The translations under genes and the position numbers were made by a program. The notes under the pieces are model-generated. The model was not told the DNA's origin. It did not search any database and saw only the letters and a list, made by a program, of their open reading frames with translations. This document shows positions 1-57,783 of a stretch of 57,783 bases of DNA, one piece after another (the stretch's first letter is position 1; every line of letters starts with the position of its first letter). This DNA comes from Candidatus Micrarchaeota archaeon. Its GTDB lineage: Archaea; Micrarchaeota; Micrarchaeia; Anstonellales; Anstonellaceae. The stretch is taken from positions 15,966 through 73,748 of the forward strand of contig JAOAJL010000004.1 of the NCBI GenBank assembly GCA_026414185.1. Reading direction: 5' to 3'.

Positions 1-146
1 GGGTTTTGGAAAAATGCGTGGGTTGGCGTACGGAGGAAAGAGCGAAAACCCGCTTTCAGTGTAGCGTGGGGGTTTTGGAAAAATGCGTGGGTTGGCGTAC
101 GGAGGAAAGAGCGAAAACCCGCTTTCAGTGTAGCGTGGGGGTTTTG
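1..146. repeat. 69-bp tandem direct repeat (2 exact copies plus 8-nt partial third) upstream of aglB
   Basis: GGGTTTTGGAAAAATGCGTGGGTTGGCGTACGGAGGAAAGAGCGAAAACCCGCTTTCAGTGTAGCGTGG at 1-69 and 70-138; GGGTTTTG again at 139-146. Confidence 0.95.
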
Positions 147-148
147 CA

Positions 149-3100
149 ATGGTGGCGTTTGAGTTCAACTTTGTATATCAGAACTTCTTGGTGTTAATAT
201 CGGCGCTGGTTCCCGGGCTTGCGGTGGGAATCCCCCTTTTGCGCAAGTCGGAGCTTTCCGTTTTGGAAAAGGTGCTCATTTCGTTCTTTCTTGGGCTCGT
301 CATAGTCCCCTCCATGCTTTTTTTTGAAGCCCTCGCAGGAGCGCAATTTTCGCTTTTCCTTGTGCTTGTGAACATATTCGTCGTGTGCGCGGCTGGGATT
401 TTTTGGGGCATGAAAGAGGGCGCGTTCCGCTTTGAGATTCCGAAGATTGACATTGATGCACTGCTTGAGCTGAAAGAGGCGCAGAGGCACCTTCCTTCTG
501 TCCTTTTGCTTTTGGCGGTGCTTGTCGCATTTTGGCTTCGCATCCAGACCTACTCGCCTATCTATGCAGAACTTGACCCGTATTGGTATGTTTATGGGAC
601 AGGGCAGATAATACGCGAGGGGTCTGTGCCGCCTCATGACGACACTGCCTGGTGGCCAGAGGCGAAGTCAAGCCATCGCGATGTCCCTTTGAAGATGTAT
701 CTTGAGGCGCACTGGTATGCGCTTTACACGGGCGGCGGTCCTTATAACAACTACCTTCTTTTTGTGACTTCCTCCTGGCTCCCCCCGATTGCCGCTGCGA
801 TGGCGTCGTTTGGCGCCTATCTCCTTTTCAGCGCCTATGCAGGAAGGAGGTATGGACTTTTTGCCGCCTATCTTCTGGCTTTTCTTCCCATAACGATGTT
901 CAAGATGCAGGCTGGCGTGAATGAAGCCGCGCCTTATGGAGTGATGGCGATATTTGTCAGCCTCGGGACTTTTGCGCTTGCGGCTGTGAAAAAAGACATG
1001 AACCTGGGAGTTGTTTCCTCAATCGCCTTTTTTGCGGGCATGGCAGGCTCAAATTACGCGCCTGTCGCCTCGCTGGCATTAGGGGGGTTTGTGGCGCTTC
1101 AGGCGCTTGATTACTTTGTGCGCGGCAAAAAAAACCACCAGTTTCTCATCCTCTGCGCTGTGGTTGCCGTCGGGATAATCCTTGGGAGGGTGGCTGAAAA
1201 TCTCTACACGGGCGGCATTTCAGGAGTGGTAGCCGGCTTGCTTTCAGGACCGATATTCATCATGGCAGGAGCCCTTGCCCTTGCTTATGGTGCCGAAAAG
1301 CTTGTGGAGGGCGGAATGCCGCAGAAAAGAAGGGCGGCTGCTGCCCTTGCCTGCTTGCTTGCCTTTCTGTTGGTCATCATAGTCCCAAGCCCGCTTGGGA
1401 AATTCGTCAAAAGCCAGCTTGGTGGCTACGTGGCTGCCGCGGATTTCAACGCTCCGCTTGAGCGCACTATCGCCGAACAAGGAAGGGCAGGGGCGAGCTT
1501 TGAGGGCGAAAGCTCTATTCTTGGCTGGGTGCCTGCCAGCCACGCGGATGCCGCAGTGCTCAAAAAAGACCCAGCAGCGTCCCTTGTTTTTTTCATAGCA
1601 GGCTTTGACCCTTCTTCCATGGGGAAGGCGATGGAGGGGGCAACTTTGCTTTCAAGCATAGGCTGGGTGTCTTCCGCCCTGTCCAACTTGTTTTTGGGAA
1701 TCTGCTTTTCTGCAATCTCAATTCCGCTGAATGTCGTGCTTGGCTTTTTGCGGTATTTCGCCCTTCTTCCCACAGAGGTGCCAGGCGAGCCTTCAACCAC
1801 CCTGCCAACCTACACCACCCCGTTTTCCATGCTGGCAAACGGCTCTCTTTCAGTTGCCACCTGGCTTTTCAACAGCCTCCTTGACACCCGCATAACTTCT
1901 GACTTGAAATCAGACTCTTTGGTGCTCTTTTTCCTTCTGACAGCAACTGTGGGGATGGTTGCGCGCCACTTCATACGCAGGGGGGAGGAACGCGACGAGC
2001 CCTCCATTGCCATCTTGCTTTTGCTTTTCATACTGCCGGTTTCGTACGTGGGGCTCAACAAGATAAAGTTCGGTCTTTTTGTTGGCTTGGGGGTCGCGGC
2101 GGCTGCAACCGCGGCAATCTTTGAGCTTGAGCTTGCGGCTGCGTGGCTTGCAAGAAAATACAGGGCGCTGCCCGAGGCGGATGTGCGCAAGATATTCACG
2201 GCGTTTCTTTGCATGATGGTGCTTGCGCAGGCATTCGGTCCTGCTGGCTATGCAAAATACGTCCTTCCGGTGTCTTTTTCCGTGCGCTACCAGGACGACC
2301 CCGTCGGGCTTGCGCCGAAGATGGAAATGCTATGCGAGCAGCTTCGGGCAAAAGGATACTATGACCCTGAAATATGCGCCGCGGGGATAGACCCCTCTTA
2401 TCCCGACACCATAAACAGGCAGTTCAACTCAAAGGTGTGCATGGTTTCGCAGCTTTCAATCTTTGACTTGGTTCCTGGCAACAGCAAGGCTGAGCAGAAT
2501 GCGGCGCTTGAGGCAAGGACAGGCGCTGGGTCAAGGTGCCACCGCCTCTCAGAATACTGGGTTGAAACGATGGAATGGATAAACCGCAACCTGGCGCCGG
2601 ATGACAGGGTAACCTCCTGGTGGGACTACGGCCATTGGATAAACTACTTCGGTGACAGGAAAGCCGTGCTGCGCAACGAGCATGTCTCAAGGGGAATGAT
2701 TGGCAGGATTGCGCACGACTACATAGATGGGAAGCCCGAGGATCTGATAAAAACCATGAACTACTACGACAGCCGGTATGTCCTTTTTGACGGCGAACTT
2801 ATTGACAGCGGAAACATGTTCGGGGGCAAGTATGGGGCGCTCAACTACCTTTCCTGCGCGCATGACCGCCAGACTTCCGTTCAGCAGTCTCCGGGAGAAT
2901 CTGACTGCGAGTGGCGCCACGCGCCAGAGCGGGTAGTCATACCGAAAGTCCTGCTTCCGCAGATAAGTTGCGTCATATCTGAAAGCCAGCAGACCACAGG
3001 CGTGTATGTCTATGTGGTTGATAAGTACGGCTCAATAGACCAGAACAAACCGGACTACTGCCTTGGCGAAGTTACGCTTTCCACCGGGGAGAGGATTTCG

Positions 3101-3451
3101 GCTCTTTACTATCTTGACAGGCGCGATGAGAACGGCGATCTTAAGCTGAACAAGGGGTTCTTGCGCCAGCTTTGGGATGGAAACGACGCCGCATCCTATG
3201 AGTTGGTCTACAACAACCTGCCTGTCTGGCCAGGCGCAAACGGAACATTTGTGGGTGGCATGGAGGATGCGAAAACTAAGTTCTACACATCAAACCTATA
3301 CCGCGGCTACTACCTGCGCCAGCTTGACGGATTTGACTTGGTATTCTCCTCTGCAAACGGCGAGGTGAAGATATACAAGATGAAGGATGAGTTCTGGAAG
3401 GGGAACAAGGAGGGCTATGTTGACCCTGTGGCTGCCGCCGCCACCCAATAG
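149..3451 (+). CDS. aglB: Oligosaccharyltransferase AglB (STT3 family), 1100 aa
   Basis: Polytopic N-terminal region; ELDPYWY, TIAEQ (TIXE) and SWWDYGHWI motifs; DK-like GGKYGAL; C-terminal FDLVFSS..VKIYK. Confidence 0.96.
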   Translation: MVAFEFNFVYQNFLVLISALVPGLAVGIPLLRKSELSVLEKVLISFFLGLVIVPSMLFFEALAGAQFSLFLVLVNIFVVCAAGIFWGMKEGAFRFEIPKIDIDALLELKEAQRHLPSVLLLLAVLVAFWLRIQTYSPIYAELDPYWYVYGTGQIIREGSVPPHDDTAWWPEAKSSHRDVPLKMYLEAHWYALYTGGGPYNNYLLFVTSSWLPPIAAAMASFGAYLLFSAYAGRRYGLFAAYLLAFLPITMFKMQAGVNEAAPYGVMAIFVSLGTFALAAVKKDMNLGVVSSIAFFAGMAGSNYAPVASLALGGFVALQALDYFVRGKKNHQFLILCAVVAVGIILGRVAENLYTGGISGVVAGLLSGPIFIMAGALALAYGAEKLVEGGMPQKRRAAAALACLLAFLLVIIVPSPLGKFVKSQLGGYVAAADFNAPLERTIAEQGRAGASFEGESSILGWVPASHADAAVLKKDPAASLVFFIAGFDPSSMGKAMEGATLLSSIGWVSSALSNLFLGICFSAISIPLNVVLGFLRYFALLPTEVPGEPSTTLPTYTTPFSMLANGSLSVATWLFNSLLDTRITSDLKSDSLVLFFLLTATVGMVARHFIRRGEERDEPSIAILLLLFILPVSYVGLNKIKFGLFVGLGVAAAATAAIFELELAAAWLARKYRALPEADVRKIFTAFLCMMVLAQAFGPAGYAKYVLPVSFSVRYQDDPVGLAPKMEMLCEQLRAKGYYDPEICAAGIDPSYPDTINRQFNSKVCMVSQLSIFDLVPGNSKAEQNAALEARTGAGSRCHRLSEYWVETMEWINRNLAPDDRVTSWWDYGHWINYFGDRKAVLRNEHVSRGMIGRIAHDYIDGKPEDLIKTMNYYDSRYVLFDGELIDSGNMFGGKYGALNYLSCAHDRQTSVQQSPGESDCEWRHAPERVVIPKVLLPQISCVISESQQTTGVYVYVVDKYGSIDQNKPDYCLGEVTLSTGERISALYYLDRRDENGDLKLNKGFLRQLWDGNDAASYELVYNNLPVWPGANGTFVGGMEDAKTKFYTSNLYRGYYLRQLDGFDLVFSSANGEVKIYKMKDEFWKGNKEGYVDPVAAAATQ

Positions 3452-3465
3452 CAGGTGGGATTAGG

Positions 3466-4839
3466 ATGGGGATGGGGCTTTTCGGAACAAATGGCGTGCG
3501 AGGGACGATTGACAAGCTCACGCCCATGCTTGCATTTGACCTTGCGGCGGCTTTCGCAAGCAGATGTGAAAAGGGCAAAATCGCCCTTGCGCGCGACATG
3601 CGGCTTACTTCCCCGCTTCTCCACTCAGCTGTTCTTGCGGGCATAATGTATGCCGGCAGGGACGCTGTTGATTTCGGATTGGTTTCCTCCCCGGTCGCTG
3701 AATATGCGCACCACAAGGCAGGGACAACCGGCTTGATAATCGTCACCGCCTCGCACAACCCTCCGGAGTGGAACGCCCTGAAATTTGTTGATGAAAACGG
3801 GGTTGCGATATCTGCGGAACGGGGCGAAGCGATAGAGAAGTCGGCTCTCTCAAAAGCTTATTACAAGGCGGACTGGATGGGGGTTGGCGGCTACGAGGAG
3901 AAATGTGGTGCCACTGAGCAACACGCAAAGGCTTGCCTTGAGGCTTTGGATGCCGAGAAGATAAGGAAAGGAAGGCTGAGGGTTGCCCTTGACTTTGGCA
4001 ACGGCACAAGCTCGCTTTCATCTTCGCTGTTCTCCTCGCTTGGCTGCGAGGTTATTGCTCTGAATGAGAAGCTTGACGGAAATTTCCCAGGCAGGCTCTC
4101 TGAGCCTTCTGAGCAGAATGTCCAGAGGCTGCTTGGGGTGGTGAGGGAAAATTCCTGCGACTTTGGGGTTGCCTGGGATGGCGACTCCGACAGGGTGATA
4201 TTCGTTGATGAGAATGGCAGGTGGATTGTGGGGGATAGAGGGTTTGCAATTTCCGCAAAGAGAGCTTGCCAAGAAGCCGCAGAGTCCGGCAAGAAGGACT
4301 TCTTCGTTGTCACCACGGTTGCAACAAGCCGCGCGGTTGAGGAATCGTGCGCGCCTTTTGGCGCGAAAACTATATACACGAAGGTCGGGGCGCCTTACCT
4401 GTCAGAGAAAATGAGGGAGCTTTCTGGCTTGGCGGTAAGCGGGGGGGAGGAGGTCGGCGGCATCATCTGGCCCTCCTTTTCGCTTGCCAAAGACGGCATA
4501 TTCGCAGCCGCGAAGATGTGCGAGCTTGTATGCGAAAGGAAGCTCAGCGAGCTTGTTTCCGAGCTGCCGCTTTATTACAACTCAAAGTCAAAGCCGCAGA
4601 TTTCTCCGGAAAGGAAGAGGGAGGCGCTTGAGGCTGCGAAAAAGCACGCGGAGGGGATGGAGGGCGGGCGCCTGACTCTCGTGGATGGAGTTCGTGTTGA
4701 CCTTGAGGATGGATGGGCGATTGTGCGGGCTTCTGGAACTGAAAATGCGCTCAGGATATTTGCTGAGGGAAAAACGCAGAAGAGGGCTGAGCAGCTGCGC
4801 AGGGAGTTTGAGGATGCGCTAAGCGGCATGATAGGCTAA
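3466..4839 (+). CDS. Phosphohexomutase (phosphoglucosamine mutase / phosphomannomutase family)
   Basis: LFGTNGVRG, TASHNP phosphoserine loop, DGDSDR metal loop, GGEEVGG, VRASGTE. Confidence 0.93.
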   Translation: MGMGLFGTNGVRGTIDKLTPMLAFDLAAAFASRCEKGKIALARDMRLTSPLLHSAVLAGIMYAGRDAVDFGLVSSPVAEYAHHKAGTTGLIIVTASHNPPEWNALKFVDENGVAISAERGEAIEKSALSKAYYKADWMGVGGYEEKCGATEQHAKACLEALDAEKIRKGRLRVALDFGNGTSSLSSSLFSSLGCEVIALNEKLDGNFPGRLSEPSEQNVQRLLGVVRENSCDFGVAWDGDSDRVIFVDENGRWIVGDRGFAISAKRACQEAAESGKKDFFVVTTVATSRAVEESCAPFGAKTIYTKVGAPYLSEKMRELSGLAVSGGEEVGGIIWPSFSLAKDGIFAAAKMCELVCERKLSELVSELPLYYNSKSKPQISPERKREALEAAKKHAEGMEGGRLTLVDGVRVDLEDGWAIVRASGTENALRIFAEGKTQKRAEQLRREFEDALSGMIG

Positions 4840-5747
4840 CTTCTGCTTTTGTAGTATTCTATAAGCCGCCTTATCCCTTCCTCAAGGGGAACTTTTGCCT
4901 TAAAGCCGAGCTTCTTTTCAGCCCTGCTTGTGTCTGCCTGCGTGCGGGCTACGTAGTTTTTTATCGTGTTTTGCCTGTAGAGCGGTGCGATTGAGGTGCC
5001 CAGCTTCTGGTTGAGGAGTGCAATCATCTCGTTTATGGACGTTTCCCTGCCGGTTCCTACGTTGAATATTCCGAACCTTATGCGGCTTTTGGCTGCCAGC
5101 AGGTTTGCATCCACCACATCCTCCACATAGGTAAAGTCCCTCGTCTGCTTCCCATCGCCGAAAACGACAGGTGCCTCCCCTTTCATCATCGCCCACAGAA
5201 ACTGCGAGACTAAGTTGGCATACTGCCTTTTGTATTCTTCACGCTCCCCGTAAACCGAAAAGTAGCGCAACCCTATTGAGCGCACGCCGTAGAGCCTGAA
5301 ATAAAGCTCCGCCAGCCTTTCCATCGCATAGCGCGCCTCTGTGTAGTAGTCGGTCACCTTTATCCTGGCGGTTTCCCTGTGCGGCGGCTCAATGCCGTTG
5401 TAAAGCGAGGAGGAGGAAGCGAAAACCAGCCTGCAGTCCTTTGCACGGCAATACTCAAGCACGGCAACCATGTCCTCAATCGCCTTAGCTGTAAGAAAGG
5501 GGTTGTCCTTGTACATTGGCGAGGAGGAGTATACGCCTTGGTGGAAGACCGCCTCCGGCTTTTGGCTTACCTGCGAAATCGCCCTGCTTTCGGCTTTTAT
5601 AAGCTGGATTTTTCCTGCAATGCCCGAAAGATTTCCCTCGTTTCCGGAAAAAAGATTGTCAATGACGACCAGTTTTTCTGCGCCAGAAGCAAGCCTGTGG
5701 GCTATGTGCGAGCCTATGAAGCCTGCCCCGCCTGTGATTACGTACAT
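4836..5747 (-). CDS. NAD-dependent nucleotide-sugar epimerase/dehydratase (extended SDR)
   Basis: TGGAGFIGSH, ASSSSLY, LRYFSVYG, RDFTYVEDVV; catalytic motif reads YTEAR rather than YxxxK. Confidence 0.9.
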   Translation of the reverse strand: MYVITGGAGFIGSHIAHRLASGAEKLVVIDNLFSGNEGNLSGIAGKIQLIKAESRAISQVSQKPEAVFHQGVYSSSPMYKDNPFLTAKAIEDMVAVLEYCRAKDCRLVFASSSSLYNGIEPPHRETARIKVTDYYTEARYAMERLAELYFRLYGVRSIGLRYFSVYGEREEYKRQYANLVSQFLWAMMKGEAPVVFGDGKQTRDFTYVEDVVDANLLAAKSRIRFGIFNVGTGRETSINEMIALLNQKLGTSIAPLYRQNTIKNYVARTQADTSRAEKKLGFKAKVPLEEGIRRLIEYYKSRS

Positions 5748-5804
5748 AAGAAAAACCTCCTGCGGATTAAAGGCAGCAGAGGTTTATGAAAGTTTGGGAT
5801 GGTT

Positions 5805-6128
5805 TCAGCAGCCAAGAAAGCCCCTGAAAAAAAGGTGCGTCGCATTCTGCTCTTTTTCAGCCTCCTTTTTTGCTATCTGCCCAAGAAGCTGCTGGGTTTT
5901 TTCCAGCTTCTGCGAGATTGGAAGGTTTTCCGCCATGCTGTTTTTTTGGAAATCCTCGTCAATAAGCCCCTTCCTTGCGAGTATGCTCAGCACTTTTGCG
6001 AAGCGGGTCAGCGAGCGGTTTGAATCCTCCGTTCCAATCTTTTTTATGAGGGATTGCGCCTGCAGCAGCATTTTGCTTTTGGTTTTCTTTTGCGGTTGTG
6101 TCATTCCATAATTTTCCATCTGAAACAC
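5805..6128 (-). CDS. Hypothetical protein (~100 aa, helical, Lys-rich)
   Basis: Only ORF filling the gap between epimerase and ACT gene; start uncertain (6128 GTG or a downstream ATG). Confidence 0.55.
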   Translation of the reverse strand: MFQMENYGMTQPQKKTKSKMLLQAQSLIKKIGTEDSNRSLTRFAKVLSILARKGLIDEDFQKNSMAENLPISQKLEKTQQLLGQIAKKEAEKEQNATHLFFRGFLGC

Positions 6129-6177
6129 CCCATTCTAATATGATAATGAACCTTTTTAAGCATTATTGTATAAAAAT

Positions 6178-6681
6178 ATGCATATGCTGCGCTATGTGGA
6201 GGAGTTTTTCGCAGGAAGGAGGGCGGCGCTGAAGGTAGTCGGCGCTTTTCTTCGGCTTGGAATAAGGGTTGATGAGGCAGGAAAGCTTTACTGCGAAAGC
6301 ATAGAGCTTGCCCCTGCCAAAGTCGCGCGCGCTCTTTCGGTGGATAGGCGGGTGGTGATTGAAACCGCAAGGGAAATCGCCTCTGACCCGCAGCTTTATC
6401 CTGTGTTTTCAGGGCTCCTTCCGATTGCCAACGTAGAGCGGGCGGCAAAATTTTTTGGGCACGATGTGATAGAGATAGGGGAAAACCCGTGCTCCATGGG
6501 GGTTGTGGCAAAAGTAACAGGCATCCTTGCCAAAAACAAAGTCAACATACGCCAGATAATAGCGGATGACCCTGACTTGTATCCTGAGCCAAGGCTGCGC
6601 ATCGTGATTGACGGGCGCTTGCCGCAAAAGGCGCTGCTTGAAGTGCGAAAGCTTGGGTTGCAATCCATATCCCTTAAATAG
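6178..6681 (+). CDS. ACT-domain protein, COG2150-like predicted regulator of amino-acid metabolism
   Basis: N-terminal helical part (ARALSVDRRVVIET) plus C-terminal ACT-like GVVAKVTGILAKNKVNIRQIIADDP; TTTTTAAG about 25 nt upstream. Confidence 0.8.
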   Translation: MHMLRYVEEFFAGRRAALKVVGAFLRLGIRVDEAGKLYCESIELAPAKVARALSVDRRVVIETAREIASDPQLYPVFSGLLPIANVERAAKFFGHDVIEIGENPCSMGVVAKVTGILAKNKVNIRQIIADDPDLYPEPRLRIVIDGRLPQKALLEVRKLGLQSISLK

Positions 6682-6712
6682 ACAAGGGGATACAGATTTG
6701 GGGTTGATTTCC

Positions 6713-7420
6713 ATGGTTAAGGCAATTGTCTTATGCGGAGGCAAGGGGACCAGGCTTCGCCCCTATACATACACCATACCGAAGCCTATGCTGCCGCTTG
6801 GCAAAAAGCCCATACTGGAATATGTCCTCTCCACGCTGAAAAACGCGGGCATAACCGAAGTCACCTTGACTGTCGGCTATCTCTACGAGCAGATTGTGGA
6901 TTACTTCGGGGACGGCAAGAGACTTGGGATGAAGCTCTCATATTCCATTGAAAAAAAAGAGCTTGGCACTGCAGGCTCCATTGCCCCGCTTTGCGGAAAG
7001 TTCAAGGAAACCTTCGTGGTGATGATGGGGGACCATCTTTCAAACATAGACATAGCGTCGCTTGTGAGGTTTCACAAGAGAGAGGGCGCAATAGCCACAG
7101 TTGCGCTAAACCGGAAGGGAGTGCCGCTTGAATACGGAGTTGCGGATGTGGAGGGAAGCCGCATAGTGCGCTTCCGGGAAAAGCCCATCGTGGAGAACCT
7201 TGTCAATTCAGGCGTCTATGCCTTTGAGCCCAGGATATTCCAGTACATCAAGGAGGGGGACGACTTTGCAAACGATGTTTTCCCGCTTCTTTTGCAAAAA
7301 AAGGAGAAGGTGTCCGGCTTTGTATTCACGGACTACTGGCTTGACATTGGAAGGACCACCGACTATGAGCACATAAACCAGCTTATTTCGGTTATTGATT
7401 TGACGAAGAAAATGCGCTGA
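6713..7420 (+). CDS. Sugar-phosphate nucleotidyltransferase (NTP_transferase family)
   Basis: AIVLCGGKGTRLRPYTYTIPKPMLP, ELGTAG, FREKP, YWLDIG; start moved from the ORF-track 6608 to ATG 6713. Confidence 0.92.
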   Translation: MVKAIVLCGGKGTRLRPYTYTIPKPMLPLGKKPILEYVLSTLKNAGITEVTLTVGYLYEQIVDYFGDGKRLGMKLSYSIEKKELGTAGSIAPLCGKFKETFVVMMGDHLSNIDIASLVRFHKREGAIATVALNRKGVPLEYGVADVEGSRIVRFREKPIVENLVNSGVYAFEPRIFQYIKEGDDFANDVFPLLLQKKEKVSGFVFTDYWLDIGRTTDYEHINQLISVIDLTKKMR

Positions 7421-7421
7421 A

Positions 7422-8345
7422 TCAGATAGCTTCAAGCCCTATTCCGCCCCTGCCTTCTGGGCAAAGAAGGCTCCGCAAGCCCTCTTCAAGGGAAACGGAG
7501 GGGCAGTAGCCAATCTTTTGGCGGGCAAGAGAGATGTCCGCGCATGAGCGGGCGATATCCCCTGCCTTAGGCTCCCGAAAGACTGGCTGGGTTTTCTTGC
7601 CGGCTATCCTGACCATAAGCTCAACAAGCTCAATAAGAGAGGTTTCTTTCCCCGAGCCGATGTTGAGCGGAAAGCCAAATCCATCGCAGTGCAACGCAAG
7701 CTCAAACGCCCTGGCAACGTCGCTTATATGGACAAAGTCTCTTGTCTGCCTGCCGCTTCCGAAGATTTCCGGCTGGCGCCCTTCCGAGAATGCCTCTGCG
7801 AATTTTGCCACCACTCCTGCGTAGGGACTTGATGGCCGCTGCCCTTCTCCATAGACATTGAAAAGCCGAAGGGCAACGTTTTTCATGCCATAAAGGGAGT
7901 TGTAAAGAAGGACATAGCGCTCTGCGGTGAGCTTGGAAAGCCCGTAGGGGGAAAGCGGCGCCGTGGGATGCGACTCGGCTATCGGAATTTCCTTTGGGTT
8001 TCCATAAACTGCGGCGGAAGAGGAGTAGAGGACCTTTTCCACGCCTGCCTTCCTTGCCGCCTCCAGCACGTTGAGCGTGCCGCCCGCGTTCACCTGAAAG
8101 TCCGAGAACGGGTCGGCAATTGAGCCTTGCACGTCCACAAGGGCGGCAAGGTGGATTACCGCCTCAGCCCCTGCGAAAAGGCGATGCATGCGCGGAAAGT
8201 CAAGCACGGATGCTCTGACAAACTCCGCTGTGGTGCCTGGAGGTGGCGGGGCGATGTCTATTATCCTCACTGGATAGCCCTCCTCGCAGAGAAGGGAGCA
8301 GAGGCGCGAGCCTATGAAGCCGGAGCCGCCTGTGATTACTATCAT
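7422..8345 (-). CDS. UDP-glucose 4-epimerase-like SDR
   Basis: TGGSGFIGS, SSSAAVYG, SPYGLSK (YxxxK), LRLFNVYG, RDFVHISD. Confidence 0.92.
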   Translation of the reverse strand: MIVITGGSGFIGSRLCSLLCEEGYPVRIIDIAPPPPGTTAEFVRASVLDFPRMHRLFAGAEAVIHLAALVDVQGSIADPFSDFQVNAGGTLNVLEAARKAGVEKVLYSSSAAVYGNPKEIPIAESHPTAPLSPYGLSKLTAERYVLLYNSLYGMKNVALRLFNVYGEGQRPSSPYAGVVAKFAEAFSEGRQPEIFGSGRQTRDFVHISDVARAFELALHCDGFGFPLNIGSGKETSLIELVELMVRIAGKKTQPVFREPKAGDIARSCADISLARQKIGYCPSVSLEEGLRSLLCPEGRGGIGLEAI

Positions 8346-8354
8346 CTGATTACC

Positions 8355-9341
8355 TCATCCCAACGCCTTCCCATAAAGCAGTATCGCCGCCAATGCGCAC
8401 AGCATCTCCATCGCGATAAAGGTCAGGACAAGCTTCTGCTCCGAAACTCCGTTGTATTGCTTCATCACAAGCTGTGCAAAGCCGCGCACCTTGCCTTCAA
8501 GCGGATAGAGCTTGCCCTTGGCGCCTATCTCCCCCCACCATTTTGTTGAGGGAAAGCCGTTTTTCGCTTTTATGAAAAAGTCAACCACATAAGGCACCAC
8601 CAGTATCGCCCCTGCCGACTCCAGATTCCCAAGTATGACTGCCACCGCAAGAGCCGCGCCTATTGACAGGTTGCCTATGTCGCCTGTGAAAACCCGCGCT
8701 GGATACCAGTTGAAGCGCAGGAAGGCTGCAAGAGCTCCAAGCATTGCGGCTGAGATAAGAGCCATCTCCACTGAGCCGTGCTGGAAGGCAAGAACCAGAG
8801 TGGTTGCGAAAATGACGCTGCCCATCCCCGCCTCCATGCCGTTGAAGCCCGCCAGCATGTTGGTGAGGTTGGCTGCGACAGTCACGCCAAGAGGTATGAG
8901 CAGAACCACATACACTATCCCGAAATCAACAGCCCCGATGAAGGGCAGGGAGACAACCGTGCTTCCTGCCGCAGAAACCGCAACAAGCGGAAGCGCAGCT
9001 GCCATCGGCAAGACCGCCTTCACCGCCTGCCGCATGGAGAAAAGGTCGTCATAAGTCCCGATAAGCGCTATTATCATCATGGTCAGCATGGCGGCAAGCA
9101 CCTCTATGAGCTTGAACTGGAAGCCCAGGAAGGTCTGCATGGCTATGGCAAGAAGGAGTGCGCCGACTGCGCCCATCACAATCCCAAGCCCGCCCATCTC
9201 CGCAACCTCGGGGTTGCCGACTTTGTTCATATCTTTGCCGACTATCCCGCCAAGGCGGAGCTTCCTTATCAGGAACGGCAGGGAAAGAGAAGTTGTCAGA
9301 AAGGCGCAAAGGAGGACTGCTGCTATGTAGACAACATCCAT
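8355..9341 (-). CDS. UDP-GlcNAc:dolichyl-phosphate GlcNAc-1-phosphotransferase (GPT/AglH, MraY-WecA family)
   Basis: GKDMNK, AEMGG, GTYDD, NLTNMLAGFNGMEAG, RFNWYPARVFTGDIG; ATG overlaps the upstream TGA (TGATG). Confidence 0.9.
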   Translation of the reverse strand: MDVVYIAAVLLCAFLTTSLSLPFLIRKLRLGGIVGKDMNKVGNPEVAEMGGLGIVMGAVGALLLAIAMQTFLGFQFKLIEVLAAMLTMMIIALIGTYDDLFSMRQAVKAVLPMAAALPLVAVSAAGSTVVSLPFIGAVDFGIVYVVLLIPLGVTVAANLTNMLAGFNGMEAGMGSVIFATTLVLAFQHGSVEMALISAAMLGALAAFLRFNWYPARVFTGDIGNLSIGAALAVAVILGNLESAGAILVVPYVVDFFIKAKNGFPSTKWWGEIGAKGKLYPLEGKVRGFAQLVMKQYNGVSEQKLVLTFIAMEMLCALAAILLYGKALG

Positions 9342-11035
9342 CAAACCACCTTGTAAACATCTGAGGAGCCGTGCGAAAAGACATTGGAGAGCTCCCCTGC
9401 CAGCCCCGCGTATATCTTTATGAAATACGGGATGGGAGCGCCTTCTTCAATGACAATAAGCCTGTTGTCCTTGTCAGAGAAACTCCTGTGCGGCTTGAGA
9501 AGAATCATCGCCGAAAGCGGGATGGATGCGTATGCCTGCCCTGCGGAGTTGAGAAGCACCCCGTCTTTGAGCGACAGGTTTCCATCCTCAGAAAGCTCGC
9601 GCAGAAGGAGCCTTCCTGATGGGGAATAAAAAAGGGCAGCAGACCTTCCCTGCGAAGTCAAAGTGGCGCTGTAGCGGTATGACTCAAAGCCTCCTTGCGT
9701 TGAGAATTCCCCTCTGTCAAGGTCGGAAAGGGAGAGGATGATGTGGGTCCCCGGCGGAAGCCTTGGGCTTCCTGAAATGAGGTAGCTTGCGAGCTTGTCC
9801 GGATTTTCTATTTTTGCGCCTTGAAGGTAAAATTCGGCGGCATCGGCGTGAGAGAGGAGGGCGGCTGACTGCACGCGTAAGCCAGAGAGGAACGACAGCG
9901 ACGAGGAGAGGTCGTAATCAAGGTAGGGAAGGGGCGGAAACAGAAGGTAGTAAGAGAATAGGGCTACGCAGAAAAGAGCGAAAAGAAGGATGGCAAAAAA
10001 GGGCGCAATCCGGTATTCATACAAATGGAGAAGGAGCGGGGCAAGGGCTGCCAAAATGGCGGAAAGTAGGGCAGCCTTGATTCCAAGGCTGTGTATTGAA
10101 ATCCCAAGCAGGATGAAAAATGCCATCGTGAATGCCGCTGAAAGATGCACCTTTCTTTGGTGCTTGCCGTATAGCGCCTGGCTTGCGCCGTCTGAGGCAG
10201 GCAGAAGAAGAAGCAAGCCGGAGGCAAGGGGGGAGAAAAGAAGCGCAAGCAAGCCGGAGGCAATAAGCATGGCGTGCTCAAGCCTGCCTTGCCCAAAGGC
10301 AAAGCAGACTCCTGCCACTGAAGCTGCGGCAAGGAGGAAGCAGGCTTGGCTTAAGCCAGAAGAAAAGCCGGAAAGCGAAGGCTGCAGCGGAGCATGGAAA
10401 GAAAACGAAAGGAGCGCTGCCGCGGCGGAAAGAAGGAGGAAGGCTCCAGCCCGCTTTTCTTTTTTGGCGTGCGCAGAGACGGCAAATGAAAAAGCGAACA
10501 GGGATGCTGAAAGCCCGGCTGTAAAGTCGCAATATGCCGCAATAAAGGCAAGGATTGCGCACAGCAGGAAAATGGCTGGGCTGTGAAGCTGGAGGAAGAA
10601 GCCAAAAAGTAAGATGAACAGGGAAAGCGGAAGCATGGCAAGCAGCTGGGACGAATAGGCGCCAGGCGAGGATGCCAACGCCGCCGGGCCTGCCGCGAAG
10701 AGCAAAACCGCAAGCACCGCTGGGAGTGGTGCGGCGCCGGAAGCCCTGCACGCAAGATAAAGCGCCACCGCGCTTAGGGAAAGCACAATTGGCGCAAGCC
10801 AAAGAAGGGCGGTTGCGATGGAGGCGGCATCGCCAGCCAAGCCAAGCGCCCTGATGAGGAACGCTGCGAAGAGAATGTGCGGCTGCGCCTGCTTTCCTTC
10901 CAGCGCTCCTTCAATCTTTATGGCGCTTTCAAATTCCGGCAGGGTGGATTTTGGGGGGTAGAGCATGAAGCCTGCACACAGGGCAAAGACAAGCAAGGCG
11001 GGGTAGATGTCTTTCGCATCAGGCTTGAATTCCAT
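9341..11035 (-). CDS. Degenerate AglB/STT3 paralogue lacking catalytic motifs, 564 aa
   Basis: Polytopic N-terminal region; C-terminal blocks align by eye to aglB in this window (SHADAAEFY vs SWWDYGHWI; EDGNLSLKDGVL vs ENGDLKLNKGFL; NVFSHGSSDVYKV vs LVFSSANGEVKIYKM). Confidence 0.7.
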   Translation of the reverse strand: MEFKPDAKDIYPALLVFALCAGFMLYPPKSTLPEFESAIKIEGALEGKQAQPHILFAAFLIRALGLAGDAASIATALLWLAPIVLSLSAVALYLACRASGAAPLPAVLAVLLFAAGPAALASSPGAYSSQLLAMLPLSLFILLFGFFLQLHSPAIFLLCAILAFIAAYCDFTAGLSASLFAFSFAVSAHAKKEKRAGAFLLLSAAAALLSFSFHAPLQPSLSGFSSGLSQACFLLAAASVAGVCFAFGQGRLEHAMLIASGLLALLFSPLASGLLLLLPASDGASQALYGKHQRKVHLSAAFTMAFFILLGISIHSLGIKAALLSAILAALAPLLLHLYEYRIAPFFAILLFALFCVALFSYYLLFPPLPYLDYDLSSSLSFLSGLRVQSAALLSHADAAEFYLQGAKIENPDKLASYLISGSPRLPPGTHIILSLSDLDRGEFSTQGGFESYRYSATLTSQGRSAALFYSPSGRLLLRELSEDGNLSLKDGVLLNSAGQAYASIPLSAMILLKPHRSFSDKDNRLIVIEEGAPIPYFIKIYAGLAGELSNVFSHGSSDVYKVV

Positions 11036-11062
11036 AAGACCTCCTCTTTGTCAGCCCAGTTT

Positions 11063-12346
11063 TTATTTGCTGTGCCCGCTGGATTTCAGAAGCTCGGCAG
11101 CGCGCTTTGAAGATATGTTTTTTTCATCAACCATAATCTTGGCAATCTTTTCTATCTGCGCACCTTTTGCGCCTGCCGCGATTGCTATGTTTTTGGCGTG
11201 AAGCTCCATGTGCCCGCGCTGTATGCCCTCTGTGGAAAGGGCGCGCAGCGCCGCGAAATTCTGCGCAAGCCCGACGCTTGCCATTATGCAGGCAAGCTCC
11301 CCTGCGGACTTGACCCCGAGTATTGCGAGGGCAACTTGCGCAGTGGGAAGGGAGCGGATTGCCCCGCCGACAGTCCCCACTGCAAGAGGAAGCTCAATTG
11401 AGCCTTGCAAGTCGCCGTTTGGAAGCTTTTTGTAATTTGTCAGGGGCAGGTACCTGCCGCTTATCGCCGCATAGGCATGCGCCCCAGCTTCCACTGCCCT
11501 CCAGTCGTTGCCTGTTGCCAGCGCCACGGCGTCTATGCCGTTCATTATGCCCTTGTTGTGCGTGGCGCAGCGGAATATGTCCGAGTGGGCGAATGCCCAT
11601 GCATCAAGCACGCCTTCAACCGCATCCTCCCCTATTGTCTCCTTTTTCCAGACGGCAGTGGCTCTGGCAAGCCTGCTTGCCGCAAGATTTGAGATTATCC
11701 TCAGGCGCACCTTCCCGCCGGCAAGCTGGCGGAGCTTCGGAGCCACCCCCTCAAGTATGGTATTGACGGTGTTTGCGCCCATGGAGTCACGCACGTCTAT
11801 GTGGAACTCCGCTATCACCATCCCGCCGCGGGGCGTTTCAATGGCTCTTGCGCAAAAGCCCCTCAGCCCGCCTCCGTAGGATGCGATGTTCTCCGCGAAC
11901 GGGGCGGCTGCTGAAAGTATCTCTGTCTTGGCACAATTCAGCTCCTCAGCCGCCTTTTTTGCATCTCCCAGCCCGACAAGCTGTATCTGCCCTATCATAA
12001 TCGGCGGGTCTGCGGATGCGAAAAATCCGCCGCTGTCCCTGCAAAGCTTCGCGGCGTTGCTTGCAGCGGCTACGACAGAGGGCTCCTCTATGCTCATGGG
12101 CACGAGAACCTCCCTGCCGTTGACTATGAAATTGGTGGCAATGGCAAAGGGAAGGGGATGGAAGCCAAGCACGTTCTCTATGATGCGGTTTGCTGTGTCA
12201 AACGCAAGCGGCGAATCCGAGGCAAGCACCTGCGCCTGCTCTTTTGAAAGGGAGCAGAACTTTTTCACAAGCCTTATCTTCTCTTTGCGCCCAAGCTTGT
12301 AAAAGCCGGACAGCGCTGATGATTTTTTCAGAGCCATCAGAATCAC
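11063..12346 (-). CDS. mvaA: Hydroxymethylglutaryl-CoA reductase, class II
   Basis: IENVLG, EEPSVVAA, DSMGANTVN, THNKGIMNG, GHMELHAKN; alternative ATG at 12337. Confidence 0.93.
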   Translation of the reverse strand: MILMALKKSSALSGFYKLGRKEKIRLVKKFCSLSKEQAQVLASDSPLAFDTANRIIENVLGFHPLPFAIATNFIVNGREVLVPMSIEEPSVVAAASNAAKLCRDSGGFFASADPPIMIGQIQLVGLGDAKKAAEELNCAKTEILSAAAPFAENIASYGGGLRGFCARAIETPRGGMVIAEFHIDVRDSMGANTVNTILEGVAPKLRQLAGGKVRLRIISNLAASRLARATAVWKKETIGEDAVEGVLDAWAFAHSDIFRCATHNKGIMNGIDAVALATGNDWRAVEAGAHAYAAISGRYLPLTNYKKLPNGDLQGSIELPLAVGTVGGAIRSLPTAQVALAILGVKSAGELACIMASVGLAQNFAALRALSTEGIQRGHMELHAKNIAIAAGAKGAQIEKIAKIMVDEKNISSKRAAELLKSSGHSK

Positions 12347-13206
12347 TTTCCAGCCGCCTCAATCAGGCAGATGAGCTTGTAGGCAAGCCGAGCGGCAAGG
12401 AAATCGGAGATGCGGTTGCCTGGAATGGGGCAAAGCTCCACCACGTCAAAGCCAACGATTTTCTTTCTTGCCGCAACTTCCGAAAGCAGCTCCGCAGCCT
12501 GCTTGTAGCGCAATCCACCCGGCTCAGGGGTGCCGACAGCAGGGCATTCTGAGGGGTCAAAGGCGTCCAGGTCTACCGTGACATACACCTCGCCTTTCAG
12601 CCTCTTCACAACCGCCGAGGCTTCAAATTCAGATCCGAAAACATCAAGCCCGCCCTTTCTTATCAGCTGCGCCTCCTCCTCCGAGTAGCTTCTCACCCCA
12701 ACCGAAACCGCGTGGAAGGCTTCGCGGCAGCGGCGCATCACGCAGGCGTGGTTGAACTTTGTCCCTTCATACTCGTCCCGCATGTCCGCGTGGGCATCAA
12801 GGTGCAGCACTGAGATGCCTTTTGCGCGGCTGGCAAATGCGTTGAACGCGCCTATTGAGACTGAGTGCTCGCCCCCAAGCAGGATTGGGATTCTCTTTTC
12901 TCTCAGCACCGCCTCCACCGCCTCTTTCACATAGGCGCAGTTTTTCTCAGGCGAGCCCCGATGGACCTCAAGCTCCCCGAAGGTGTAGATTCCGCAGCCT
13001 GAAAAGTCTCGCTGCAGCTGGATGTCGTATGTTTCCACCTGCCTGCTTGCCTCTATTATCGCCTGCGGTCCGCTGCGCATGCCCACTCCGTAGCTTGCGG
13101 TTGAGTCATATGGGCAGGAGAGGACGACGTATTTGCTTTTCGCATAGTCATTTGGCACTCCCAGAAACGTCATCGGGACTCCTGCGTGGAATATTTCAAG
13201 AGCCAT
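12343..13206 (-). CDS. speB: Agmatinase (ureohydrolase family)
   Basis: GGEHS, DAHAD, DLDAFDP, GTPEPGG, DVVE. Confidence 0.9.
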   Translation of the reverse strand: MALEIFHAGVPMTFLGVPNDYAKSKYVVLSCPYDSTASYGVGMRSGPQAIIEASRQVETYDIQLQRDFSGCGIYTFGELEVHRGSPEKNCAYVKEAVEAVLREKRIPILLGGEHSVSIGAFNAFASRAKGISVLHLDAHADMRDEYEGTKFNHACVMRRCREAFHAVSVGVRSYSEEEAQLIRKGGLDVFGSEFEASAVVKRLKGEVYVTVDLDAFDPSECPAVGTPEPGGLRYKQAAELLSEVAARKKIVGFDVVELCPIPGNRISDFLAARLAYKLICLIEAAGK

Positions 13207-13276
13207 GCTACTACCCACACCGAAGAGGAGAGTGGGTGAATACACCTTTTAAAACTACCCGCCGCCAAATCCACAC

Positions 13277-14149
13277 ATGAAAACCGCCCTTTTGGCATAC
13301 GGGCGCCTTTTCCGCATAGAGCACGCGCTGATGCTTGCTGTTGCAGTGCTTTTTGGAGAGCTTGTTGCGGCAGACTCCTTTGCCTTGCCCCTGCCTGCGC
13401 CAGAAACAATCCTCCTTTCGCTTGCAGTGCCAATCTTTCTTGAGATGGCGTCATTTGCTCTGAATGATTTTTTGGACATTGAAACTGACAGGGAAAACCG
13501 AAGAAAAGACAGGCCGCTTGTGAGCGGGGAGATTTCCCCAAGGCAGGCTCTTGCCGCCTCGGCGCTCTGCTATGCCGCAGGGCTTGCCGCAGCAGCCCCC
13601 TTGCCGACCCTTGCCTTCCAGCTCGCCTTGGTTTTCGCCCTCGCCTCAATACTTTACAGCTGGAAGCTCAAGGACATGATGCTTGTTGGCAACCTTTACA
13701 TTGCCGCCTCAATGGCAGTGCCCTTTGTCTTTGGCAATATCGTGGTTTCTTCGCGGCTTGATGCGCCCGTTCTGGCAGTGGCGGCAGGGGCTTTTGTTTC
13801 CGGCTTGGGAAGGGAAATTGTGAAGTCCGCCGAGGATTTGGAGGGGGATGTGAAGCGCAGGAAAAGCAGGACGCTGCCTGCTGTTGTCGGCAAAAAAAAT
13901 GCCTGCTTTCTTGCGGCGCTCCTTTACTTTTTGCTTGCTCCGCTTTCCCTGCTTCCGTTTTATTTCGGGCTCAGGGCGAATATCCTTTCTGCCGGGCTTG
14001 TGATTGTTGCCGCAGCAGCATTCTTTGCCATTGGGATTTCGGTTGCCAGGAACCAGGCGGGAGAGGGGCTTGAATCCGCAAGGAAAAGCTCCCTTCTTGC
14101 CGCGGGGGTCGGGCTTGCCGGCTATTGGGCAAGCCTGCTTCAAATTTAA
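13277..14149 (+). CDS. UbiA prenyltransferase, probable digeranylgeranylglyceryl-phosphate synthase (DGGGPS)
   Basis: NDFLDIETDRENRRKDRPLVSG and REIVKSAEDLEGD Asp-rich motifs; polytopic. Confidence 0.85.
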   Translation: MKTALLAYGRLFRIEHALMLAVAVLFGELVAADSFALPLPAPETILLSLAVPIFLEMASFALNDFLDIETDRENRRKDRPLVSGEISPRQALAASALCYAAGLAAAAPLPTLAFQLALVFALASILYSWKLKDMMLVGNLYIAASMAVPFVFGNIVVSSRLDAPVLAVAAGAFVSGLGREIVKSAEDLEGDVKRRKSRTLPAVVGKKNACFLAALLYFLLAPLSLLPFYFGLRANILSAGLVIVAAAAFFAIGISVARNQAGEGLESARKSSLLAAGVGLAGYWASLLQI

Positions 14150-14173
14150 ACATTCCCACCCAATTGCGTTGCG

Positions 14174-15055
14174 GTGAGGTGGATGGAAGCGATAGTTTCA
14201 ACAGACTTGCCCCTGAAGCGCTTTTCAAAAGGCAAGGTGCGCGAAACCTATGAGTTGCCCGATGGCAACCTGCTGATGGTTGCGACCGATCGCCTTTCTG
14301 CCTTTGACGTCGTTTTTTCCGAGGGCATACCCTACAAGGGAATCGTGCTTACAGAGCTGTCTCTTTTCTGGTTTGAAAAGCTCAGTGGCATTGTGGAAAA
14401 CCACCTCATCTCCTCAAGGGTGCCTGCTGGCTTGCCGGATTACCTCAAAAGAAGGAGCATGGTGGTCAAAAAGGCAAAGCCCATCAAGCTTGAGTGCGTG
14501 GTGCGCGGATACCTGGCTGGAAGCGGGCTGAAGGAATACAACGAGAAAGGGACTGTGTGCGGCATACCCCTTCCGCCCGGCTTGAAAAACTCAAGCAAGC
14601 TTCCGCAGCCCCTTTTTACCCCAAGCACCAAGGCGGATGTCGGGCACGACATAAACGTGGATGAGAAAGAGGGGCAGAGGATAGTGGGCAAGGAAACCTA
14701 CGAGCGCATCAAGGAGCTTTCCCTCAGGATATACACCACTGCCGCGGAGTATGCCGCAAAGCGCGGCGTGATACTGGCAGACACGAAGTTTGAATTCGGG
14801 CTTTATGACGGCAAGATAATCCTGATTGACGAGGTGCTCACGCCGGACTCCTCAAGATACTGGCCTGCGGACAGATACGAGGTTGGAAAAAATCAGCCCT
14901 CCTACGACAAGCAGTATGTCCGCGACTACCTTGAGGGGATTGGCTGGGACAAAAAGCCGCCAGCCCCGCGCCTTCCGCCCGAGGTGGTGGCAAAGACAAC
15001 CGAGAAATACATTGAGGCTTATGAGAAAATCACGGGCAAGAAGTTCAAAAGGTAA
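14174..15055 (+). CDS. purC: SAICAR synthetase
   Basis: [59 protein letters not shown]. Confidence 0.96.
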
Positions 15056-15069
15056 AGGGGGTGGTTTGG

Positions 15070-15492
15070 ATGGTGGATGTGCTGATAATGCTTGGAAGCG
15101 AGTCTGATATGGCGATAGCCGAGAAGGCGAAAAAGGCGCTTGACGAGCTTGGGATACCAAACGAGATAAAGGTGGCATCCGCGCACAGAGCTCCTGAGCT
15201 TGTGGATAAAATAGTTAGGGAGTCGGATGCGAAGGTGTTCATAGGGATTGCCGGGCTGTCGGCTGCCCTCCCCGGCGTTATCGCATCAAAGACGAAAAAG
15301 CCTGTGATTGGCGTTCCTGTGGATGTGAAGCTTGGCGGGCTGGACGCGCTTTTGTCCATCGCGCAGATACCCTCAGGGGTTCCTGTTGCCGCCGTAGGAA
15401 TTGACAATGGGAAGAATGCCGCCCTTCTTGCCGCAAGGATACTTGCTTTGAGCGACAGGAAGCTTGCTGAAAAGCTTGAGAAAGGCAAGTGA
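15070..15492 (+). CDS. purE: AIR carboxylase / N5-CAIR mutase
   Basis: [40 protein letters not shown]. Confidence 0.93.
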
Positions 15493-15505
15493 ATGCGTGA
15501 GGCAG

Positions 15506-16099
15506 ATGACTCGCAAAGGCGAAACCAATCCAATACACCTGCCGCCTCTGCTGCGCGGCTGCAGGCGCGGCCCGCAGGTGATGCTGCCAAAAGACATCGG
15601 GATAATTCTTGCTTACTGCGGGGTGGGGAAAAACTCTGTTGTTGTTGATGCGGGCGCAGGAAGTGGATGGCTTGCAATTGCCCTTGCCAATGTATGCAGG
15701 CGTGTCGTATCATATGAATGGCGCGAGGAGTTTGCGCAATTGGCGGAAAAGAACGCCAAGCGGGCTGGCGTGTCGGATTCCCTTGAGGTAAAAAGAAAGG
15801 ACGTCTTTGATGGGATTGACGAGCGCGATGTGGATTTGGTAACGCTGGACATGGCGGACTCGGACAAGGTCGTGCCGCATGCGCACGCTGCTTTGCGAAA
15901 AGGCGGCATGGTTTTTGGCTATCTTCCGCATGTGGAGCAGGCAAGAAAGTTTTTTGAGGCGTGCCAAGCCGCCGGTTTTTCGGATGTGCGGATGCTGGAG
16001 TGCATTGTGAGGGATTACCTCGTGCGGCAGGCAGGGGTGCGGCCTCAAAACACAGGGCTTGTCCACACAGGATATATTGTTTTTGCGACCAAGAAATAA
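15506..16099 (+). CDS. trmI: tRNA (adenine-N1)-methyltransferase TrmI/Gcd14 family, short N-terminus
   Basis: RGPQVMLPKDI, VVDAGAGSG, SYEWREEF, LDMADS, VRPQ..GLVHTGYI. Confidence 0.88.
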   Translation: MTRKGETNPIHLPPLLRGCRRGPQVMLPKDIGIILAYCGVGKNSVVVDAGAGSGWLAIALANVCRRVVSYEWREEFAQLAEKNAKRAGVSDSLEVKRKDVFDGIDERDVDLVTLDMADSDKVVPHAHAALRKGGMVFGYLPHVEQARKFFEACQAAGFSDVRMLECIVRDYLVRQAGVRPQNTGLVHTGYIVFATKK

Positions 16100-16118
16100 A
16101 TCCGGGAGGTGTGTTTGG

Positions 16119-17105
16119 ATGAAGGAACTTGTTTTGGCACTTTTGATTTCGGCGGCGCTGCTTTTGGCAGGGTGCGCGGGGGGAAGCCAGCAACCTCCCT
16201 CCCAGCAGCAACCGCAGCAGGAGACGCCGAAAGCACCTGCGCCGCAGGAGAAGAAAGAAACTTCGCCCCCCTCCCTGCCGCCTTCCGAGGGGGAAAGCAA
16301 GCCCGCGGAGCAGTCGCCTCAGCCTGCCGTTGAGTCTGATACTTGCACAGTCGGTTTCCAAAAGGATGCCTCAAATGTTTATCTTGTGATGGTAGATGCG
16401 CAGACCTCAAAGGAAATTACTGTGAGCTGCCCGACAGGCACGCCAGCGGAAAGGAGAGGCACCCTTTACTTCTGCGAAAGGCTGGACTTTCCCGGGCAGG
16501 CGGTGGCTTACATAGACGGAAAGAAGTGCGGGGCTGCCTCGTTTGTGCGCGGAGCGTATGAAACAAAGGGCAGCTCCAAGATATTCTGCACCATCTTTCT
16601 TTCGCAGACTAGGCTTACTGCCGGGCAGAGCACTGAAACAACCATACAGACCTCAACGGGAGAAAAGGAAGTCCTGCTTGAATACACCTGCGGAAGCGAG
16701 ATAAAAAGGCAGAAGCGAAGCGGGCTTGTGAGAGACGGGGCGATATGCACCTACAGCAAGCCCGGCACTTTTGTGGTGGAGGCAAAAATTGACGGGGAGG
16801 TATGCGACTCCAAGCTCATTGAGGTGTTCGCAAAGCCGAAAGACTGCTTTGTGCTGCCGACTGTGTTCTCAAAGGAAGGGGACTACTACGTGTATAAGGC
16901 GAAGGTTGCGGCGCGCGGCTACTCAGGCAACGACGAGATTTCCTACCGCTGCTACGACAACCTGTTTGGCATAAAGGTGCGCGACATACCAAACTCCACC
17001 GACTTCATAAAGGAAATTGAGTGCCGTGGCAAAAGCGGGCCTTTGAGCCAGCCTGTCAAGGTGCGCATCGGTGCGGATGAGTGCGGCTACATCCTGCCAC
17101 AGTGA
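16119..17105 (+). CDS. Putative lipoprotein with Pro/Gln/Glu linker and three 4-Cys beta-rich domains
   Basis: MKELVLALLISAALLLAGC lipobox-like signal; low-complexity linker; three repeats ending IDGKKC, IDGEVC and IGADEC. Confidence 0.75.
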   Translation: MKELVLALLISAALLLAGCAGGSQQPPSQQQPQQETPKAPAPQEKKETSPPSLPPSEGESKPAEQSPQPAVESDTCTVGFQKDASNVYLVMVDAQTSKEITVSCPTGTPAERRGTLYFCERLDFPGQAVAYIDGKKCGAASFVRGAYETKGSSKIFCTIFLSQTRLTAGQSTETTIQTSTGEKEVLLEYTCGSEIKRQKRSGLVRDGAICTYSKPGTFVVEAKIDGEVCDSKLIEVFAKPKDCFVLPTVFSKEGDYYVYKAKVAARGYSGNDEISYRCYDNLFGIKVRDIPNSTDFIKEIECRGKSGPLSQPVKVRIGADECGYILPQ

Positions 17106-17128
17106 AAGTCGCCAGAGAAATTAAAAAC

Positions 17129-17509
17129 ATGGGCAGCAAAATAAGGGGCATGAGGCTCTTGCTTGCCGTTGTTTTCTTGCTTGCCGCCGCCCAGCTTTCA
17201 TATTCTGGAAAGCCCGCTCCCCCACCCAGTCAGCAGGCTTCTCCTCTTCAAGATGTCAACGAGGCGGTATTTGCGCTTTGCAATGCCCTCAAATCCCTCC
17301 TTCCAGTAGTTGCGATGCTTATGATAGTGTTCGGAGCGGTGGTTTATGCCGCTGGGCAGATAATGGGGGCGGAAACAAGGGCAAGGGCAAACGTCTGGGC
17401 AACTGCGGCAGTCACGGGCGCGCTTGTTGCCATGCTGATTGCAACGGTCGCTCCAGCAGTTCTTTCAATGATGGTTCCTGGCGTTCAGTGCGACGTATTC
17501 GCTCCGTAA
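17129..17509 (+). CDS. VirB2/TrbC-like (T4SS-type) pilin, copy 1
   Basis: Signal-like N-terminus, short linker, then two hydrophobic helices joined by a basic loop (GAETRARANVW); 48/67 identical to the 57386 paralogue by manual alignment. Confidence 0.7.
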   Translation: MGSKIRGMRLLLAVVFLLAAAQLSYSGKPAPPPSQQASPLQDVNEAVFALCNALKSLLPVVAMLMIVFGAVVYAAGQIMGAETRARANVWATAAVTGALVAMLIATVAPAVLSMMVPGVQCDVFAP

Positions 17510-17530
17510 GAATATATAGGGGGTGGGAGC

Positions 17531-20155
17531 ATGGGTGTAGGAAGAAGCGAGATAGTTCTGATGGCAGTGGCGGCGATTCTTCTGCTTTCTGCGTTTTCGT
17601 TTGCAGAGCAATCCCAGCCGCTTTCCACTGCGGCAATAACCTCAAAGCCGACCTCCGCTGTTTTTGTGCCAAAGGAAACTTCGGCAAAAATAAGGAAGGC
17701 GGATGTTGACTGGAAAGATGCGAGGATAGGCTACAACAATACCAGCCGCAATTTCACGGTGGTGATAAGCGCCTATGCTTTCAACAATTCAACAGGCAGG
17801 CTCTACAAGACAGGGACTGCAAACAACACAAGCGTCATTGTGGTTTACCAGGGAAGCGCGGCTGACAGATACAACCTTGTTGTGATAACTGGACCGCTGA
17901 AAACTGGCAAGACTTACGGCTCCTCAGCCACTCTCAGACGCGGGGAGGAGGCTCCGATTGCTGTGGAGCCTGACAAGAACTATGTGGTTAGAAAATGGGA
18001 AGTTTTGATGGGCGAATGCACGGTGAAGAACCCCTATGCGCCTTCTACGGAAGTGGCTATTTTTTCCTCTGACAAAAGAACATGCGTGGTTGAAGCACAG
18101 ATGGGCAGCCTTCTTGACAGATACACGGGGGTTGCGACCTCTGGCGCTGAAGGAAAAGCGGTTTCCACCGGCACTGCGGGCGGAAAAGCAAATGCAGTCT
18201 GCACCGCTGCAAAGCCGGTATGCCCTGAAGGCACGCTTCTTGAAATTTCATCAGACCAGTTTGGTTGCCCGATTTACAACTGCAAAAAAACAGGGGCGGG
18301 TTGTCCAGTAGTAAAGCCCGACTGCCCACCAGGGAGCGTCTTGACGGAAGCTTACTCCCCTGACAAAGCGTCTGGCTGCGCAGCTTACGAATGCAGGAAG
18401 CTTTCCTGCCCGATAGCTTCAAGCGCCGCCCCTGGAGGCGTCAATATCTGGGAGGACTGCTCACTTTACGGCGGTGTTAAGCCCCCGCAGTGGATTGACG
18501 AGCTTGGATGCGTGCATGCCTGCCTGGAAACGAAGAAAACCTGCCCGACAAGCCAGCCGATACTTGAAGATTGCTCGGTCTTCGCAGGCGCGGTGCCTGC
18601 TGAGCCGTGGCTTGATGAAAATGGCTGCCTTCACAAGTGCAAAGGCTCTCCGCTTTGCACAGCAAAAAGCCAGCCTGTTTTGGTAGACTGCGGCAAAATC
18701 ACAACGACGGTAAGCTGGCTCAACCAAAAGACCGGATGCTGGGAGGCATGCAAGCCCCCCGCTGTCTGCCCGATTGATGGTGTTATCGCGGATATTGATT
18801 GCGGAACTTCGCCGGGCATTGGAATTCAGACTAAGTATGTTGATGAGCAGGGATGCGTGCATGTGTGCAAGCCTGCCGCCGCAGTATGCCCTGTGAAGGG
18901 CGGGATAATTTATGACATTGACTGCTCTTCAACTGCGGCTGCTGCAGTGGTGCCTGAATACACTGACAAGGACGGCTGCATCCACAAGTGCAAAAAGCAG
19001 ACCGTATCTGGCTGCGATACCAAAACCATAATTGAAGTGGACTGCTCTATGATGGGCAGGGTGGCAGCCCAGCCTTGGAAAGGAGAGGATGGCTGCCTCT
19101 ACAAATGCTCTTCCTCAAAATCCTGCCCGACGAAGGCTGTGAAGTATGTGGATTGCGCGGCTTATGGAGCGGTTATGCCCGAAAAGTGGGTTGGAGAGGA
19201 TGGGTGCACATATGCCTGCCTGGCAAAAGAGAAGAAATGCCCAAATGCGCAAGACCCGACGTATGTGGATTGCGCGGCAAGCACAAACCTGCCTTCGTAT
19301 ATTGATGAGAACGGCTGCACCTACCTCTGCAAAAAGACGCCTGTGTGCTCCCAGAAGGGAGTTCGGCTTGTGGACTGCTCTGCTGGAATTTCAGGAAAGG
19401 AGGGTGTTTGGGTTGGAGAGGATGGGTGCGCTTACGCATGCAAGAAAGCGCTTGTCTGTCTCTCCAGGGGTCTAAATTATGTGGACTGCCCGGACATCTT
19501 GCCCGAAGGATTCAGCTGGACTGATGATTCCGGATGCAAGTTTGCCTGCAGGAAAAAGGCGCTGTGTGCATCAGCTATGCCGGTGGTAAAGACGGACTGC
19601 CCGCCGACATCGCCGGCAAGCTATGTTGATGCCCAGATTGGTTGCACGGTGATTTGCAGGAATGTGGCGGAAGCTTTTGTCCCAAAAAACCAGACCAATC
19701 AAAGCAAGCCCGACTTGGTGATAAGCCAGATTTCAATCCCAGCCACAGTGACTGTCAATGTCCGCGTTTATGGAAGCATAACGACTAAAAACGTCGGTCA
19801 AGGGCATGCCGGCAATTCCACGACCGCCTATTACATAAACGGCGCTTTCGTCAACAGCATTCCAGTTCCGCCTTTGCCGCCAGGGGCCTCAAGCACGGGC
19901 AACGCAAGCTTCGTGTGCCTGCGCGCAGGGACTTATGCATTTAGCGCCAAGGCTGACTATTTGGGGGCAATCTTAGAGGAGAACGAGACCAACAACGAAA
20001 AGAACGTGACTTTCAGCTGCGTTCTTTCAAGCGGACAGGTGCAGACATCGCCTGTCGGCTCGGAAAGCATAGTTGCCTCCATGGCGGACACCTCAGGCAA
20101 TCTTTATGCCAAGGTGATGGGCATTTTAGGAGTGCATCTGGAAAGCTACAGGTAG
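17531..20155 (+). CDS. Secreted Cys-rich repeat protein with C-terminal CARDB-like domain, 874 aa
   Basis: Signal peptide; 13 four-Cys repeats; PDLVISQI...NVGQGHAG...ADYLGAILEENETNN CARDB-like motifs. Confidence 0.85.
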   Translation: MGVGRSEIVLMAVAAILLLSAFSFAEQSQPLSTAAITSKPTSAVFVPKETSAKIRKADVDWKDARIGYNNTSRNFTVVISAYAFNNSTGRLYKTGTANNTSVIVVYQGSAADRYNLVVITGPLKTGKTYGSSATLRRGEEAPIAVEPDKNYVVRKWEVLMGECTVKNPYAPSTEVAIFSSDKRTCVVEAQMGSLLDRYTGVATSGAEGKAVSTGTAGGKANAVCTAAKPVCPEGTLLEISSDQFGCPIYNCKKTGAGCPVVKPDCPPGSVLTEAYSPDKASGCAAYECRKLSCPIASSAAPGGVNIWEDCSLYGGVKPPQWIDELGCVHACLETKKTCPTSQPILEDCSVFAGAVPAEPWLDENGCLHKCKGSPLCTAKSQPVLVDCGKITTTVSWLNQKTGCWEACKPPAVCPIDGVIADIDCGTSPGIGIQTKYVDEQGCVHVCKPAAAVCPVKGGIIYDIDCSSTAAAAVVPEYTDKDGCIHKCKKQTVSGCDTKTIIEVDCSMMGRVAAQPWKGEDGCLYKCSSSKSCPTKAVKYVDCAAYGAVMPEKWVGEDGCTYACLAKEKKCPNAQDPTYVDCAASTNLPSYIDENGCTYLCKKTPVCSQKGVRLVDCSAGISGKEGVWVGEDGCAYACKKALVCLSRGLNYVDCPDILPEGFSWTDDSGCKFACRKKALCASAMPVVKTDCPPTSPASYVDAQIGCTVICRNVAEAFVPKNQTNQSKPDLVISQISIPATVTVNVRVYGSITTKNVGQGHAGNSTTAYYINGAFVNSIPVPPLPPGASSTGNASFVCLRAGTYAFSAKADYLGAILEENETNNEKNVTFSCVLSSGQVQTSPVGSESIVASMADTSGNLYAKVMGILGVHLESYR
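18200..19657 (+). repeat. 13 tandem protein repeats, consensus C-x(5-16)-(D)C-x(10-17)-GC-x3/4-C
   Basis: Units such as CPTKAVKYVDCAAYGAVMPEKWVGEDGCTYAC; the nucleotide block TGGGTTGGAGAGGATGGGTGC recurs in two units. Confidence 0.9.
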
Positions 20156-20157
20156 GA

Positions 20158-20212
20158 TGGGCGCGCGGAGCAGTGCCCCGCCGCTGCCCGCTTTTCTTCT
20201 TTTCTTTCTTTC
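20158..20212 (+). terminator. GC-rich stem followed by pyrimidine tract after the Cys-rich gene
   Basis: GGGCGCGCGG...CCGCCGCTGCCC then CTTTTCTTCTTTTCTTTCTTT. Confidence 0.5.
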
Positions 20213-20280
20213 GCAGGCAGCACAAGCCTTAAAATGATGAAGGACAATATCCCAACCTCGTCGCTCAAAAGGTGGTTCTG

Positions 20281-20769
20281 ATGACGAAGATTACCATACC
20301 TGCAATCGTGGAAGGCGGAAAGGCAACAGCCGGGCCACCGCTTGGCCCAGCCCTCGGCCCGCTTGGAGTGAATATAGCGGGCATAATAGACGAGATAAAC
20401 CGCCAAACCCGCGATTTTGCCGGCTTAAAAGTCCCTGTGAAAGTGATTGTGGATAAAGCGACGAAAAAATTTGAGGTTGAGGTTGGAAGCCCCTCAACAG
20501 GCGAGCTTCTGAAAAAGGAGGCTGGGGCTGAAAAGGGAAGAAAGGGAGGTCCTGAGGACCCAAAGACAATCGGCAACCTAAAATTTGAGCAGGTTGTCAA
20601 GGTTGCGAAGATGAAAAGCGGCAGCTCGCTTGTGCGGAACTTGAAGCAGGGTGTAAAGGAGGTTCTTGGCACCTGCGTTTCGCTCGGGATAACGGTTGAA
20701 GGCAAGGATGCGCGGCAGATAAGAAAGGCGGTTGATGCCGGCGAGTACGACAGCCTGCTTTTGGGATGA
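20281..20769 (+). CDS. rpl11: 50S ribosomal protein L11 (uL11)
   Basis: GGKATAGPPLGPALGPLGVN, GLKVPVKV, KEVLGTCVSLG. Confidence 0.97.
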   Translation: MTKITIPAIVEGGKATAGPPLGPALGPLGVNIAGIIDEINRQTRDFAGLKVPVKVIVDKATKKFEVEVGSPSTGELLKKEAGAEKGRKGGPEDPKTIGNLKFEQVVKVAKMKSGSSLVRNLKQGVKEVLGTCVSLGITVEGKDARQIRKAVDAGEYDSLLLG

Positions 20770-20824
20770 GGGGGTTGGCTTTTCTTGGCTAAACCCTTTT
20801 ATATCCTATTTCTGTTCTTTTCCC

Positions 20825-22459
20825 ATGCGCCTGTCTTTTGCGGTTCTCTTGGTTTTCGCTTTTGCCTGCTGCCCAAGCTGGGGCAGGATTATCTGGAGTG
20901 CTTCTGCCACCGACGCTATTATAGGGGCGCCTGTTGTTTTTGGCTCGAAGGCGATTTATGCCTCCTATGATGGCTGGGTTTATGCTGTAAGTGCGGACAG
21001 CGGAACAGTCCTATGGACGTTTAACGCAAAGGAAAAGATAGAGATTGAGCCGCAGCCCATAGACTCTTCTGTCGTGGCTGTTGTGGCTGGAGACGAGCTT
21101 CTTTTCCTAAACAGCGCCTCTGGCTTGCTTTCCGGCAAGGCAAGCCTCAAATCCAAGCCGCTTTGGCTTGGAGGGGGCGAGGGCAGGGCTTTTGTCGCAT
21201 TCAACGGCACTGTTGAGGCTTACGACAAGGACGGCAGGCTTGCGTGGAGGGAGGAGGTTGGGGGGCTGCCTGGGGCGATAGGGTATGGCAGGGGATTTGT
21301 GAGCCTCACCGCTGGGGGAAAACTCTATAGCCTTTCTGCGAAAAACGGCGCGAGGCGCTGGGAGCCTGTGGAGGCTGAAGACTCATTTACATCAAGGCCT
21401 GTGGAATACGACGGCAGCATATACTTCGGGGCAAGCGATGGCAAGGTTTATGCGGTTGATGCGGCAAGCGGAAGGATAAGATGGACGTATCAGACTGGCG
21501 GCTGGGCGGCTGGCAGCCCAGCCATTTCCTCATCCTCAATCTACATAGGCTCTTTGGACGGCACCCTCTATGCGCTTTCCACCAGCGGAAGCCTCCGCTG
21601 GAAATTTCCTACAGGTGGGGCAATCCATACCAAGCCAGAGCTTTATTCATCAGCAGGAAGCCTGGTTGCCGTCTTTGGAAGCGAGGATGGCAAGGTTTAC
21701 GGAGTGGAAACTGCCAGTGGTTCTGAGAAGTGGTCCTATTCTGCCAACGGCAAACCCTCCTCGGCTGTTTATTACAAAGACTACTTCATCTTTTCCACAA
21801 GCAGAGGCAGGATTTATGCGCTTTCGCCCTCCCCGATTTGCAGCTTCAGTGTGCCCAAAAGCGGCGATGTTGTGGGAAATTGGCTTGTGGATTTTGAAGG
21901 CAGCGCAAGCTCGGAATACGCCATGCGCAGCGTGGAGGTGAGGCTTGAGGGGGCAGGATGGGTCAGAGCCAACGGAACTGAAAGATGGCACGCCGTGCTT
22001 GACATGCGCCAGGCGCAAGAAGGGGCGGTCAACATCCAGTGCCGCGCCAGCGATGAAAGCGGGAAGGCTGAAACTGACGATTATTCATTCATCACTCTTA
22101 TCAAATCCGAAAGCGCACCATTAAGAAAGATGTTCATTGTGGCGCCTCCCCAGGTAGGGCAGAATGAGAGCTTCATCCTCTCAGTTCAGGATGAGTATGG
22201 GCGACAGTTGCGCGGTGTGCTTTTGAAGCTTGACGCGGATGAAGTAAAGGGGGACAGCCCGTTTTCCGTTGTCCTCGGAAAAAGCGGGCTTGTCAAGATA
22301 GGGGCTGAAAAGGACGGCTTTGAAAGCTCCCCGATAACAGTACGTGCAACAGGGGGTTCTGAAATTGTCGTTGTGGCTGTCTTTTTGCTTTTGGTTCTTG
22401 CGGCTGCCTTTTACTTTTTCGGCTGGAAAAGGCTGAAGGGGCTCGTTGAAAAGAAATAA
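20825..22459 (+). CDS. Surface PQQ-like (BamB-type) beta-propeller protein with Ig-like domains and C-terminal TM anchor
   Basis: Signal peptide; repeated YxxxxDGxxYAxxxxxGxxxW blades; C-terminal hydrophobic helix plus basic tail KRLKGLVEKK. Confidence 0.82.
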   Translation: MRLSFAVLLVFAFACCPSWGRIIWSASATDAIIGAPVVFGSKAIYASYDGWVYAVSADSGTVLWTFNAKEKIEIEPQPIDSSVVAVVAGDELLFLNSASGLLSGKASLKSKPLWLGGGEGRAFVAFNGTVEAYDKDGRLAWREEVGGLPGAIGYGRGFVSLTAGGKLYSLSAKNGARRWEPVEAEDSFTSRPVEYDGSIYFGASDGKVYAVDAASGRIRWTYQTGGWAAGSPAISSSSIYIGSLDGTLYALSTSGSLRWKFPTGGAIHTKPELYSSAGSLVAVFGSEDGKVYGVETASGSEKWSYSANGKPSSAVYYKDYFIFSTSRGRIYALSPSPICSFSVPKSGDVVGNWLVDFEGSASSEYAMRSVEVRLEGAGWVRANGTERWHAVLDMRQAQEGAVNIQCRASDESGKAETDDYSFITLIKSESAPLRKMFIVAPPQVGQNESFILSVQDEYGRQLRGVLLKLDADEVKGDSPFSVVLGKSGLVKIGAEKDGFESSPITVRATGGSEIVVVAVFLLLVLAAAFYFFGWKRLKGLVEKK

Positions 22460-22485
22460 CACTTTTTACCACAAAGCTTAAATAG

Positions 22486-23175
22486 GTGAAGCACCAGGAA
22501 TATACCATGGCAAAGCGCTTTCTTAATCATCACCAGCTTTCCCTTTTTGGTCAGACGGGAAAGCAGCCTGAGCCTGCCGTATTTCCAAGTAAGGAAGTCC
22601 TGGCTGAGGGCACTGCAAAAGTGCTGACTTACAAGGCATGGTCCTGCAAATTCCGCAAGAGGCTGGAGGATGACGGCAGCTTGCCTGAAAAGATAAAAAA
22701 CAGCGCTCAGTACAGCGAGCTTGTCCGCCAGCTTGAAGAAACCGTGCAGTTCTACCGCAAGCGCGCCCTTGAGAATGTGTCCTACCTTCGCCATTATGGA
22801 GGGGCGGACAGGATCTACCGGACTCTGCTTTCCCTTGATGTCAGAAAGCGCGCCATCGGGGCTGCGGCGGAGGAGTTGGACAAGGCTTCAGGTAGCCTCA
22901 TGAAAAGCGTTTCTGTTGATGGAGGGGATGCAAGCGAGAAGCAGGCTGCAGGATATGTCAGGACTCAGTGCACAATCATCAACCATGCCTGCACGATGCT
23001 TGTCTTTCTTGAAGAAAGAAGGTTTCTTGAAGCCATGAAACTTTACAACGAAAAGATAACAAATGAGAAAGACAGGGCGCGCTCGGCAAGATTCATGAAA
23101 AATGATGTGAAGCTTGATTCGGCTGTGAGGTCTTTCATGGCGGCCTGCCTTGACGATAGGATGCTGGGCGGCTAG
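22486..23175 (+). CDS. Hypothetical protein (helical, 229 aa)
   Basis: Long ORF filling the gap; no recognisable motif; start 22486 GTG or 22507 ATG. Confidence 0.65.
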   Translation: MKHQEYTMAKRFLNHHQLSLFGQTGKQPEPAVFPSKEVLAEGTAKVLTYKAWSCKFRKRLEDDGSLPEKIKNSAQYSELVRQLEETVQFYRKRALENVSYLRHYGGADRIYRTLLSLDVRKRAIGAAAEELDKASGSLMKSVSVDGGDASEKQAAGYVRTQCTIINHACTMLVFLEERRFLEAMKLYNEKITNEKDRARSARFMKNDVKLDSAVRSFMAACLDDRMLGG

Positions 23176-23182
23176 GGCGGTC

Positions 23183-23641
23183 CTAGCCCTGCTTTGTTTC
23201 TTCCGCTTTTTGGAACACCTTTATCGTGTTTGCCTTTATGGTGACGGGTATTGGGACGGCAACTTCTGTCAGCTCAACTGTCACCTCGTCCTTGTTGGCG
23301 TCTATCTTTATTACGCGCGCCTTTTCGCCCTTGAAAGGACCGGACACAAGCTCCACTATGTCGCCTTTTGAGATGGAAAAGACGGCTGGCTTTGCAGCCT
23401 CAATCATGCCGTCTATCTCTTTTAGCTCCATCGGCTTTTTCAGCACGCCTTTTATGTGCGGGATGCGCAAGCCCGCCTGCCTGACTGAAACCTCGTCCTC
23501 GCCCTCAACAAGAAGATATCCCTTCAGGTCCTCAAAGTAGGCAATTGACCATATCTTCAAGCCCTCCTTCTTGACCTTCTTGGAGAGCATGTCAAGCACT
23601 ACCTTTTCCTGCCCAGCCGTCACGCGATAAACGTATATCAT
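23183..23641 (-). CDS. spt5: Transcription elongation factor Spt5 (NusG homologue)
   Basis: YRVTAGQEKVV NGN domain, LKGYLLVE, KOW motif GDIVELVSGPFKGEKARV. Confidence 0.95.
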   Translation of the reverse strand: MIYVYRVTAGQEKVVLDMLSKKVKKEGLKIWSIAYFEDLKGYLLVEGEDEVSVRQAGLRIPHIKGVLKKPMELKEIDGMIEAAKPAVFSISKGDIVELVSGPFKGEKARVIKIDANKDEVTVELTEVAVPIPVTIKANTIKVFQKAEETKQG

Positions 23642-23657
23642 ATGGCACACCGGTCCT

Positions 23658-23831
23658 TTAAGCCGCTTCAAGCAGGCTCATGATGAATGAAATAAGGGCG
23701 CCGACAAGCCCGATCAATATTATGCCCGCGCCGGTTATCTTGACTATCTTTTCGTATTCTTTCTGCCTTGGGCGCGAGGCGACATTAAGCACGCGAACAG
23801 ACTGTTTGATGAAGGCTCCGATGTCCGCCAT
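23658..23831 (-). CDS. secE: Protein translocase subunit SecE / Sec61-gamma
   Basis: RVLNVASRPRQKEYEKIVKITGAGIILIGLVG; canonical position between ftsZ and spt5. Confidence 0.9.
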   Translation of the reverse strand: MADIGAFIKQSVRVLNVASRPRQKEYEKIVKITGAGIILIGLVGALISFIMSLLEAA

Positions 23832-23841
23832 GAAATCAACC

Positions 23842-24951
23842 TCAGCCAAGAAGGTCCAAGTCAAGCTCCGCACCCACCTCGGATGGCGATGGCGCCTGCT
23901 GGAAGAAATTCCTCAGCTCATACTGGGGAAACTTGGCGCCTGCAAGCACGCAGAGCACCTTTATGGAAGATTTCTTTGCCGACTTCTCTATCCTTGCGCC
24001 CCATATTATGTGTGAGGCAGGGTCTATCCGCTTGCTCACCTCGCTTACTATAAGCTCCGCCTCTTTCAGCGTCATATCCTCTCCGCCTGTGACGTTGATG
24101 AGGGCGCGGTTTGCCGATGAAACATCCACGTCAAGCAGGGGCGAATTCATCGCGGTATCCACCGCTATCAGCGCCCTCTGGTCGGGCTTTGCCTCCACTG
24201 AGGCTTCGCCCAAGCCTACAACCGCGCACCCTGCGCCGGAGAGTATCGTGCGCAGGTCTGCGAAATCCAGATTGACAAGCCCTGCCTTCGTCACAAGCTC
24301 GGCAATTCCCTTGACCGCGCCCGCAAGAACCTCGTCAGAGACCTTGAATGCGGTGTTCAGCGGCAGGTCAGGGACGATGGAAAGCAGCTTGTCGTTTGGA
24401 ATGACTATCACCGTGTCGGCGTGCTTTTTGAGCTTGTCCAAGCCCTCAAGCGCATTTTGCATCCTGACTTTTCCTTCCGAGGCAAAGGGGAGCGTCACGA
24501 CTGCGATTGTTAGGGCGCCTGCGGATTTTGCCTGCTCGGCGATTATGTGGGCGGAGCCCGTGCCTGTCCCGCCACCAAGCCCGCAGGTTATGAAGACCAT
24601 CATTGCGTCGGCTATTGCGGATTTTATCTCCTCTGCGGATTCCTTTGCCGCCGCCTCGCCAAGCGAAGGGTTGCTTCCCGCCCCCATGCCGCGAGTGGTC
24701 TTTTTGCCAAGCAGAATCTTCCTGTCAGCGCGCATTTTCACAAGATGCTGCACGTCGGTATTCATTGCTATCAGCTTGACCCCCTCTATCTGCATTTCAT
24801 ACATCCTGGTCATGGTGTTGCATCCGCTTCCGCCGGCTCCGACAACGTATATCTTCGGCCTGCTCTGCTCTATGAATTTCAAAAGCTCGGCATCTTCGGG
24901 AGAGACTGCCACCCCTTCGGGCAGTTCGGAGTCAATGCTGTCAAGCCCCAT
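23842..24951 (-). CDS. ftsZ: Cell division protein FtsZ (FtsZ1-like)
   Basis: VGAGGSGCN, GAGSNP, GLGGGTGTG, NLDFAD T7 loop; next to secE-spt5. Confidence 0.97.
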   Translation of the reverse strand: MGLDSIDSELPEGVAVSPEDAELLKFIEQSRPKIYVVGAGGSGCNTMTRMYEMQIEGVKLIAMNTDVQHLVKMRADRKILLGKKTTRGMGAGSNPSLGEAAAKESAEEIKSAIADAMMVFITCGLGGGTGTGSAHIIAEQAKSAGALTIAVVTLPFASEGKVRMQNALEGLDKLKKHADTVIVIPNDKLLSIVPDLPLNTAFKVSDEVLAGAVKGIAELVTKAGLVNLDFADLRTILSGAGCAVVGLGEASVEAKPDQRALIAVDTAMNSPLLDVDVSSANRALINVTGGEDMTLKEAELIVSEVSKRIDPASHIIWGARIEKSAKKSSIKVLCVLAGAKFPQYELRNFFQQAPSPSEVGAELDLDLLG

Positions 24952-25068
24952 AACCACACATCTTCGCTTTCCTTGCACATGCTAAGGGTTTTTTTATTTC
25001 ACGTCGGATATGCGTGGGAAAATTTATAATTGGCGTGGATTGCGGGCGGCTGCAGCCGCCTGCGCCTG

Positions 25069-26619
25069 CTACTGTATGCTGGAAAGCACCGTCTTTTCAA
25101 GGTCCACTGCCGCCCAGCCCTCAAGCGCCTTTATCGCAAAGGAAAGCTTGGCTTCTGAGTTTGAGCGTATTTCAAAAAGAACGTCGCCTTTTCTCACCTG
25201 GTCGCCGCGCTCGCAGAGCAAAAGAACCCCTGCTGCCTTGTCGTTCGGCGCGCCTGCCGCGCGCGCTATCTTTGAAATCATCTTGTTGTCTATGTGGAAA
25301 ATCCTGCCATCCTTTTCTGCCCTCACCTCGTATTTGTAGCTTGCCTGCGGTATGTCCGACAGCTTGATGTTTGGCTTGCCGCCCTGCAGCTCAACAATCT
25401 CCCTGAATTTCGCAAGCGCCTTGCCGGATTTGAGGATTTGCTCCGCCACCTGCGTCCCCCTGCCCTTTTTCACCTTTCCTGAGAGCTCCAAAAGCGCGCC
25501 TGCAAGCTGGCAGGATTTGTCCCGCAGGTCAGCAGGCCCTGCGTTGTTGAGCACGGAGAGAACGTCGTTGCATTCAAGGGCAGGACCGATGCCCTTGCCC
25601 ACCGGCTCGCTTCCGTCCGTCACCAAAACCTCTATCTTCATGCCAAGGCGCTTTCCTATGTTTATGAACTCCCTGCCCAAGTCAGCCGCATCCGCCTTGT
25701 CCGCTATCTTTGCCCCCCTGCCTATGGGGATGTCTATTATGACATACTGCGCACCCACGCTTTTCTTTTTCGCAAGTATAGAGGCGAGCAGGACGCCGCG
25801 CGGGTCAAGCGAAAGCGGATTTCTTATCTTGATGAGCTTGTCGTCTGCGGAGGCGAGGCGCAGCGAGCCGCCCCAGACAACGCAGCCTTTTGCTTTCAGC
25901 ACCACCTGGCGCATCTGCTCTATGTCAAGCGAAACGTCACAGAGAACCTCCATCGTGTCGGCGGTTCCGGCGGCAGAGGTGATTGAGCGGCTGGAGGTCT
26001 TGGGTATGTAAAGCCCGGCTGCCGCAACTATTGGCACTATAAGCATGGTTGTCCGGTTGCCTGCCACCCCACCTATGCAGTGCTTGTCGCAAATCGGGCT
26101 TTTGCCCAGGTTGAGGGTTTCGCCTGTTGAAACAAGGGCGGATGTCAGGGCGGCAACCTCATCCTCGTTCATGCCCCTGATGTAGACGGATGTTATGAAG
26201 GAGGCAAGCTCGGCTTCGGAAAGCCTATTTTCCATCAGCTCGCGCATTATTGTTTCTATCTCCGAGGCGGAAAGCGTGTGCCCATCCATCTTTTTCTTTA
26301 TGAATTCTATTGAAGCAGGCCTCTGCATGTGAATTATCTCAATCTGGTCGCCATCCTCTGCTGAAAGCTCGGCTGAGACTTCTGCGAAAAGCCCCACCTC
26401 TCCCCTGCTGACAAGGTCGCCTGACAGGTCTATTATAGCGATTGTTTCTTTCTGCCCGCGCCGCAGGATAACCCTGTGGGAGGCATAAAGGTCGTTTTCG
26501 TGCGCCTCGGCTTCATTTAGGACTACTATTTTGCCGCCTGCCACCAGGTCAAAGAGCTTGGCGCGGCAGAGGTATTTTTTGTATTTCCACACCTCGTCTT
26601 TTTTCTGAAGCGCGCCCAT
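25069..26619 (-). CDS. AMP phosphorylase (archaeal thymidine-phosphorylase family)
   Basis: N-terminal extra barrel-like domain; DKHCIGGVAGNRTT, KTSSRSITSAAGTADTMEVL, SILAKKKSVG, GIGPALE. Confidence 0.92.
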   Translation of the reverse strand: MGALQKKDEVWKYKKYLCRAKLFDLVAGGKIVVLNEAEAHENDLYASHRVILRRGQKETIAIIDLSGDLVSRGEVGLFAEVSAELSAEDGDQIEIIHMQRPASIEFIKKKMDGHTLSASEIETIMRELMENRLSEAELASFITSVYIRGMNEDEVAALTSALVSTGETLNLGKSPICDKHCIGGVAGNRTTMLIVPIVAAAGLYIPKTSSRSITSAAGTADTMEVLCDVSLDIEQMRQVVLKAKGCVVWGGSLRLASADDKLIKIRNPLSLDPRGVLLASILAKKKSVGAQYVIIDIPIGRGAKIADKADAADLGREFINIGKRLGMKIEVLVTDGSEPVGKGIGPALECNDVLSVLNNAGPADLRDKSCQLAGALLELSGKVKKGRGTQVAEQILKSGKALAKFREIVELQGGKPNIKLSDIPQASYKYEVRAEKDGRIFHIDNKMISKIARAAGAPNDKAAGVLLLCERGDQVRKGDVLFEIRSNSEAKLSFAIKALEGWAAVDLEKTVLSSIQ

Positions 26620-26744
26620 AACAAAAGCTAGCCCTTGTGAAGTTTAAAAAGCAGATTGGCGCACGCTGAAAGGCAGGTGGTTGTGGGTTGGCAGGAGGAA
26701 GGAGATGATAAGAGCCCGCTTTCAGAATGTCGTGTTGGTTCTTA

Positions 26745-26860
26745 TGTCAGCAGCAATGCGCCTTCCCGCGCGAAGCGCAGTAGAAGCAGCATCGTGGGAG
26801 GGCTTAACTTCCGAGTTCGGAATGGGTTCGGGTGTTTCCCCTCCCCTATGGCCGCTGACA
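26745..26860 (-). rRNA. rrf: 5S rRNA, stand-alone
   Basis: Minus strand TGTCAGCGGCCATAGGGGAGGGGAAACACCCGAACCCATTCCGAACTCGGAAGTTAAGCCC...GCTGCTGACA; ends pair to form helix I; conserved CCGAAC. Confidence 0.96.
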
Positions 26861-26894
26861 GGCAGTATGTAATGAGAACTCTTTTTAATTGTTT

Positions 26895-27677
26895 CTAAAT
26901 ACGCCTCAGCAGAGCCTCTTCAATTGCCAGTCTTGTCCGTTCTATCTCTTCTTGCGCTGCATTGCATATGAGAATGTGGATTGTCTTTATGCGCCCTGCG
27001 ATGGAGAGGGGCGCATTTTTTTTGTAGAAGTCAAATATCGCATCAATTACGCTTTTGATTTTGACGTGCGGCGCAATGCGGTCTTTGTTGTTGCCAAGAA
27101 CCGAGGTGGCGATTGACACGTCCTCCTGGCGCGTGTTGTAAAGCAGGGCGGCTGCGGTGAAGATGTCGTATGTCACTTTTTGGAAGAAAGAAAGGCAGAA
27201 GGCGGTGTTTTTGCTGAGCGGCACTTTGCCCCTCTGGCGCCATGTCAGAGGATGCAGGATGTAAAACTGCCCGCTTTCTGCCGGGCTTTCAAAAACAAGC
27301 ACATCGCCTAAGGATGCATCCCCCTGCTTGTTTTTTCGCTTTGCATACTCCGTTGTGATGTCCCTTCCGTCCCTCACCACCATTATAGGCTCGGTGAGCG
27401 GCACAAAGCTTGTTGGCTTCTGCTGCACCCGGATTTTTGCCTCTATGTCAAGTGCGCTTTTGTGGGCTGTCTGAATCAGAAGCAGCGGCTCTGCGCAGAA
27501 TTTCATTTTCATGAATTCCGTAAAACGGGGAATCCCCACCCCGCTACTGAATGACTGCTGCGGTGCAAGAGTGTTGCCTATTTCGCCGCTTTGTTTGATT
27601 TGCGCCATGTGTCCAATAAGATAACAATGTGTATTTAAACCCATCGCAAGGCAAGCGATTTTAAACGCCGCAAGCAA
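26895..27677 (-). CDS. Hypothetical protein (up to 260 aa)
   Basis: Long ORF between 5S and GT4; no motif; true start probably downstream of 27677. Confidence 0.6.
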   Translation of the reverse strand: MLAAFKIACLAMGLNTHCYLIGHMAQIKQSGEIGNTLAPQQSFSSGVGIPRFTEFMKMKFCAEPLLLIQTAHKSALDIEAKIRVQQKPTSFVPLTEPIMVVRDGRDITTEYAKRKNKQGDASLGDVLVFESPAESGQFYILHPLTWRQRGKVPLSKNTAFCLSFFQKVTYDIFTAAALLYNTRQEDVSIATSVLGNNKDRIAPHVKIKSVIDAIFDFYKKNAPLSIAGRIKTIHILICNAAQEEIERTRLAIEEALLRRI

Positions 27678-27686
27678 AGTCTGTGC

Positions 27687-28802
27687 ATGGAAGTTGCGCT
27701 TTTCACCGACTCGTACCTGCCGCTGAGGGACGGAGTGGTCTCCTCAATCCTCAACCTGCGCAAGGGGCTTGGCAGGAAAGGCTGGAAGATGCACATCTTC
27801 GCCCCTTCGCTTCCCCATCAAAAGCCAGAGCGGCGCGTCTATCGCTACCCTTCGGTAAGCTTTCCGCCTTATCCTGATTACCATGCGGCGCTGCTTCCCG
27901 CCCGCCATCCGCCGGAAGCGCTCAGGGCGCGCGTTGCGCTTGTGCATTCCAAGGCGATGGTGAATATGGGGCTTGCCGCCCTCTCCTATGCAAAGAGGAA
28001 AAACCTGCCTGCGATGGCTTCGCTTGAAACCCTAATTCCCGACGGCGTCCATTACGTCCTTCCGATAAAGGAGCTTCACAGGTTAGGAAAGGCGGTAGGC
28101 TGGGCGTATCTTCGCTGGTTTTACTCAAAATTTGACCTTGTGAGCGCTCCTTCGCGCCACGCGCAGGCGCTTATGGCTGAAAACGGCATAGAGGCGGTTC
28201 TTCTTCCTTCGCCTGTGGATACCAGTCGGTTCAAGCCGACAGGCAGGGGCGGGAAAATAAGGAAGGAGCTTGGGCTTGAGGGCAAGAAGATAGTCCTCTC
28301 AGTTGGCAGGCTGGTGAGAGAAAAAAACTATTCCCTTCTTTTGAGTGCCGCCAAGCACATGCGGGATGAGAGAGTGGTGTTTTTAGCAGTTGGCAGGGGA
28401 CCCTATCTTGACGCGTTTAAGAAAGAAGTGCAGCGCGCCGGGCTTTCAGGAAGCTTTCATTTCGCGGGTTTTGTGCCCGACAATATTCTTGCAGACTATT
28501 ACAACGCTGCAGACTGCTTTGTCTTTCCCTCTTCATTTGAAACCCAGGGGCTTTCTGCCCTTGAAGCCCTCTCCTGCGGCAAGCCAGTCTGCGCGCTGGA
28601 TGACACCCCGATGTCCGAATTCATAATTGAGGGCAGGAACGGCTATGTGTTTTCGGATGCGGAGGAATGCGCGGAAAAGCTTTCAGCCTGCCTTGAAAAC
28701 GCAGGCAGAATGGCGGCTTGCGCGCGACGAACCGCCCTTGCCTACTCAATCCCAAGATGCACCTCCCTCCTGCTGAGGTGCTACAGGACGCTTTTGCAAT
28801 AG
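27687..28802 (+). CDS. Glycosyltransferase family 4 (GT-B)
   Basis: VALFTDSYLPLRDGVVSS, LSVGRLVREKN, FPSSFETQGLSALEALSCGKPV. Confidence 0.92.
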   Translation: MEVALFTDSYLPLRDGVVSSILNLRKGLGRKGWKMHIFAPSLPHQKPERRVYRYPSVSFPPYPDYHAALLPARHPPEALRARVALVHSKAMVNMGLAALSYAKRKNLPAMASLETLIPDGVHYVLPIKELHRLGKAVGWAYLRWFYSKFDLVSAPSRHAQALMAENGIEAVLLPSPVDTSRFKPTGRGGKIRKELGLEGKKIVLSVGRLVREKNYSLLLSAAKHMRDERVVFLAVGRGPYLDAFKKEVQRAGLSGSFHFAGFVPDNILADYYNAADCFVFPSSFETQGLSALEALSCGKPVCALDDTPMSEFIIEGRNGYVFSDAEECAEKLSACLENAGRMAACARRTALAYSIPRCTSLLLRCYRTLLQ

Positions 28803-28827
28803 GCTTTCCTCGAAGGGCGGACAAACC

Positions 28828-28836
28828 CTTTTAAGC
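28828..28836 (+). promoter_or_regulatory. TATA-like box for the ATPase operon
   Basis: AAACCCTTTTAAG about 30 nt upstream of ATG 28865, consistent with a leaderless or short-leader transcript. Confidence 0.5.
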
Positions 28837-28864
28837 ACGCTTGGCGAATCAGTCTTGTGAGAGC

Positions 28865-29674
28865 ATGGTGGATGCGAAGTATTTTGCTTACGGTGCAGGT
28901 GCGCTTGCCCTCTTGGGCGCGATGGGCTGCTTTGTGGGGCAGGGCAATGCGATAGTTTCGTTCATATCCGGCCTGCTTTGCCTCATAGGAGCCATAGGCG
29001 CGGTGGCGCTTTTCAAATACGGCTATCTTCTCATCCCCCTTCTTACCCAGAGAGCGAAGATAGTGCAGATAATGGAGGGCGGCTACGAGATTCCGCCTTC
29101 AAATGACGTCATTCTCAAAAATGTCGGCGGGGTTTATTACGCAAGCAAATTCTTGGGGGTCAGGATTTTTGAGTCCGCCTCAGAAAAATCAGTGGAGGAA
29201 AACGTGGTCTATTCGGAATACTTTGAGCGCGCCATATCATCAGTAAAATACGTGACGAAGTTCGCCATAATGGTCTACATGAAGGACATAACGGACTACC
29301 GCAACCGGATAGAGACCAAGCATGCTGAGGCGCAGCTTAGGCTTGCGCGCGAGAGGGACAAGCCGGACCCTGATGTGCTCAAGCTTGACAGGTTTGAAAA
29401 GGAGGTTGCAATGTGGGAGGCGCAGATAAACAAGCTCACCCGCGGGATAAAGCCGATGGGCTGCGTCTCATACGTGATGACGACTGCTGTGGGCGTCAGC
29501 AAGGAAGCGGCGATGGCAGCCGCAACTGCGCAGGCAAATGAGCTGAAAGCCACCATCGCCAATGCGCTCAATGTCCAGGTTGAGCTGCTCAGCGGCGATG
29601 AGATGCTGCGCTGCTTCCAGTGGGAAACCGCCATTCCGCCCACGCCGCAGGAGCTTGAGCAGGCGCTGCTGTAG
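28865..29674 (+). CDS. Two-TM protein with TraC/VirB4 N-terminal-like domain
   Basis: N-terminal TM hairpin; VILKNVGGVYYASKFLGV..SVEENVVYSEYFERAISSV..DITDYRNRI; ends ANELKATIANALNVQVELLSGDEML. Confidence 0.6.
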   Translation: MVDAKYFAYGAGALALLGAMGCFVGQGNAIVSFISGLLCLIGAIGAVALFKYGYLLIPLLTQRAKIVQIMEGGYEIPPSNDVILKNVGGVYYASKFLGVRIFESASEKSVEENVVYSEYFERAISSVKYVTKFAIMVYMKDITDYRNRIETKHAEAQLRLARERDKPDPDVLKLDRFEKEVAMWEAQINKLTRGIKPMGCVSYVMTTAVGVSKEAAMAAATAQANELKATIANALNVQVELLSGDEMLRCFQWETAIPPTPQELEQALL

Positions 29675-29720
29675 GGCAGCAGGCGCTAGCCCGACACGCA
29701 AGCGGAAAGGAAGTGTCTGT

Positions 29721-31331
29721 ATGGGAAGGCTGAAGCTTTCGGAGCTTGACAACATTGACCTTGCGAGGCGCAACATATTCGTCAGACCGCCCGAGCCGCC
29801 GGATGACGTGCTGATGTCCGACCCGACAAACTCAATCTACATCGGAAGGACAAAGATATTCCACGTCCCGTTTTACTGGACCTATCAGAAGACCACCAAC
29901 CCGCATATCTGCGTGGTGGGGATAACGGGTTCTGGGAAATCCTACTTTGTGAAAACCTTCCTCACCCGAGCAAGCTATGTGTGGGGGACAAACGCGTTCA
30001 TAATAGACTGGGCTGGGGAGTACAAGGACTGGGTGAAGCAGGTGGGTGGAAAGGTCATCTCATTGGGACGAGGCTCTTCAATCAACCTGCTTGACACGGC
30101 TGGCATGAAGCCCAATGACCGAATAAAGCAGGTTATGAGGACCCTGGACATGCTGACGGACATAGGGCGCTACCCAGAGCAGCGCCGCCTGACCGAGCTT
30201 GCTATTGAAAAGGCGTATGTCAACAACAAATTCAAGCTTGACTCAAAACTCCAGGTTGACGGGCTGGGAAGGCCGCTGCGCCCGCCCACCCTCAAAGACG
30301 TCCAGAAGATACTTGAGGACATGAGCGAGGCTGGAACCTATGAGTTCCCCGCCGAGCTTGAAAATGCGATTTACCGCATAAGGCAGTTCACACGCGAAGG
30401 CGAGGACTTCTTCGCCCAGCAATCCACCATAGACCTTGAAAAGCTGACCAAGGCAGGGCTTGTGGACCTTGACATCTCCGGCCTTCCAGATGAGACTTTC
30501 AGGGGGCTTGCGGCGCTTTCCATGCTCCAGTTCATAAAGGAGAAGATGAGGGAGGAGGGCTGGTCCTCAACAAAAGGGCTCAAGCTTCTTGTAGTGCTTG
30601 ACGAAGCCTGGAAGGTTGCCAAAGACGACAATTCCGATGCGGTGATGATTGTGCGCGAGGGAAGGAAATACCAGTTCGGGCTTATTGTGGCGTCGCAGAA
30701 CCCAACGGACATCTCTGAGGCGATTTTCTCAAACGTGGGAACCACCTTCATCCTGCGCGTGAAGTTTGAGAGGTTTTTGGACTATCTGCAGTCCACGCTG
30801 AATTTCTCCGACTACATGAGGGAGGGCATCGCCAAGCTTGGAGTCGGACAGGCGGCGGTGAACATGGCTTTCCAGACAAATGTGGATTTTCCGGAAACGT
30901 TCTTGCTTGAGAAGATAGACGGAGAGGAGCCGATGCAGGAGTTCTTCCTTGACTTGGACAAGGTGCTGACGAAAGAGGAGCTTGCCATGGAGGGCGCTGT
31001 GCGCTCGGCAAGCTTTGAAAAAGACGAGCTCAAAAAGAAGCTGAGAAGCTATGGCATGGGGGAGGAGCAGTCGGATGAGATAGTCGGGCTGTTTGCAAAG
31101 AAAGGAAGGCGGATGGAAATCTCCGCCTTTGTGGTGCTGCTTTCGCGCTATGGCATAGCCCGCGTGAATATCTCAAGCTTCCTGAAAGATTTGGGACTTG
31201 ACGACAACTTGGTGATAAACGTGCTTGCGAAGGCAGATGAGCTTGAATTGGAGCTTTCCGATACGGACATAACGGAATACATACTGCAGGCAGAGGCTGC
31301 TGCGGCTGGGCAGGCGGAAGGCGCCTCTTGA
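29721..31331 (+). CDS. VirB4/HerA/TraG-like (DUF87) P-loop ATPase with helical C-terminal domain, 536 aa
   Basis: Walker A GITGSGKS, IIDWAGEY, Walker B VVLDEAW, REGRKYQFGLIVASQNP; start moved from 29562 to ATG 29721. Confidence 0.88.
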   Translation: MGRLKLSELDNIDLARRNIFVRPPEPPDDVLMSDPTNSIYIGRTKIFHVPFYWTYQKTTNPHICVVGITGSGKSYFVKTFLTRASYVWGTNAFIIDWAGEYKDWVKQVGGKVISLGRGSSINLLDTAGMKPNDRIKQVMRTLDMLTDIGRYPEQRRLTELAIEKAYVNNKFKLDSKLQVDGLGRPLRPPTLKDVQKILEDMSEAGTYEFPAELENAIYRIRQFTREGEDFFAQQSTIDLEKLTKAGLVDLDISGLPDETFRGLAALSMLQFIKEKMREEGWSSTKGLKLLVVLDEAWKVAKDDNSDAVMIVREGRKYQFGLIVASQNPTDISEAIFSNVGTTFILRVKFERFLDYLQSTLNFSDYMREGIAKLGVGQAAVNMAFQTNVDFPETFLLEKIDGEEPMQEFFLDLDKVLTKEELAMEGAVRSASFEKDELKKKLRSYGMGEEQSDEIVGLFAKKGRRMEISAFVVLLSRYGIARVNISSFLKDLGLDDNLVINVLAKADELELELSDTDITEYILQAEAAAAGQAEGAS

Positions 31332-31356
31332 AAAACCAAAAACAGCGGTGGAAGGA

Positions 31357-31656
31357 ATGGCAAAGACGCTTTTCTTTGAAAAGGAGGAGCTTGGGCGCAA
31401 GCTGCGCACCTGCGGCTTGGATGAGCTGCATGTCGCAGAAATCAGCAGGGTATTTGAGAAAAACAACAAGCACATAGATGTGGTGAGCTTTGTCATCATG
31501 CTTGAGCGGTATGGGGTGCAGAGGGCGGACATCTCCTCTTTTTTGCACGACATCGGGGTGGACGAGCCCACGCTCATCAACATATTCTCAAAGGCGGACT
31601 TCACAAGGCTTGGCATGGGAAACCGGGAGATTACGCAGGTTGTGTTGGCTGACTGA
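31357..31656 (+). CDS. Stand-alone paralogue of the ATPase C-terminal domain, 99 aa
   Basis: 34/75 identical, ungapped, to the ATPase segment FEKDEL...KAD (manual count). Confidence 0.88.
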   Translation: MAKTLFFEKEELGRKLRTCGLDELHVAEISRVFEKNNKHIDVVSFVIMLERYGVQRADISSFLHDIGVDEPTLINIFSKADFTRLGMGNREITQVVLAD

Positions 31657-31681
31657 AAATTGTTGGATGGAGGGATTTGGC

Positions 31682-32086
31682 ATGGCGAAGGTCTGTATAA
31701 TATGCGAAAAGGAGACGGATGGCAGCGCGGTGGCGGATGACTTTGTCATCCGGACAATAAGGGCTGTCAAGCAGAGGTTCGGGATTGCGAAGAACAACAT
31801 CCTTGTGGTCTGCTCCTCATGCATGGAGGAGCACCGCAAAAGGCGCGAAAGGTATGAGCGGAACCTTGTGATGCACGTCTTAGTTGCCGCAATCATCCTC
31901 TTTGCCTTTGTGCTTTTGCCGGTTTTCACCACCGGCTTTTCGGTCTCGGCGCTGGTTCTGGGCATCCTGCTTGCCGCAATCATCATCGGGCTTTCAATAT
32001 TCTCCCATCATCCCAAGCTTGCGCCCGAAACGCAAAAGCCCAAGCCCGAGGAAAAGAAAGGACAGCGCGGCAGGAAAAGGAAGTGA
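31682..32086 (+). CDS. Zn-finger (CxxC...CxxC) two-TM membrane protein with basic tail
   Basis: CIICEK and CSSCMEE, two hydrophobic helices, KKGQRGRKRK C-terminus. Confidence 0.78.
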   Translation: MAKVCIICEKETDGSAVADDFVIRTIRAVKQRFGIAKNNILVVCSSCMEEHRKRRERYERNLVMHVLVAAIILFAFVLLPVFTTGFSVSALVLGILLAAIIIGLSIFSHHPKLAPETQKPKPEEKKGQRGRKRK

Positions 32087-32092
32087 TTTTGA

Positions 32093-32881
32093 ATGGTGGA
32101 AATAAAGCTGCCTGAGGGCATGAGGCAGGCGGGGGGGCAAAAGCCGCCCCCTGCCCCACCGCAGCCGCAACCTACATCCCCCATTGTTGGCGGGTTTCGC
32201 ATAGCGGCAAAAAGAAAATGCACCATTGAGGAGCTTTCGCAGAGGTTTGCGGAGCTTTCCTTCCTTCAGCTGACCGTTGAAAAGGATGCGCTTGCCGCGC
32301 TCAACGTGGAGTCGCGCGACATCCAGAAAAACCCCTATCTTTTTTCAATCATCTATTTCAAGCCCGATTGCGTTGAGGCGCTTTATACCTGCCTGCCAAA
32401 CATGAGCCCGAAAAAGCGCCGCATAGACGTGCTGCGCCAGTTCCTCAACCTTCTGACGATAGTGGAGGACTGCTACCAAGTGGAGATGAAGCAGATTTAC
32501 CAGCTTCTTGAAGCCTCAGTGGCGGACATGACTGAATATGTTTCGCTTGACTACGACCGGCTTTTTTCCCTCTATGACAATCTCAAAAGCGAGGTTGCAG
32601 CTCTGCAAAAGAAGGTAAAGGACCTCACGGATGGAAACGCTGCGCTTTCAAAAGAAAACTACGAGCTGAAAAGCAAAAATGACGAGCTTGTGCTTAAAAT
32701 CCGCGGGCTTGAAACCTTCAGCGACTCGGTGCTTGCCCTAAAAATACAGGAGTGGCTTTCAGAACACAAGGGCGAGATAAACATAGCCGATTTCTCCAAG
32801 GTTTACAACGTGCCTGAAACGCGCGTTGAGCAGATGCTCAACAAGCTTGTGACAGAGGGTTATCTTGAAATTAAGGGCTGA
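32093..32881 (+). CDS. Hypothetical protein: Pro-rich N-terminus, alpha/beta domain, coiled coil, C-terminal winged-helix-like domain
   Basis: Heptad-rich LKSEVAALQKKVKDLTDGNAALSKENYELK; C-terminal EINIADFSKVYNVPETRVEQMLNKLVTEGYL. Confidence 0.75.
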   Translation: MVEIKLPEGMRQAGGQKPPPAPPQPQPTSPIVGGFRIAAKRKCTIEELSQRFAELSFLQLTVEKDALAALNVESRDIQKNPYLFSIIYFKPDCVEALYTCLPNMSPKKRRIDVLRQFLNLLTIVEDCYQVEMKQIYQLLEASVADMTEYVSLDYDRLFSLYDNLKSEVAALQKKVKDLTDGNAALSKENYELKSKNDELVLKIRGLETFSDSVLALKIQEWLSEHKGEINIADFSKVYNVPETRVEQMLNKLVTEGYLEIKG

Positions 32882-32904
32882 GGCTGCTCTTTGCGGGTTT
32901 GACT

Positions 32905-35505
32905 ATGGCTGAGGAAAGAGGCGGGCTTGCCCGGCTGAAAATAGCAAAAAAGGCATATGTCTTTGATGTGCGCAAGAAGTATTCTTTGAGCAGAACCTTC
33001 CAGCTGAAAAAAAGCCCCCAAACCCCGCAGGAGCAGCTGAAAGAAGCCGTCGGCAGCCTTTTTGAAAGAAAGAAAAAGCCGGAAGGGCAGCAGGAGGCTG
33101 CGCAGCCCGTTTCGCCTTCCGTTTCACCCCCCGATGCGGTTGCCTCTGCCATAAAAACAGCCGCCTTTGTCGCACTGCTGTTCGTTGTCGGAGGGTTCAT
33201 TTTTTTGTGGATGCAGCTTTCTGCGGCAGGCACGGGCGGCTCCCCGCCCCAAAGACCTGAAGTGTTCTCTGGCTCCTACGACTACTTTGTTTCTGATGCG
33301 GAAATCCTATCAGTGGCGCAGGAGGACAGGATAGGGCGCTCCTTTTTTTTGCTTGTTGAATATTGGGCTGAAAACCTAAGCAGCCTCAATTTCAGCGCTT
33401 CCATCTACCCGACGGCGCCGACGACCCAGGTCTTCCTTCTTGACTATGCGCGGGAAGGCGACGACTGCTACCCTGCCTTCAGGAAGAGCCTTTTTGAGGG
33501 GATGCCGCAGTCAGGCTTTGCGATAAGCGAAATTGAGGTATGGGAGCTTGCCGCGCTGCCGGAAGGGGCGACTGTGATTGTCCCGACCGGATATCTGCCG
33601 CAGGAACTTTTGGGAATCGGCTCAAACTTTGATTATGCGGGGCTTTTGAACAGGGGCGTGAACATAATCTACATCGGCTACCCCTTTGACAGCCTTGCGA
33701 TAGACAGGAGAGGCCAGACTGTTCCGGTGAAGCACTACGCGCTTTCATTTACGAAGGTGCGCGCAGACTCCACGGATGGCTTTCGGCTCTATGACCCGCA
33801 GTATGTCGCAAGCCCGCAGGCGACAGGGGATAGCCGTCTTTTTTCAGGGCATCAGCTTTACGGCTCTGTCTCAGTGGTAAAGGGCGCCAAGGGGGCGATG
33901 CTTTTTTTGCCGCAGACGCTTGATGGCGGATGGCGCGGGGACGGGAAGGCGGCTGCCGAGGACATCATAAGGCTTGTCCGCGAAGCCCTTTGGATGAGCC
34001 CTCTTGCGCAGACGACGCTTCCGGCTGAAGTTGTCGGGGAAGGGAAGGAGCGCAGGATTTCCATCTTCAGCCCGCCTTTTGATGCGGATGGAGGCTATGT
34101 TGAACTTTCCGCGGATGCCAAGGACATGAACGGGATTGGAAGAAGAGGCGTCCAGACCGTAAAGCTATTCAAGACCCAGCGGGGGGAGATGATTCCGCGC
34201 GACCCAAAGACAGTTCCGTTTTACCTCTCAGGGCAGAAGACGAGACTGAACATAAAGCTTGCAGAGCCAACATCCACCCCTGTTGAGCTTTTCATAAGGA
34301 TGTACAAGGATGGAAACCTCTTGCAGGAAGAGAAGCTGGAGCTTGGGCTTACAAATCCGCAGACTGAAAAACCCAAGGATTTCCAGGTCAACGCAGAGCC
34401 AGGAAGATATGTTGTTCATGTGGAGGACAGGGCAGGCAGGGTTTATGCGGCTTGCCAGCTTGACGTCATAGACTTGGACATTGAGCTTTTGGACAGGCCG
34501 GACTGGGGCAGGGGGAAATTCAGGTTTTTCCTTTCTGCCGCAGGGGAGACTGTTTCGCCGCGTTTCTTGACGGTTTCCCTTGACGGGAAGGGGGAGAAGA
34601 AGTATTCGCCAGGCGATTATACCTACGAGGACAAAAAGACGCTTTTGCTCTATGAGCATCCCTATGAGATAAAGCCTGGGAACCACACATTCACTTTCAG
34701 CGCAGGAGAATGGAGCAAGCAGTTTGTCGCAACATACAGACCATCAAGAAACTTTTGGGACAACCCCCTTGTGCTATTCCTCGGCTTCATCTCGCTGGCT
34801 GTCTTTGGCATAGGCTACTTCCTGCGCAAGCCTGAAAAGATGCGCTACGGGCTGGACATACCGGACTTTCCTCCTCTCTCAACCATAAAAATACCGGTCA
34901 AAAGGCAGACTGTCTTGGATATCTTTGAAAGCGTGAATGCAAGCTACGCATGGCAGTACATGCCGCTTAGGCTTGATGAGCTGAAAAATGGGTTCAGACG
35001 GCTTACTTATAACGGGAAGCCGATTTTGGTCGGCGACTTTAACCTTGAACGGATACTCTCCCGCCTTCGCGATGAGGGGTTGGTGAAAGAGGAGCTTGGC
35101 TACTGGGGCAAAACGCAATGGGAAAAGGAAAGCGGCAGGAGCATCAGGTACCTTGCCATGTACAGGATAATGCGCAACGTGTTTGTGAATAACGCGCTGA
35201 GGTTCTCCAAGCTCGGGGCGATGCCCGACTGTGATGTGAAAGTCATAGCTGGCAAGGACGAAATTTACTTCCATATAATGGAGCAGCCGTATGAGCCCAT
35301 AATCCACAAGGCGCTTGCCACCGCAAAGAAAGGGACAACCATGATGGTTTTCAAAAATGAAGAGGAGCGCGACTCCTTTGCCAATTCTCTGACTTCCTCC
35401 TCCAAGCTTGCGGTTGCCCTGAAAATGGAAATCCAAAACGGCAACATCCTCCTGGTGCAGGTGAAAAACGAGATTTCCGCCTTCCTCAAGCAGATTATAA
35501 AGTAA
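32905..35505 (+). CDS. Large two-TM membrane protein with big extracytoplasmic region and cytoplasmic C-terminal domain, 866 aa
   Basis: TM TAAFVALLFVVGGFIFLW, about 510 aa beta-rich region, TM PLVLFLGFISLAVFGIGYFL, then wHTH-like LERILSRLRDEGLVKEELGYWG. Confidence 0.8.
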   Translation: MAEERGGLARLKIAKKAYVFDVRKKYSLSRTFQLKKSPQTPQEQLKEAVGSLFERKKKPEGQQEAAQPVSPSVSPPDAVASAIKTAAFVALLFVVGGFIFLWMQLSAAGTGGSPPQRPEVFSGSYDYFVSDAEILSVAQEDRIGRSFFLLVEYWAENLSSLNFSASIYPTAPTTQVFLLDYAREGDDCYPAFRKSLFEGMPQSGFAISEIEVWELAALPEGATVIVPTGYLPQELLGIGSNFDYAGLLNRGVNIIYIGYPFDSLAIDRRGQTVPVKHYALSFTKVRADSTDGFRLYDPQYVASPQATGDSRLFSGHQLYGSVSVVKGAKGAMLFLPQTLDGGWRGDGKAAAEDIIRLVREALWMSPLAQTTLPAEVVGEGKERRISIFSPPFDADGGYVELSADAKDMNGIGRRGVQTVKLFKTQRGEMIPRDPKTVPFYLSGQKTRLNIKLAEPTSTPVELFIRMYKDGNLLQEEKLELGLTNPQTEKPKDFQVNAEPGRYVVHVEDRAGRVYAACQLDVIDLDIELLDRPDWGRGKFRFFLSAAGETVSPRFLTVSLDGKGEKKYSPGDYTYEDKKTLLLYEHPYEIKPGNHTFTFSAGEWSKQFVATYRPSRNFWDNPLVLFLGFISLAVFGIGYFLRKPEKMRYGLDIPDFPPLSTIKIPVKRQTVLDIFESVNASYAWQYMPLRLDELKNGFRRLTYNGKPILVGDFNLERILSRLRDEGLVKEELGYWGKTQWEKESGRSIRYLAMYRIMRNVFVNNALRFSKLGAMPDCDVKVIAGKDEIYFHIMEQPYEPIIHKALATAKKGTTMMVFKNEEERDSFANSLTSSSKLAVALKMEIQNGNILLVQVKNEISAFLKQIIK

Positions 35506-35576
35506 ACCGCCTTGGCCATAGCCGCACTTAACTTAACCTTATAAAGCTCCCAATCCAACTCAAAACGGGAGTGCGC

Positions 35577-36758
35577 ATGCGGGTGGCAATGCTGGGGTGG
35601 GAATTCCCGCCTTTTGTTTCAGGCGGGCTTGGTGTGCACTGCTTTGAGCTTACGCGCGCTCTTTGCGCAAGAGGGGTGGAGATAGACTTCTTCATGCCGG
35701 TTTCAGGAAAGGAAATCTCCTCCCCCATCCCAAACCTGAGGATAATAGAGGTGGCAAAGACCCAGCTTCGCCCCTATCTTTTCTTCTCAAAGTCTGGCCA
35801 GAGGGCAACCTATGGGCAGAACCTCATAAACGCTGTCAACGAATACTCCGCAAAGTGCGCAGAGACGGTCGCCGAATACGCAAGGCAGCGCCGCTACGAT
35901 CTTATCCACGCGCACGACTGGATGACTGCCAGAGCGGCTTCTGCGCTGAAAAAATCCCTCCTTCTTCCCCTTGTGCAGACATTCCACTCCACTGAGTTTG
36001 ACCGCACAAGCTGGCCGTGGGACTACATACTTGACATAGAGCGCGCAGCAGCGGCAAACGCAGACCTCATAATCGCGGTAAGCAGGCGCACCAAGGCGCA
36101 GGTGATGAGGCTCGGGGCTGACGAGCGCAAGATACGCGTTGTTTATAACGGCGTGGATATGAGAAGGTTTGCCTCAGCGCAGATTGACGGGCAGGCCGCC
36201 GATGATTTCAAGCGCAACCGCAGAGTAGTCCTTTTTTTGGGTAGGCTGACTGAGCAGAAGGGGCCCGTGCAGTTCCTTCACGCCGCAGCAAAGGTCCTCT
36301 CCAAGGACAAAAACGTGCTTTTCTTGGTGGCTGGCAAAGGCGAGCTTCTGCCCCTTCTCATCAACATGAGCCTGCAGCTTGGCATCTCTGAAAACGTCAG
36401 ATTCTTGGGCTATCTTTCAGAGGAGGACCAGCGCAGGATATACAAGCTTGCGGATGTCTATGTGATGCCATCAACCTCAGAGCCGTTTGGGATAACCGCC
36501 CTTGAGGCGATGAGCTGCGGCGTGCCAGTCATAATCAGCAAGACCTCCGGGGTGGCGGAGATAGCGAAATCCGCAATAAAGGTTGACTTTTGGGACATAA
36601 ACGCAATGGCGGCTAAGATACTTGCGGTGCTTTATCTGAAGCCTCTGGCAAAAACCATGGGAAAGATGGCATCGGGGGAGGCGGCTGGGCTGAGCTGGGA
36701 GAAAACTGCGGAAGAAACGCTCAAGGTATATAATGAGGCGCTTGCAGCAAGGGGATGA
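35577..36758 (+). CDS. Glycosyltransferase family 4, glycogen-synthase-like
   Basis: MLGWEFPPFVSGGLG, HAHDWMT, FLGRLTEQKG, PSTSEPFGITALEAM; next to GH57. Confidence 0.9.
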   Translation: MRVAMLGWEFPPFVSGGLGVHCFELTRALCARGVEIDFFMPVSGKEISSPIPNLRIIEVAKTQLRPYLFFSKSGQRATYGQNLINAVNEYSAKCAETVAEYARQRRYDLIHAHDWMTARAASALKKSLLLPLVQTFHSTEFDRTSWPWDYILDIERAAAANADLIIAVSRRTKAQVMRLGADERKIRVVYNGVDMRRFASAQIDGQAADDFKRNRRVVLFLGRLTEQKGPVQFLHAAAKVLSKDKNVLFLVAGKGELLPLLINMSLQLGISENVRFLGYLSEEDQRRIYKLADVYVMPSTSEPFGITALEAMSCGVPVIISKTSGVAEIAKSAIKVDFWDINAMAAKILAVLYLKPLAKTMGKMASGEAAGLSWEKTAEETLKVYNEALAARG

Positions 36759-36816
36759 GAAGTCCTCCTGGCGCAAGCGATATATAGCCGCAGCCGCATA
36801 ATCCTTCTTGGTCGTG

Positions 36817-38004
36817 ATGGAGATTTGCATTTATTTCCAGGTCCACCAGCCCATGCGGCTTGCGCCCTACTCCATATTCGGCGAAAGCGCCAGGGGAGGC
36901 GATGGCTACTTTGATGACGAGCTTAACAGCCAGATAATGCGCAAGGTGGCATCAAAGTGCTACATTCCCGCAAACTCGCTTATGCTCTCTCTTCTTGAAA
37001 AGCACCCAGAATTCCGCGTCTCTTACTCGCTGACCGGCGTTTTCTTGGAGCAGTGCAGGCAGTTTGCCCCGGAGGTGCTTGAAAGCTTCGCTGCGCTTGC
37101 GCGCACAGGCAGGGCGGAGTTCCTCTCGGAAACCTATTACCATTCCCTTGCCTACCTCTTTGCAGACAAGGACGAGTTCATAGCGCAGGTGGAGCTTCAC
37201 CAAAAGGCGATAGCCGAATTTGCGCAAACCTCGCCTGTCTTCCGCAACACAGAGGCGATGTTCTCAAACGACATTGCCTACCTTGTGGAGCGGCTGGGCT
37301 ACAGCGGGATACTTGCCGAGGGGCTTGAGCACATACTCGGCTGGCGCTCGCCGAACTACCTTTACGGCGTGCGCGGTTGCGAGAGGATAAAGGCTCTTTT
37401 GCGCCACTACAAGCTCTCCGACGACATCGGCTACCGCTTCTCCGCAAAATGGTGGAGCGAATACCCGCTGACTGCCGACAAGTATGCGCGCTGGCTTTCG
37501 CAGCTGCAAGGCGACTGCGTCAATATTTTCATGGACTATGAAACCTTCGGCGAGCACCACTGGGAGGACACGGGCATATTCAAGTTCCTGGAGGCGCTTC
37601 CTGCCGAGGTTGAGAAATATCCGCACCTGAGGTTCTCCACCCCCTCTGAACTTGTCCTTAAGTTCCCTGCCCGCGACGAGATAGACGTGCCGCAGGTGAT
37701 TTCATGGGCAGACATGGAGAGGGACACCTCCGCCTGGCTTGGCAATGACATGCAGAAAGATGCGTTTAGCCTTCTGGAATCCCTCGGCCCTGCGGTCAAG
37801 GAAACCAAGGATGCACAGCTTATCCGCACCTGGCGCATGCTTGGCAACTCGGACCACTTCTACTACATGTGCACAAAATCTCTTTCAGACCAGGACGTGC
37901 ACAACTACTTTTCTCCCTATGACTCCCCCTTTGACGCCTACATAAACTACATGAACATCCTGCGCGACTTTCAGGAAAAGCTGGCTGACGCCAAAAGGCG
38001 CTGA
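36817..38004 (+). CDS. Glycoside hydrolase family 57 (alpha-amylase)
   Basis: FQVHQP, LSETYYHS, FRNTE (nucleophile), FMDYETFGEH, SDHFYYM. Confidence 0.93.
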   Translation: MEICIYFQVHQPMRLAPYSIFGESARGGDGYFDDELNSQIMRKVASKCYIPANSLMLSLLEKHPEFRVSYSLTGVFLEQCRQFAPEVLESFAALARTGRAEFLSETYYHSLAYLFADKDEFIAQVELHQKAIAEFAQTSPVFRNTEAMFSNDIAYLVERLGYSGILAEGLEHILGWRSPNYLYGVRGCERIKALLRHYKLSDDIGYRFSAKWWSEYPLTADKYARWLSQLQGDCVNIFMDYETFGEHHWEDTGIFKFLEALPAEVEKYPHLRFSTPSELVLKFPARDEIDVPQVISWADMERDTSAWLGNDMQKDAFSLLESLGPAVKETKDAQLIRTWRMLGNSDHFYYMCTKSLSDQDVHNYFSPYDSPFDAYINYMNILRDFQEKLADAKRR

Positions 38005-38010
38005 ATAGAG

Positions 38011-38973
38011 CTAAAGGCGGTAGTAAGACTCAAGTCCGTCTTCCCTGCCGGCTGCGCTTCTCACGCTGAGCTTTGAGCCGCACAGGGTGAATGTCAGCTT
38101 AGGCGGCGTGGCGAATGGAATCTCATAGGTGAAGACAAGCTGGGAAGTGGGGCTTTTCATCTCCAAAAAAAGCGAAACCTCCTCCACCTTCGGCTTTATC
38201 TCATAACGCCCGTCCTGCGAGCCGAATGAGACCATCTCGGAGTCAAGCTTCCCAAAGTCAAGCCCGGCTGCGTAAAACATGCGCCAGATAAGCGGCTTTT
38301 GGTTTTCAGAAAGCTGCCTTCGCAGAAGCTCCGGGCGGATGCGAATGGAAATCTCCGCAAGCGTTATTATGGCGCCCCCTTGCACAAGCTGATATTCTAT
38401 GGGATGCGCGGAGGGCGATAGCGCCCCCAAGTCTTTGTCTTTGCGGTAGGTCTTGAAAAGGCAGTAGGTCCCTATGTCCTTGCCTTCAAAATACAGGATA
38501 TTCCGCTCTTCGTCGTGCTTTTCTAAGGAAAGCGTGCCTTCTGGCGGCAGGGTTTGGGCTATGAAATGCGAAACCGCGGCAACGGTTGAAAATTGCACGC
38601 CGTCAAGAAGCATCCTGCAGTAGAAACTTTTGTCCTGAAGCTGCTGGAAAAAATGCTCTGATTTGGCATTCTCAAGCCAGCTGTGCAGCTTCTGCGCCTC
38701 TGCGGCAAGGCGGAAAGCCTCTTCCTCCTTCTGCGTCTCCTCGCAGGCGAAAACGAGCTTTTTGAGCTTCTCCTGCGTTAGAAGAAGGGAGGCAAGAGCC
38801 TCCTTTTTTTCGCTGTCTTTCCTCTCCGTAAGCAGAAGCCCCTTTTCCCCAGCAAGCACAAACTGCCTTTTTGCCCCCTCAATGCCTTTTTTGAGGCGCG
38901 AAAATTCCTTAGTTGAGGCGTCAAGGATTCTCCTTGCGTGCCAAGCCGCCTCCTCAAGCTGCCTGCTTGCCAT
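38011..38973 (-). CDS. Hypothetical protein with N-terminal coiled coil
   Basis: 320-aa ORF filling the gap; heptad-rich N-terminal ~100 aa. Confidence 0.65.
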   Translation of the reverse strand: MASRQLEEAAWHARRILDASTKEFSRLKKGIEGAKRQFVLAGEKGLLLTERKDSEKKEALASLLLTQEKLKKLVFACEETQKEEEAFRLAAEAQKLHSWLENAKSEHFFQQLQDKSFYCRMLLDGVQFSTVAAVSHFIAQTLPPEGTLSLEKHDEERNILYFEGKDIGTYCLFKTYRKDKDLGALSPSAHPIEYQLVQGGAIITLAEISIRIRPELLRRQLSENQKPLIWRMFYAAGLDFGKLDSEMVSFGSQDGRYEIKPKVEEVSLFLEMKSPTSQLVFTYEIPFATPPKLTFTLCGSKLSVRSAAGREDGLESYYRL

Positions 38974-39095
38974 GGAGGTATTATGCCGCACTGCATTTTT
39001 AAACTTAGCTCTTTACCACTAAAAACCACAACTGGAAGTTTGGGTTGAGGCAAGCCCTGCATTAGATATATAATCCTCATTTCCATTTTTCGTTT

Positions 39096-41801
39096 ATGGC
39101 GTCTTTGGATGGAGGGGAAGTGCGCGGCATGGGCAGGCAGAAGATGCTTGCCACAGTCCAGATGCTCCGGACTGACGAGTCGCTTGGCGGCGCCATACTG
39201 GTTTTCCTTGGGACCCTCTCCCTGCTTCTGTCATTTCCCTTTTACCCCATTTACCTGTCCCCAATCCTGGCTGGGATTTGCGGGGCTGTCGCCTACCGCC
39301 AGCCGCCGCTTGGCACGATAATAGGGATGTTTTTTGCTTTTCCTGCTATTGCCTACCAGGCGCCTGTTCTTGCCTGGGTCTTCACCATCGTCCTTGCAAT
39401 CGCGCTGTTTGAAGCCTGGGAGCACTGGAGCACCATGTCTTTTCTGGAGCTTGCGGTGCTTGCCCCTTTCGCCCCCTTCCCATTCTCCTTCTTTTCGGGC
39501 TTTCTTTTTCTTGCCCTTGGAATTGCCGCGATGAAGTTTGGAAGCAAGCACTCCTTTGCGGTTTCCCTGCCAGCCATACTGGTTGTCCTTCTGCTTTCAA
39601 CCCTCTGGCTCTCTCCAAACTCATCATTCATAACGATAAGAAACGACTACAAGGGGGCATACGGGCCTGCGCTTGAAGAGCTCCAGAACAACAACAAGCC
39701 AGAAGTTGGGCTGGCTGAGCTTCCGATGGCATCGTCGGAGGCAGTCGGCTCCTTTTTTGACATCCAAAACGCCATGAAGGTGGCAGGGGCGCTCTCAAAG
39801 ATATGGGAGAACATTGCGAGGCTTCTTTTTTCTGACTACGCCCTTGTCCAGCTTGCGGTTTGGGCTGCCGCGCTTTTCCTTGTGGGCTTTCTGCCTGCTC
39901 GGATTGAGCATCCCTACAAGCAGACCATCTCTTCCGCTTCCCTCTTTCTTGTCCCAATCGTGAATTCCTTTGCCGCGCCTGCCTTCAACAACCCCTTTGA
40001 CCCGGCATCATTTGTCTATTGCGCCCTCTCGGTAGCCGCAATCGGCATCCTTGAATCGCAGGGGGTGAAGCTGTCCGGCGAGCGGCAGGCGATAAGGCGC
40101 GAAAAGCAAAAGTCATTCGGGAAATTCGGGGTGCAGGACTTGGGCGACTCTGAGGGAGTGGATTCGCTTTCCGATGTCGGCGGTTATGAGGATGTGAAAA
40201 ACGAGCTTCGCGAGGCGATTGTGGCGCCTTTGCAAAAGCGCGAGCTTGCCTACACCTACGGGATAAAGCCGCCAACAGGCATCCTGCTTTTTGGTCCGCC
40301 AGGCACGGGAAAGACCATGCTTATGAAGGCGCTTGCCAAGGAGCTTAACATCGGCTTTTACTACGTCAAGTGCTCGGATTTGCTCTCTGAGTGGTACGGG
40401 GAGAGCGAAAAGAATGTCGCGGAGGTCTTTGCAATCGCGCGCAAGAACGCCCCCTGCGTGCTGTTCTTTGACGAGATAGACTCTATCGGCAAGAAGCGCG
40501 ACGCCTACACCACGGATGATGTCGCGCCACGCATCATGAGCGTGATTCTGGAGGAGCTTGACGGATTTAAGGAGAAGAAAAAAACCGTGATAACGATAGG
40601 CGCCACCAACGCCCCGGACCAGCTGGACCCAGCCCTTATGCGCCCGGGCAGGATGGACAAGATAATATACATGCCGCTGCCTGACTTTGAGGCAAGAAAG
40701 GCGATATTCAAGGTCCATCTCTCCAAGCTGCCAACCGAAAAGGACATTGACTTTGGCAAGCTCGCCTCCATGACCGAGCGCTACTCAGGGGCGGATATAA
40801 AAAACATCTGCACGGAGGCAAGCCGCTTGGCTGCGCGCGATGCGCTGAAGGCAGACGTTGTCGTGCCGGTTTCCATGCGGCACATAATCAGCGTGATAAG
40901 GAAGATGAAGCCCTCGGTTTCCATTGACCAGCTTGAAACCTACAACAAGTTCAGAATGGACTACGAGCGAAGAAGCGAGGCAGAGGAGAAAAAGCCGGAT
41001 GAAAAAGGGGTGCGCTGGGAGGACGTGGCTGGCTTGGACGAGGTGCGGAAGGTGCTTCTTGAGGCAATTGAAATCCCACTTCTCCATGAGGATTTGATGG
41101 CTGAGATGGATGTGAAGCCCTCAAAAGGGCTGCTGCTTTTCGGACCGCCTGGGTGCGGAAAGACGATGATTGTGAAGGCGGCGGCAAATGAGCTTAACGC
41201 AAACTTCCTAACAATAACCGGCTCCGAGCTTATGCGCGGCCGCGAGCGGGACCCGCGGGCGTATGTGAAGGAGGTTTTCAACAGGGCTCGCGAGTCCGCC
41301 CCTGCCCTTGTCTTCATTGACGAGGTTGAGGCGCTTGCTCCCAACCGCGATGAATACCGCGGCGGCATATTGACCGAGCTTTTGCAGGAGCTTGACGGGG
41401 TAAAGGAGCTGAAAAATGTGATGATAATAGGGGCGACAAACAAGCCATCTGCGCTTGACCCAGCCATACTGCGCCCGGGGCGGTTTGACAAGATAATATA
41501 TATCCCGCCGCCTGACGAGCCTGCAAGAAGGCAGATATTCACCACGAACCTGGCAAAGTTCCTCAAGAACGTGGATGTGGACAGGCTTGCCAAGGCAACC
41601 GAGGGCTACTCAGGTGCGGACATCGCCTCAATCTGCCAGGAGGTTAAGATGCAGCTTGTCCGCGACAGGCTCAAAGGAGCCCCCTCCACCCTAACGACCG
41701 AGGCGGTGCTTCGGGTTATTTCCTCCCGGCGCCCCTCAATAACCCAGCGCGACTTGCGCGAGTATTTTGCATTCATGCAGGAGTATGGGGAGAGAAAGTA
41801 G
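39096..41801 (+). CDS. Tandem AAA+ ATPase (CDC48/p97-like D1-D2) fused to an N-terminal polytopic membrane domain, 901 aa
   Basis: About 9-10 hydrophobic helices in the first ~325 aa; GPPGTGKT / FFDEID / ALMRPGRMD and GPPGCGKT / FIDEVE / AILRPGRFD. Confidence 0.92.
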   Translation: MASLDGGEVRGMGRQKMLATVQMLRTDESLGGAILVFLGTLSLLLSFPFYPIYLSPILAGICGAVAYRQPPLGTIIGMFFAFPAIAYQAPVLAWVFTIVLAIALFEAWEHWSTMSFLELAVLAPFAPFPFSFFSGFLFLALGIAAMKFGSKHSFAVSLPAILVVLLLSTLWLSPNSSFITIRNDYKGAYGPALEELQNNNKPEVGLAELPMASSEAVGSFFDIQNAMKVAGALSKIWENIARLLFSDYALVQLAVWAAALFLVGFLPARIEHPYKQTISSASLFLVPIVNSFAAPAFNNPFDPASFVYCALSVAAIGILESQGVKLSGERQAIRREKQKSFGKFGVQDLGDSEGVDSLSDVGGYEDVKNELREAIVAPLQKRELAYTYGIKPPTGILLFGPPGTGKTMLMKALAKELNIGFYYVKCSDLLSEWYGESEKNVAEVFAIARKNAPCVLFFDEIDSIGKKRDAYTTDDVAPRIMSVILEELDGFKEKKKTVITIGATNAPDQLDPALMRPGRMDKIIYMPLPDFEARKAIFKVHLSKLPTEKDIDFGKLASMTERYSGADIKNICTEASRLAARDALKADVVVPVSMRHIISVIRKMKPSVSIDQLETYNKFRMDYERRSEAEEKKPDEKGVRWEDVAGLDEVRKVLLEAIEIPLLHEDLMAEMDVKPSKGLLLFGPPGCGKTMIVKAAANELNANFLTITGSELMRGRERDPRAYVKEVFNRARESAPALVFIDEVEALAPNRDEYRGGILTELLQELDGVKELKNVMIIGATNKPSALDPAILRPGRFDKIIYIPPPDEPARRQIFTTNLAKFLKNVDVDRLAKATEGYSGADIASICQEVKMQLVRDRLKGAPSTLTTEAVLRVISSRRPSITQRDLREYFAFMQEYGERK

Positions 41802-41937
41802 GCGCATCTGCCGCCACATGCCCATTTCAATTATCAAGAAGCGCAAGAGATTTTATGCAACAAAAGAGCAATACGCCAACATGCAGAATGGGGTTGCCCA
41901 TGCTTCAAAACCTATTTAGCCTCAAATTGCGACTAAA

Positions 41938-42035
41938 ATTCGTCAAAACCTGTGATTTTGTAAAGCGAATTGACGAATATATATGTTTTTTTTATAAACA
42001 AATCTTTTAAAGATTAGAGAAAGCTTTTAAATATA
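41938..42035 (+). promoter_or_regulatory. S-layer gene promoter region: BRE-TATA plus two palindromes
   Basis: GAGAAAGCTTTTAAATA at 42017-42033; AATCTTT-T-AAAGATT at 42001-42015; ATTCGTCAA...TTGACGAAT at 41938-41946 and 41970-41978. Confidence 0.6.
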
Positions 42036-42195
42036 CTTCAAGACAGCCTATCCGTCTCCTATGAGAGGCGCGTGGCGAAGCGCCAAGAGGGGAAAGAAAG
42101 GACATGGAATGAAAGGAAAGAATAAAGGGCAAAAAATGAATGTCGTCGCTAAGATTTTTTGCCATGCCCTAAAAGACGACATTTGAGGTGAATAA

Positions 42196-45030
42196 ATGAA
42201 AGGGATAAACGTGAGGAAAATCGCGGCCATTGCTGGCGCGGGAATCCTCGCCTTTGGCGCCATCGCGGCGGCTGACGTGGTTTACGGCAGCACGCAGCTG
42301 GTGGACCAGAACGGACAGCCAACGGTGAAGATTTACGTGGGCAGCAAGGCGGCAGTTTCCGACGGTGTTGCTGCAGCCAACATCGCCGCGAAAATTGCCA
42401 ACGAGGCGTACAAGAGCTCAACGCTCACAGCCTCGCTCAGCGGGACTCCGACCTGCACAGTAGGCGCAGGCGTGAGTGGCACCGGAACCTGCTCCATTAT
42501 TGAGAGCAGCAAGAAGGTGACCCTTGAAGTGACGCTCCCGGGAACGATTGCGGGAACGCACACCTTCAAGACGCTGATAACAGACACGATAGACAGAATG
42601 CTGCAGAACCGCGTCTCCACGACTCCTGACGACGTGTACAATGAGAGCATGTCAGTGTCTGACACGACCGGCACGAGGCCCTCGCCACTGCGTGGAACCG
42701 GAGCGACAAACGCCCAAAAGCAGCTTCTTTACAAGATTGGCTCCGGTGAGTTCTCCGCATTTGCGGACTACTCTGTGGTGGATACGCAGGCAGCTGGCAC
42801 CTCCTACACCGAGGAGCAGAGCTTCTGGGTAGGAAGCACCTACTCCCCGCAAGGAGTAAGGTATGACTCCATAGAAAAGGATGTCACCGTAAACAAGTAC
42901 TCTGCCCTGGTATACAGCTTGAGGTTCCTTGGCAACGACTTTGGAATACCGGTCTGCACAGGCGACCTGAACTCCTCTGCGTCCGATGACTGGACTTCAT
43001 GCGGCTCTGAGTCCAACTCAATGACGGAGAAGCACCGCGTGAAGATAAAGTTCATGGGAAGCGAGTGGATAATCTCCGAGATGAGAGACCCCAACGTCGC
43101 AAACCCCAGCCTGACTGCGGTTGTGAACGGAGGGCAGATTAAGCTTGCCAAGGAGTCCAAGTACGGCATCATCAATGTCGGGCAGGTCCTTGATGCGGGA
43201 ACCTTCAAGATACGCCTGGCTGACATATCGGTTGCAGTGGGAGCGGAGAACAAGCACCCTGCAATCATAGACATCCTTGATGCCAACGAGGCGGTCGTGG
43301 GACAGATTCAGGTTGACCCCGGCACCACCTACACCTTCACGCAAAGCGGGACTGGCAACAGCGTGAAAATCCACGTGTACAAGACTGCGCCTGGATTCAC
43401 CCTGAATGCCAAGTGGGCTGAGATGGCTATCTACTCTGACGAGATAACCCTCAAGGACGGAAGCCGCTACAACCTTGTTTCCACAACCGACACTGACAAG
43501 GACTACAAGGTGTCGCTTCTGTGGAAGAACCGCGACTTCCCGGGAGGATCCAACCCCTCTGCCGCGTCCAACAAGACCGACTCGCTGCGCGAGATTGTCA
43601 TCTACAGGACGGACAACTTTGAGAAGGCAAAGGCTGGCGACTCTGTCGGCTTCCTAAAGAGCAAGCCCACCTTCAAGGTGACCTACCAGGGTCTTGACCT
43701 GACGGATGACGACTATGTGCCTCTGACGCTTGAGTCTCTTGGCCCAGACACCTACAGCGTTCAGATAAACGGAGGCGCTGCGGGTGAAACTGCGGCGTGC
43801 GCATCAGGCACATACGGCGAACGCGCAAACGCCCGCTGGATTAAAATCTACGCAGGCGGAAGCCAGCTTCTTGGAGGTGCAGGCAGCATCATAGCAGGCG
43901 GCTACATGCTGGACACCGTCTACTACGACCCGATTGGGCTTGTTCTCCTTAGTGGCACTGCTGGACAGGAGACCTGGACTGGTGGTTGGGGTAACGGCTC
44001 TGCCCTTACGCCATCCTATGCGGCTAACTGGACCAACTGGTCCATACGCTCGCCCAAGGTCTTCTGGAAGGTGCCTGGAAGGGACTGCTACAACTGGGCA
44101 AACGTGACAAGCTCCAGCGCCCTGACCAGCATGGTGAGGTTTGACACGGCAGGAGACAACTCCGCGGCGCAGGGTGCGCTGTTCTTCGTAGGAATGGGCA
44201 CGCCCAACCCGTACAACGTGACAAACTTCAGCATAGACGCAAGCACCTACACTGGTGCAATCGTGCTGCAGGAGGATGCAGGCAAGGTCAACACAGTGTC
44301 CAACAACCTTGTCTACACTGCCTGGCCGATTGTGACTGACGCCACGACAGTGGGCTCAGGCGCAATCAGGCTCCAGCCGACCTCGTCCACCACGCAGAGA
44401 GTCTACTACAAGGGGCTTTCTGTTGGTGAGTGGGCAACTGCACAGTCTGTTGACCTGAAGTTCGTCTCCGAGCGCGGCAGCCAGTTCACCGGCGTGTCTT
44501 CCACCTCGGCGTCTGCCAAGATTGCCAAGAAGGTCGGCCTGGCACAGTTCCAGTTCGCCCTTGCGGACACTGCGGCTGCGTCCACCGGCGAGGAGTATGT
44601 CCTCGGCGTTGGAGACACCAAGGTCTTCGGCGGAGTGACTGTGAAGGTGAAGGCGATTGATGCAACTGCGGGAAGCTGCTCGGTCCTCGGACCTGGCGGA
44701 ACTCCTGCCTGCACGGTCAACACCGGCTCAGTCAGCGCCGTGATCCAGCCCAACAATGCCGCAACCGTTGAGGTTTCCGAGCCCTACAAGCTCACCAGCA
44801 ACATGGTGATGCTTGACAGCGCAGGAGCCTCTGCCGGCGTGGCAATCCTCGTTGGAGGCCCAGAAGTCAACACCCTGACTGCCGATGCCCTCAAGGGCAG
44901 CGAGGTGGACTTCAACGTGGAGTCGGTTGTTGTCAAGGAGATTGGCAACAAGATAGTGGTGGCTGGAAAGACTGCCCAGGACACGATGACTGCTGCAGAG
45001 CAGTTCATTGCTGGCATCAAGAGGCAGTAA
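42196..45030 (+). CDS. S-layer protein (Methanococcales-type S_layer_N/C), 944 aa
   Basis: MKGINVRKIAAIAGAG signal; VGSKAAVSDGVAAANIA N-terminal motif; ILVGGPEVNTL and IVVAGKTAQDTMTAAEQF C-terminal motifs; several N-x-S/T sequons; RBS GAGGTGA; C-rich third codon positions. Confidence 0.9.
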   Translation: MKGINVRKIAAIAGAGILAFGAIAAADVVYGSTQLVDQNGQPTVKIYVGSKAAVSDGVAAANIAAKIANEAYKSSTLTASLSGTPTCTVGAGVSGTGTCSIIESSKKVTLEVTLPGTIAGTHTFKTLITDTIDRMLQNRVSTTPDDVYNESMSVSDTTGTRPSPLRGTGATNAQKQLLYKIGSGEFSAFADYSVVDTQAAGTSYTEEQSFWVGSTYSPQGVRYDSIEKDVTVNKYSALVYSLRFLGNDFGIPVCTGDLNSSASDDWTSCGSESNSMTEKHRVKIKFMGSEWIISEMRDPNVANPSLTAVVNGGQIKLAKESKYGIINVGQVLDAGTFKIRLADISVAVGAENKHPAIIDILDANEAVVGQIQVDPGTTYTFTQSGTGNSVKIHVYKTAPGFTLNAKWAEMAIYSDEITLKDGSRYNLVSTTDTDKDYKVSLLWKNRDFPGGSNPSAASNKTDSLREIVIYRTDNFEKAKAGDSVGFLKSKPTFKVTYQGLDLTDDDYVPLTLESLGPDTYSVQINGGAAGETAACASGTYGERANARWIKIYAGGSQLLGGAGSIIAGGYMLDTVYYDPIGLVLLSGTAGQETWTGGWGNGSALTPSYAANWTNWSIRSPKVFWKVPGRDCYNWANVTSSSALTSMVRFDTAGDNSAAQGALFFVGMGTPNPYNVTNFSIDASTYTGAIVLQEDAGKVNTVSNNLVYTAWPIVTDATTVGSGAIRLQPTSSTTQRVYYKGLSVGEWATAQSVDLKFVSERGSQFTGVSSTSASAKIAKKVGLAQFQFALADTAAASTGEEYVLGVGDTKVFGGVTVKVKAIDATAGSCSVLGPGGTPACTVNTGSVSAVIQPNNAATVEVSEPYKLTSNMVMLDSAGASAGVAILVGGPEVNTLTADALKGSEVDFNVESVVVKEIGNKIVVAGKTAQDTMTAAEQFIAGIKRQ

Positions 45031-45044
45031 AGGCGTCCGGCAAA

Positions 45045-45096
45045 TTCGGGGCGAAAGCCCCGAACCCCCTTTTTTTGTTTTTTTTTCTTGTTTTTT
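45045..45096 (+). terminator. Hairpin plus long T tract after the S-layer gene
   Basis: TTCGGGGC-GAAA-GCCCCGAA followed by CCCCTTTTTTTGTTTTTTTTTCTTGTTTTTT. Confidence 0.85.
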
Positions 45097-45212
45097 ACCG
45101 CCCGCAGACTTACAAAGGATAGGGGCTTTCCTTTACTTACACTATTATAAACTGTGGGTGGGAAAAAAGGATGTTTTCCGCAAAGGCGACCTTGCGGGAA
45201 AAGGTGGTGCTG

Positions 45213-47312
45213 ATGAGGAATTGCCTGTTCATTCTTGCGTTGTTAGCGCTCTTGCCTGCTTCTTTCCCCTCATTTTCCATCAACCCCTATCTTTATGCTT
45301 CCGAGTCCTCCGCGAAAGTTGATGCCATCACCTTCCAGCACGGCGAGCAGACTGCGAGGCTTTACAAGATTGACGGGCAGGAGGCACTGCTGACTCTTGA
45401 GGATCAGCTTGTTGAAAAAAAGGAGGACATCTCTGCGATAATGACTGAGTATTACAGGCGCGAGTACTACCCTTCGGCAGAGGAGCTTGCAGAGATTAAG
45501 GCGCAGGCAGACAGCTTCAACAGAAGCAGGAACAGCATGACGCAATATGGTCCTGCTGAAAAGACATGCCGCGCAGGAGGAACCTTCCTTGATTACAAGC
45601 CCTGCAATGACCTTCACTCATGCACGGCGACCGCATCGCTTGTCTGCTACGTGACTGGTGCGGAGGGTTGCGTTGTGGATGTGCTTGCCACCTACATACT
45701 TGACTACAAGCAGGGGATAGACGCCCTTGATGCTGCCTACTCCAAGTTTGACTCTGCCTACAAGTCATTTTCTCCCCAAAGCCTTTCTTATGCCCTTGAC
45801 CAGATGGATGCTGCATTCTCAGAGATGAAAGCCGCTGCCGACAGAGTGGCGCAAAACAAGCTGAGGTTTCCGGAGAGAGGCGCATCTGCCTGCCGAGACT
45901 GCCTTGGGGTCTGCCCAGAGCCGAAATTTGACTATGCCGCAATCAGCTTGGGAAAGGAAAAGGTGGCAAAGCTGAAAGCCAAGGCTGCGCCTTATGCGAC
46001 CTTGCAGCAGACGATAGACCGGCTTGCGATTTCAACGCAGGAGAGGATAAAATACAGGGAAGGCGAGGAGAAGGCGCTTGTGTTTGCGCCGAAGTTCCGG
46101 GCTTCGCGTGAGAAGTTTGGCGGGCTAAAATCGCAGGCTATTGAGGCAAAGGCGCTTGTTTCGGACACGGATTTCGTTTCTGCCGCAAACTCTTTTCTGG
46201 ACAAGGAGCAGCAGCTTGAGCAGAAGCTTGAATTGCGGGACTTTGCAGGCTTTGACGCCCTCCTTTCGTCCTATGAGGCGGCAGGCAGGAACCTGCAGGC
46301 GATGATAAACAACTCCACGGCGGCATACAGGGTGGCTGCCGAGGCGCAGGATGAGGCAAACGACAGGATAATAGAGGCAAGCTGGCAGGTTAACAGGCTG
46401 AGCGAGGCTTCGGTAAGCTCCTACAACAGCCTTGCGACGAGGAAAAGCGCTGTTGATTCCTCGTTCAAGCCGCCGCTTTCAAGCGCTCAGTATGCCGAGC
46501 TTGCGAAAAAATACTCCCAGCTTGCAGAAGATGCCGAAGCATACATACAGGCGTCAGGCTCGGTCCAAAGCTCCATTTTCACCCTTGGCAACCGCTTCGG
46601 CAAGGCAAGCGTTGACGGGGCGATGGCGCTTGCGTCAAGCATGATGCCGGTTTCCTTCAAAACAAGGCAGATGATGGCAAAATATGCCCCGCCCCTGCTG
46701 CTTGCCGTGGTGGACCTGGCTATCCTGATTGTGGTGCTTGCAGTCTCAGCCGGCTTGTTTTACTACACGCACGGCTTTTTCAGAAGCAGGCTGTTCATTT
46801 CAGGCTGGGCAATCAGCCTTATTGGGCTTATTGTCCTTATGCTCATAGGCTCGGTCGGCTTTTATTCCATAGTGCTTTCAACGGAGAGATTCACCTCTTT
46901 TTCTGATTTCATGGAGACGGTGAAGGCTGCGGACAAGGTTGCGGTGATAGTGGAGGAGCCTTCAACAAATCCCTCTGCCGCTGCGGCGATGAGGCAGTGC
47001 GCGCAGCAGATTGAGGCGCAGATGAAGGCGCGGGGCAAGCAGACGCTAAAATACTACCTTTCGGGCGGAAGCTGCACCGTGATAACGCCCAGGCTTGGGG
47101 CAAACAACACCACGGCATACGACACGCGGCAAAGCGCAGGGGTTTCCTGCCTTGACAGCATGCCTGACATACCTGTCTTTGACTTGCAGTATTCTGACGA
47201 GAACAAGGCGCCGGTCTTCACCACTGTCGGCGCAAAGCAGGCGATATTCAAAAACACCGAGGCGGTATACGCGAGAAAGCCGCAGTGCACGCCTGCCGAT
47301 GTCCTCGGCTGA
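45213..47312 (+). CDS. Secreted/membrane protein: Cys-rich head, long helical stalk, TM hairpin, 4-Cys C-terminal domain
   Basis: Signal peptide MRNCLFILALLALLPAS; long Ala/Glu/Lys/Gln-rich helices; two TM segments near aa 510-570. Confidence 0.8.
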   Translation: MRNCLFILALLALLPASFPSFSINPYLYASESSAKVDAITFQHGEQTARLYKIDGQEALLTLEDQLVEKKEDISAIMTEYYRREYYPSAEELAEIKAQADSFNRSRNSMTQYGPAEKTCRAGGTFLDYKPCNDLHSCTATASLVCYVTGAEGCVVDVLATYILDYKQGIDALDAAYSKFDSAYKSFSPQSLSYALDQMDAAFSEMKAAADRVAQNKLRFPERGASACRDCLGVCPEPKFDYAAISLGKEKVAKLKAKAAPYATLQQTIDRLAISTQERIKYREGEEKALVFAPKFRASREKFGGLKSQAIEAKALVSDTDFVSAANSFLDKEQQLEQKLELRDFAGFDALLSSYEAAGRNLQAMINNSTAAYRVAAEAQDEANDRIIEASWQVNRLSEASVSSYNSLATRKSAVDSSFKPPLSSAQYAELAKKYSQLAEDAEAYIQASGSVQSSIFTLGNRFGKASVDGAMALASSMMPVSFKTRQMMAKYAPPLLLAVVDLAILIVVLAVSAGLFYYTHGFFRSRLFISGWAISLIGLIVLMLIGSVGFYSIVLSTERFTSFSDFMETVKAADKVAVIVEEPSTNPSAAAAMRQCAQQIEAQMKARGKQTLKYYLSGGSCTVITPRLGANNTTAYDTRQSAGVSCLDSMPDIPVFDLQYSDENKAPVFTTVGAKQAIFKNTEAVYARKPQCTPADVLG

Positions 47313-47330
47313 GGCGGGGGTTTGGGACGA

Positions 47331-47822
47331 ATGGCGCTTTCAGAGAAGGACAGGCAGGTCGCATTTGCCCTGCTGGCTCTGCTTTCAGCCGCCATGGCGG
47401 CTTATGTGCTTCTGACTCTTCCTGCGCAGGACAAGGAGGCGAGTGTTGAGGAGTTTGCCTCGGCGGTGCTTTCATCCAAAACAGCCGGCATCCTCATGGA
47501 CGCGCGCGGATTGAGCGCGCAGGATGCGAGGATCGTCTATCAGTGTGGCACGGACATAGCCTCAGGAAGCCTCTTTGGCATGCGGCGGCTCCAGATTATC
47601 GGCTGCGAATCGGACGAGAAGTGCCTTTCTGCCTTCTCCGATTCCAACTCAACCGAGAAGATGACTTATTTTCAGGCAAGAAAGGCGCTTGAAAAAATCC
47701 CCTACATCCAGATAAGGAAGGGGAATTCGCCGGCGAGGTTTTTTGAGAGGCATGCGGAGATTGAGATTGACGAGGGCTATGGGCGGGAGTGCAGGCTGAA
47801 TGTGGCGCTGACAAGGCAGTGA
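47331..47822 (+). CDS. Single-TM protein, apparent paralogue of the upstream gene's C-terminal domain
   Basis: FASAVLSSKTAGILMD...VYQCGTDI vs FMETVKAADKVAVIVE...MRQCAQQI; four Cys in similar order. Confidence 0.7.
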   Translation: MALSEKDRQVAFALLALLSAAMAAYVLLTLPAQDKEASVEEFASAVLSSKTAGILMDARGLSAQDARIVYQCGTDIASGSLFGMRRLQIIGCESDEKCLSAFSDSNSTEKMTYFQARKALEKIPYIQIRKGNSPARFFERHAEIEIDEGYGRECRLNVALTRQ

Positions 47823-47862
47823 GGCGGGCGTTTTTTTAATCTTTCAGAGCCAGACTTAGCTT

Positions 47863-48927
47863 ATGGACAAGGAGGAAAAGATAGCGCTTGTGATGCGCAA
47901 GCCCTCCTGCGAGGTGGTGACCGAGGCGGAGCTTGCGGCTCTTTTTGAGACCAAGCCCCACCCATCGCATTACATAGGCTTTGAGATATCAGGCAAGCTT
48001 CACCTCGGAAGCGGGCTTGTGACCGCCCTCAAGCTGCGCGACTTTGTGCAGGCTGGCATAAAGCCCACCATTTTCCTTGCTGACTATCATGCCTGGATAA
48101 ACGGTAAGCTTGGCGGGGATTTGGAAAGGATACAGGAGGTTGCGAGGGGTTATTTCAAGTCCGCCTTCATCTCGCTTGGGCTTGAGGAGGGGGAAATCCG
48201 CTATGTGCTTGCCTCCGAGCTATACGATGGGGAATACTGGAAGGAGGTTTTGCGGATAAGCAAGGACACGACGATTGCGCGCATGCTTCGCTGCACAACC
48301 ATCATGGGCAGGACGGAAAAGGAGGCGGCTGACTGCGCCTCCGTGCTTTACCCTGCCATGCAGGTCGCGGACATAAGGATGCTGGGGGTTGACATAGCCC
48401 ATGCCGGCATGGACCAGCGAAAAGTGCACATGCTTGCGCGCGAGATTGCGCAGAGGCACTCTTGGAAAAAGCCCGTCGCGCTTCACCATCGTCTTCTGAT
48501 GGGCTTGCAAGGGCCTCAAAGGATGGGCTTTGAGCAGAACGCTTCGGAGGATGTCGCGGTTTCCTCAAAGATGAGCAAGAGCAAGCCGGAGACCTGCATC
48601 TTCATCCACGACACGGAAGAGGAGATAGCGCGCAAGCTCAGGGGGGCTTACTGCCCTGAAAGAGTAGCCCAGGACAACCCTGTGCTTGAAATGTGCCAGC
48701 AGCTCATAATGCGCGACGGCAAGACGCCCCTGAGAGTTGAAAGGAGCGCGAAGTTCGGCGGGGATGTGGAGTTTTGGACATACGGCGAGCTTGAGGAATC
48801 CTACAAGGCAGGCAAGCTCCACCCGGCTGATTTGAAGGGCGCGGTCGCAGCCTGGCTTTGCAAGGCGCTTGAGCCTTCCAGAAAGTATTTTGAGAGGCAC
48901 CCCGAGCTTCTTGCGCAGATTGCATAA
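47863..48927 (+). CDS. tyrS: Tyrosine--tRNA ligase, archaeal/eukaryal type
   Basis: YIGFEISGKLHLGSG, FLADYHAWIN, LYPAMQVAD, AGMDQRKV, KMSKS. Confidence 0.96.
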   Translation: MDKEEKIALVMRKPSCEVVTEAELAALFETKPHPSHYIGFEISGKLHLGSGLVTALKLRDFVQAGIKPTIFLADYHAWINGKLGGDLERIQEVARGYFKSAFISLGLEEGEIRYVLASELYDGEYWKEVLRISKDTTIARMLRCTTIMGRTEKEAADCASVLYPAMQVADIRMLGVDIAHAGMDQRKVHMLAREIAQRHSWKKPVALHHRLLMGLQGPQRMGFEQNASEDVAVSSKMSKSKPETCIFIHDTEEEIARKLRGAYCPERVAQDNPVLEMCQQLIMRDGKTPLRVERSAKFGGDVEFWTYGELEESYKAGKLHPADLKGAVAAWLCKALEPSRKYFERHPELLAQIA

Positions 48928-48981
48928 GGCAGAGGAAGGGGCTTTTTTATCCTTTCCCTTCGCTTTAAGGGCGGGAGAGGA

Positions 48982-50760
48982 ATGGGTTGGAAGAAGGGTG
49001 CGGCGGCACTGCTTGTCATAGCCGTCGCTTTTTGCTCACTTCTGCATGCCGCATGCCCGACAGCCAGCCGGCAGATATACCTTGCCGCGGTGACTGGTGA
49101 GGAAAGCGGGGGCGTTTTCAGGCTTGAGGTGGAAATACGTCCGGGAAGCGGAACCATCTACACTGCCATAAGCCCAAAGACAGGCTTTCTGACGCAGGAG
49201 TCAGAGCAGGCGGCTGTGGAGTATGCCTTCAAAAGCACAGGGGCGCAGTTGGCGGAGTGCGATGTCCTTTTCCGGCTGGCAGGCCCTTTTGGGGAGAATG
49301 TCGTTGACGGGCCTTCTGCTGGCGGGGCTATGGCGGTTGCTCTTCGGGCGGCGATTCTCAACAGGAGCATAAGGCAGGATGTTGTCATTACCGGCACCAT
49401 CTCCCCAGGGGGCAAGATAGGTCCTGTCGGCGGAATAATGGAAAAAGCCCTCGGAGCCGCAGAGGCGGGTGCGCGCTACTTCCTTGCGCCCAAGCTGCAG
49501 CTTCATGAAGCCCTCCTGATTTCCTCGCTTGCAAAAACAAAGGAATTTTATGCGATAGAAGTTGGGGACATATCGGAGGCTGAGGAGGTCCTCTTTTCGG
49601 ACTACTCGCAGAACTTCAGCTCCAGGTTTGTGCCGCAGTCATCCCCACTGCCAAAAAACCTTCCCCCGATAAGCCAGGATGCAGCTCTTGCGCGCTTTGG
49701 CAAAATTTCCAAGAAAGTGGTTGACGAGCTTGAAGCAAAGAAAAAGGCGCTTTTTCCCGAAGGCGGACAAAGCCCGCAGCTTTCGCAGATGCGCCAGTAT
49801 TTTGATGATGAGATAGCAAAGTACAGGAAGCTGCTTGGGCTTGGCTACTACTTCACAGCCGCCAACTCGGCATTTCTCCTCTCCATAGACGCGGAATATG
49901 TCAAGATGGGGGATGCGGCTGGGCTTGATTTTGCAGGAAGCGTTGAGGAGGTGGGCAGGTGCATAGCAAGCCTCAAGCCGCCCAAAAAAACCCACGAGAA
50001 TTTCCACTGGGCTGTTGGGTCGGACTTGCGCAGGATATGGGCGCAAAAGAGGATGAATGAGAGCCTTGAAAGGCAGGATGCGCAGGGGCACTACACGACA
50101 ATCCGCGACCTTCTTTATTCTTATAGCTGGTGCGGCATCTCGCGCGAGCTTGCCTCAGAGGCGGATTCCATAGGGGGCAGGCAAGCCGACGAATCCGTCC
50201 TTGTGCAGCTTGCCTCAAAGAAGATTTCCGAGGCTGAGGAGAGGCTGGCGCATGCACCAAAGCTTGACTACGACGCCCTGTGGCATCTTGAAGCTGCGCT
50301 TGCGGCAAACCAAAGCGGCAGATACGGCGCGGCGATATACGATGCGACCTATGCGAAGGCGATGCAGGAGGCGTCCTCTGAAAGCAACGTAAGCGCCTCT
50401 GCGCAGAGGCTTGTCTTGGCAGACAGGAAAAGCCTGTGGGGCAAGATATACCAGGGGCAAGGCGTCTTCCTTTATTATCAGGCAAAGGAAAGCGGGTTTG
50501 ATTTGACTGATGCCTACCGCGTGCTGAAATATGCCTCTGAGCTTGACAGGTCCGCCCAGGAGATGGACAGGGAGCTTGCGGCGCAGCTTGTGCAGAAGGA
50601 GGCGGCGGCTGTCGCTGAGGCTGGCGGGCAAAGCCCAGCTGCGAAAGAATATGTTCCTATTGAGCAGGACTACCCGCTTCTTCTCTTTCTTACATTTTCA
50701 GTTGTGGCTTTCGCACTTGGGGTGGGCTATCGTCTTGCTTTAAGGATGAAAAAGGGCTGA
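48982..50760 (+). CDS. Secreted, membrane-anchored Lon-like Ser-Lys protease without ATPase (COG1750-like)
   Basis: Signal peptide; VDGPSAGGAM catalytic Ser motif; TGTISPGGKIGPVGGIMEK; C-terminal TM plus basic tail. Confidence 0.85.
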   Translation: MGWKKGAAALLVIAVAFCSLLHAACPTASRQIYLAAVTGEESGGVFRLEVEIRPGSGTIYTAISPKTGFLTQESEQAAVEYAFKSTGAQLAECDVLFRLAGPFGENVVDGPSAGGAMAVALRAAILNRSIRQDVVITGTISPGGKIGPVGGIMEKALGAAEAGARYFLAPKLQLHEALLISSLAKTKEFYAIEVGDISEAEEVLFSDYSQNFSSRFVPQSSPLPKNLPPISQDAALARFGKISKKVVDELEAKKKALFPEGGQSPQLSQMRQYFDDEIAKYRKLLGLGYYFTAANSAFLLSIDAEYVKMGDAAGLDFAGSVEEVGRCIASLKPPKKTHENFHWAVGSDLRRIWAQKRMNESLERQDAQGHYTTIRDLLYSYSWCGISRELASEADSIGGRQADESVLVQLASKKISEAEERLAHAPKLDYDALWHLEAALAANQSGRYGAAIYDATYAKAMQEASSESNVSASAQRLVLADRKSLWGKIYQGQGVFLYYQAKESGFDLTDAYRVLKYASELDRSAQEMDRELAAQLVQKEAAAVAEAGGQSPAAKEYVPIEQDYPLLLFLTFSVVAFALGVGYRLALRMKKG

Positions 50761-50770
50761 GGGGGATTTT

Positions 50771-52009
50771 ATGGAACCAATCATAAGGCGCGCAAAAATG
50801 CTTGCGCAGGAGCATCCGTCTGTCAGCAAGGTGGCGCTTGCCTATTCAGGCGGGCTTGACTCTGCGGTGATAGGCAAGCTTCTTTTGGAAGCCGGCTTTG
50901 AGGTGCTTCCGGTTGTCATCAACCTGGGGCAGCAGTCGGACCTTGGCAGAGTGGAGAAGAACGCAAAGGCGATTTTTGGGCAGTGCCGCCTTTATGACGC
51001 GCGGGAGAATTTCGTGATGAATGTGGGCAGGGGAATAAAGGCTTCCTGCCGGGCGTTGGGGGGCGTGAATGCGGGCGGGCTTTCCCGACCTTCAATGGCA
51101 TACGCACTTGCCCAAGTTGCAAGGGAAAGCGGCTGCCAGGCGATAGCCCACGGCGCATCCGGAATGGGAAACGACCATCTGACCATGGAAAACTCCCTGC
51201 GCGTGCTTGCGCCCGAAATGAGAATAATCGCGCCGGTGCGAGATTTGGACTTGAGAAGGGACGAGGCGCTGTCGTTTGCGGCTGAAAAAAAGCTTCCGAC
51301 GAATTTGAAGCGCGCCCTCTCCTTTTCCGCAGATGAGAACCTTTGGTGCAGGACCCTGCGGCAAGGGGCAGCCCTTGAAATCTCCGCGCCCCTGCCGGAA
51401 GAGGCTTACAAATGGACCGTTTCGCCTCAAAAGGCGCCCGAGAAGGGCGCTGAGGTGGAGGTTGAATTCCTCAACGGCTTGCCTGTCCGAGCCAAGATTG
51501 GCGGCAAAGAGGAGAAGGGACTACTTTCCATCATAGAGGCTCTGAACGAAGTTGGCGGAAAGCACGGGATTGGCAGACTTGATTTTGTCACAGACAGGGT
51601 GGTGGGGCTGAAAGTGCATGAGGCGTATGAATGCCCTGCCGCGCTTATCCTGCTTGCCGCTCATGAGGAGCTTGAGGCGCTTGTGCTCACCACCAGGGAG
51701 CTTGAAGCAAAGCACTACATTGATGCGCTGTGGAACAGGCTTGTTTATGACGGCGGATGGTATACGCGGCTGCGAAGGGCGCTTGATGCGTTCATAGATG
51801 AAACGCAGAGGGCGGTTGACGGCAGCGTTGAGCTCTCGCTTTACAAGGGAAGCATAAGGGTGAAAGGAAGGAAAAGCAGGCACGCGCTTTATGACGCGCG
51901 GCTTTCCTCGCGCGACAGCAGTGGCGTGTTCACGCAGAAGGAAAGCAGAAGCTTTGCCAAGCTTTACTGCCTGCAAGACGTAATCGCGTATATGATGGAG
52001 CTTGATTAG
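50771..52009 (+). CDS. argG: Argininosuccinate synthase family protein (divergent)
   Basis: LAYSGGLDS PP-loop, HGASGMGND, SADENLW, YECPAA, LYKGS. Confidence 0.85.
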   Translation: MEPIIRRAKMLAQEHPSVSKVALAYSGGLDSAVIGKLLLEAGFEVLPVVINLGQQSDLGRVEKNAKAIFGQCRLYDARENFVMNVGRGIKASCRALGGVNAGGLSRPSMAYALAQVARESGCQAIAHGASGMGNDHLTMENSLRVLAPEMRIIAPVRDLDLRRDEALSFAAEKKLPTNLKRALSFSADENLWCRTLRQGAALEISAPLPEEAYKWTVSPQKAPEKGAEVEVEFLNGLPVRAKIGGKEEKGLLSIIEALNEVGGKHGIGRLDFVTDRVVGLKVHEAYECPAALILLAAHEELEALVLTTRELEAKHYIDALWNRLVYDGGWYTRLRRALDAFIDETQRAVDGSVELSLYKGSIRVKGRKSRHALYDARLSSRDSSGVFTQKESRSFAKLYCLQDVIAYMMELD

Positions 52010-52092
52010 CGCGCGGGAGAAGTGCTTTAAAGCCTTCTGTCAGTCAATAGCGCAACCTGTTTTGCTGGCAGACGCAAAGAGAGGTGGTTGGC

Positions 52093-52764
52093 ATGGATGG
52101 GAAGCACAAAAGCAGGAATGTCCATATCGGAAGGGAGACGGAAGAGAAAGGCAGGGGGAAGGTGCCAAAGAAAGAGGAAACGGCTGGCAATGTGCATGAG
52201 ATGGAAATTCAGAGGGCGTATCAGAGGCTTGTGGAGGGCAACAAGCGCTTTGTTGAAGGAAAGCTCGCGGCGCAGGATGTCATAAGGCAAAGGCAGGAAA
52301 CTGCCAGCGGGCAGAAGCCCTATGCGGCATTCGCCTACTGCGCTGACTCGCGCGTGCCTATTGAGCTGATATTTGATGCCGGCATCGGAGAGCTTTTTGG
52401 CGCTGGCAGGATGGCAGGCAACATAGTGGACAGCGGGGTTGCAGGCTCGTTTGAGTATGCCTATGGGCACCTTGGCACCAGGCTTCTTGTCGTGCTCGGG
52501 CACAGCTCGTGCGGTGCTGTGAATGCCGCCTGCAAGACTGAAAAGGCGGATGGCAATGTTGACTACATAGTCAAGAGGCTTCAGCCCGCAGTAAAGGCTG
52601 GGGAGAAGGACCCGGCCAGAGTGGTCAGGGAGAATGTCAAGCTCCAGATTGAGCAGCTTCGCAGCCTAAGCCCCCTTCTTGCCTCTGCTGAGAAAGAGGG
52701 GAAGCTTAAGATAGTTGGCGCAATCTACGACATTGAAAGCGGAAAAGTGGATTTCCTTGCCTGA
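52093..52764 (+). CDS. Beta-class carbonic anhydrase
   Basis: CADSRVP and HSSCGA zinc ligands; GAIYDIESGKV; N-terminal extent uncertain. Confidence 0.92.
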   Translation: MDGKHKSRNVHIGRETEEKGRGKVPKKEETAGNVHEMEIQRAYQRLVEGNKRFVEGKLAAQDVIRQRQETASGQKPYAAFAYCADSRVPIELIFDAGIGELFGAGRMAGNIVDSGVAGSFEYAYGHLGTRLLVVLGHSSCGAVNAACKTEKADGNVDYIVKRLQPAVKAGEKDPARVVRENVKLQIEQLRSLSPLLASAEKEGKLKIVGAIYDIESGKVDFLA

Positions 52765-52812
52765 CAGGGCTGGAAGCTATAAATAGCCATTAGCGCAAGC
52801 TTTAGCACTGAT

Positions 52813-54027
52813 GTGGTTCGTTTGGAAGAGCACACGAAACTCAAATACGAGCTCAAAAAGCAGCTTAACGCGCTACGCGAGATGAAGGGGAGCGGAACCG
52901 AGCTTATAAGCGTATACATACCTGCGGGGCAGGCAATCTCCGAAACGTCAAACAAACTGCGCGAGGAGGCTGGGCAGGCGTCAAACATCAAAAGCAAAAG
53001 CACGCGCAAGAATGTGACCGATGCCCTTGAGAGAATAATACACCACTTAAAAACCTACGGCAACAAGGCTCCGGACTCCGGGGTCGCGATATTCTGCGGC
53101 AACATAAGCGACAATCCTGCCAAGACGGATATTGCGCTTTTCACCGTCTTTCCGCCGGAGCCGATAACGGTTTCTCTTTACAGGTGCGACTCGCGCTTTT
53201 TCCTTGAGCCCCTTGAGCGCCAGCTTGCTGTTGGCGAAAGCTACGGCATTGTTGTGATGGATGGCAGGGAAGCCACCCTTGCCGAGCTGCGCGGCACGCA
53301 GGTCCGCATTTTGCACCGCCTCAACTCCACCGCCCATGCGAAAATAAGGAAGGGCGGCCAGTCTGCGCGCAGATACGAGCGCCTCATTGAGGAGTCAATT
53401 GAGCTTTACTACAAGCGCATAGGCGAGGCGATGGACCGCTATTTCCTCAACAACGTCAAGGGAGTGGTGGTCGGCGGTCCAGGACCTGCGAAGGACAACT
53501 TTGTCAAGATGTCCCCCTTCAATTACCAGATAAAGCTTCTTGGGGTGGTGGATACCGGCTATACGGATGAATACGGTGTGCGGGAGGTAATTGCGAAGGC
53601 GGAGGAGATTCTCGCCAAGCAGGAGGCTGTGGTGGAAAAACAGCTTGTTGAAAAATTCATCAAGGAAGTGGTATCCGGGGGCTTGGCAACTTATGGGGAG
53701 GCTGAGGTGCGCAAGGCGATTGAAAGCCGCCAGGCATCAAAGCTCCTCATTTCAGAGGGGCTCACCTACAAGAGGGCAAAGCTTGTGGACACCACGACAG
53801 GCGAGGTGCAATGGGTGACTGCCAAAAGCCCCCTTGAGCTTGAAGAGAGGATTAAGGCTGTGGGGGGAACGGTAAGGGTGGAGGAGCAAAAGCCCCTCAT
53901 TGACGATTTGATTGACCTTGCGGCACAGCGCGGGGTGGAGGTGGCTGTCATTTCCCCGGACACTGCAGAGGGGGCGCAGTTTTTGGGAAGCTTCTATGGC
54001 ATAGGGGCTTTCCTGCGCTACAAGTAG
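52813..54027 (+). CDS. prf1: Peptide chain release factor aRF1
   Basis: SNIKS, YRCDSRF, KGGQSARRY, GIGAFLRY. Confidence 0.96.
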   Translation: MVRLEEHTKLKYELKKQLNALREMKGSGTELISVYIPAGQAISETSNKLREEAGQASNIKSKSTRKNVTDALERIIHHLKTYGNKAPDSGVAIFCGNISDNPAKTDIALFTVFPPEPITVSLYRCDSRFFLEPLERQLAVGESYGIVVMDGREATLAELRGTQVRILHRLNSTAHAKIRKGGQSARRYERLIEESIELYYKRIGEAMDRYFLNNVKGVVVGGPGPAKDNFVKMSPFNYQIKLLGVVDTGYTDEYGVREVIAKAEEILAKQEAVVEKQLVEKFIKEVVSGGLATYGEAEVRKAIESRQASKLLISEGLTYKRAKLVDTTTGEVQWVTAKSPLELEERIKAVGGTVRVEEQKPLIDDLIDLAAQRGVEVAVISPDTAEGAQFLGSFYGIGAFLRYK

Positions 54028-54029
54028 CC

Positions 54030-54380
54030 TCATTGCTTTTCGTTTTGGAGTTTGTAGTCCCTGAGGAATCTGCGTATTTCTGCTTCCAGGCGCACGCTCG
54101 CAGTGCGCACTTCAATCCTGTCCGCGTCTGAAGAGATGGAGGCTCCGTTGAATTTCGGCTTTTTCTCTTTGAAGCTCAAACTCCCGTAGGAAACAAATTC
54201 CTTCTTGCCGTTTATCTGCCTGCTTCCCGCATAAGGCAGCTTGAGGCGTTTTGACAGGAAGCGCTCAAGGGATGCCCTTGCCTCCTGGATGGGCATGGGA
54301 AGCCCAAGCTCCTTTCCATTCAGGATTAGCTTTGCACCGCCCATGTCAAGCACCTCCTCATTTGTCTGCCACAATGCCAC
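54030..54380 (-). CDS. Hypothetical protein
   Basis: 116-aa ORF; alternative start at 54344 (MGGAK). Confidence 0.55.
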   Translation of the reverse strand: MALWQTNEEVLDMGGAKLILNGKELGLPMPIQEARASLERFLSKRLKLPYAGSRQINGKKEFVSYGSLSFKEKKPKFNGASISSDADRIEVRTASVRLEAEIRRFLRDYKLQNEKQ

Positions 54381-54798
54381 AAAAAGCTGGCTTTCTGAGG
54401 ATTGGCTCGGTGAGTGGAAACTGGCTTTTAATCGCCTTTAAAATCTCGGTCTCTATGATGCGACGATTGCCAAGCCCGCAGTCGTTTATCTTGAAGACCA
54501 CTGTTTGCTCATCCAGCCTGCGGATGTCTATGTCAAGCAAGCCCTCTTCCCTTGGGACCAAGAACTTTATTTTTATGGAGTCGGCAGGAGAGCAGACGCC
54601 GTTTTTGAGCGGCTTTGCCTGGACATCCTCTCTGTAGATTTGCGGCAGGCTGGTGCGGATTTTTTTTGCAAGCCCGGCCAATGATTCTGGCGTGATTTTC
54701 ATGTGCCTTGAAAAGAACATTATGCTGGCGCAAGAGCCATCTGCGCTGCCTTGCGTGGCATCGGTGCTAAACCTTATGCTAAGCGTCTTTCCACCCAC
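54358..54798 (-). CDS. Hypothetical protein
   Basis: 146-aa ORF co-oriented downstream of ftsZ2. Confidence 0.55.
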   Translation of the reverse strand: MGGKTLSIRFSTDATQGSADGSCASIMFFSRHMKITPESLAGLAKKIRTSLPQIYREDVQAKPLKNGVCSPADSIKIKFLVPREEGLLDIDIRRLDEQTVVFKINDCGLGNRRIIETEILKAIKSQFPLTEPILRKPAFCGIVADK

Positions 54799-54858
54799 GG
54801 CATCGCCTTGCTTTTGCTAAGTGTTGCGAAGATGTTTTAAATGTTCTTGTTTTGCCGC

Positions 54859-55815
54859 CTATCTTTTCCCAAGGCGATATGGCTCTGATATGCCCGTATA
54901 GATGCAGATTGCCTCAAGCCTCTTTTCGTAGCCCTCTTCTATCCTTGCCCCGTAGATGACGTTGGCGTCCTCGGCAACGTTTTCTGTGAGAAGCTCGCCT
55001 GCTCTGTTGGCATCGCCTAAAAGAAGGTCGGGGCCGCCGGTCAGGTGGACAAGCACCCCCTTTGCGCCCGAGATGTCAATGTCCAAAAGGCGGTTTTTCA
55101 GCACGGCGTTTGGAAGCTCCTCAACCCTGTCATAGCCGGATGCCTCGCCAACGCAGATTGCGGATATCCCGCCGTTTTGCGCAACTGCCTTGAGGTCCAT
55201 GTAGTCAAGATTGAGAAGCGATGGCTCAAGCAAGGTCTTGGAAATGCCGCCTATCGCCTTTGCAAAAAGCTCGTCAAGCACCTCAAAGGACTTCTCAATC
55301 GGCAGCCTGCCTGCGTAATCTACCAGCCTATTGTTGTCAATAAGCACCACCGTGTCGGCGTGCTTCTTCATCTCCGAAATCCCCTCGCGCGCCTTCCCCA
55401 TCCTGCCCCGCTCTATCGCGAATGGGTAGGTGCAAAAAGCAATCGTGATGGCTCCTTTTTCTCTTGCGATGCGGGAAATCACCGGAGTTGCGCCCGTTCC
55501 TGTCCCGCCGCCCATGCCGCATGCCAGAAAGACGATGTCCTTCCCATCCAGAAGCTCGGCTATCGCCTTCCTGCTTGACTCTGCACACTTTGCCGCAACC
55601 TCAGGATAGCCGCCTGCGCCAAGCCCCTTTGTCACCGAGTAGCCAAGAAGGCATTTTTTCGCTCCATCTCCGACGAGGTTGAGGTGCTTTTTGTCGGTGT
55701 TGAACGCAATCAGCTCTGCCTTTGAAACTCCCATGCGAAGCAGGCGGTTTATTGTGTTGCAGCCTGCGCCGCCAACGCCGCATACTGCAATTGAAGGCTT
55801 GCCCTCCTCGTCCAT
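54859..55815 (-). CDS. ftsZ: Second FtsZ (FtsZ2-like), 318 aa
   Basis: [31 protein letters not shown]. Confidence 0.93.
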
Positions 55816-55876
55816 GCTCCCACCGGAAAAGCAAGGGGCAACAAACTATTTTAAACTGCCCCAAAGATAACTATTC

Positions 55877-56141
55877 GGCAGGATAGGCAGGGAGAGTAGG
55901 GGCCTCCCGTCCCGCAAATCCCCTTTTGGCGGTGCCGAATGTCCGGCGAAGTCATCTGAGAGGCAGCAAGGCTCGCGCTTCAAGCGTAGATGCTTTGCCT
56001 TGCCGGACGGTTCATTGTGCCAACCGGGTCAGGCCGGAAGGAGCAGCCCTACGCATTCTGTTCCGTGCTGGCAAGCACCAAAGCGGAGCGGCGGTGCGAA
56101 CCACCTTGATGCTTTTCTTTTGGCGCGCCGGAAATCCTGCC
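55877..56141 (+). ncRNA. ffs: Signal recognition particle (7S) RNA
   Basis: Helix 8 GGGTCAGGCCGGAAGGAGCAGCCC at 56026-56049; end pairing GGCAGGAT (55877) / ATCCTGCC (56134); TCCGGCG (55942) / CGCCGGA (56126); TTTTAAA 22-28 nt upstream. Confidence 0.88.
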
Positions 56142-56149
56142 ATGGAGGC

Positions 56150-56202
56150 GCAGCAGGGCTTCTGCTGCCTTTTTTCTTGGAAAACAAAAAAGGGGAAAAA
56201 AA
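56150..56202. terminator. Bidirectional terminator between SRP RNA and the Yip1-like gene
   Basis: GCAGCAG-GGCTT-CTGCTGC plus T tract on the plus strand; A tracts downstream give T tracts on the minus strand. Confidence 0.6.
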
Positions 56203-56220
56203 GGCGGGCTGGGGGCTGAC

Positions 56221-56901
56221 TTAGAAGAAGTAGCCGCTTCCCATAGAGCCAAGCATCGCTCTCCCAAACAGCGCTAAGGCAAAAGCCATGGCAATCAGCG
56301 CCAAAATTGCGACCACAAGCGGCAGGAGGACCACTACCAACGCCTTTATGTCGGAAATGCCGTGCACTTCTTTTATCAGCAAGTAAAAGCAGTAGATGGA
56401 GTAAAGGGAAATCAGAACTATGACAAGCCAGAAGAGAATGCCTATGCATGGAATTCCTGAAAGCACTGTGAAGGGAAATGCAACCAGGGCATAGCCGCCC
56501 AAGATGAGGCTTAAGGCGAGGGTTTGCTCCATGAAGCTGCCTTTGCCCCCGAGTATCTTTGCCAATATCCAGTGGATTGCTGAGGCGATAAAACCGCCCA
56601 CCAGATAAAAAAGCGGGACCAGCGCAATGCCTAAAAGCCTGATGCCAAATGCCAGTGGGTTCAGCCCGAACAGTCCCATAAGAAAGGATGCCAGAAAACT
56701 CAGCAAGCCAGCAAGCACAAGATGGATCGCTATCGGGACTGCGCTTGCCTCTTTCTTGTTTTGGGAATAGCCTTCAAGCGGATGGAAAAACGTATACACC
56801 CAAGCCCTCGGCTGCGGAATTGGGATGGCAGATGCTACCTGCATGTATATCCTTTCCACAGAAGCAAAAGCAGATTCCCCTTCTTTTTTCCCAGCCACCA
56901 A
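56221..56901 (-). CDS. Yip1-domain membrane protein
   Basis: FFHPLEGY start motif, LAKILGGKGSF, LIKEVHGIS; about 5 TM helices; GTG start with GAGGTGG RBS. Confidence 0.75.
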   Translation of the reverse strand: MVAGKKEGESAFASVERIYMQVASAIPIPQPRAWVYTFFHPLEGYSQNKKEASAVPIAIHLVLAGLLSFLASFLMGLFGLNPLAFGIRLLGIALVPLFYLVGGFIASAIHWILAKILGGKGSFMEQTLALSLILGGYALVAFPFTVLSGIPCIGILFWLVIVLISLYSIYCFYLLIKEVHGISDIKALVVVLLPLVVAILALIAMAFALALFGRAMLGSMGSGYFF

Positions 56902-56999
56902 ACCACCTCTGGAAAACCAATCTCTGTGAAGTTTAATAACTATATCAGTACGTCAGGGTGGCAAAAGGAAAAGCCAGGACGCCAAGATGCGCCAACTCT

Positions 57000-57137
57000 T
57001 CATTTTTTGGAAACTTTTTCAGAGTAGCACTTTTCGCAGAAGCTGTGCATGAAGCCCATCTTGTCTATGTGCTGCTTCTGGCTTGCGCGGGTAAGCTCTG
57101 CCCCGCATATTTCGCATGAAAGGTAATTGTTGTACAT
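57000..57137 (-). CDS. Small Zn-finger protein, 45 aa
   Basis: MYNNYLSCEICGAELTRASQKQHIDKMGFMHSFCEKCYSEKVSKK (CxxC-x22-CxxC). Confidence 0.55.
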   Translation of the reverse strand: MYNNYLSCEICGAELTRASQKQHIDKMGFMHSFCEKCYSEKVSKK

Positions 57138-57226
57138 TCTCTCACCTTCTTGTGCGCTGGCGCCGCCGCAGCATTGCTTGCTCGGCAAAGAAATAAAAGG
57201 GTGCATTCGCCCTAAACGCAAGGAAA

Positions 57227-57312
57227 GCTGGGGTCGCATAACCCGGTATTGCGGCAGGTTGCTAACCTGTTGGGGGGAAACCCCCGTGCGAGTTCAAATC
57301 TCGCCCCCGGCA
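57227..57312 (+). tRNA. tRNA-Ser (GCT), intronless, long variable arm
   Basis: GCTGGGG/CCCCGGC acceptor stem; GCAGG-TTGCTAA-CCTGT anticodon arm; GGGGG-GAAA-CCCCC-type variable arm; GCGAG-TTCAAAT-CTCGC T arm. Confidence 0.95.
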
Positions 57313-57385
57313 TGCCAAAACAGTCCGGCAAGAAAGACAGCATTAAAAAGAGTTTGCAGAAATTTTTAGAGAAAAGAGTGATTTT

Positions 57386-57733
57386 ATGGGAAAGGCTGCG
57401 GCGGCTGTGCTTTTGCTTGTTTCCTTGGCTTTTGCCAGCACTCCCCAATCAACGATGGTGCTTTCAAGCGTCCATTATGCCATGTCCGCGTTTTGCAAGT
57501 CCCTAGTCAGCTTGCTTCCTGTTGCGGCGATGATGATGATCGTGCTGGCAGGAGTGATTTACGCCGCTGGGCAGATGATGGGAGCGGAAACAAGGGCAAG
57601 GGCAAACGTGTGGGCAACTGCGGCGCTGACAGGGGCGCTCATTGGGATACTGATATATGTGGTTGCGCCTGCGGTTATCGGCATGATGCTTTATCCTGAC
57701 AACCCAGAACAGATTAAGCTTAACTGCCAATGA
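57386..57733 (+). CDS. VirB2/TrbC-like pilin, copy 2
   Basis: Signal peptide, then FCKSLVSLLPVAAMMMIVLAGVIYAAGQMMGAETRARANVWATAALTGALIG; C-terminal Cys. Confidence 0.7.
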   Translation: MGKAAAAVLLLVSLAFASTPQSTMVLSSVHYAMSAFCKSLVSLLPVAAMMMIVLAGVIYAAGQMMGAETRARANVWATAALTGALIGILIYVVAPAVIGMMLYPDNPEQIKLNCQ

Positions 57734-57783
57734 AGAAAGCCATAGCGGGTATTTTTAAGATGATTTGGAGTTTTTTTAGCAAA
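57730..57783 (+). CDS. Partial CDS coupled to pilin 2 (MKKAIAGIFKMIWSFFSK...), truncated by the window end
   Basis: ATGA overlap with the pilin stop; frame open to the last base. Confidence 0.45.
   Translation, partial: MKKAIAGIFKMIWSFFSK

Follow-up and report, generated by a model that had tools for sequence, protein, structure and literature searches.

A Micrarchaeota-wide, multi-copy family of putative VirB2/TedC-like pilins with a conserved cysteine pair, linked by gene order to a VirB4/CedB-like ATPase

Introduction

Two small genes placed far apart in the genome of a Micrarchaeon encode proteins that share a nearly invariant loop and differ at both ends. This raises the question of whether they are pilins and, if so, of which type, how their subunits would be stabilised and assembled, and what the resulting structure might do for such an organism. 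DPANN archaea rely on touching a host, and little is known about the molecules that establish or exploit this contact. In cultivated Micrarchaeota and their relatives, cryo-ET revealed filaments or nanotubes where symbiont and host meet; these structures, of unknown composition, were ascribed to the host (PMC8975820, PMC11329633). Since the composition of these contact filaments is unknown, a tube-forming candidate encoded by the symbiont is worth testing.

Two paralogous genes and their further copies

We analysed a stretch of 57,783 nucleotides (hereafter the window, C29:15966-73748 of the source genome) from a Micrarchaeota (DPANN) assembly of 0.96 Mb in 35 contigs, which is 87% complete. 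The window encodes archaeal housekeeping genes, including eRF1, an S-layer protein, two FtsZ, HMG-CoA reductase, and AglB. The features needed for the first part of the analysis are the following.

16119..17105, + strand: 328-aa lipobox-type secreted Cys-containing protein adjoining pilin 1 on its upstream side (context only)
17129..17509, + strand: open reading frame of 126 aa, putative pilin paralogue 1 (match to PF18895 with E = 4e-5; 389 homologues; AlphaFold2 pLDDT of 84), with a predicted Sec signal at about aa 1-21 or 1-26, an amphipathic/TM helix 1 at aa 39-78, and helix 2 at aa 81-115
17279-17281 and 17489-17491: codons of Cys51 (helix 1) and Cys121 (C-terminal tail) of pilin 1
17357-17398: loop of pilin 1, QIMGAETRARANVW
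17531..20155, + strand: 874-aa secreted Cys-rich repeat protein with a CARDB domain (E = 1.4e-19; context only)
57386..57733, + strand: open reading frame of 115 aa, putative pilin paralogue 2, paralogous to 17129-17509
57494-57496 and 57725-57727: codons of Cys37 and Cys114 of pilin 2
57572-57613: loop of pilin 2, QMMGAETRARANVW

The two genes are separated by 40,257 bases. BLASTP aligns their products with 52 identical residues out of 82 (63%, E = 1e-33), a result compatible with the 48 of 67 shared residues given for genes 40 kb apart in a preliminary description of this DNA. The two loops differ by one residue, with a consensus of QxMGAETRARANVW. The same description had also reported near-invariance at the DNA level, which is correct but modest: identity between the genes is 88% in the core of 26 codons and 55% and 63% in the flanking helices. 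When only identical residues are counted, the codons themselves are identical in 18 of 23 cases in the core and in 9 of 17 and 5 of 12 in the flanks. We discarded gene conversion as the cause of this pattern, because its support was only marginal.

Read by eye from the sequence, both N-termini look like ordinary Sec-type signals, with K/R in the n-region followed by a hydrophobic core, and neither protein has a class III (prepilin peptidase) signal. The early remark on the missing class III signal was thus accurate. Cleavage would take place at AxA-type sites, between AAA and Q or between SYS and G in pilin 1 and between AFA and S in pilin 2 (in the context ...SLAFAS).

The surroundings of the two genes differ. 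A tRNA-Ser lies just 5' of pilin 2. Next to pilin 1, the 328-aa protein gave only faint matches, all of them to lipoprotein signals, and the 874-aa CARDB protein starts 22 bases 3' of the pilin gene and may be functionally tied to it. The idea that this CARDB protein is the free counterpart of the Cys-rich extensions fused to some pilin homologues (a Rosetta-stone argument) was rejected after a BLASTP comparison with one such fusion, P0167, gave a best E of 0.32.

Searching the rest of the genome for paralogues revealed further copies.

C11:26658-26990, - strand: third full copy, with the cysteine contexts ...QLC... and, immediately before the stop codon, IDC
Past a 99-N scaffold gap that follows pilin 2, outside the window end: partial copy, ending in ...LQMMLPNNVNLVDKCR and a stop codon
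C22: divergent, leaderless, Cys-less hairpin of 80 aa

The genome total is at least four copies of the Cys type plus the divergent Cys-less one. The two genes of the window are real, but the dispersed pair initially described is better seen as part of a multi-copy family. In the copy past the gap, the first 61 visible bases match gene 2 exactly and the tail is then wholly divergent. We take it for the product of a recent tandem duplication whose tail was exchanged, or possibly for a strain variant misplaced by scaffolding.

A family spread across Micrarchaeota

A word-indexed search identified 389 homologues, of which the named ones come from Candidatus Micrarchaeota/Anstonellaceae, and an exhaustive search retrieved 345 cluster representatives at E≤0.001. 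A profile built from 101 members detected the family in 145 of the 201 genomes of a phylum-wide sample, and in 68 out of 68 of the same order. Genomes encode between 1 and 9 copies, frequently in tandem arrays of 2-4. In relatives, the cores of tandem copies are identical, and their mature N-termini and C-terminal tails vary. The string GAETRAR is invariant in the 120 closest homologues. This is a Micrarchaeota-wide, multi-copy, and previously undescribed family; in the collection of papers that we searched, none links Micrarchaeota with VirB2, VirB4, CedB, or type IV secretion.

Probable kinship to VirB2/TrbC pilins

The top-ranked profile for gene 1 was PF18895 (T4SS_pilin), with 24.0-25.2 bits, just below the gathering score of 26.6 bits. 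Gene 2 scored 10.3 bits with the same profile, which is not significant on its own. The picture is more consistent for the family. At E≤0.01, 61 of the 101 members match PF18895 and 51 of 101 match PF04956 (TrbC/VirB2), with best values of 3e-6 and 2e-6, respectively, and any other Pfam family is matched by at most 6 of the 101. Matches to PF18895 are present in 40 out of 41 relatives (above the cut-off in 11), and some homologues bear precomputed labels of PF18895 or PF04956. Among NCBIfam models, the weak matches of the window pilins include TrwL. The same protein (the VirB2 of R388) is the top match of the family profile among PDB sequences, with an E of 0.12 that is not significant. We set aside the other PDB matches of the profile, which are proteasome beta-7 chains sharing a chance 'GAxTRA' string, and the archaeal pilin TedC was not recovered in this search at E≤10. 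Because the window genes fall below the gathering score but the family-level matches are consistent, we treat them as a remote subfamily and not as curated members. The initial designation as VirB2/TrbC-like pilins thus stands at the level of the family, while the window genes themselves remain sub-threshold.

The AlphaFold2 model of pilin 1, computed with an alignment (pLDDT 84), has a signal helix (residues 5-26) followed by a hairpin of helices 39-78 and 81-115, with low confidence in the tail (pLDDT 56 in the last block). The turn carries R84 and R86, two arginines that satisfy the positive-inside rule, and the GAETRAR turn is kept in all of the 120 closest homologues, in agreement with the invariant cytoplasmic loop proposed earlier. 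This layout, i.e., a predicted cleavable Sec signal, two hydrophobic helices, a short basic turn, and both ends predicted outside, fits the VirB2/TrbC type. A Foldseek search of PDB gave a best E of 1.5, with no solved pilin among the best 50 matches listed; a hairpin of two helices offers little for such a search to match, and the model submitted still contained the signal helix.

These values leave some room for an unrelated small two-TM family, in which the profile matches would be compositional and the cysteines would serve metal binding, be acylated, or stay reduced in an anoxic habitat. All profile matches of the window genes are sub-threshold, Foldseek gave no significant match, and TM hairpins are prone to draw spurious matches (DUF3007, Yip1, and MreD are among those of the window genes). 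Compositional matching sits poorly with the fact that two related pilin families are matched by 51-61% of the members and all others by ≤6%, and we regard this alternative as very improbable, also in view of the gene order and of the exported oxidoreductases presented below. The two genes most likely encode VirB2/TedC-like pilins, i.e., of the conjugative and not of the type IV kind, exported by Sec.

Association with a VirB4/CedB-like ATPase operon

The window also encodes a conserved operon with a P-loop ATPase.

28865..29674, + strand: two-TM protein, 269 aa from the ATG at 28865, first gene of the operon and always ahead of the ATPase
29721..31331, + strand: VirB4/CedB-like P-loop ATPase (Pfam DUF87, AAA_10, and P-loop_TraG)
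31490..35505, + strand: small membrane protein, coiled-coil/wHTH protein, and 868-aa double-anchored membrane protein (conserved operon genes)

The order of the genes in this operon (28.8-35.5 kb) is two-TM protein (TM277 in relatives), ATPase, small membrane protein (p198), coiled-coil/wHTH protein, and mem868. The best NCBIfam matches of the ATPase are CedD (3e-21), CedB (4e-21), VirB4_plasma (2e-18), TraC (5e-16), and HerA (3e-13), every one of them below its equivalog cut-off (75 bits against 600-700 for the Ced models), and the matches among PDB sequences are to HerA and VirB4. We discarded the assignment to HerA because the CedD, CedB, VirB4, and TraC models score better and because the neighbouring genes encode membrane proteins and not NurA, Mre11, or Rad50. 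The VirB4 N-domain (PF03135) was not found in the genome. Orthologues of the ATPase, at 56-87% identity, are encoded in 177 of the 201 genomes.

The operon itself is conserved beyond the family of the source genome. In the loci L009-L012, from three other families, the two-TM protein (33-54% identical) occupies the same place beside the ATPase, and the genes of 31490..35505 keep their order and strand. The former matched no Pfam or NCBIfam family, and the latter had no informative family matches.

The pilin genes of the window lie 12 kb and 26 kb from the ATPase, and those of family-level relatives around 10-12 kb. The association is tighter elsewhere: four genomes (G039, G200, G189, and G170) that represent three other families carry one or two pilin genes immediately 5' of the ATPase operon and on the same strand. 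The encoded proteins keep both cysteines as well as GAETRAR at the turn, which reads GAEMRSR in G170. Furthermore, 19 of the 20 listed genomes lacking the ATPase also lack the pilin. The pilin family is tied to a VirB4/CedB-like ATPase by gene order in other families and by co-occurrence across the phylum. This evidence from context for a kinship with VirB2 is stronger than that of profiles and folds, and it is hard to reconcile with an unrelated two-TM family. The ATPase is the probable dislocase and assembly motor of the pilins.

A conserved cysteine pair and its predicted disulfide

A further trait of the family is a pair of cysteines, one on each side of the turn. On the N-side, the Cys is placed exactly 29 residues ahead of GAETRAR in 118 of the 120 closest homologues. 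On the C-side, it is found 35-50 residues past the motif, and 103 of 165 short proteins have it at the final or penultimate position. In the window pilins, the reported C-terminal cysteines were confirmed as Cys121 and Cys114, whereas the N-side one, described as just preceding helix 1, is present but lies inside the amphipathic N-terminal part of the predicted helix 39-78. The conservation of the pair, initially noticed in two genes, extends to the homologues: among the 251 complete hairpins retrieved by both searches, 238 have both cysteines, 8 have neither, and 5 have a single one. Of these five, P0029 is truncated at the N-terminus and P0200 has an internal deletion, which explains at least these two cases. 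Most Cys-less hairpins are fused ahead of a polytopic membrane domain (see below); the joint loss falls largely within one subfamily and thus reflects few events.

We also analysed the covariation in the number of cysteines. Of ten proteins with a CC doublet at positions -29/-28, nine have CxC or CxxC at their C-terminal end. When all proteins with two N-side cysteines are included, Fisher's test gives p = 4e-8, a naive value that ignores kinship. A phylogeny-aware contrast on the number of cysteines yielded four supported independent pairs, with around two in the same direction and almost never one in the opposite direction (p of approximately 0.5, from few pairs). We consider this covariation suggestive, and the near-universal conservation of both cysteines the firmer fact.

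The reading of the N-side Cys as part of a lipobox (ALC, AFC, QLC) was rejected, because the residue at -1 does not suit a lipobox and the Cys is around 25 residues past the hydrophobic core of the signal. Once the signal is removed, both ends of the hairpin, hence both cysteines, are predicted to be extracytoplasmic. About 28 residues separate Cys51 from the turn; on the other side, helix 2 extends to about 35 residues from it, and Cys121 follows six coil residues later. Judging from the helix geometry of the pilin 1 model, the tail could fold back by an estimated 10 Å or so to reach Cys51. The genome encodes three DsbA-like proteins with a signal or an anchor, of which two bear CPYC and the third CPYT. 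Together with the many secreted Cys-rich proteins that it encodes, these make a disulfide plausible. VKOR is absent from the genome, which counts against a disulfide and in favour of an unrelated family, but the exported DsbA-like proteins, the Cys-rich secreted proteins, and the predicted extracytoplasmic location of both cysteines argue otherwise. The Cys pair thus probably closes the hairpin by a predicted disulfide.

The same bond might instead link subunits. In this alternative the proteins are pilin-like, but the Cys of the N-helix of one subunit pairs with the Cys in the tail of the next, and the filament is a covalent polymer. The conservation of the cysteines and their joint presence or absence fit this scenario equally well, and the C-side Cys, 35-50 residues past the motif, is carried by a tail that varies in length and is modelled with low confidence, whereas the N-side one is fixed. 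Some homologues bring a complementary observation, because they are polyproteins of 4-7 hairpins in which each repeat has one N-side and one C-side Cys, an arrangement that permits bonds within the repeat as well. We deem a covalent polymer unlikely, and keep the closure of individual hairpins as the preferred reading.

Fused variants and a candidate membrane partner

The homologues that depart from the short format are informative on where the hairpins might reside. In some of them, the C-side Cys is followed by extracellular domains, Cys-rich or Ig-like, of 300-1,200 aa, for a total of up to 1,276 aa. It is difficult to see how fusions of this size would fit into a tube made of a single kind of subunit, and they count against a filament. 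In two other proteins, P0188 and P0222, two Cys-less hairpins are fused ahead of a polytopic membrane domain. This domain is Micrarchaeota-wide and has six tandem paralogues in the genome (C32:33.5-40.7 kb). The AlphaFold2 model of a C32 polytopic protein is of good quality by its own scores (pLDDT 90, pTM 0.81). The family had no match in Pfam or NCBIfam, none among PDB sequences, and none among PDB folds (best E of 0.29). Its fusion to hairpins recalls the VirB6-like protein CedA, for which Beltran et al. 2023 (PMC9905601) report homology between the N-terminus and the pilin CedA1. By analogy, since P0188 and P0222 have the layout of CedA, we propose the C32 polytopic family as a candidate VirB6/CedA analogue.

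These variants bear on a further alternative, in which the hairpins are membrane-resident subunits or anchors of a VirB4-like translocon (similar to VirB3, or to the VirB2-like N-terminus of VirB6/CedA) that display their variable ends and fused Cys-rich domains on the surface and never make an external filament. The hairpin-polytopic fusions, the hairpins bearing domains of 300-1,200 aa, the polyproteins of 4-7 hairpins, the precedent of CedA, and the lack of structural match to solved pilins in the Foldseek search all fit it. The members of the family nevertheless follow the pattern of pilins: they are small, have a Sec signal, are often encoded in tandem multi-copy arrays with a constant core and variable tails predicted to be exposed, and find their best profile matches among pilins. 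VirB2 pilins are themselves membrane-resident before assembly, and this scenario therefore differs from that of an assembled pilus in the last step only. We think it improbable that the hairpins never leave the membrane.

A model for subunit closure and assembly

The explanation that we favour is that of Micrarchaeota-wide VirB2/TedC-like pilins that are closed by a disulfide and assembled by a VirB4/CedB-like motor. We give this explanation, taken as a whole, a probability of roughly 0.6. Sec would insert the precursor, and signal peptidase I would remove the signal peptide. The resulting hairpin would have both ends outside the cell and the invariant GAETRARANVW turn at the cytoplasmic face. 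Exported DsbA-like oxidoreductases would then join, outside, the Cys of the N-helix to that of the flexible tail, and the hairpin would become covalently closed. The disulfide would thereby do the job of the head-to-tail peptide cyclisation in TrbC (RP4) and TrhA (R27). The VirB4/CedB-like ATPase module (28.8-35.5 kb) may recognise the turn, extract the subunits from the membrane, and build a tube in which the turn would line the lumen and the variable N- and C-termini would be exposed. Under this model, paralogues with a constant core and divergent tails would offer alternative surfaces, and the relatives with large Cys-rich C-terminal extensions could be adhesin-bearing subunits.

What such a tube would do is a matter of more tentative proposals. 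One possibility, which we put forward as speculative, is a chromosomally encoded, core-genome tube of disulfide-closed VirB2-like subunits with interchangeable surface tails, distinct from type IV pili, that would act as a conduit or grappling device for contacting host archaea and for taking up DNA, among other material. Such a tube would correspond, in archaea, to the essential VirB2 arrays of the CPR, and would be a candidate for the filaments seen at the contacts between Micrarchaeota and their hosts. The family provides a concrete candidate for such contact, with phylum-wide putative pilins linked to a highly conserved VirB4/CedB-like motor.

Comparison with known systems

The closest archaeal parallel is the Ted system of Pyrobaculum calidifontis, where TedC is a VirB2-like pilin with a Sec-type signal cut by signal peptidase I (PMC9905601). 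TedC and the family described here are archaeal and encoded on the chromosome rather than on a mobile element, have a Sec-type signal and a helical hairpin layout, and are encoded with a VirB4-like ATPase that is nearby or distant. They differ in that there is no detectable sequence similarity between them and in that the present family is multi-copy, has variable tails and an invariant GAETRAR turn, and belongs to a DPANN symbiont. The terms 'cysteine' and 'disulfide' both have zero occurrences in the text describing TedC (Beltran et al. 2023, PMC9905601). We recognised no counterpart of VirB6/TedA; the C32 candidate is without a match in PDB.

The DNA import system of Sulfolobales, Ced (CedA1/CedB/CedD), is the one whose CedD and CedB models score best with the ATPase of the window. 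Ced is a relaxase-less, chromosomal apparatus derived from T4SS, and the putative one described here would be of the same kind. CedA1 is exported without processing (PMC9905601), whereas our pilins have predicted cleavable signals.

A bacterial parallel is found in Patescibacteria/CPR. According to the study describing them (PMC12102498), these bacteria encode arrays of 2-11 divergent VirB2-like pilin genes, in tandem or near virB4, and surface variation was proposed as the reason for such arrays. The setting, of ultrasmall episymbionts with a relaxase-less T4SS and multi-gene pilins (PF18895/PF04956), would be similar. There are also differences: the CPR systems are bacterial, their VirB4 clusters with the MPF-FATA type, and their arrays average 25% identity, in contrast with the near-invariant core of our family. 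The passages of that study consulted here make no mention of a Cys pair in the CPR pilins.

Finally, covalent closure of VirB2-type hairpins has precedents in TrbC (RP4) and in TrhA (H-pilus of R27), whose N- and C-termini are covalently joined, and the closure of TrhA is needed for pilus biogenesis (PMC12037004, PMC13434634). In those pilins the link is a peptide bond of the backbone, which a TraF/TrhF peptidase makes once the C-terminus has been trimmed. Here it would be a side-chain disulfide, predicted to join an internal Cys of a helix to one in the tail, which is an analogy and not a sign of membership.

Four traits together set the family apart from Ted and Ced, from the CPR arrays, and from the cyclic pilins: a DPANN host lineage, an invariant turn, a conserved Cys pair, and no recognisable VirB6. 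If the assignment is correct, conjugative-type pilins derived from T4SS extend from Thermoproteota to DPANN, in parallel to the arrays of the CPR. If the Cys pair does form a disulfide, the family would present a second, chemically different closure of the VirB2 hairpin beside the cyclisation of TrbC and TrhA, which bears on why closure matters for assembly.

Variants of the pilin genes

The pilin family of the window, whose members are predicted hairpins with a GAETRAR turn and one Cys on either side, extends past the end of this stretch. A 99-N scaffold gap starts 15 bases 3' of gene 2 (the second pilin gene), and beyond it lies the 3' portion of a further pilin copy (whole locus listed as contig C29:73749-73960, just outside the window). 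The initial 61 bases of this copy are identical to bases 231-291 of gene 2, after which the tail is wholly unlike it and ends in LQMMLPNNVNLVDKCR at the stop. The copy is a tandem duplicate whose tail has been exchanged, or else a strain variant that scaffolding put in the wrong place.

Two homologues retrieved by the protein search, P0153 (1,071 aa) and P0165 (632 aa), are possible pilin polyproteins: in a single ORF each, an Ig-like region at the N-terminus is followed by seven or four tandem pilin-like hairpins, each of which bears a separate Cys pair (N-side and C-side) and has PGQTRG replacing GAETRAR at the turn.

The genome also encodes a second, CedA1-style unprocessed pilin-like gene, set in housekeeping surroundings, whose top Pfam match is T4SS_pilin (E 6e-4):

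C22:96081-96300 (L005), minus strand: 80-aa hairpin lacking leader and Cys, sequence beginning MALLDTLTGIQNALLQIGPVV

When relatives were searched with the T4SS_pilin profile (PF18895), matches well over the cut-off, up to 45 bits, were found in some genomes, chiefly of the same genus (G203, G211, G213, G136). These are often ORFs of about 100 aa arranged as tandem pairs; they may represent a second VirB2-like type that is closer to the canonical form and might be carried on integrated elements.

Other genes of the window and DsbA-like proteins

Two FtsZ paralogues occur inside this one 58-kb window. The Yip1-domain gene lies about 500 bases upstream of gene 2 and is transcribed divergently from it.

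23842-24978, minus strand: FtsZ paralogue, 378 aa
54859-55815, minus strand: FtsZ paralogue, 318 aa
56221-56901, minus strand: Yip1-domain membrane protein
57227-57312: tRNA-Ser(GCT), between the Yip1-domain gene and gene 2

Elsewhere in the genome, three DsbA-like (Thioredoxin_4) proteins, each of which carries either a lipobox signal or an anchor in the membrane, have the active site CPYC (two) or CPYT (one); VKOR is absent from the genome. They are likely the oxidative-folding machinery for its many Cys-rich secreted proteins.

C11:38681-39151: DsbA-like protein
C22:72505-72906: DsbA-like protein
C22:29301-29762: DsbA-like protein

A candidate VirB6/CedA analogue and the VirB4/CedB-like ATPase

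An uncharacterised polytopic membrane family, marked by the motif FLPxGLxLRxFPPTRxAG, forms an array adjoined by SecD/SecF, with two further genes transcribed divergently from it:

C32:33500-40700 (L006:6512-13697), minus strand: six paralogues in tandem, of 301-524 aa
C32:40645-49498 (L007:646-9496), plus strand: 2,206-aa protein, then 750-aa lipobox protein

The 2,206-aa protein matched no Pfam family, and the lipobox protein faintly matched transglycosylase SLT (E 0.008). The AF2 model of the polytopic family is confident (pLDDT 90, pTM 0.81), and no fold match was found for it in the PDB. In the pilin homologues P0188 and P0222, two Cys-less pilin hairpins precede this same domain within one protein. 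The family is a candidate VirB6/CedA analogue.

The VirB4/CedB-like ATPase (window 29721-31331), which has two more paralogues in the same genome at E<=1e-20, retains 56-87% identity across 177 of the 201 genomes of the phylum sample. Such conservation is unusually high for a secretion ATPase and typical of a core housekeeping gene.

Follow-up and report, generated by a model that had tools for sequence, protein, structure and literature searches.

A modular secreted protein with 13 four-cysteine units, encoded behind a VirB2-like pilin gene in a variable genomic slot of a Micrarchaeota archaeon

The window analysed here is the whole stretch of 57,783 nt taken from contig JAOAJL010000004.1 of a Candidatus Micrarchaeota assembly (GCA_026414185.1). 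It carries an intact ORF for a modular secreted surface protein of 874 aa, located in a variable slot that is flanked by a methyltransferase gene and rpl11 and preceded there by the genes for a lipoprotein and a small VirB2-like pilin (Table 1). The protein contains 56 Cys residues (6.4%), 52 of which fall in 13 consecutive four-Cys units between aa 224 and 709. The domain order established at the sequence level begins with a signal peptide and a sequon-rich head that includes a divergent InlB-B-repeat-like module. The four-Cys mini-domains (2 + 11) come next, and a CARDB domain and a short linker lead to a conserved C-terminal module of 25–30 aa.

Table 1. Features of the slot and of the 874-aa protein, in positions of the window.
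Feature	Position	Strand	Basis or remark
Cys-containing lipoprotein, lipobox LLAGC, frequent slot resident	16059..17105	+	ORF upstream of the pilin gene
VirB2-like (conjugative-type) pilin gene	17129..17509	+	PF18895 T4SS_pilin, below cut-off
Whole gene	17531..20155	+	874-aa secreted modular surface protein
Sec-type signal peptide, aa 1–25, ...LLLSAFSFA/EQ	17531..17605	+	Hydrophobicity; cleavage site inferred from sequence
N-terminal head: sequon-rich beta region, divergent InlB-B-repeat-like module, Gly/Ala/Ser linker	17606..18196	+	
Two type-A four-Cys units, aa 223–291	18197..18403	+	Profile A5
Eleven type-B four-Cys units, aa 292–712, proposed disulfide-stapled stalk	18404..19666	+	
CARDB (Ig-like) domain, aa 726–825	19706..20005	+	PF07705
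C-terminal tail module, aa ~846–874, SIVASMADTSGNLYAKVMGILGVHLESYR, proposed envelope-docking tag	20066..20152	+	Profile A2
Terminator-like hairpin and T-rich tract, 15 nt past the stop codon	20170..20197	+	Consensus scan only; no enrichment against shuffles

An earlier sequence-only reading of this DNA had described an archaeal surface protein with 13 four-Cys repeats (52 Cys) and a CARDB domain but no C-terminal transmembrane (TM) segment, and the ORF, the Cys count, the PF07705 match and the hydrophobicity profile all bear this out. The signal peptide is the sole strongly hydrophobic stretch of the protein (Kyte-Doolittle 2.3, aa 6–26), and the last 19 aa average only 0.25 on the same scale. 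In Pfam and NCBIfam searches, run with the full-length protein, with its head, with pieces of the repeat array and with a paralog, CARDB is the only domain above threshold, matching positions 1–100 of the 101 in PF07705 (E 1.4e-19, 70.6 bits vs. a cut-off of 22.7); the solved CARDB-like chains 2kl6 and 3idu match it weakly. The head concentrates seven N-x-S/T sequons within aa 69–99, followed at about aa 110–192 by a module with a single, sub-threshold Pfam match to PF18998 (Flg_new_2; E 0.036, 14.5 bits vs. 23.6). Proteins encoded in the same slot of two congeners, G011 and G015, score 8.3e-10 and 3e-18 on PF18998, respectively, and the head aligns weakly to both PF18998 domains of the former (BLASTP E 0.002 and 0.005) and to the latter (E 2.3e-4). 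The head is all-beta in a low-confidence AF2 model. Word-indexed homolog searches recovered the query alone, both with the whole protein and with its C-terminal 49 aa.

The four-Cys repeat is far above chance level, with every unit matching the unit profile at E-values between 4e-12 and 2e-17 in a search of the whole genome. Units span 31–45 aa and have exactly four Cys each. The type-B units (units 3–13) follow the pattern C-x10-12(16)-DC-x15-18-[WY]-x3-4-GC-x3-C, with no variation among the 11 at the C, DC, GC and C positions, and the type-A units (units 1 and 2), CTAAKPVCPEGTLLEISSDQFGCPIYNC among them, follow C-x6-C-x14/17-GC-x4-C. The two types align to each other in hhalign with an E-value of 3.3e-5 and a probability of 72%. 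The array is free of N-glycosylation sequons. Recent DNA-level amplification and assembly artefact can both be rejected as origins of the array, since TRF detects no DNA tandem repeat in the gene and the type-B units share merely 17–47% pairwise identity (mean 31%).

Outside this protein the unit is uncommon. The type-B profile has matches in only 4 of 41 relatives and yields 10 matches among 1.84 billion representatives, with five real multi-unit proteins, and type A is present in 8 of 401 genomes of the phylum. The units match no family in Pfam or NCBIfam, and neither unit profile has a PDB match at E≤10. Judged by these comparisons, the four-Cys unit is a rare, unannotated and previously undescribed module restricted to the Micrarchaeota; being rare and unannotated, it is not the common, annotated family without a pilin connection that would have told against the earlier reading. 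In the relatives, one to five copies either lie right before the same C-terminal tail or form the end of a different surface protein, and the passengers that bear them are unrelated: S-layer paralogs, a beta-helix protein, a subtilase+CARDB protein and orphans.

The earlier reading had called the repeats antistasin-like. Antistasin-like domains (PF02822 / PROSITE PS51252) span about 26–30 residues, hold six conserved Cys in three disulfides, and present a protease-binding loop in each domain. In an antistasin-type array, the cell would be shielded by units that each act as a canonical inhibitor of serine proteases. The units share with antistasin, hirustasin and bdellastasin the tandem arrangement of small, disulfide-rich modules of ~30 aa, and the two type-A units, with a loosely similar C..C..G...D..GC, bear a loose resemblance to the antistasin-type motif C..CP.G...D..GC..C. 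Spacing, however, departs from the antistasin-like motif in 11 of the 13 units, each unit has four Cys rather than six, and no PF02822 or other Pfam or NCBIfam match to the units is seen at E≤10. At the same threshold, profiles A1 and A5 leave the antistasin, hirustasin and bdellastasin chains of the PDB unmatched. A structural comparison was made with an AF2 model of two units, built from a pseudo-MSA of non-overlapping two-unit windows plus P0002; the model has a pLDDT of 65 and about three short strands predicted per unit, and Foldseek returns nothing under E = 1 for it. Bdellastasin (1c9p_B) does appear in the Foldseek list, at rank 13, with an E-value of 7.6, but its probability is 0.04 and its TM-scores are 0.17 and 0.23. 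On the Cys count and the Pfam and PDB profile searches, antistasin homology is rejected and the inhibitor array is scarcely credible: the four-Cys unit has neither an HMM nor a PDB-sequence match, its low-confidence model gives no significant fold match, and it is confined to archaea. Nothing in the results points to protease inhibition, which had been put forward as a possible protease-inhibitor-like shield, and a misleading tie to eukaryotic antistasin is removed.

The chemistry of the Cys residues bears on a second alternative, in which the array would bind metal in a zinc-ribbon-like or metallothionein-like manner and serve metal sequestration or redox chemistry. The 6.4% Cys content, the invariant Asp and the acidic residues beside the Cys, and the metal-rich or anoxic waters inhabited by relatives are compatible with such a role. 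The spacing C-x10-DC-x17-GC-x3-C, however, lacks paired CxxC knuckles, and the even number of Cys per unit suits two disulfides; the protein has a secretion signal, and its Cys units lie amid extracytoplasmic domains. An extracytoplasmic DsbA-like system also exists in the genome, in the form of three anchored Thioredoxin_4/DsbA-like proteins with CxxC motifs (CPYC/CYVC). No metal-binding family is matched in Pfam, NCBIfam or the PDB and, with zero known-family matches, Cys residues binding metal in a known prokaryotic fold are not seen at the sequence level. Metal binding is thus considered very unlikely. Two points tell against disulfide-locked units: no VKOR or DsbB-type re-oxidant was found, and extracellular disulfides may be less stable in the anoxic-type habitats of relatives, which include Lac Pavin.

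Dense disulfide arrays were said to be unusual in prokaryotes, a view that does not hold for this organism, whose 0.96-Mb genome encodes several other, unrelated Cys-rich secreted proteins as well as the three anchored DsbA-like proteins. In the same genome, a lipoprotein on contig C22 has 12 tandem small four-Cys modules and is likewise presumed to form a disulfide-stapled surface rod, but its module (C-x5-C-x6-C-x6-C, ~26 aa) is different, and it has a lipid anchor in place of the tail. Kinship between the two modules was rejected, with hhalign probabilities of 0.6% (A1 vs. A8) and 0.1% (A5 vs. A8).

The protein ends in a conserved tail of ~25–30 aa with the consensus SMADTSGN-YAK-M--LG-Y. 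Profile A2 detects this tail in 5 of the genus's 23 genomes (the present one, G000, and the four congeners G003, G012, G013 and G014), and the order's 47 other genera yield no match. The proteins ending in it are S-layer paralogs (in G013 and G014), the subtilase+CARDB protein, a CARDB lipoprotein, a mucin-like protein and P0005. The protein of G012 is minimal, consisting of lipobox, CARDB and tail, and its CARDB is related to that of the 874-aa protein (E 2.4e-33); in the genome studied here, a strict tail regex finds the 874-aa protein as sole carrier. One copy of the tail is internal, in G003, and the G011 counterpart of the 874-aa protein is devoid of it, and the tail is therefore not an obligatory terminal signal. 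Archaeosortase-type signals (PGF-CTERM, PEF-CTERM and the like) combine a signature motif with a TM helix behind it at the C-terminus and close with basic residues. The 874-aa protein does not conform to this layout, with a hydrophobic run of only ~7 aa (VMGILGV) and no NCBIfam CTERM match. The tail is probably an envelope-docking tag. The previous argument that the protein, for want of a C-terminal TM segment, is released or carried by another structure is correct as to the missing segment, but it overlooked a conserved tail common to unrelated surface proteins of congeners, and release on that ground is not supported.

The contents of the slot differ among congeners. It is empty in eight of them and holds the lipoprotein alone in six; homologs of the lipoprotein lie between the methyltransferase gene and rpl11 in G014, G012, G020, G006, G017, G007 and G018 (E 1e-77 to 1e-84). 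Tail proteins occupy the slot in G014, in G003 and on the P0005 contig, and a pilin with a large protein does so in G000, G011 and G015. In a four-marker tree, the slot holders are not sister taxa. The G011 slot protein (1149 aa) provides a close parallel in layout: it lies in the same slot behind a homologous VirB2-like pilin, and has a signal peptide, two PF18998 domains, an extended body of Cys-rich repeats and, at its C-terminus, a CARDB 57% identical to that of the 874-aa protein (E 1e-30). It differs in its repeat, a six-Cys unit (CG..G..CC.G..C..G..C..G.C) that brings it to ~126 Cys, and in having no tail module.

Taken together, these observations lead us to lean, if modestly, towards a Sec-secreted modular cell-surface protein of the Micrarchaeota (DPANN), most likely an extended contact or adhesion stalk. 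Each unit would be locked by two disulfides that the three anchored DsbA-like proteins introduce on the outer side of the membrane, and the 13 units would form a stiff, protease-resistant and unglycosylated spacer, roughly 13 small domains in length. The tail would keep the protein non-covalently on the envelope through an S-layer or membrane partner, and the variable, glycosylated head is therefore proposed to face outward. Candidate partners of the tail encoded in the window are the S-layer protein (42196–45030), the PQQ beta-propeller protein (20732–22459) and the pilin. The protein would serve to engage a host cell, a partner cell or a surface, and slot turnover would reflect selection on the contact interface. 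AF2 confidence is low for the two-unit model and poor for the full-length protein (pLDDT 42), and disulfide pairing, rod shape and tail structure are therefore put forward as proposals. The same modules could instead make up a passive S-layer accessory or coat, a disulfide-hardened armour without specific ligand binding. Such a coat would fit the sharing of the tail with S-layer paralogs, the sequon-free and probably protease-resistant Cys array and the many Cys-rich surface proteins of the genome. The presence of adhesion-type modules (CARDB and the InlB-B-like domain) argues against it, however, as does the absence of the protein from most congeners, in which, with the slot empty in eight, it cannot be an essential part of the envelope. 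The coat is thus regarded as quite unlikely, and a disulfide-stapled, stalk-type contact protein is retained as the preferred reading.

This contact protein may also have a link to a pilus, and might cooperate with the pilin encoded upstream. As the earlier reading had noted, the surface protein gene lies directly behind a pilin gene, with a gap of 21 nt between the pilin stop codon and the ATG. The small gene does not encode a type IV pilin; its assignment as VirB2-like is based on a match to PF18895 (T4SS_pilin) just under the cut-off (24.7 vs. 26.6 bits, E 2.5e-5); its product has a signal peptide and two hydrophobic helices. The gap contains an SD-like element (GGGGGTGGGAG) and there is no terminator between the two genes, which are probably co-transcribed. 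The pair of a pilin and a large secreted InlB-B-repeat protein recurs in the slot in 3 of the 23 genomes of the genus.

These features raise the possibility that the protein is an ancillary or tip adhesin, or a specificity factor, of a VirB2-like (conjugation/Ced/Ted-type) pilus, which the upstream pilin gene and a VirB4-like operon ~9 kb downstream would produce, and that it is borne by the filament instead of the envelope. Beyond the gene arrangement, this explanation draws on the slot pair of G011 (pilin E 4e-29, with the CARDB- and PF18998-containing protein described above), on that of G015 (pilin E 4e-33, with an InlB-B-repeat protein), and on the fact that slot pilins rank among the closest relatives of the upstream pilin. 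Monoderm (Gram-positive) T4SSs, such as that of pCF10, also pair a VirB2-like pilin with a large adhesin on the cell surface, separate from the pilin, that favours contact between cells (bioRxiv 10.64898/2025.12.18.695078). The archaeal locus resembles them in combining a single-membrane envelope with a VirB2-like pilin gene and a separate large surface protein, but the bacterial proteins, unrelated in sequence, are attached covalently to the cell wall, and a transfer-system role in the archaeon is suggested by gene order in three genomes only. Furthermore, these three are not sister taxa, and the pilin family numbers about 100 copies across the 23 genomes, of which ~50 other loci are followed by housekeeping-type genes, encoding a conserved 247-aa protein or a 580-aa transporter; the other pilin copies of G000 likewise have no surface protein behind them. 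The slot in G014 and G003 holds tail-bearing or Cys-unit proteins without a pilin, close gene spacing is normal for such compact genomes, and homology to VirB5-type minor pilins is not seen. A filament-borne factor is hence an appreciable but unlikely alternative to the envelope-borne stalk; the pilin link originally proposed finds support in the recurrence of the pair in G011 and G015, but a strict association is not supported.

A broader and more speculative proposal, which we consider improbable as a whole, joins these elements. The pilin and the Cys-rich InlB-B/CARDB protein would form a mobile specificity cassette of a Micrarchaeota conjugation/Ced-like machine, inserted at a hot spot ahead of rpl11 and exchanged or missing from one species to the next, in which stalk and head would pick the partner cell. 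SMADTSGN-YAK-M--LG-Y would then be an undescribed archaeal surface-docking tag for adhesins, proteases and S-layer paralogs.

Published work gives context to the contact reading. In the same phylum, 'Ca. Mancarchaeum acidiphilum' Mia14 encodes strain-specific secreted surface proteins fused to CARDB and proposed for host interaction (Golyshina et al., 2017; PMC5498576). These share with the 874-aa protein a modular, secreted and strain- or species-specific nature and an adhesion-type CARDB module, but by their description they carry PKD and beta-propeller (Kelch/YVTN) passengers, in place of the 13 four-Cys modules, InlB-B-like head and distinct tail seen here. In the Nanoarchaeota, surface proteins are the fastest-diversifying class (PMC6142677). 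A functional analogy, and no more, can be drawn with the variant-specific surface proteins of Giardia, which are described as a Cys-rich, disulfide-hardened, protease-resistant and highly variable coat of a host-associated microbe. Giardia variant-specific surface proteins have CXXC motifs and a TM anchor with a CRGKA tail; they are eukaryotic and unrelated in sequence, and they vary by expression switching, not by locus replacement.

DPANN archaea, the Micrarchaeota among them, spend their lives attached to other cells. The locus offers three handles on how they attach and choose their partners: an undescribed small disulfide module, proposed to build an elongated stalk; a short tag at the C-terminus, perhaps a general hanger for an adhesin, a protease and an S-layer paralog in one clade; and a defined slot beside rpl11 that holds different surface proteins in different species, in some cases along with a conjugative-type pilin.

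The sequence-only reading had described 13 four-Cys units, a CARDB domain and no C-terminal TM segment, and these features are borne out. The Cys-repeat ORF is intact; 13 consecutive units (aa 224-709) take 52 of its 56 Cys (6.4% of residues, against a genome median of 1.4% for ORFs of at least 300 aa), CARDB occupies aa 726-825 (PF07705, E 1.4e-19), and hydrophobicity reveals no TM segment at the C-terminus, the sole strongly hydrophobic stretch being an N-terminal signal peptide. Units 3-13 (type B) follow C-x10-12(16)-DC-x15-18-[WY]x3-4GC-x3-C, in which C, DC, GC and C never vary; hhalign relates them (E 3.3e-5, probability 72%) to units 1-2 (type A), which follow C-x6-C-x14/17-GC-x4-C. TRF detects no DNA tandem repeats in the gene and pairwise identity among units is 17-47%, which argues for an old, diverged array and against an assembly artefact or recent amplification. 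Seven of the 13 N-x-S/T sequons fall in the head (aa 26-222) and the other six in or around CARDB, with none in the 489-aa Cys array (aa 224-712), where about seven would be expected were they spread evenly over the protein; a glycan-free stalk with both ends glycosylated is predicted. The head's sole Pfam match, a sub-threshold one to PF18998 (InlB B-repeat), agrees with weak alignments to bona fide members of that family. On balance, a Sec-secreted, disulfide-stapled, stalk-type contact protein, encoded in a rapidly turning-over surface-protein slot, is somewhat favored. The head would provide its variable, glycosylated part, the 13 modules a disulfide-stapled spacer, and CARDB with a docking tail its base.

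The proposed antistasin likeness does not survive comparison. Antistasin domains have six Cys, against four per unit here. Searches of Pfam and NCBIfam (E<=10) with the whole protein, isolated repeat pieces and the paralog P0004 return nothing except CARDB, and a PDB search with the type-A and type-B profiles (E<=10) brings up no Cys-rich chain, those of antistasin, hirustasin and bdellastasin included. AF2 models of the protein are weak; the one of two units, at pLDDT 65, gives each unit some three short strands and yields nothing below E = 1 in Foldseek, with bdellastasin at rank 13 (E 7.6, probability 0.04). A role as protease inhibitor, suggested by that likeness, is unlikely. Profile comparison also shows the unit to be unrelated to the other four-Cys "rod" module of the same genome, and, to judge from these searches, it belongs to no annotated family. 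Metal binding by the Cys is likewise unlikely. In the genome (0.96 Mb, 35 contigs, 87% complete) VKOR was not found. Three DsbA-like Thioredoxin_4 proteins are present, anchored by a lipobox or a TM segment and bearing CPYC/CYVC motifs, as are several further Cys-rich secreted proteins, those on C22 and C7 (see table) being unrelated to the four-Cys unit. Together, the anchored DsbA-like proteins and the other Cys-rich secreted proteins point to extracytoplasmic disulfide chemistry as a habit of this organism.

An exhaustive HMM search with the type-B profile, of the kind the sequence-only reading had proposed, covered 1.84 billion representative proteins and gave 10 matches at E<=1e-3. Five were counted as real and the remainder are unrelated repeats; the real matches named are the query, P0004, its metagenome-derived orthologs P0003 and P0008, P0002, and the metagenomic protein P0005. 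Genome searches place type B in 4 of 41 relatives; across the phylum, type A is present in 8 of 401 genomes, from 3 of 155 genera. Relatives carry the module as 1-5 copies ending unrelated passengers, among them a beta-helix protein in G009, S-layer paralogs in G013 and G014, and, also in G014, an orphan and a subtilase+CARDB protein; the 13 copies here are the most seen in any one protein. By these searches, the module is rare, mobile and confined to Micrarchaeota. P0004 ends in a conserved domain of ~150 aa (GWNMVSLPV...GYGYW...GWNLVGAP...GPWHY...GKAYWIKV) without a Pfam match. P0002 shares 55 nt with a 296-aa gene call upstream of it and adjoins a ParE/YafQ-type toxin gene pair; a larger surface protein, split or frameshifted and carried on a mobile region, may lie behind it.

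Coordinates of the Cys-repeat gene and related features
Feature	Location	Strand	Description
Cys-repeat ORF	17531-20155	+	intact, 874 aa
S-layer-family gene	42196-45030		PF05124
P0004, paralog	G000 C11:132255-133976 (L002 1360-3081)		573 aa; signal peptide, 3 type-B + 1 type-A units
P0002	L039 1054-3170 (ENA ERZ27250602 contig) and L040		five type-B units, no tail
Cys-rich secreted protein	G000 C22 ~31349-32317	forward	323 aa, 49 Cys; ~1.5 kb from DsbA-like gene
Type IV pilin-like protein	G000 C22, reverse-complement start 23631	minus	class III signal GQASSEYLII, Cys-rich C-terminal domain
Cys-rich TM-anchored protein	G000 C7:1463-2842		459 aa, 54 Cys
Mucin-like secreted protein	G003:C14 (L041 4918-6096)		392 aa; two tail copies, one internal, one C-terminal
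S-layer paralog	G014:C4 (L026 7265-9943)		tail-bearing
Slot protein	G011:C6 (L061 ~3404-6859)	reverse-complemented	1149 aa, secreted; follows pilin
VirB2-like pilin array	G006:C5:47017-49600		tandem, up to 8 genes
VirB2-like pilin array	G019:C2:153359-154816		tandem, 4 genes

The earlier suggestion that a protein without a TM segment must be released or carried by another structure overlooked a conserved C-terminal tail of 25-30 aa (...SIVASMADTSGNLYAKVMGILGVHLESYR), too short and too polar for a TM anchor or an archaeosortase signal. The same tail ends S-layer paralogs of G013 and G014, which match the window's S-layer-family gene at E 5e-114. It also ends two other G014 proteins (the subtilase+CARDB protein and the 415-aa orphan), a minimal lipobox-CARDB-tail protein of G012, P0005 and the G003 mucin-like protein. 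Within the genus its profile matches 5 of 23 genomes; the order's 47 other genera gave no matches, and in a set of 5.8 billion proteins no further one of similar length carries it. Because it is common to such different passengers, a non-covalent envelope-docking tag is the simplest inference. The G003 protein has a small Cys-rich head followed by long, sequon-rich mucin-like repeats (NTTN.T.ARPAGAAIST). Aligned with the S-layer-family protein of the window, the G014 paralog shows a swapped domain order (G014 aa 275-647 to aa 116-501, and G014 aa 38-274 to aa 511-789), which suggests that S-layer paralogs have been circularly permuted or have had their domains shuffled.

The gene order is ubiA-purC-purE-MTase-lipoprotein-pilin-[Cys-repeat gene]-rpl11-PQQ propeller. 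Within the genus, the interval between the methyltransferase gene and rpl11 is empty in eight genomes and holds a lipoprotein only in six, a tail-bearing protein in G014 (892 aa), G003 (394 aa) and the P0005 contig, and a pilin with a large secreted protein in G000, the window's own genome, and in G011 and G015. The holders lie scattered on a four-marker tree, where G000 clusters with three genomes whose slot is empty (support 99/96) and G011 with empty-slot G019, a pattern that indicates repeated loss and/or exchange of slot content.

The main rival holds that the protein is carried by, or acts with, a VirB2-like pilus, and we consider it rather doubtful. Rather than a type IV pilin, the upstream gene encodes a VirB2-like one, its match to PF18895 (T4SS_pilin) falling just below threshold; the gene lies 21 nt from the Cys-repeat gene, with a strong SD-like element in the gap, and a terminator-like hairpin follows 3' of the latter. 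The adjacency noted earlier does recur in the slot, in G011 (pilin E 4e-29 to that of the window) and in G015 (E 4e-33), where a secreted PF18998 protein is cut by the contig edge. However, among about 100 genus-wide pilin copies in 65 loci, nearly all assessable loci, including the remaining G000 copies, continue into a conserved 247-aa protein (MAIEFH...GFPGLGLVG) or a 580-aa transporter-like membrane protein. The pilin link is thus real, judged by gene order, yet limited to one pilin subfamily in three genomes. In the G011 slot protein, which lacks the tail, ~126 Cys are arranged in a six-Cys repeat of another kind (CG..G..CC.G..C..G..C..G.C). It has two domains of PF18998 and a CARDB that shares 57% identity with that of the window protein; a second, larger Cys module (C..GQ..C.CGYG..C......C......C.PEC..G....C.C) is also present, and Pfam recognizes PF18998 and CARDB alone.

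Beyond architecture, distribution and synteny, everything functional said here of the stalk-type contact protein is inferred. In the literature its nearest analogues are surface proteins of Micrarchaeon Mia14 that are strain-specific and fused to CARDB (PMC5498576), and surface proteins also diversify fast in Nanoarchaeota (PMC6142677). The class of variable, Cys-rich DPANN surface proteins is hence a familiar one, to which the four-Cys module and the tail add previously undescribed elements.

Follow-up and report, generated by a model that had tools for sequence, protein, structure and literature searches.

The window, a 57,783-nt stretch of a Candidatus Micrarchaeota archaeon contig, contains at positions 28865-35505 six co-oriented open reading frames on the + strand, here termed g1 to g6, which are separated by gaps of only 6-46 nt and enclosed by two GT4 glycosyltransferase genes. 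Two pilin genes lie apart from this operon. The features are:

17129-17509, + strand: VirB2/TrbC-like pilin gene, signal peptide and helical hairpin, apart from the operon
27687-28802: GT4 glycosyltransferase gene, flank of the operon
28829-28835, + strand: TATA-like box, TTTTAAG, about 33 nt before the g1 ATG (sequence match only)
28865-29674, + strand: g1, 269 aa, two N-terminal hydrophobic helices
29721-31331, + strand: g2, 536 aa, HerA/VirB4-superfamily ATPase domain
31348-31656, + strand: g3, 102 aa, free-standing copy of the g2 C-terminal domain
31682-32086, + strand: g4, 134 aa, CxxC...CxxC, then two membrane helices and a basic tail
32093-32881, + strand: g5, 262 aa, alpha/beta domain, long helix and winged helix
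32905-35505, + strand: g6, 866 aa, two-pass membrane protein
35571-36758: GT4 glycosyltransferase gene, flank of the operon
57386-57733, + strand: second VirB2-like pilin gene, 54% identical to the pilin at 17129

The initial annotation had described six tightly spaced genes behind a TATA box, and all six reading frames were confirmed. The position of the TTTTAAG match would fit a single promoter and a near-leaderless mRNA for the operon. No gene for a relaxase, an integrase, NurA, Mre11 or Rad50 was seen among the flanking ORFs scanned, again as annotated, and no replication gene was seen in the operon flanks. The flanks carry GT4, GH57, nucleoside phosphorylase and 5S rRNA genes, and the GC content of the locus is not atypical. 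The same window also encodes FtsZ.

The first two genes appear to encode a single motor. g1 is a membrane hairpin of two transmembrane helices followed by a domain of about 200 aa, which had been called TraC-N-like. Profile comparison (hhalign) of 94 g1-family sequences with the N-terminal 270 aa of seven fused, 813-913-aa CedB-like ATPases gave a probability of 98.5% (E 2.7e-15) over 245 colinear columns, bearing out that description; the fused ATPases themselves cover the CedB model end to end (E 1e-34 to 1e-42). Judged by these profiles, g1 is the split-off N-terminal part (transmembrane helices plus NTD) of a CedB/VirB4-type ATPase, and it is always found directly upstream of g2, with tandem g1 duplicates in many lineages. 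In g2 only about 60 aa precede the Walker A motif (GITGSGKS, residue 67), DEAW is found at 294 and a helical domain of about 100 aa forms the C-terminus; the Pfam matches are DUF87, AAA_10 and TraG P-loop. The architecture of the CedB/CedD-type motor, with transmembrane helices, a VirB4-like NTD and an ATPase domain, is present and divided between g1 and g2, and at the level of sequence the comparisons show the two to make up one CedB/VirB4-type ATPase encoded by two genes. Inteins with homing endonucleases occur in orthologues.

The best NCBIfam matches of g2 were CedD, CedB and VirB4-like models at 59-76 bits, against 43-49 bits for HerA. The scores for CedD (75.6 bits, cut-off 600) and CedB (75.2 bits, cut-off 700), like all the NCBIfam scores, are far below the family equivalog cut-offs, so g2 is a relative and not an orthologue of these proteins. 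The nearest relatives of g1 and g2 are Ced-like ATPases that stand beside a CedA-like gene. Homologues of the CedA-like gene beside the fused ATPase are labelled Nitrososphaeria, Brockarchaeota and Bathyarchaeia, and the CedA-like protein beside one fused CedB-like ATPase matches at its N-terminus a solved pilin chain (8dfu, E 4.9e-5). A tree of the ATPase domain, with small sampling and long branches, separated TraC, PrgJ-like VirB4 and the VirB4 of Patescibacteria (support 91/93) from the Micrarchaeota, TACK Ced-like and unnamed representatives. The initial label of VirB4-like ATPase needs correction here: taken alone, the ATPase domain falls with the archaeal Ced-like enzymes and is not nested within the bacterial-type VirB4 clade.

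The operon had been predicted to be conserved as a unit, and about 55 of the 78 Micrarchaeota loci, whose flanking genes differ, do show the order g1-g2-(g3)-g4-g5-g6; since the same order is found in dozens of species genomes, the arrangement is not due to chance. Of 401 Micrarchaeota genomes 342 have the ATPase, as do 168 of the 188 of high quality (89%) and 127 of 155 genera, and the g2 orthologues are 53-90% identical across the phylum. There is also a paralogous, type II operon with the order pilin-channel-g1'-g2'-g5'. The g1-g6 module is vertically inherited across most Micrarchaeota.

Gene neighbourhoods and phyletic distribution both tie the module to VirB2-like pilins and also to a family of CedA/VirB6-like membrane proteins, hereafter B6, that has expanded. 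The pilin at 17129 matches PF18895 (T4SS_pilin) with E 4e-5 and 24.0 bits, slightly under the cut-off of 26.6; within its family PF18895 was matched by 7 of 13 members and PF04956 (TrbC/VirB2) by 4 of 13, and most Micrarchaeota pilins of this family carry a signal peptide. The 57386 pilin scores 135 bits against the pilin profile, a circular figure because the profile was built partly from that pilin. Homologues of the 17129 pilin stand directly upstream of g1 at L016, L024, L028, L060, L072, L080 and L083, and in all pilin genes adjoin g1 in at least eight genomes besides the one studied here. The B6 proteins are polytopic, with 6-7 helices, and number 6-17 copies per genome. Arrays of 3-5 B6 genes precede g1-g1-g2 directly in about 20 loci, and type II operons have one B6 gene between the pilin and g1'. 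Searches of Pfam, NCBIfam and PDB sequences gave no match for B6. In hhalign the family aligned with the TACK CedA-like family (78%, E 1.9e-5) over 249 colinear columns with a common G..R..R..G motif, and these profiles lend moderate support to a B6-CedA relationship; the B6 N-terminus weakly resembles pilin (E 3.5e-4).

Co-occurrence of the ATPase with the pilins was likewise as expected from the initial annotation. All 20 ATPase-positive genomes have both pilin and B6, 18 of 20 ATPase-negative genomes have neither, and the presence of pilin and ATPase is concordant in 38 of the 40 genomes tested. In the genome studied here the pilin and B6 genes are dispersed and unlinked to the operon, so their joint function with it rests on the other genomes. 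This genome has 3-4 pilin genes and, away from the operon, at least eight CedA/VirB6-like paralogues, six of them in tandem on contig C32; the apparatus is therefore not the minimal one first proposed.

g3 had been read as a duplicate of the ATPase C-terminal domain, and over 100 aa it does share 41% identity with g2 residues 423-522 (E 2e-26). Roughly every second type I locus contains it. EF-hand pairs are a weak match to the g3 family profile (calmodulin, E 2e-5 to 1e-4); inspected by eye, the g3 sequence has no canonical Ca-binding loop. For g4, g5 and g6 no known family was matched at cut-off. g4 is part of type I operons and missing from type II, and its cysteines 5, 8, 44 and 47 are kept in 98, 87, 89 and 65% of 54 homologues, respectively, an N-terminal four-cysteine motif that looks zinc-ribbon-like. 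The AlphaFold2 model of g5 (pLDDT 90) has an alpha/beta domain, a 75-residue coiled-coil helix and a C-terminal winged helix; Foldseek against the PDB returned no match below E 0.026, and the winged helix weakly resembles that of CdvB (2xvc, E 5e-4). All 228 g5 relatives bearing an organism name are Micrarchaeota or 'uncultured archaeon', and g5 is a lineage-specific core subunit common to type I and type II operons. The model of g6 (AlphaFold2, pLDDT 87) places membrane helices at 78-105 and 621-640, with a predicted ectodomain of about 490 aa composed of beta-sandwich, alpha/beta and Ig-like domains and a predicted cytoplasmic part containing a conserved winged helix and an alpha/beta domain. 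Mean identity is highest in the cytoplasmic domain (35%, against 20-26% for the ectodomain). Foldseek matched g6 to S-layer, adhesin and macroglobulin-type Ig-like arrays (E 4e-8 to 1e-5), and no T4SS part was among the 50 best matches. Because g4, g5 and g6 have no T4SS counterpart, the roles given to them below are guesses.

We consider it probable, at about 0.72, that the six genes encode the cytoplasmic motor and lineage-specific scaffold of a chromosomal, T4SS-derived pilus and translocation machine, and that its ancestry lies in the type IV secretion (conjugation) apparatus, with the archaeal Ced and Ted systems as its closest described relatives. We found no description of this machine in the searchable literature. 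In the mechanism we propose, g1 would hold a g2 hexamer at the membrane, and ATP hydrolysis by g2 would draw pilin subunits out of the membrane into a lipid-associated pilus of the conjugative type, polymerised on a platform of CedA/VirB6-like proteins. The same ATPase may also push a macromolecule through this platform. Together g3, g4, g5, the C-terminal domain of g2 and the cytoplasmic domain of g6 might form a docking or regulatory layer specific to Micrarchaeota, and the fast-evolving Ig-like ectodomain of g6 would cross the cell envelope as a stalk or adhesin.

It is possible that the machine carries no substrate at all and makes only a contact filament with g6 as its stalk, the ATPase serving solely to extract and assemble pilin. 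VirB4 is a pilus-biogenesis ATPase in T4SSs (PMC12102498), each genome has several pilin paralogues, and in its ectodomain g6 is similar to adhesins and S-layer Ig-like arrays. A VirD4-type coupling protein (PF02534) was not found in the genome either, and among the genes seen beside the operon there was none for a relaxase or for DNA processing; however, coupling protein and relaxase are likewise absent from Ced and Ted, and yet Ced imports DNA (PMC9905601, PMC11868833). Nor would a purely adhesive filament obviously require the 6-17 VirB6/CedA-like copies. Sequence data do not distinguish assembly alone from assembly with transport, and on balance we regard a purely adhesive role as unlikely.

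We regard as far less probable a HerA- or FtsK-like DNA motor for repair, segregation or division, tethered to the division site by g5 and the membrane proteins. With the ATPase domain alone, HerA structures score as well as VirB4 (80 against 63 bits), a profile of g2 relatives finds its best structure matches in HerA (1.6e-21 to 3e-18), and in the tree HerA is placed loosely near the base of the archaeal group, on a long branch. The very high sequence conservation suggests a core function, and the g5 winged helix weakly matches those of CdvB and EAP30, similarities that are generic and under the cut-offs. However, the genome has a separate HerA (contig C22, 11884-13602), near Rad50 and upstream of a 315-aa gene, a candidate NurA, and FtsZ is encoded in the window. 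In BLASTP g2 scored only 45 bits against this HerA and 177-194 bits against TACK Ced-like ATPases, so we rejected g2 as the HerA of this genome, in keeping with the initial expectation that the two would not group. g2 also lacks the HerA-type N-terminal barrel (HAS-barrel) and is partnered by g1, a membrane protein homologous to the CedB-type transmembrane and N-terminal region. The ATPase is moreover kept in tight synteny with pilins and polytopic channel-like proteins and occurs in the same genomes as these, which also argues against this role. The decayed remnant of an integrated conjugative element or plasmid, not domesticated by the host, is barely credible: conjugative elements typically carry VirB4-like ATPases and VirB2-like pilins, 2454 of the 2753 plasmid records with a match to g2 are classed as conjugative and orthologues carry homing inteins, but dozens of species share one gene order between differing housekeeping flanks with a well conserved ATPase found in most genera, the GC content is unremarkable, neither integrase, relaxase nor replication gene was seen in the flanks, the genome has no T4CP, and no plasmid match spans at least 80% of g2, all the matches listed being under 30% identity.

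A Ced/Ted-like machine invites comparison with Ced itself (CedA, CedA1, CedA2, CedB, CedD and CedE in Sulfolobales and Desulfurococcales, with Ced-like loci in TACK archaea). Both systems are chromosomal, and in that of Micrarchaeota neither a T4CP was found nor a relaxase seen. Both combine a motor of membrane helices, VirB4-like NTD and HerA/VirB4-like ATPase domain with a VirB2-like two-helix pilin; the polytopic CedA, whose N-terminus resembles pilin, has a putative counterpart in Micrarchaeota B6, where this resemblance is weak. In contrast to Ced, the Micrarchaeota motor is split over two genes, often as g1a, g1b and g2, g3 to g6 add four conserved subunits that have no equivalent in Ced, the CedA-like family has grown to many paralogues, and each genome has two or three paralogous systems. 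A signal peptide is present in most Micrarchaeota pilins, as it is in TedC, whereas CedA1 has none. Whereas Ced is a UV-induced repair aid, the present system is spread over most of a phylum of obligate symbionts. Ted (TedA, TedB and TedC in Thermoproteales) has a pilin with a cleavable signal peptide, a seven-helix VirB6-like protein and a VirB4-like ATPase, sometimes dispersed (PMC9905601), and by description resembles the Micrarchaeota system with its VirB2-like pilin, putatively VirB6-like B6 and VirB4-like ATPase; Ted loci have ParA, HerA and Rad50 neighbours, which the Micrarchaeota operon lacks.

Patescibacteria, ultrasmall epibionts, have a phylum-wide, chromosomal and relaxase-poor T4SS with VirB4 and VirB2-like pilins (PMC12102498). 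This MPF-FATA-derived system has pilins of the same Pfam family, PF18895, and is a functional analogy; its VirB4 groups with the monoderm PrgJ-type on the opposite side of the 91/93 split, is only 27-29% identical to the Micrarchaeota ATPase, and is accompanied by recognisable VirB3, VirB6 and VirB8 homologues, unlike in Micrarchaeota. The nanohaloarchaeal SPEARE proteins, membrane proteins of another DPANN group, join an extracellular array of Ig-like domains through a membrane helix to a VirB4-like ATPase in the cytoplasm; they also have a coiled coil, and a second VirB4 gene lies adjacent (PMC10266531). Compared by description, the same set of parts occurs in Micrarchaeota as the separate proteins g6, g2 and g5, whereas SPEARE is one giant fused polypeptide with a VirB4/TraG-like ATPase domain and about 75 Ig-like domains.

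The initial annotation had suggested host contact or the transfer of DNA or protein, and we infer a function of this kind. If the machine is real, DNA may be its cargo, at somewhat less than even odds, and other host-derived material is a slightly weaker candidate; the best precedent is that for DNA import or exchange. More speculatively, and doubtful as a whole, the operon, pilins and CedA/VirB6-like paralogues could form a symbiont-side conduit that takes DNA, nucleotides, lipids or proteins from a Thermoplasmatales-type host, its conjugative-type tube anchored by the Ig-like g6 stalk and g3, g4, g5 and the g2 C-terminal domain acting as a cytoplasmic gate. If this were true, the machine would be indispensable to the DPANN lifestyle, as has been proposed for the T4SS in Patescibacteria.

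The module is among the most conserved non-housekeeping gene sets in Micrarchaeota and offers a concrete, testable machine, in which the pilin genes and the motor are known and four subunits are new. Domesticated conjugation machines of the T4SS/Ced/Ted lineage would thereby extend beyond TACK archaea into DPANN, in a variant whose VirB4-type motor is split, whose channel-protein family is greatly expanded and in which VirB3, VirB8 and VirB10 are not recognisable. The module bears on how DPANN archaea physically get material from their hosts and is a candidate route by which Micrarchaeota exchange material with neighbouring cells. Extensive host-to-symbiont gene transfer has been reported for Micrarchaeota (PMC5498576), and DNA import through this machine, if true, would help to account for it.

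The six genes at window positions 28865-35505, g1 to g6, are + strand ORFs spaced 6-46 nt apart, with a TTTTAAG motif, found by sequence match, ~33 nt 5' of the g1 ATG. Two GT4 glycosyltransferase genes, rightly read as housekeeping flanks in the initial annotation, bound the operon, and farther away are genes for a GH57 glycosidase, a nucleoside phosphorylase and 5S rRNA. The window has an even GC content, and nothing in it marks 28.8-35.5 kb as an island. The presence of an archaeal SRP RNA, 5S rRNA and tRNA-Ser identifies the window as archaeal, and its proteins have close homologues carrying the label Candidatus Micrarchaeota or Anstonellaceae. The assembly consists of 35 contigs (0.96 Mb, completeness 87%). 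Elsewhere in the window, 39096-41801 (+) encodes a protein of 901 aa that has two AAA+ modules, with matches to a Cdc48/Vps4-like lid and to Vps4_C; the AAA matches start only at about residue 390, after a putative N-terminal membrane domain.

When prokaryotic species were scanned, each represented by one genome, 80 loci were recovered: 78 from Micrarchaeota and two from Patescibacteria, the latter at 27-29% identity. The six gene families, the VirB2-like pilins and one polytopic, CedA/VirB6-like membrane protein family, here called B6, were mapped onto these loci, revealing three operon layouts. In type I, the layout of our operon (ATPase 53-90% identical), the order is always g1(-g1)-g2-(g3)-g4-g5-g6, and what precedes it is a set of one to three pilin genes, a tandem array of three to five B6 genes or, as in the window, neither. 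Type II (ATPase 35-47% identical) reads pilin-B6-g1'-g2'-g5' and occurs in the same genomes as type I. The third type, pilin-B6-g1-ATPase-coiled coil-zinc ribbon, is found in a few genomes, for example:

L095, a related locus in another genome, 3772-8000: pilin, B6, g1-like protein, 374-aa ATPase, 192-aa coiled-coil protein and 77-aa CxxC...CxxC protein

The 374-aa ATPase shares the same C-terminal helical domain. The 77-aa protein has no membrane helices and by eye resembles a soluble form of the g4 zinc ribbon; the g4 profile did not match it. Copies 43-48% identical to this type were observed in four sampled Micrarchaeota genomes. The ATPase itself is present in 342 of 401 Micrarchaeota genomes, in 168 of the 188 of high quality and in 127 of 155 genera, and the genes flanking the operon vary among genomes. 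In some ATPase orthologues from other Micrarchaeota (P0122, P0121; L038:5237-8380), inteins that contain LAGLIDADG homing endonucleases occupy two different catalytic sites, one right after the GKS of Walker A and the other shortly before Walker B; the resulting proteins are 1026-1196 aa long.

As first described, g1 has two N-terminal membrane helices and g2 is a compact DUF87 ATPase, which also matches AAA_10 and the TraG P-loop in Pfam. The best NCBIfam models for g2 were CedD, CedB and VirB4-like (59-76 bits), with HerA at 43-49 bits, every score being far below the family cut-offs. Searching 1.84 billion representative proteins, we found proteins of 813-913 aa that are 30-34% identical to g2 and have an N-terminal extension of ~280 aa. 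These fused TACK-archaeal relatives, the Ced-like ATPases, cover the CedB model over its full length (E 1e-34 to 1e-42), and one of their genes adjoins that for a 291-aa protein with a CedA1 Pfam domain. The N-terminus of this 291-aa family, with named homologues in Nitrososphaeria, Brockarchaeota and Bathyarchaeia, matches a solved pilin chain, 8dfu (E 4.9e-5). A g1 profile of 94 homologues is colinear with the N-terminal 270 residues of the fused ATPases (hhalign 98.5%, E 2.7e-15, 245 columns). By this colinearity g1 and g2 together are a CedB/VirB4-type ATPase, with its membrane hairpin, N-terminal domain and ATPase domain split over two genes. Compared directly with solved VirB4 N-terminal domains, g1 gave no sequence match.

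Could g2 instead be a repair HerA, or belong to a division machine? Profile searches of PDB sequences with the g2 relatives were ambiguous, HerA scoring 80 bits with partial coverage and VirB4 63 bits with near-full coverage; PHROGs gave distant ATPase matches only. Within its own genome g2 scores 45 bits against HerA and 443 bits against the paralogue on contig C11. Its scores against the Ced-like proteins of TACK archaea are 177-194 bits. The genome's HerA gene (contig C22, 11884-13602) is followed by a 315-aa gene, a candidate NurA, and by Rad50, and window 54859-55815 (-) encodes FtsZ (Tubulin and FtsZ_C domains), which provides a conventional protein for cell division. Since HerA-Rad50 and FtsZ are encoded separately, g2 is not the repair HerA, and we see no sign of a division machine.

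In an ATPase-domain tree built with few reference sequences, long branches and a single HerA, the Micrarchaeota sequences are monophyletic (100/98), with the window's type nested inside the paralogous type. Both types group with the Ced-like and unnamed archaeal proteins, and a 91/93 split places F-type TraC, PrgJ-like VirB4 and patescibacterial VirB4 on the opposite side. The HerA branch, 3.3 substitutions long, has an unresolved placement at the base of the archaeal group. The tree agrees with the published analysis of CedB and CedD, in which the ATPase domains fall in the HerA clade and the N-terminal domains are VirB4-like (PMC11868833). As the ATPase domain alone is ambiguous, both in the tree and in the PDB profiles, it is architecture and context that assign the operon to a secretion or pilus system.

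Partners were sought in the window's own genome with profiles made from the related loci. Three signal-peptide-type pilins were found, one of them on C11 and the other two in the window, where the family profiles recovered both of the pilins initially proposed as partners. Eight B6 paralogues are present, six in a tandem array and one each on C11 and C6. The principal features are:

Window 17129-17509: pilin
Window 57386-57733: pilin
C22 96057-96314 (-): short pilin, 85 aa, without signal peptide, of the kind that heads type II operons
C32 33511-40696 (-): six tandem B6 genes
C11 87923-90290: type II pair g2'-g5', with g1' 19 kb distant
C6 1-1376: B6 paralogue
C6 1462-1863: g4 paralogue, directly upstream of the B6 paralogue
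C6 10468-12513: g6 paralogue, adjoining another two-pass membrane protein (465 aa)

The short pilin is not linked to the type II ATPase on C11, nor is the B6 array linked to the operon ATPase. PF18895 (T4SS_pilin) was detected in 7 of 13 members of the pilin family and PF04956 (TrbC/VirB2) in 4. Directly 3' of the pilin gene at 17129, window 17531-20155 (+) encodes an 874-aa secreted CARDB-domain protein, presumably with many Cys repeats, as taken from the first sequence reading. Divergent from the B6 array, within C32 33511-47265, an ORF of 2206 aa, predicted to have two membrane helices, may encode a further surface part of the same machine. From the adjacency on C6, g4 may act together with B6 proteins.

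B6 has no match in Pfam, NCBIfam or PDB sequences. Alignment to the TACK CedA-like family (hhalign 78%, E 1.9e-5, 249 columns), with a common G..R..R..G motif, gives moderate support for a relationship to CedA. The first B6 hairpin is weakly pilin-like (E 3.5e-4), paralleling the likeness reported in the Ced system between CedA and the pilin CedA1 (PMC9905601). Two other VirB6 candidates were dropped: a polytopic ORF of 226 aa close to the 57386 pilin, and a seven-helix protein that is encoded beside the short C22 pilin and has no homologue at the related loci. Across 20 ATPase-positive and 20 ATPase-negative genomes, pilin and B6 were both present in all 20 positives and both missing from 18 of the negatives. 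Pilin and B6 occur together in the remaining two negatives, genomes of 88-89% completeness whose families usually carry the ATPase. Of the 22 genomes with B6, 20 have 6-17 matches each, and the other two have 1 and 4.

The remaining subunits also have the features first ascribed to them. The g3 protein duplicates the g2 C-terminal domain (41% identity to g2 residues 423-522); both are weakly EF-hand-pair-like, with the canonical Ca-binding loop absent. A conserved four-Cys motif and two membrane helices are present in g4, whose topology, read from sequence as a cytoplasmic zinc ribbon, basic tail and short external loop, led us to reject it as a pilin. The predicted fold of g5 (pLDDT 90) comprises an alpha/beta domain, a 75-residue helix, the expected coiled coil, and a winged helix; its named database relatives are all Micrarchaeota or 'uncultured archaeon'. 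Faint matches to CdvB_HTH, EAP30 and the 2xvc winged helix, below cut-offs, raised a link between g5 and cell division or ESCRT, which we rejected because they are generic, FtsZ is encoded in the window and Foldseek against the PDB returned nothing significant for g5. The 866-aa g6 is a two-pass membrane protein (pLDDT 87; helices 78-105 and 621-640), and in Foldseek its ectodomain between the helices, a beta-sandwich, an alpha/beta domain and tandem Ig-like domains, resembles S-layer, adhesin and macroglobulin arrays. Its best conserved part is a cytoplasmic winged-helix and alpha/beta domain, which is not a relative of g5 (hhalign probability 3%). As a VirB6, VirB8 or VirB10 candidate g6 was rejected, having only Ig-like, S-layer and adhesin folds among its Foldseek and profile matches, and none of g3-g6 corresponds to VirB3, VirB6, VirB8 or VirB10.

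We reject a mobile element, as no coupling protein was found in the genome, no integrase or relaxase was seen in the flanks, the operon spans most of the phylum and its flanks vary. In the searchable literature we found no description of this Micrarchaeota system, nor a paper in which Micrarchaeota are linked to CedB or, in a relevant sense, to VirB4; the paper on Mia14 treats type IV pili alone and raises DNA exchange as speculation (PMC5498576). An analogous patescibacterial T4SS (PMC12102498) and the Ced and Ted DNA-transfer systems (PMC9905601, PMC11868833) have already been described.

Taken together, the results support a pilus and translocation machine of Ced/Ted-like type, derived from a T4SS and vertically inherited in Micrarchaeota, whose motor and scaffold are encoded by the operon in the window. 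If it works like VirB4 and Ced, a hexamer tethered to the membrane would drive pilin extraction and the growth of a pilus on a CedA/VirB6-like platform, and it is possible that the machine transports DNA or other macromolecules.

What the first reader, a model, noticed from the sequence alone, without database searches (positions are those of the whole stretch)
31014..31656. ATPase C-terminal domain duplicated as a free-standing small protein directly downstream
The 75-aa segment FEKDEL...KAD at the end of the ATPase aligns without gaps to the 99-aa next gene (34/75 identical by manual count; shared FEK.EL..KLR..G, RYG..R..ISSFL.D.G.D, IN...KAD). This domain is not a standard VirB4/HerA part that I recognise. 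A free copy of a motor's docking domain suggests an adaptor, competitor/regulator or polymer-forming ring subunit.
Basis: seen in the sequence. Interest (0 to 1): 0.65.

Follow-up and report, generated by a model that had tools for sequence, protein, structure and literature searches.

The report
Motor tail domain made free twice
In tiny symbiotic archaea (Micrarchaeota), a secretion-type motor ATPase carries a novel 95-residue tail domain that the cell apparently also needs as a free protein. Most relatives seem to make the free form from a conserved ribosome-binding site and start codon inside the motor gene, while this genome and a few others use a duplicated small gene instead.

Summary
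The last ~95 residues of the VirB4/CedB-like ATPase (31002-31289) and the next 99-aa gene (31357-31656) are 40% identical without gaps (E 2e-27).

The small gene is functional. Within the genus its synonymous sites are saturated while dN/dS is 0.01-0.09.

The domain has no Pfam, PDB or BFVD relative. It occurs only in this Micrarchaeota operon family.

Of 80 sampled orthologous loci, 57 lack the small gene. In all 57, the codon aligned with the small protein's Met1 (or, in one, the next codon) is ATG, GTG or TTG. Every Val there is GTG. It sits behind a strong Shine-Dalgarno match to the genome's own 16S tail: mean -9.4 kcal/mol, against -3.25 at other in-frame start codons and -6.2 after synonymous resampling. 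A paralogous ATPase with no small gene shows the same signal.

Loci that do have the small gene (2-4 independent tandem duplications) lack this internal start.

Best reading: a free tail domain is always required. It is made either by internal initiation or from a separate gene, and probably assembles with the tethered copy, as SctQ-C does with SctQ. No product has been shown experimentally.

The parts
28865..29674 (+). First operon gene: two-TM protein with a VirB3/VirB4-N-like part ('B3N').
   Evidence: Conserved upstream of the ATPase in all 36 full-length loci examined, and in two tandem copies in families f10, f11, f12 and f15. An earlier scan note calls it a split VirB4 N-terminus.
29721..31331 (+). 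VirB4/CedB/HerA-superfamily ATPase, 536 aa. The motor core is about 29721-30990.
   Evidence: Pfam DUF87, AAA_10 and P-loop_TraG score above gathering. The best NCBIfam hits are CedD, CedB and VirB4-like but lie far below their cut-offs. PDB profile hits are HerA and VirB4. The start at MGRLKL is set by the alignment of 31 orthologues.
30987..31001 (+). Core-to-CTD junction 'M E G A V' (ATG GAG GGC GCT GTG). It is a remnant of the ancestral internal ribosome-binding site: GGAGGG 30989-30994, then GTG 30999-31001.
   Evidence: It aligns codon for codon with the small gene's own leader GTG GAA GGA ATG GCA. The duplex energy is -8.6 kcal/mol here, but the GTG is not conserved in the other genus members.
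31002..31289 (+). Tethered copy of the domain (CTD, ATPase residues 428-523). A low-complexity tail follows to 31328.
   Evidence: Domain HMM E 3e-43. It is 59-80% identical in 34 orthologous ATPases. pLDDT is 79-86 within an otherwise poor full-length model.
31347..31356 (+). Shine-Dalgarno sequence of the small gene (GGTGGAAGGA).
   Evidence: Complementary to the genome's own 16S 3' end ...GATCACCTCCA. Duplex energy -6.4 kcal/mol.
31357..31656 (+). Free-standing copy of the domain, 99 aa.
   Evidence: 94 homologues at 69-90% identity, nearly all 98-99 aa. dN/dS 0.01-0.09 within the genus. AF2 pLDDT 81.8, six helices and two short strands.
31682..32086 (+). Zn-finger two-TM protein, the next operon gene.
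   Evidence: Conserved at this position in all but one (L025) of the 36 full-length loci. It directly follows the ATPase where the small gene is absent.
32093..32881 (+). Coiled-coil protein with a C-terminal winged-helix-like end.
   Evidence: Conserved in all loci. A paralogue follows the second ATPase.
32905..35505 (+). Membrane protein of about 866 aa that closes the operon.
   Evidence: Conserved in all full-length loci.

Best explanation
The ~95-residue C-terminal domain (CTD) of this Micrarchaeota VirB4/CedB-like motor is a self-contained helical module of a previously undescribed family. The machine needs it in two forms: tethered to the ATPase and free.

Ancestrally, and still in most lineages, one gene gives both forms. 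Ribosomes read through to make ATPase-CTD. They also start at a conserved Shine-Dalgarno plus ATG/GTG/TTG site at the core-CTD junction to make free CTD.

In the window's genus, and in two to three other lineages, a tandem duplication of the CTD-coding segment turned the free form into a gene of its own. The duplicated segment included that internal ribosome-binding site. The internal start in the ATPase then decayed. The tethered copy evolved about twice as fast, and in the oldest case it lost its last ~17 residues. The free copy stayed close to the ancestral sequence.

Shown: paralogy, purifying selection, restricted distribution, the conserved internal SD and start, and its mutual exclusion with the small gene. 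Inferred: that the internal site is used for initiation. More weakly inferred: that free CTD binds the tethered CTD to complete an oligomeric module under the motor, as SctQ-C does with SctQ and FliN with FliM.
For: - **Paralogy:** 40% identity, E 2e-27.
- **Operon:** the operon (B3N, ATPase+CTD, optional small gene, Zn-finger 2TM, coiled-coil wH, large membrane protein) is conserved across the class, and 168 of 201 phylum genomes hold the domain.
- **Fused-only ATPase-1 genes (n=57):** the codon aligned to the small protein's Met1 is ATG 32, GTG 23, TTG 1, plus one ATG at the next codon. All 23 Val are GTG, although GTG is only 30% of Val codons in these genes.
- **SD strength at that site:** mean -9.40 kcal/mol. 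Compare -3.25 at 965 other in-frame start codons (p 3e-33) and -6.20 +/- 0.32 after synonymous resampling (0 of 1000 reach it). It is stronger than at the true starts of the other operon genes, which average -5.9 to -8.0.
- **RNA-level signal:** 47 different hexapeptides precede the site (RRDVSV, KEAIDV, GGVDM, REGIM and others), while the upstream nucleotides keep SD-like runs such as GGAGG, GGTGA and AGGGA.
- **Paralogue ATPase-2:** it has no small gene and carries [KR]-G-[GD]-x-M = AGGTGATnnnATG in 16 of 17 loci. This holds even in genomes that own the ATPase-1 small gene.
- **Loci with a small gene:** the best start within -12 to +3 codons averages -2.7 kcal/mol. Overall, 73 of 74 genes without a small gene have the site, against 1 of 23 with one.
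- **Natural experiment:** G130 is the only f5 genome with a separate small gene, and the only one whose junction codon is TCA. Its CTD and small protein are sisters (SH-aLRT 95).
- **Polarity:** in the ATPase tree rooted on ATPase-2 the fused-only state is basal, and the small gene is gained 4 times on the best tree.
- **Duplication footprint:** the small gene's leader V-E-G-M-A-K parallels the CTD junction M-E-G-A-V-R codon for codon.
- **Selection:** small gene pN 0.012-0.166 with pS 0.57-0.92; CTD dN is about twice as high.
- **Precedent:** SctQ and SctQ-C (PMC4295842).
Against: - No protein, ribosome-profiling or N-terminal proteomic data exist, so internal initiation is inferred from sequence alone.
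- Only 2 (well supported) to 4 independent gains of the small gene exist, so a phylogenetically corrected test cannot reach significance.
- The linker's amino-acid make-up alone already gives a moderately SD-like sequence (-6.2).
- The window's own ATPase still has GGAGGG plus GTG at the junction, so the exclusion is not perfect.
- The partner-binding mechanism has no direct support. No multimer prediction could be run, and the full-length model is poor (pLDDT 49.7).
- The free protein is mildly acidic, and its fold has no known relative that would indicate a function.
Confidence: 0.6

Rival explanations
1. The free CTD is a regulator. It is a truncated isoform that competes with the tethered CTD for a docking site on the membrane platform or on a substrate, and so tunes motor recruitment. 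From my own knowledge, not read here, short isoforms from internal starts such as CheA-S or McrB-S work this way.
For: The evidence that a free form is made is the same as above. The motif ERYG[IV]xR and a few charged residues are shared by all copies, so a common ligand is possible.
Against: After duplication the two copies keep only ~40% identity, and the shared residues are mostly core hydrophobics. In f10-f12 the tethered copy lost the C-terminal ~17 residues. A competitor should keep the same surface. The free copy is the more constrained one, and its SD is the strongest in the operon. That suggests stoichiometric or excess structural use.
Confidence: 0.18
2. There is no internal initiation. 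The SD-like run and start codon at the junction are kept for protein-level reasons (a Gly/Arg/Glu-rich linker, Met as a structural residue) or for pausing. The small gene is then a lineage-specific duplicate with a new role of its own.
For: Amino-acid composition alone gives -6.2 kcal/mol. Only 2-4 independent contrasts exist. The window's own ATPase keeps an SD plus GTG despite having the small gene.
Against: All 23 Val are GTG and the one Leu is TTG. The observed SD is about 10 SD beyond synonymous resampling. The upstream peptide varies (47 distinct hexapeptides) while the nucleotide motif stays. The same signal evolved or persisted in paralogue ATPase-2. The start is lost exactly in the lineages with a small gene, including the recent G130 case.
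Confidence: 0.12
3. The CTD is a nucleic-acid-handling module made of repeated helix-turn-helix or helix-hairpin-helix-like units. It would be analogous to the gamma domain of FtsK. The free copy would hand substrate DNA to the motor.
For: The motif G-[ILV]-x3-4-[IV]-x2-[FIL] recurs three times. There are weak sub-threshold profile hits to the (HhH)2 region of topoisomerase V (E 0.02) and a weak Foldseek hit to RecX (E 1.6). The motor belongs to a DNA-translocating superfamily.
Against: None of these hits is significant. The free protein has a net negative charge (counted from the sequence). EF-hand proteins score equally weakly. No relaxase or other DNA-processing gene lies in the operon.
Confidence: 0.08

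Closest known systems
SctQ / SctQ-C of type III secretion injectisomes (YscQ, SpaO, HrcQ), and the two-gene flagellar equivalent FliM + FliN
   Same: One gene yields the full-length protein and, from an in-frame internal start, its free C-terminal domain. The two assemble and both are required. In the related flagellar machine the same roles are split over two genes (PMC4295842; PMC8553256). Here the same alternation, internal start versus separate gene, is seen among orthologous operons.
   Different: There is no sequence or fold relation to SPOA domains. The carrier here is the motor ATPase itself, not a C-ring or pod protein. The organisms are archaea. The products are not shown experimentally.
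VirB4 / CedB / TedB ATPases of conjugation-type and archaeal DNA-import machines
   Same: P-loop motor of the same superfamily, with Pfam DUF87, AAA_10 and P-loop_TraG and best NCBIfam hits CedD, CedB and VirB4-like. It is encoded with small membrane proteins. Ced and Ted are described in PMC9905601.
   Different: Scores lie far below every curated family cut-off (75 bits against 600-700). None of the matches covers the CTD. The paper on Ced/Ted does not mention DPANN or Micrarchaeota. No paper held both 'CedB' and 'DPANN'.
HerA hexameric helicases, including the anti-phage HerA types
   Same: Best PDB sequence-profile hits over the RecA-like core (8xau, 4d2i, 8wiv; E 5e-12 to 3e-11).
   Different: The hits cover only core residues ~240-380. 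No NurA, Sir2 or Duf4297 partner gene is present. The operon context is membrane proteins.

Membership tests
VirB4/HerA/FtsK-superfamily P-loop ATPase (Pfam DUF87 PF01935, AAA_10 PF12846, P-loop_TraG PF19044) | Score above the Pfam gathering thresholds; Walker A and Walker B motifs present. | tested here: met
   DUF87 50.1 bits (cut-off 23.2), AAA_10 48.8 (27.5), P-loop_TraG 38.3 (25.8). GITGSGKS and VVLDEAW are invariant in 32 orthologues.
CedB / CedD / VirB4 equivalogs (NCBIfam NF041017, NF053655, TIGR00929) | Whole-protein score above the curated equivalog cut-off. | tested here: not met
   75.2-75.6 bits against cut-offs of 600-700; VirB4_CagE 39.4 against 643. It is a distant relative, not a member.
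SctQ-type dual-product gene (full length plus free C-terminal domain by internal initiation) | Conserved in-frame internal ribosome-binding site and start codon at the domain boundary. | tested here: met
   57 of 57 fused-only ATPase-1 genes and 16 of 17 ATPase-2 genes. SD mean -9.4 kcal/mol, beyond all 1000 synonymous resamplings.
SctQ-type dual-product gene | The short product is detected and required for assembly. | not testable with these tools
   No proteomic or ribosome-profiling data were available.
SctQ-type dual-product gene | Homology of the free domain to SPOA/FliN (PF01052). | tested here: not met
   No Pfam hit at E <= 0.1 other than noise. No PDB fold match. The resemblance is an analogy of mechanism only.
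FtsK gamma / winged-helix or HhH DNA-binding C-terminal domains | Fold or profile similarity to wHTH or (HhH)2 domains. | tested here: not met
   Best Foldseek PDB hit E 1.6 (RecX). Topoisomerase V profile hit E 0.02, NOD2_WH E 0.033. All are below significance.
EF-hand pair | Significant match to EF-hand profiles, and Ca-binding loop residues. | tested here: not met
   AIF-1 14.9 bits against a cut-off of 50. Calmodulin E 0.004 in the PDB profile search. Foldseek finds no EF-hand.

The most novel reading that the evidence does not exclude
Every VirB4-like motor gene of this Micrarchaeota machine, in both paralogous ATPase lineages, is a two-product gene. A conserved internal translation start makes a free copy of an otherwise unknown tail domain that co-assembles with the tethered one. 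Evolution has resolved this overlap into two genes at least two and probably four times, each time followed by decay of the internal start and asymmetric divergence. That would be a replicated natural experiment on escape from a one-sequence, two-roles constraint. It would also be the first case of SctQ-like isoform logic in an archaeal secretion or conjugation-type ATPase.
Probability: 0.55. Interest if true: 0.72.

Novelty: new variant of a known kind. Interest (0 to 1): 0.6.

Why it matters
Micrarchaeota are obligate episymbionts, and how they contact their hosts and exchange material is unknown. This operon is one of their few conserved envelope machines, and I found no paper that describes it.

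Showing that the motor needs its tail domain both tethered and free gives a concrete handle on the machine's architecture: a stoichiometric partner of a new fold. It also defines a new domain family.

It gives annotators a rule: the 'missing' small gene in most genomes is hidden inside the ATPase gene.

More generally, it is a clean comparative case in which an internal start and a duplicated gene are interchangeable. That bears on how hidden isoforms in prokaryotic genes arise and how they are resolved.

Tried and rejected
- **Fold searches:** the confident small-protein model found nothing against PDB or BFVD (best E 1.2-1.6).
- **Profile search against PDB sequences:** it gave only sub-threshold EF-hand, topoisomerase V and eIF1 hits and one designed protein. 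I rejected these as evidence of function.
- **Full-length ATPase model:** too poor (pLDDT 49.7) to say how the CTD sits on the core. I did not use it for a fold search.
- **Genome-wide SD test:** scoring the 'first start of long ORFs' was too crude (24% against 15% at <= -6 kcal/mol). I replaced it with homology-defined starts of the operon genes.
- **Independent-contrast test:** underpowered, with 2-4 pairs.
- **Apparent free-standing ATPase-2-type small proteins in metagenomes (P0153, P0142):** they sit on 869- and 528-nt contigs and are contig-end or fragment calls, not evidence of separate genes.
- **Recent non-functional duplication:** rejected because of saturated synonymous sites with low dN.
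- **One ancient duplication followed by many losses:** disfavoured. The outgroup and the basal lineages are fused-only. The G130 copies are sisters, and the genus's small protein nests among fused CTDs of its own family.

Full report
**What is there**

The window is archaeal: it holds an archaeal SRP RNA and a 5S rRNA. Homologues are labelled Micrarchaeota or Anstonellaceae.

The ORF 29721-31331 encodes a 536-aa P-loop ATPase of the VirB4/CedB/HerA superfamily. Pfam DUF87, AAA_10 and P-loop_TraG score above gathering. The best NCBIfam hits are CedD, CedB and VirB4-like, but they reach 75 bits against cut-offs of 600-700. PDB profile hits are HerA and VirB4 cores only.

Its last ~95 structured residues (31002-31289) align without gaps to the next gene (31357-31656, 99 aa). 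The alignment has 38/95 identities, E 2e-27.

The small gene has its own Shine-Dalgarno, GGTGGAAGGA, directly before the ATG.

**The domain**

- AlphaFold2 on a mixed alignment gives a confident model: pLDDT 81.8, six helices and two short strands.
- The CTD has the same element order and is the only confident part of the full-length model.
- Neither PDB nor BFVD holds a similar fold (best E 1.2-1.6).
- Pfam, NCBIfam and PDB sequence profiles give only sub-threshold noise.
- A profile search of 1.84 billion representative proteins finds only 82 clusters. They are ~100-aa proteins, the C-termini of ~480-545-aa ATPases, a few intein-bearing ATPases, and some spurious EF-hand repeat proteins.
- So this is an undescribed domain tied to one machine.

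**Conservation and selection**

- The small protein has 94 close homologues at 69-90% identity, nearly all 98-99 aa.
- The CTD is 59-80% identical in 34 orthologous ATPases.
- Among five genomes of the window's genus, the small gene shows pN 0.012-0.166 while pS is 0.57-0.92. Where dS can be estimated, dN/dS is 0.01-0.09.
- The CTD has about twice the dN of the small gene, and the motor core about half.
- This rules out a recent, decaying duplicate.

**Distribution**

The domain profile hits 168 of 201 genomes sampled across the phylum. I fetched 36 full loci and 60 short ones and annotated them with the window's proteins.

The operon is conserved across the class. Its order is: B3N, ATPase+CTD, the small gene where present, Zn-finger 2TM, coiled-coil wH, and a large membrane protein.

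57 of 80 sampled ATPase-1 loci have no small gene. There the ATPase stop is followed directly by the Zn-finger gene (for example L004). Their CTD is much closer to the window's small protein than the window's own CTD is: 60% against 35-40% identity.

The small gene occurs in four places:
- the window's genus (g1);
- genus g5 of the same family;
- the clade of families f10, f11 and f12;
- one genome of family f5 (G130).

The window's genome also holds a paralogous ATPase-2 with the same CTD. A coiled-coil paralogue follows it, and it has no small gene.

**The key result**

In every fused-only ATPase-1 gene, the codon aligned with the small protein's Met1 is a start codon. The counts are ATG 32, GTG 23 and TTG 1, plus one ATG shifted by a codon.

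All 23 valines there are GTG, although GTG is only 30% of Val codons in these genes.

Four to nine bases upstream lies a match to GGAGGTGATC. That is the complement of the genome's own 16S 3' end...GATCACCTCCA. Mean duplex energies compare as follows:

| Site | Mean duplex energy (kcal/mol) |
|---|---|
| Internal site, fused-only ATPase-1 (n=57) | -9.40 |
| 965 other in-frame start codons in the same genes | -3.25 (Mann-Whitney p 3e-33) |
| Six preceding codons resampled synonymously | -6.20 +/- 0.32 (0 of 1000 reach the observed value) |
| Homology-defined starts of the other operon genes | -5.9 to -8.0 |
| Best site in a random 25-codon window inside the ATPase core | -3.96 |

The peptide before the site differs widely: 47 distinct hexapeptides occur, such as RRDVSV, KEAIDV, GGVDM and REGIM. 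The nucleotides keep SD-like runs such as GGAGG, GGTGA and AGGGA. That points to selection on the RNA.

ATPase-2 genes show [KR]-G-[GD]-x-M, that is AGGTGATnnnATG, in 16 of 17 loci, with energies of -7.3 to -12.6. This includes genomes that own the ATPase-1 small gene, so each motor appears to need its cognate free domain.

ATPase-length hits among the metagenome-wide representatives also carry Met at the junction.

**Mutual exclusion**

In ATPases that are followed by a small gene, the junction codon is P, Q, K, S, I or T. The best start codon within -12 to +3 codons averages only -2.7 kcal/mol.

Overall, 73 of 74 genes without a small gene have the site, against 1 of 23 with one (Fisher p 1.5e-19). 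These counts are not phylogenetically independent. Only 2 well-supported contrasts, or 4 on the best tree, exist.

The single exception is the window itself, with GGAGGG 30989-30994 and GTG 30999-31001. This is not conserved in its genus.

The clearest case is G130. It is the only f5 genome with a separate small gene, which has its own SD, and the only one whose junction codon is TCA.

**History**

The ATPase tree rooted on ATPase-2 places fused-only lineages at the base. It needs four gains of the small gene, of which two are forced by well-supported branches.

In the domain tree:
- G130's CTD and small protein are sisters (SH-aLRT 95), and the small copy has the shorter branch;
- the window genus's small proteins nest among the fused CTDs of their own family;
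- the CTDs of g1 and g5 form a long-branch clade (99).

The small gene's leader, GTG GAA GGA ATG GCA AAG (V E G M A K), parallels the CTD junction, ATG GAG GGC GCT GTG CGC (M E G A V R). So the tandem duplication copied the internal ribosome-binding site, which became the new gene's SD.

In the oldest duplication (f10-f12), the tethered copy has also lost the last ~17 residues that the free copy keeps.

**Mechanism**

Shown:
- paralogy;
- constraint on both copies;
- a conserved internal SD and start;
- its alternation with a separate gene.

Inferred, about 70% likely: the internal site is used, so a free CTD is always made.

Inferred more weakly, about 40-45% likely: the free CTD pairs with the tethered CTD to complete an oligomeric module beneath the motor. 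This fits three observations:
- the free copy is the more constrained one;
- the shared positions are mainly core residues, so surfaces diverged after duplication, as expected when a homotypic interface becomes heterotypic;
- the internal SD is the strongest in the operon.

The documented precedent is SctQ and SctQ-C. The short product of an internal start is required for assembly, and FliM plus FliN are the two-gene version (PMC4295842; PMC8553256).

Rivals are a competitive regulator, a relic signal with no initiation, and a nucleic-acid-binding module. They are weighed in their own sections.

**Literature**

- No paper held both 'CedB' and 'DPANN'.
- The three papers that hold both 'Micrarchaeota' and 'VirB4' mention them only in passing, judging by titles and term counts.
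- The Ced/Ted paper does not mention DPANN.
- Earlier notes of this scan describe the operon and its split VirB4-like motor. I confirmed the operon's conservation here.
- Other scan notes report internal SD plus ATG at fusion junctions in unrelated systems. These are analogies only.

**Verdict**

The finding is real and more interesting than a simple duplication. The principle is known from type III secretion. The domain, the carrier (the motor ATPase), the archaeal setting and the repeated resolution into two genes are new. Function and initiation remain untested.

Noticed in passing
L003 298-2665 (own genome, contig C11:87923-90290): A second, paralogous ATPase (511 aa, 50% identical in the core) has the same C-terminal domain. 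A paralogue of the coiled-coil/winged-helix gene follows it directly. It has no B3N, Zn-finger or large membrane gene beside it. Orthologues occur in many genomes of the order.
   Followed up: partly
L008 4285-7428 and L038 1166-4330; proteins P0137, P0138: Some orthologous ATPases are ~1050-1200 aa because they carry an intein with a LAGLIDADG endonuclease inside the P-loop domain (Pfam Intein_splicing, LAGLIDADG_3).
   Followed up: partly
L008-L012, L021, L024-L035: In families f10, f11, f12 and f15 the first operon gene (B3N, two-TM VirB3/VirB4-N-like) is present as two tandem paralogues.
   Followed up: no
window 30987-31001: The window's own ATPase keeps GGAGGG followed after 4 nt by an in-frame GTG at the core-CTD junction (duplex -8.6 kcal/mol), although a separate small gene exists. 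Other genomes of the genus lack the GTG, so it may be a relic or a still-used weak internal start.
   Followed up: partly
L008-L012 and L024-L035, CTD ends: Where the duplication is old (f10-f12), the tethered CTD stops ~17 residues earlier than the free copy. It lacks the segment equivalent to ADFTRLGMGNREITQVVLA, which is also the least confident part of the AF2 model. This is possibly an interaction tail needed only once per complex.
   Followed up: no
window 26745-26859 (-) and 55876-56142 (+): A solitary 5S rRNA gene lies about 2 kb upstream of the operon, and the archaeal SRP RNA lies about 20 kb downstream. The genome's 16S gene is on another contig (C4).
   Followed up: no
L102 19-324; L103 172-483: On short metagenome contigs, gene callers start a ~100-aa 'gene' exactly at the internal Met of ATPase-2-type CTDs. 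These entries in protein databases are fragment artefacts, not separate genes.
   Followed up: yes
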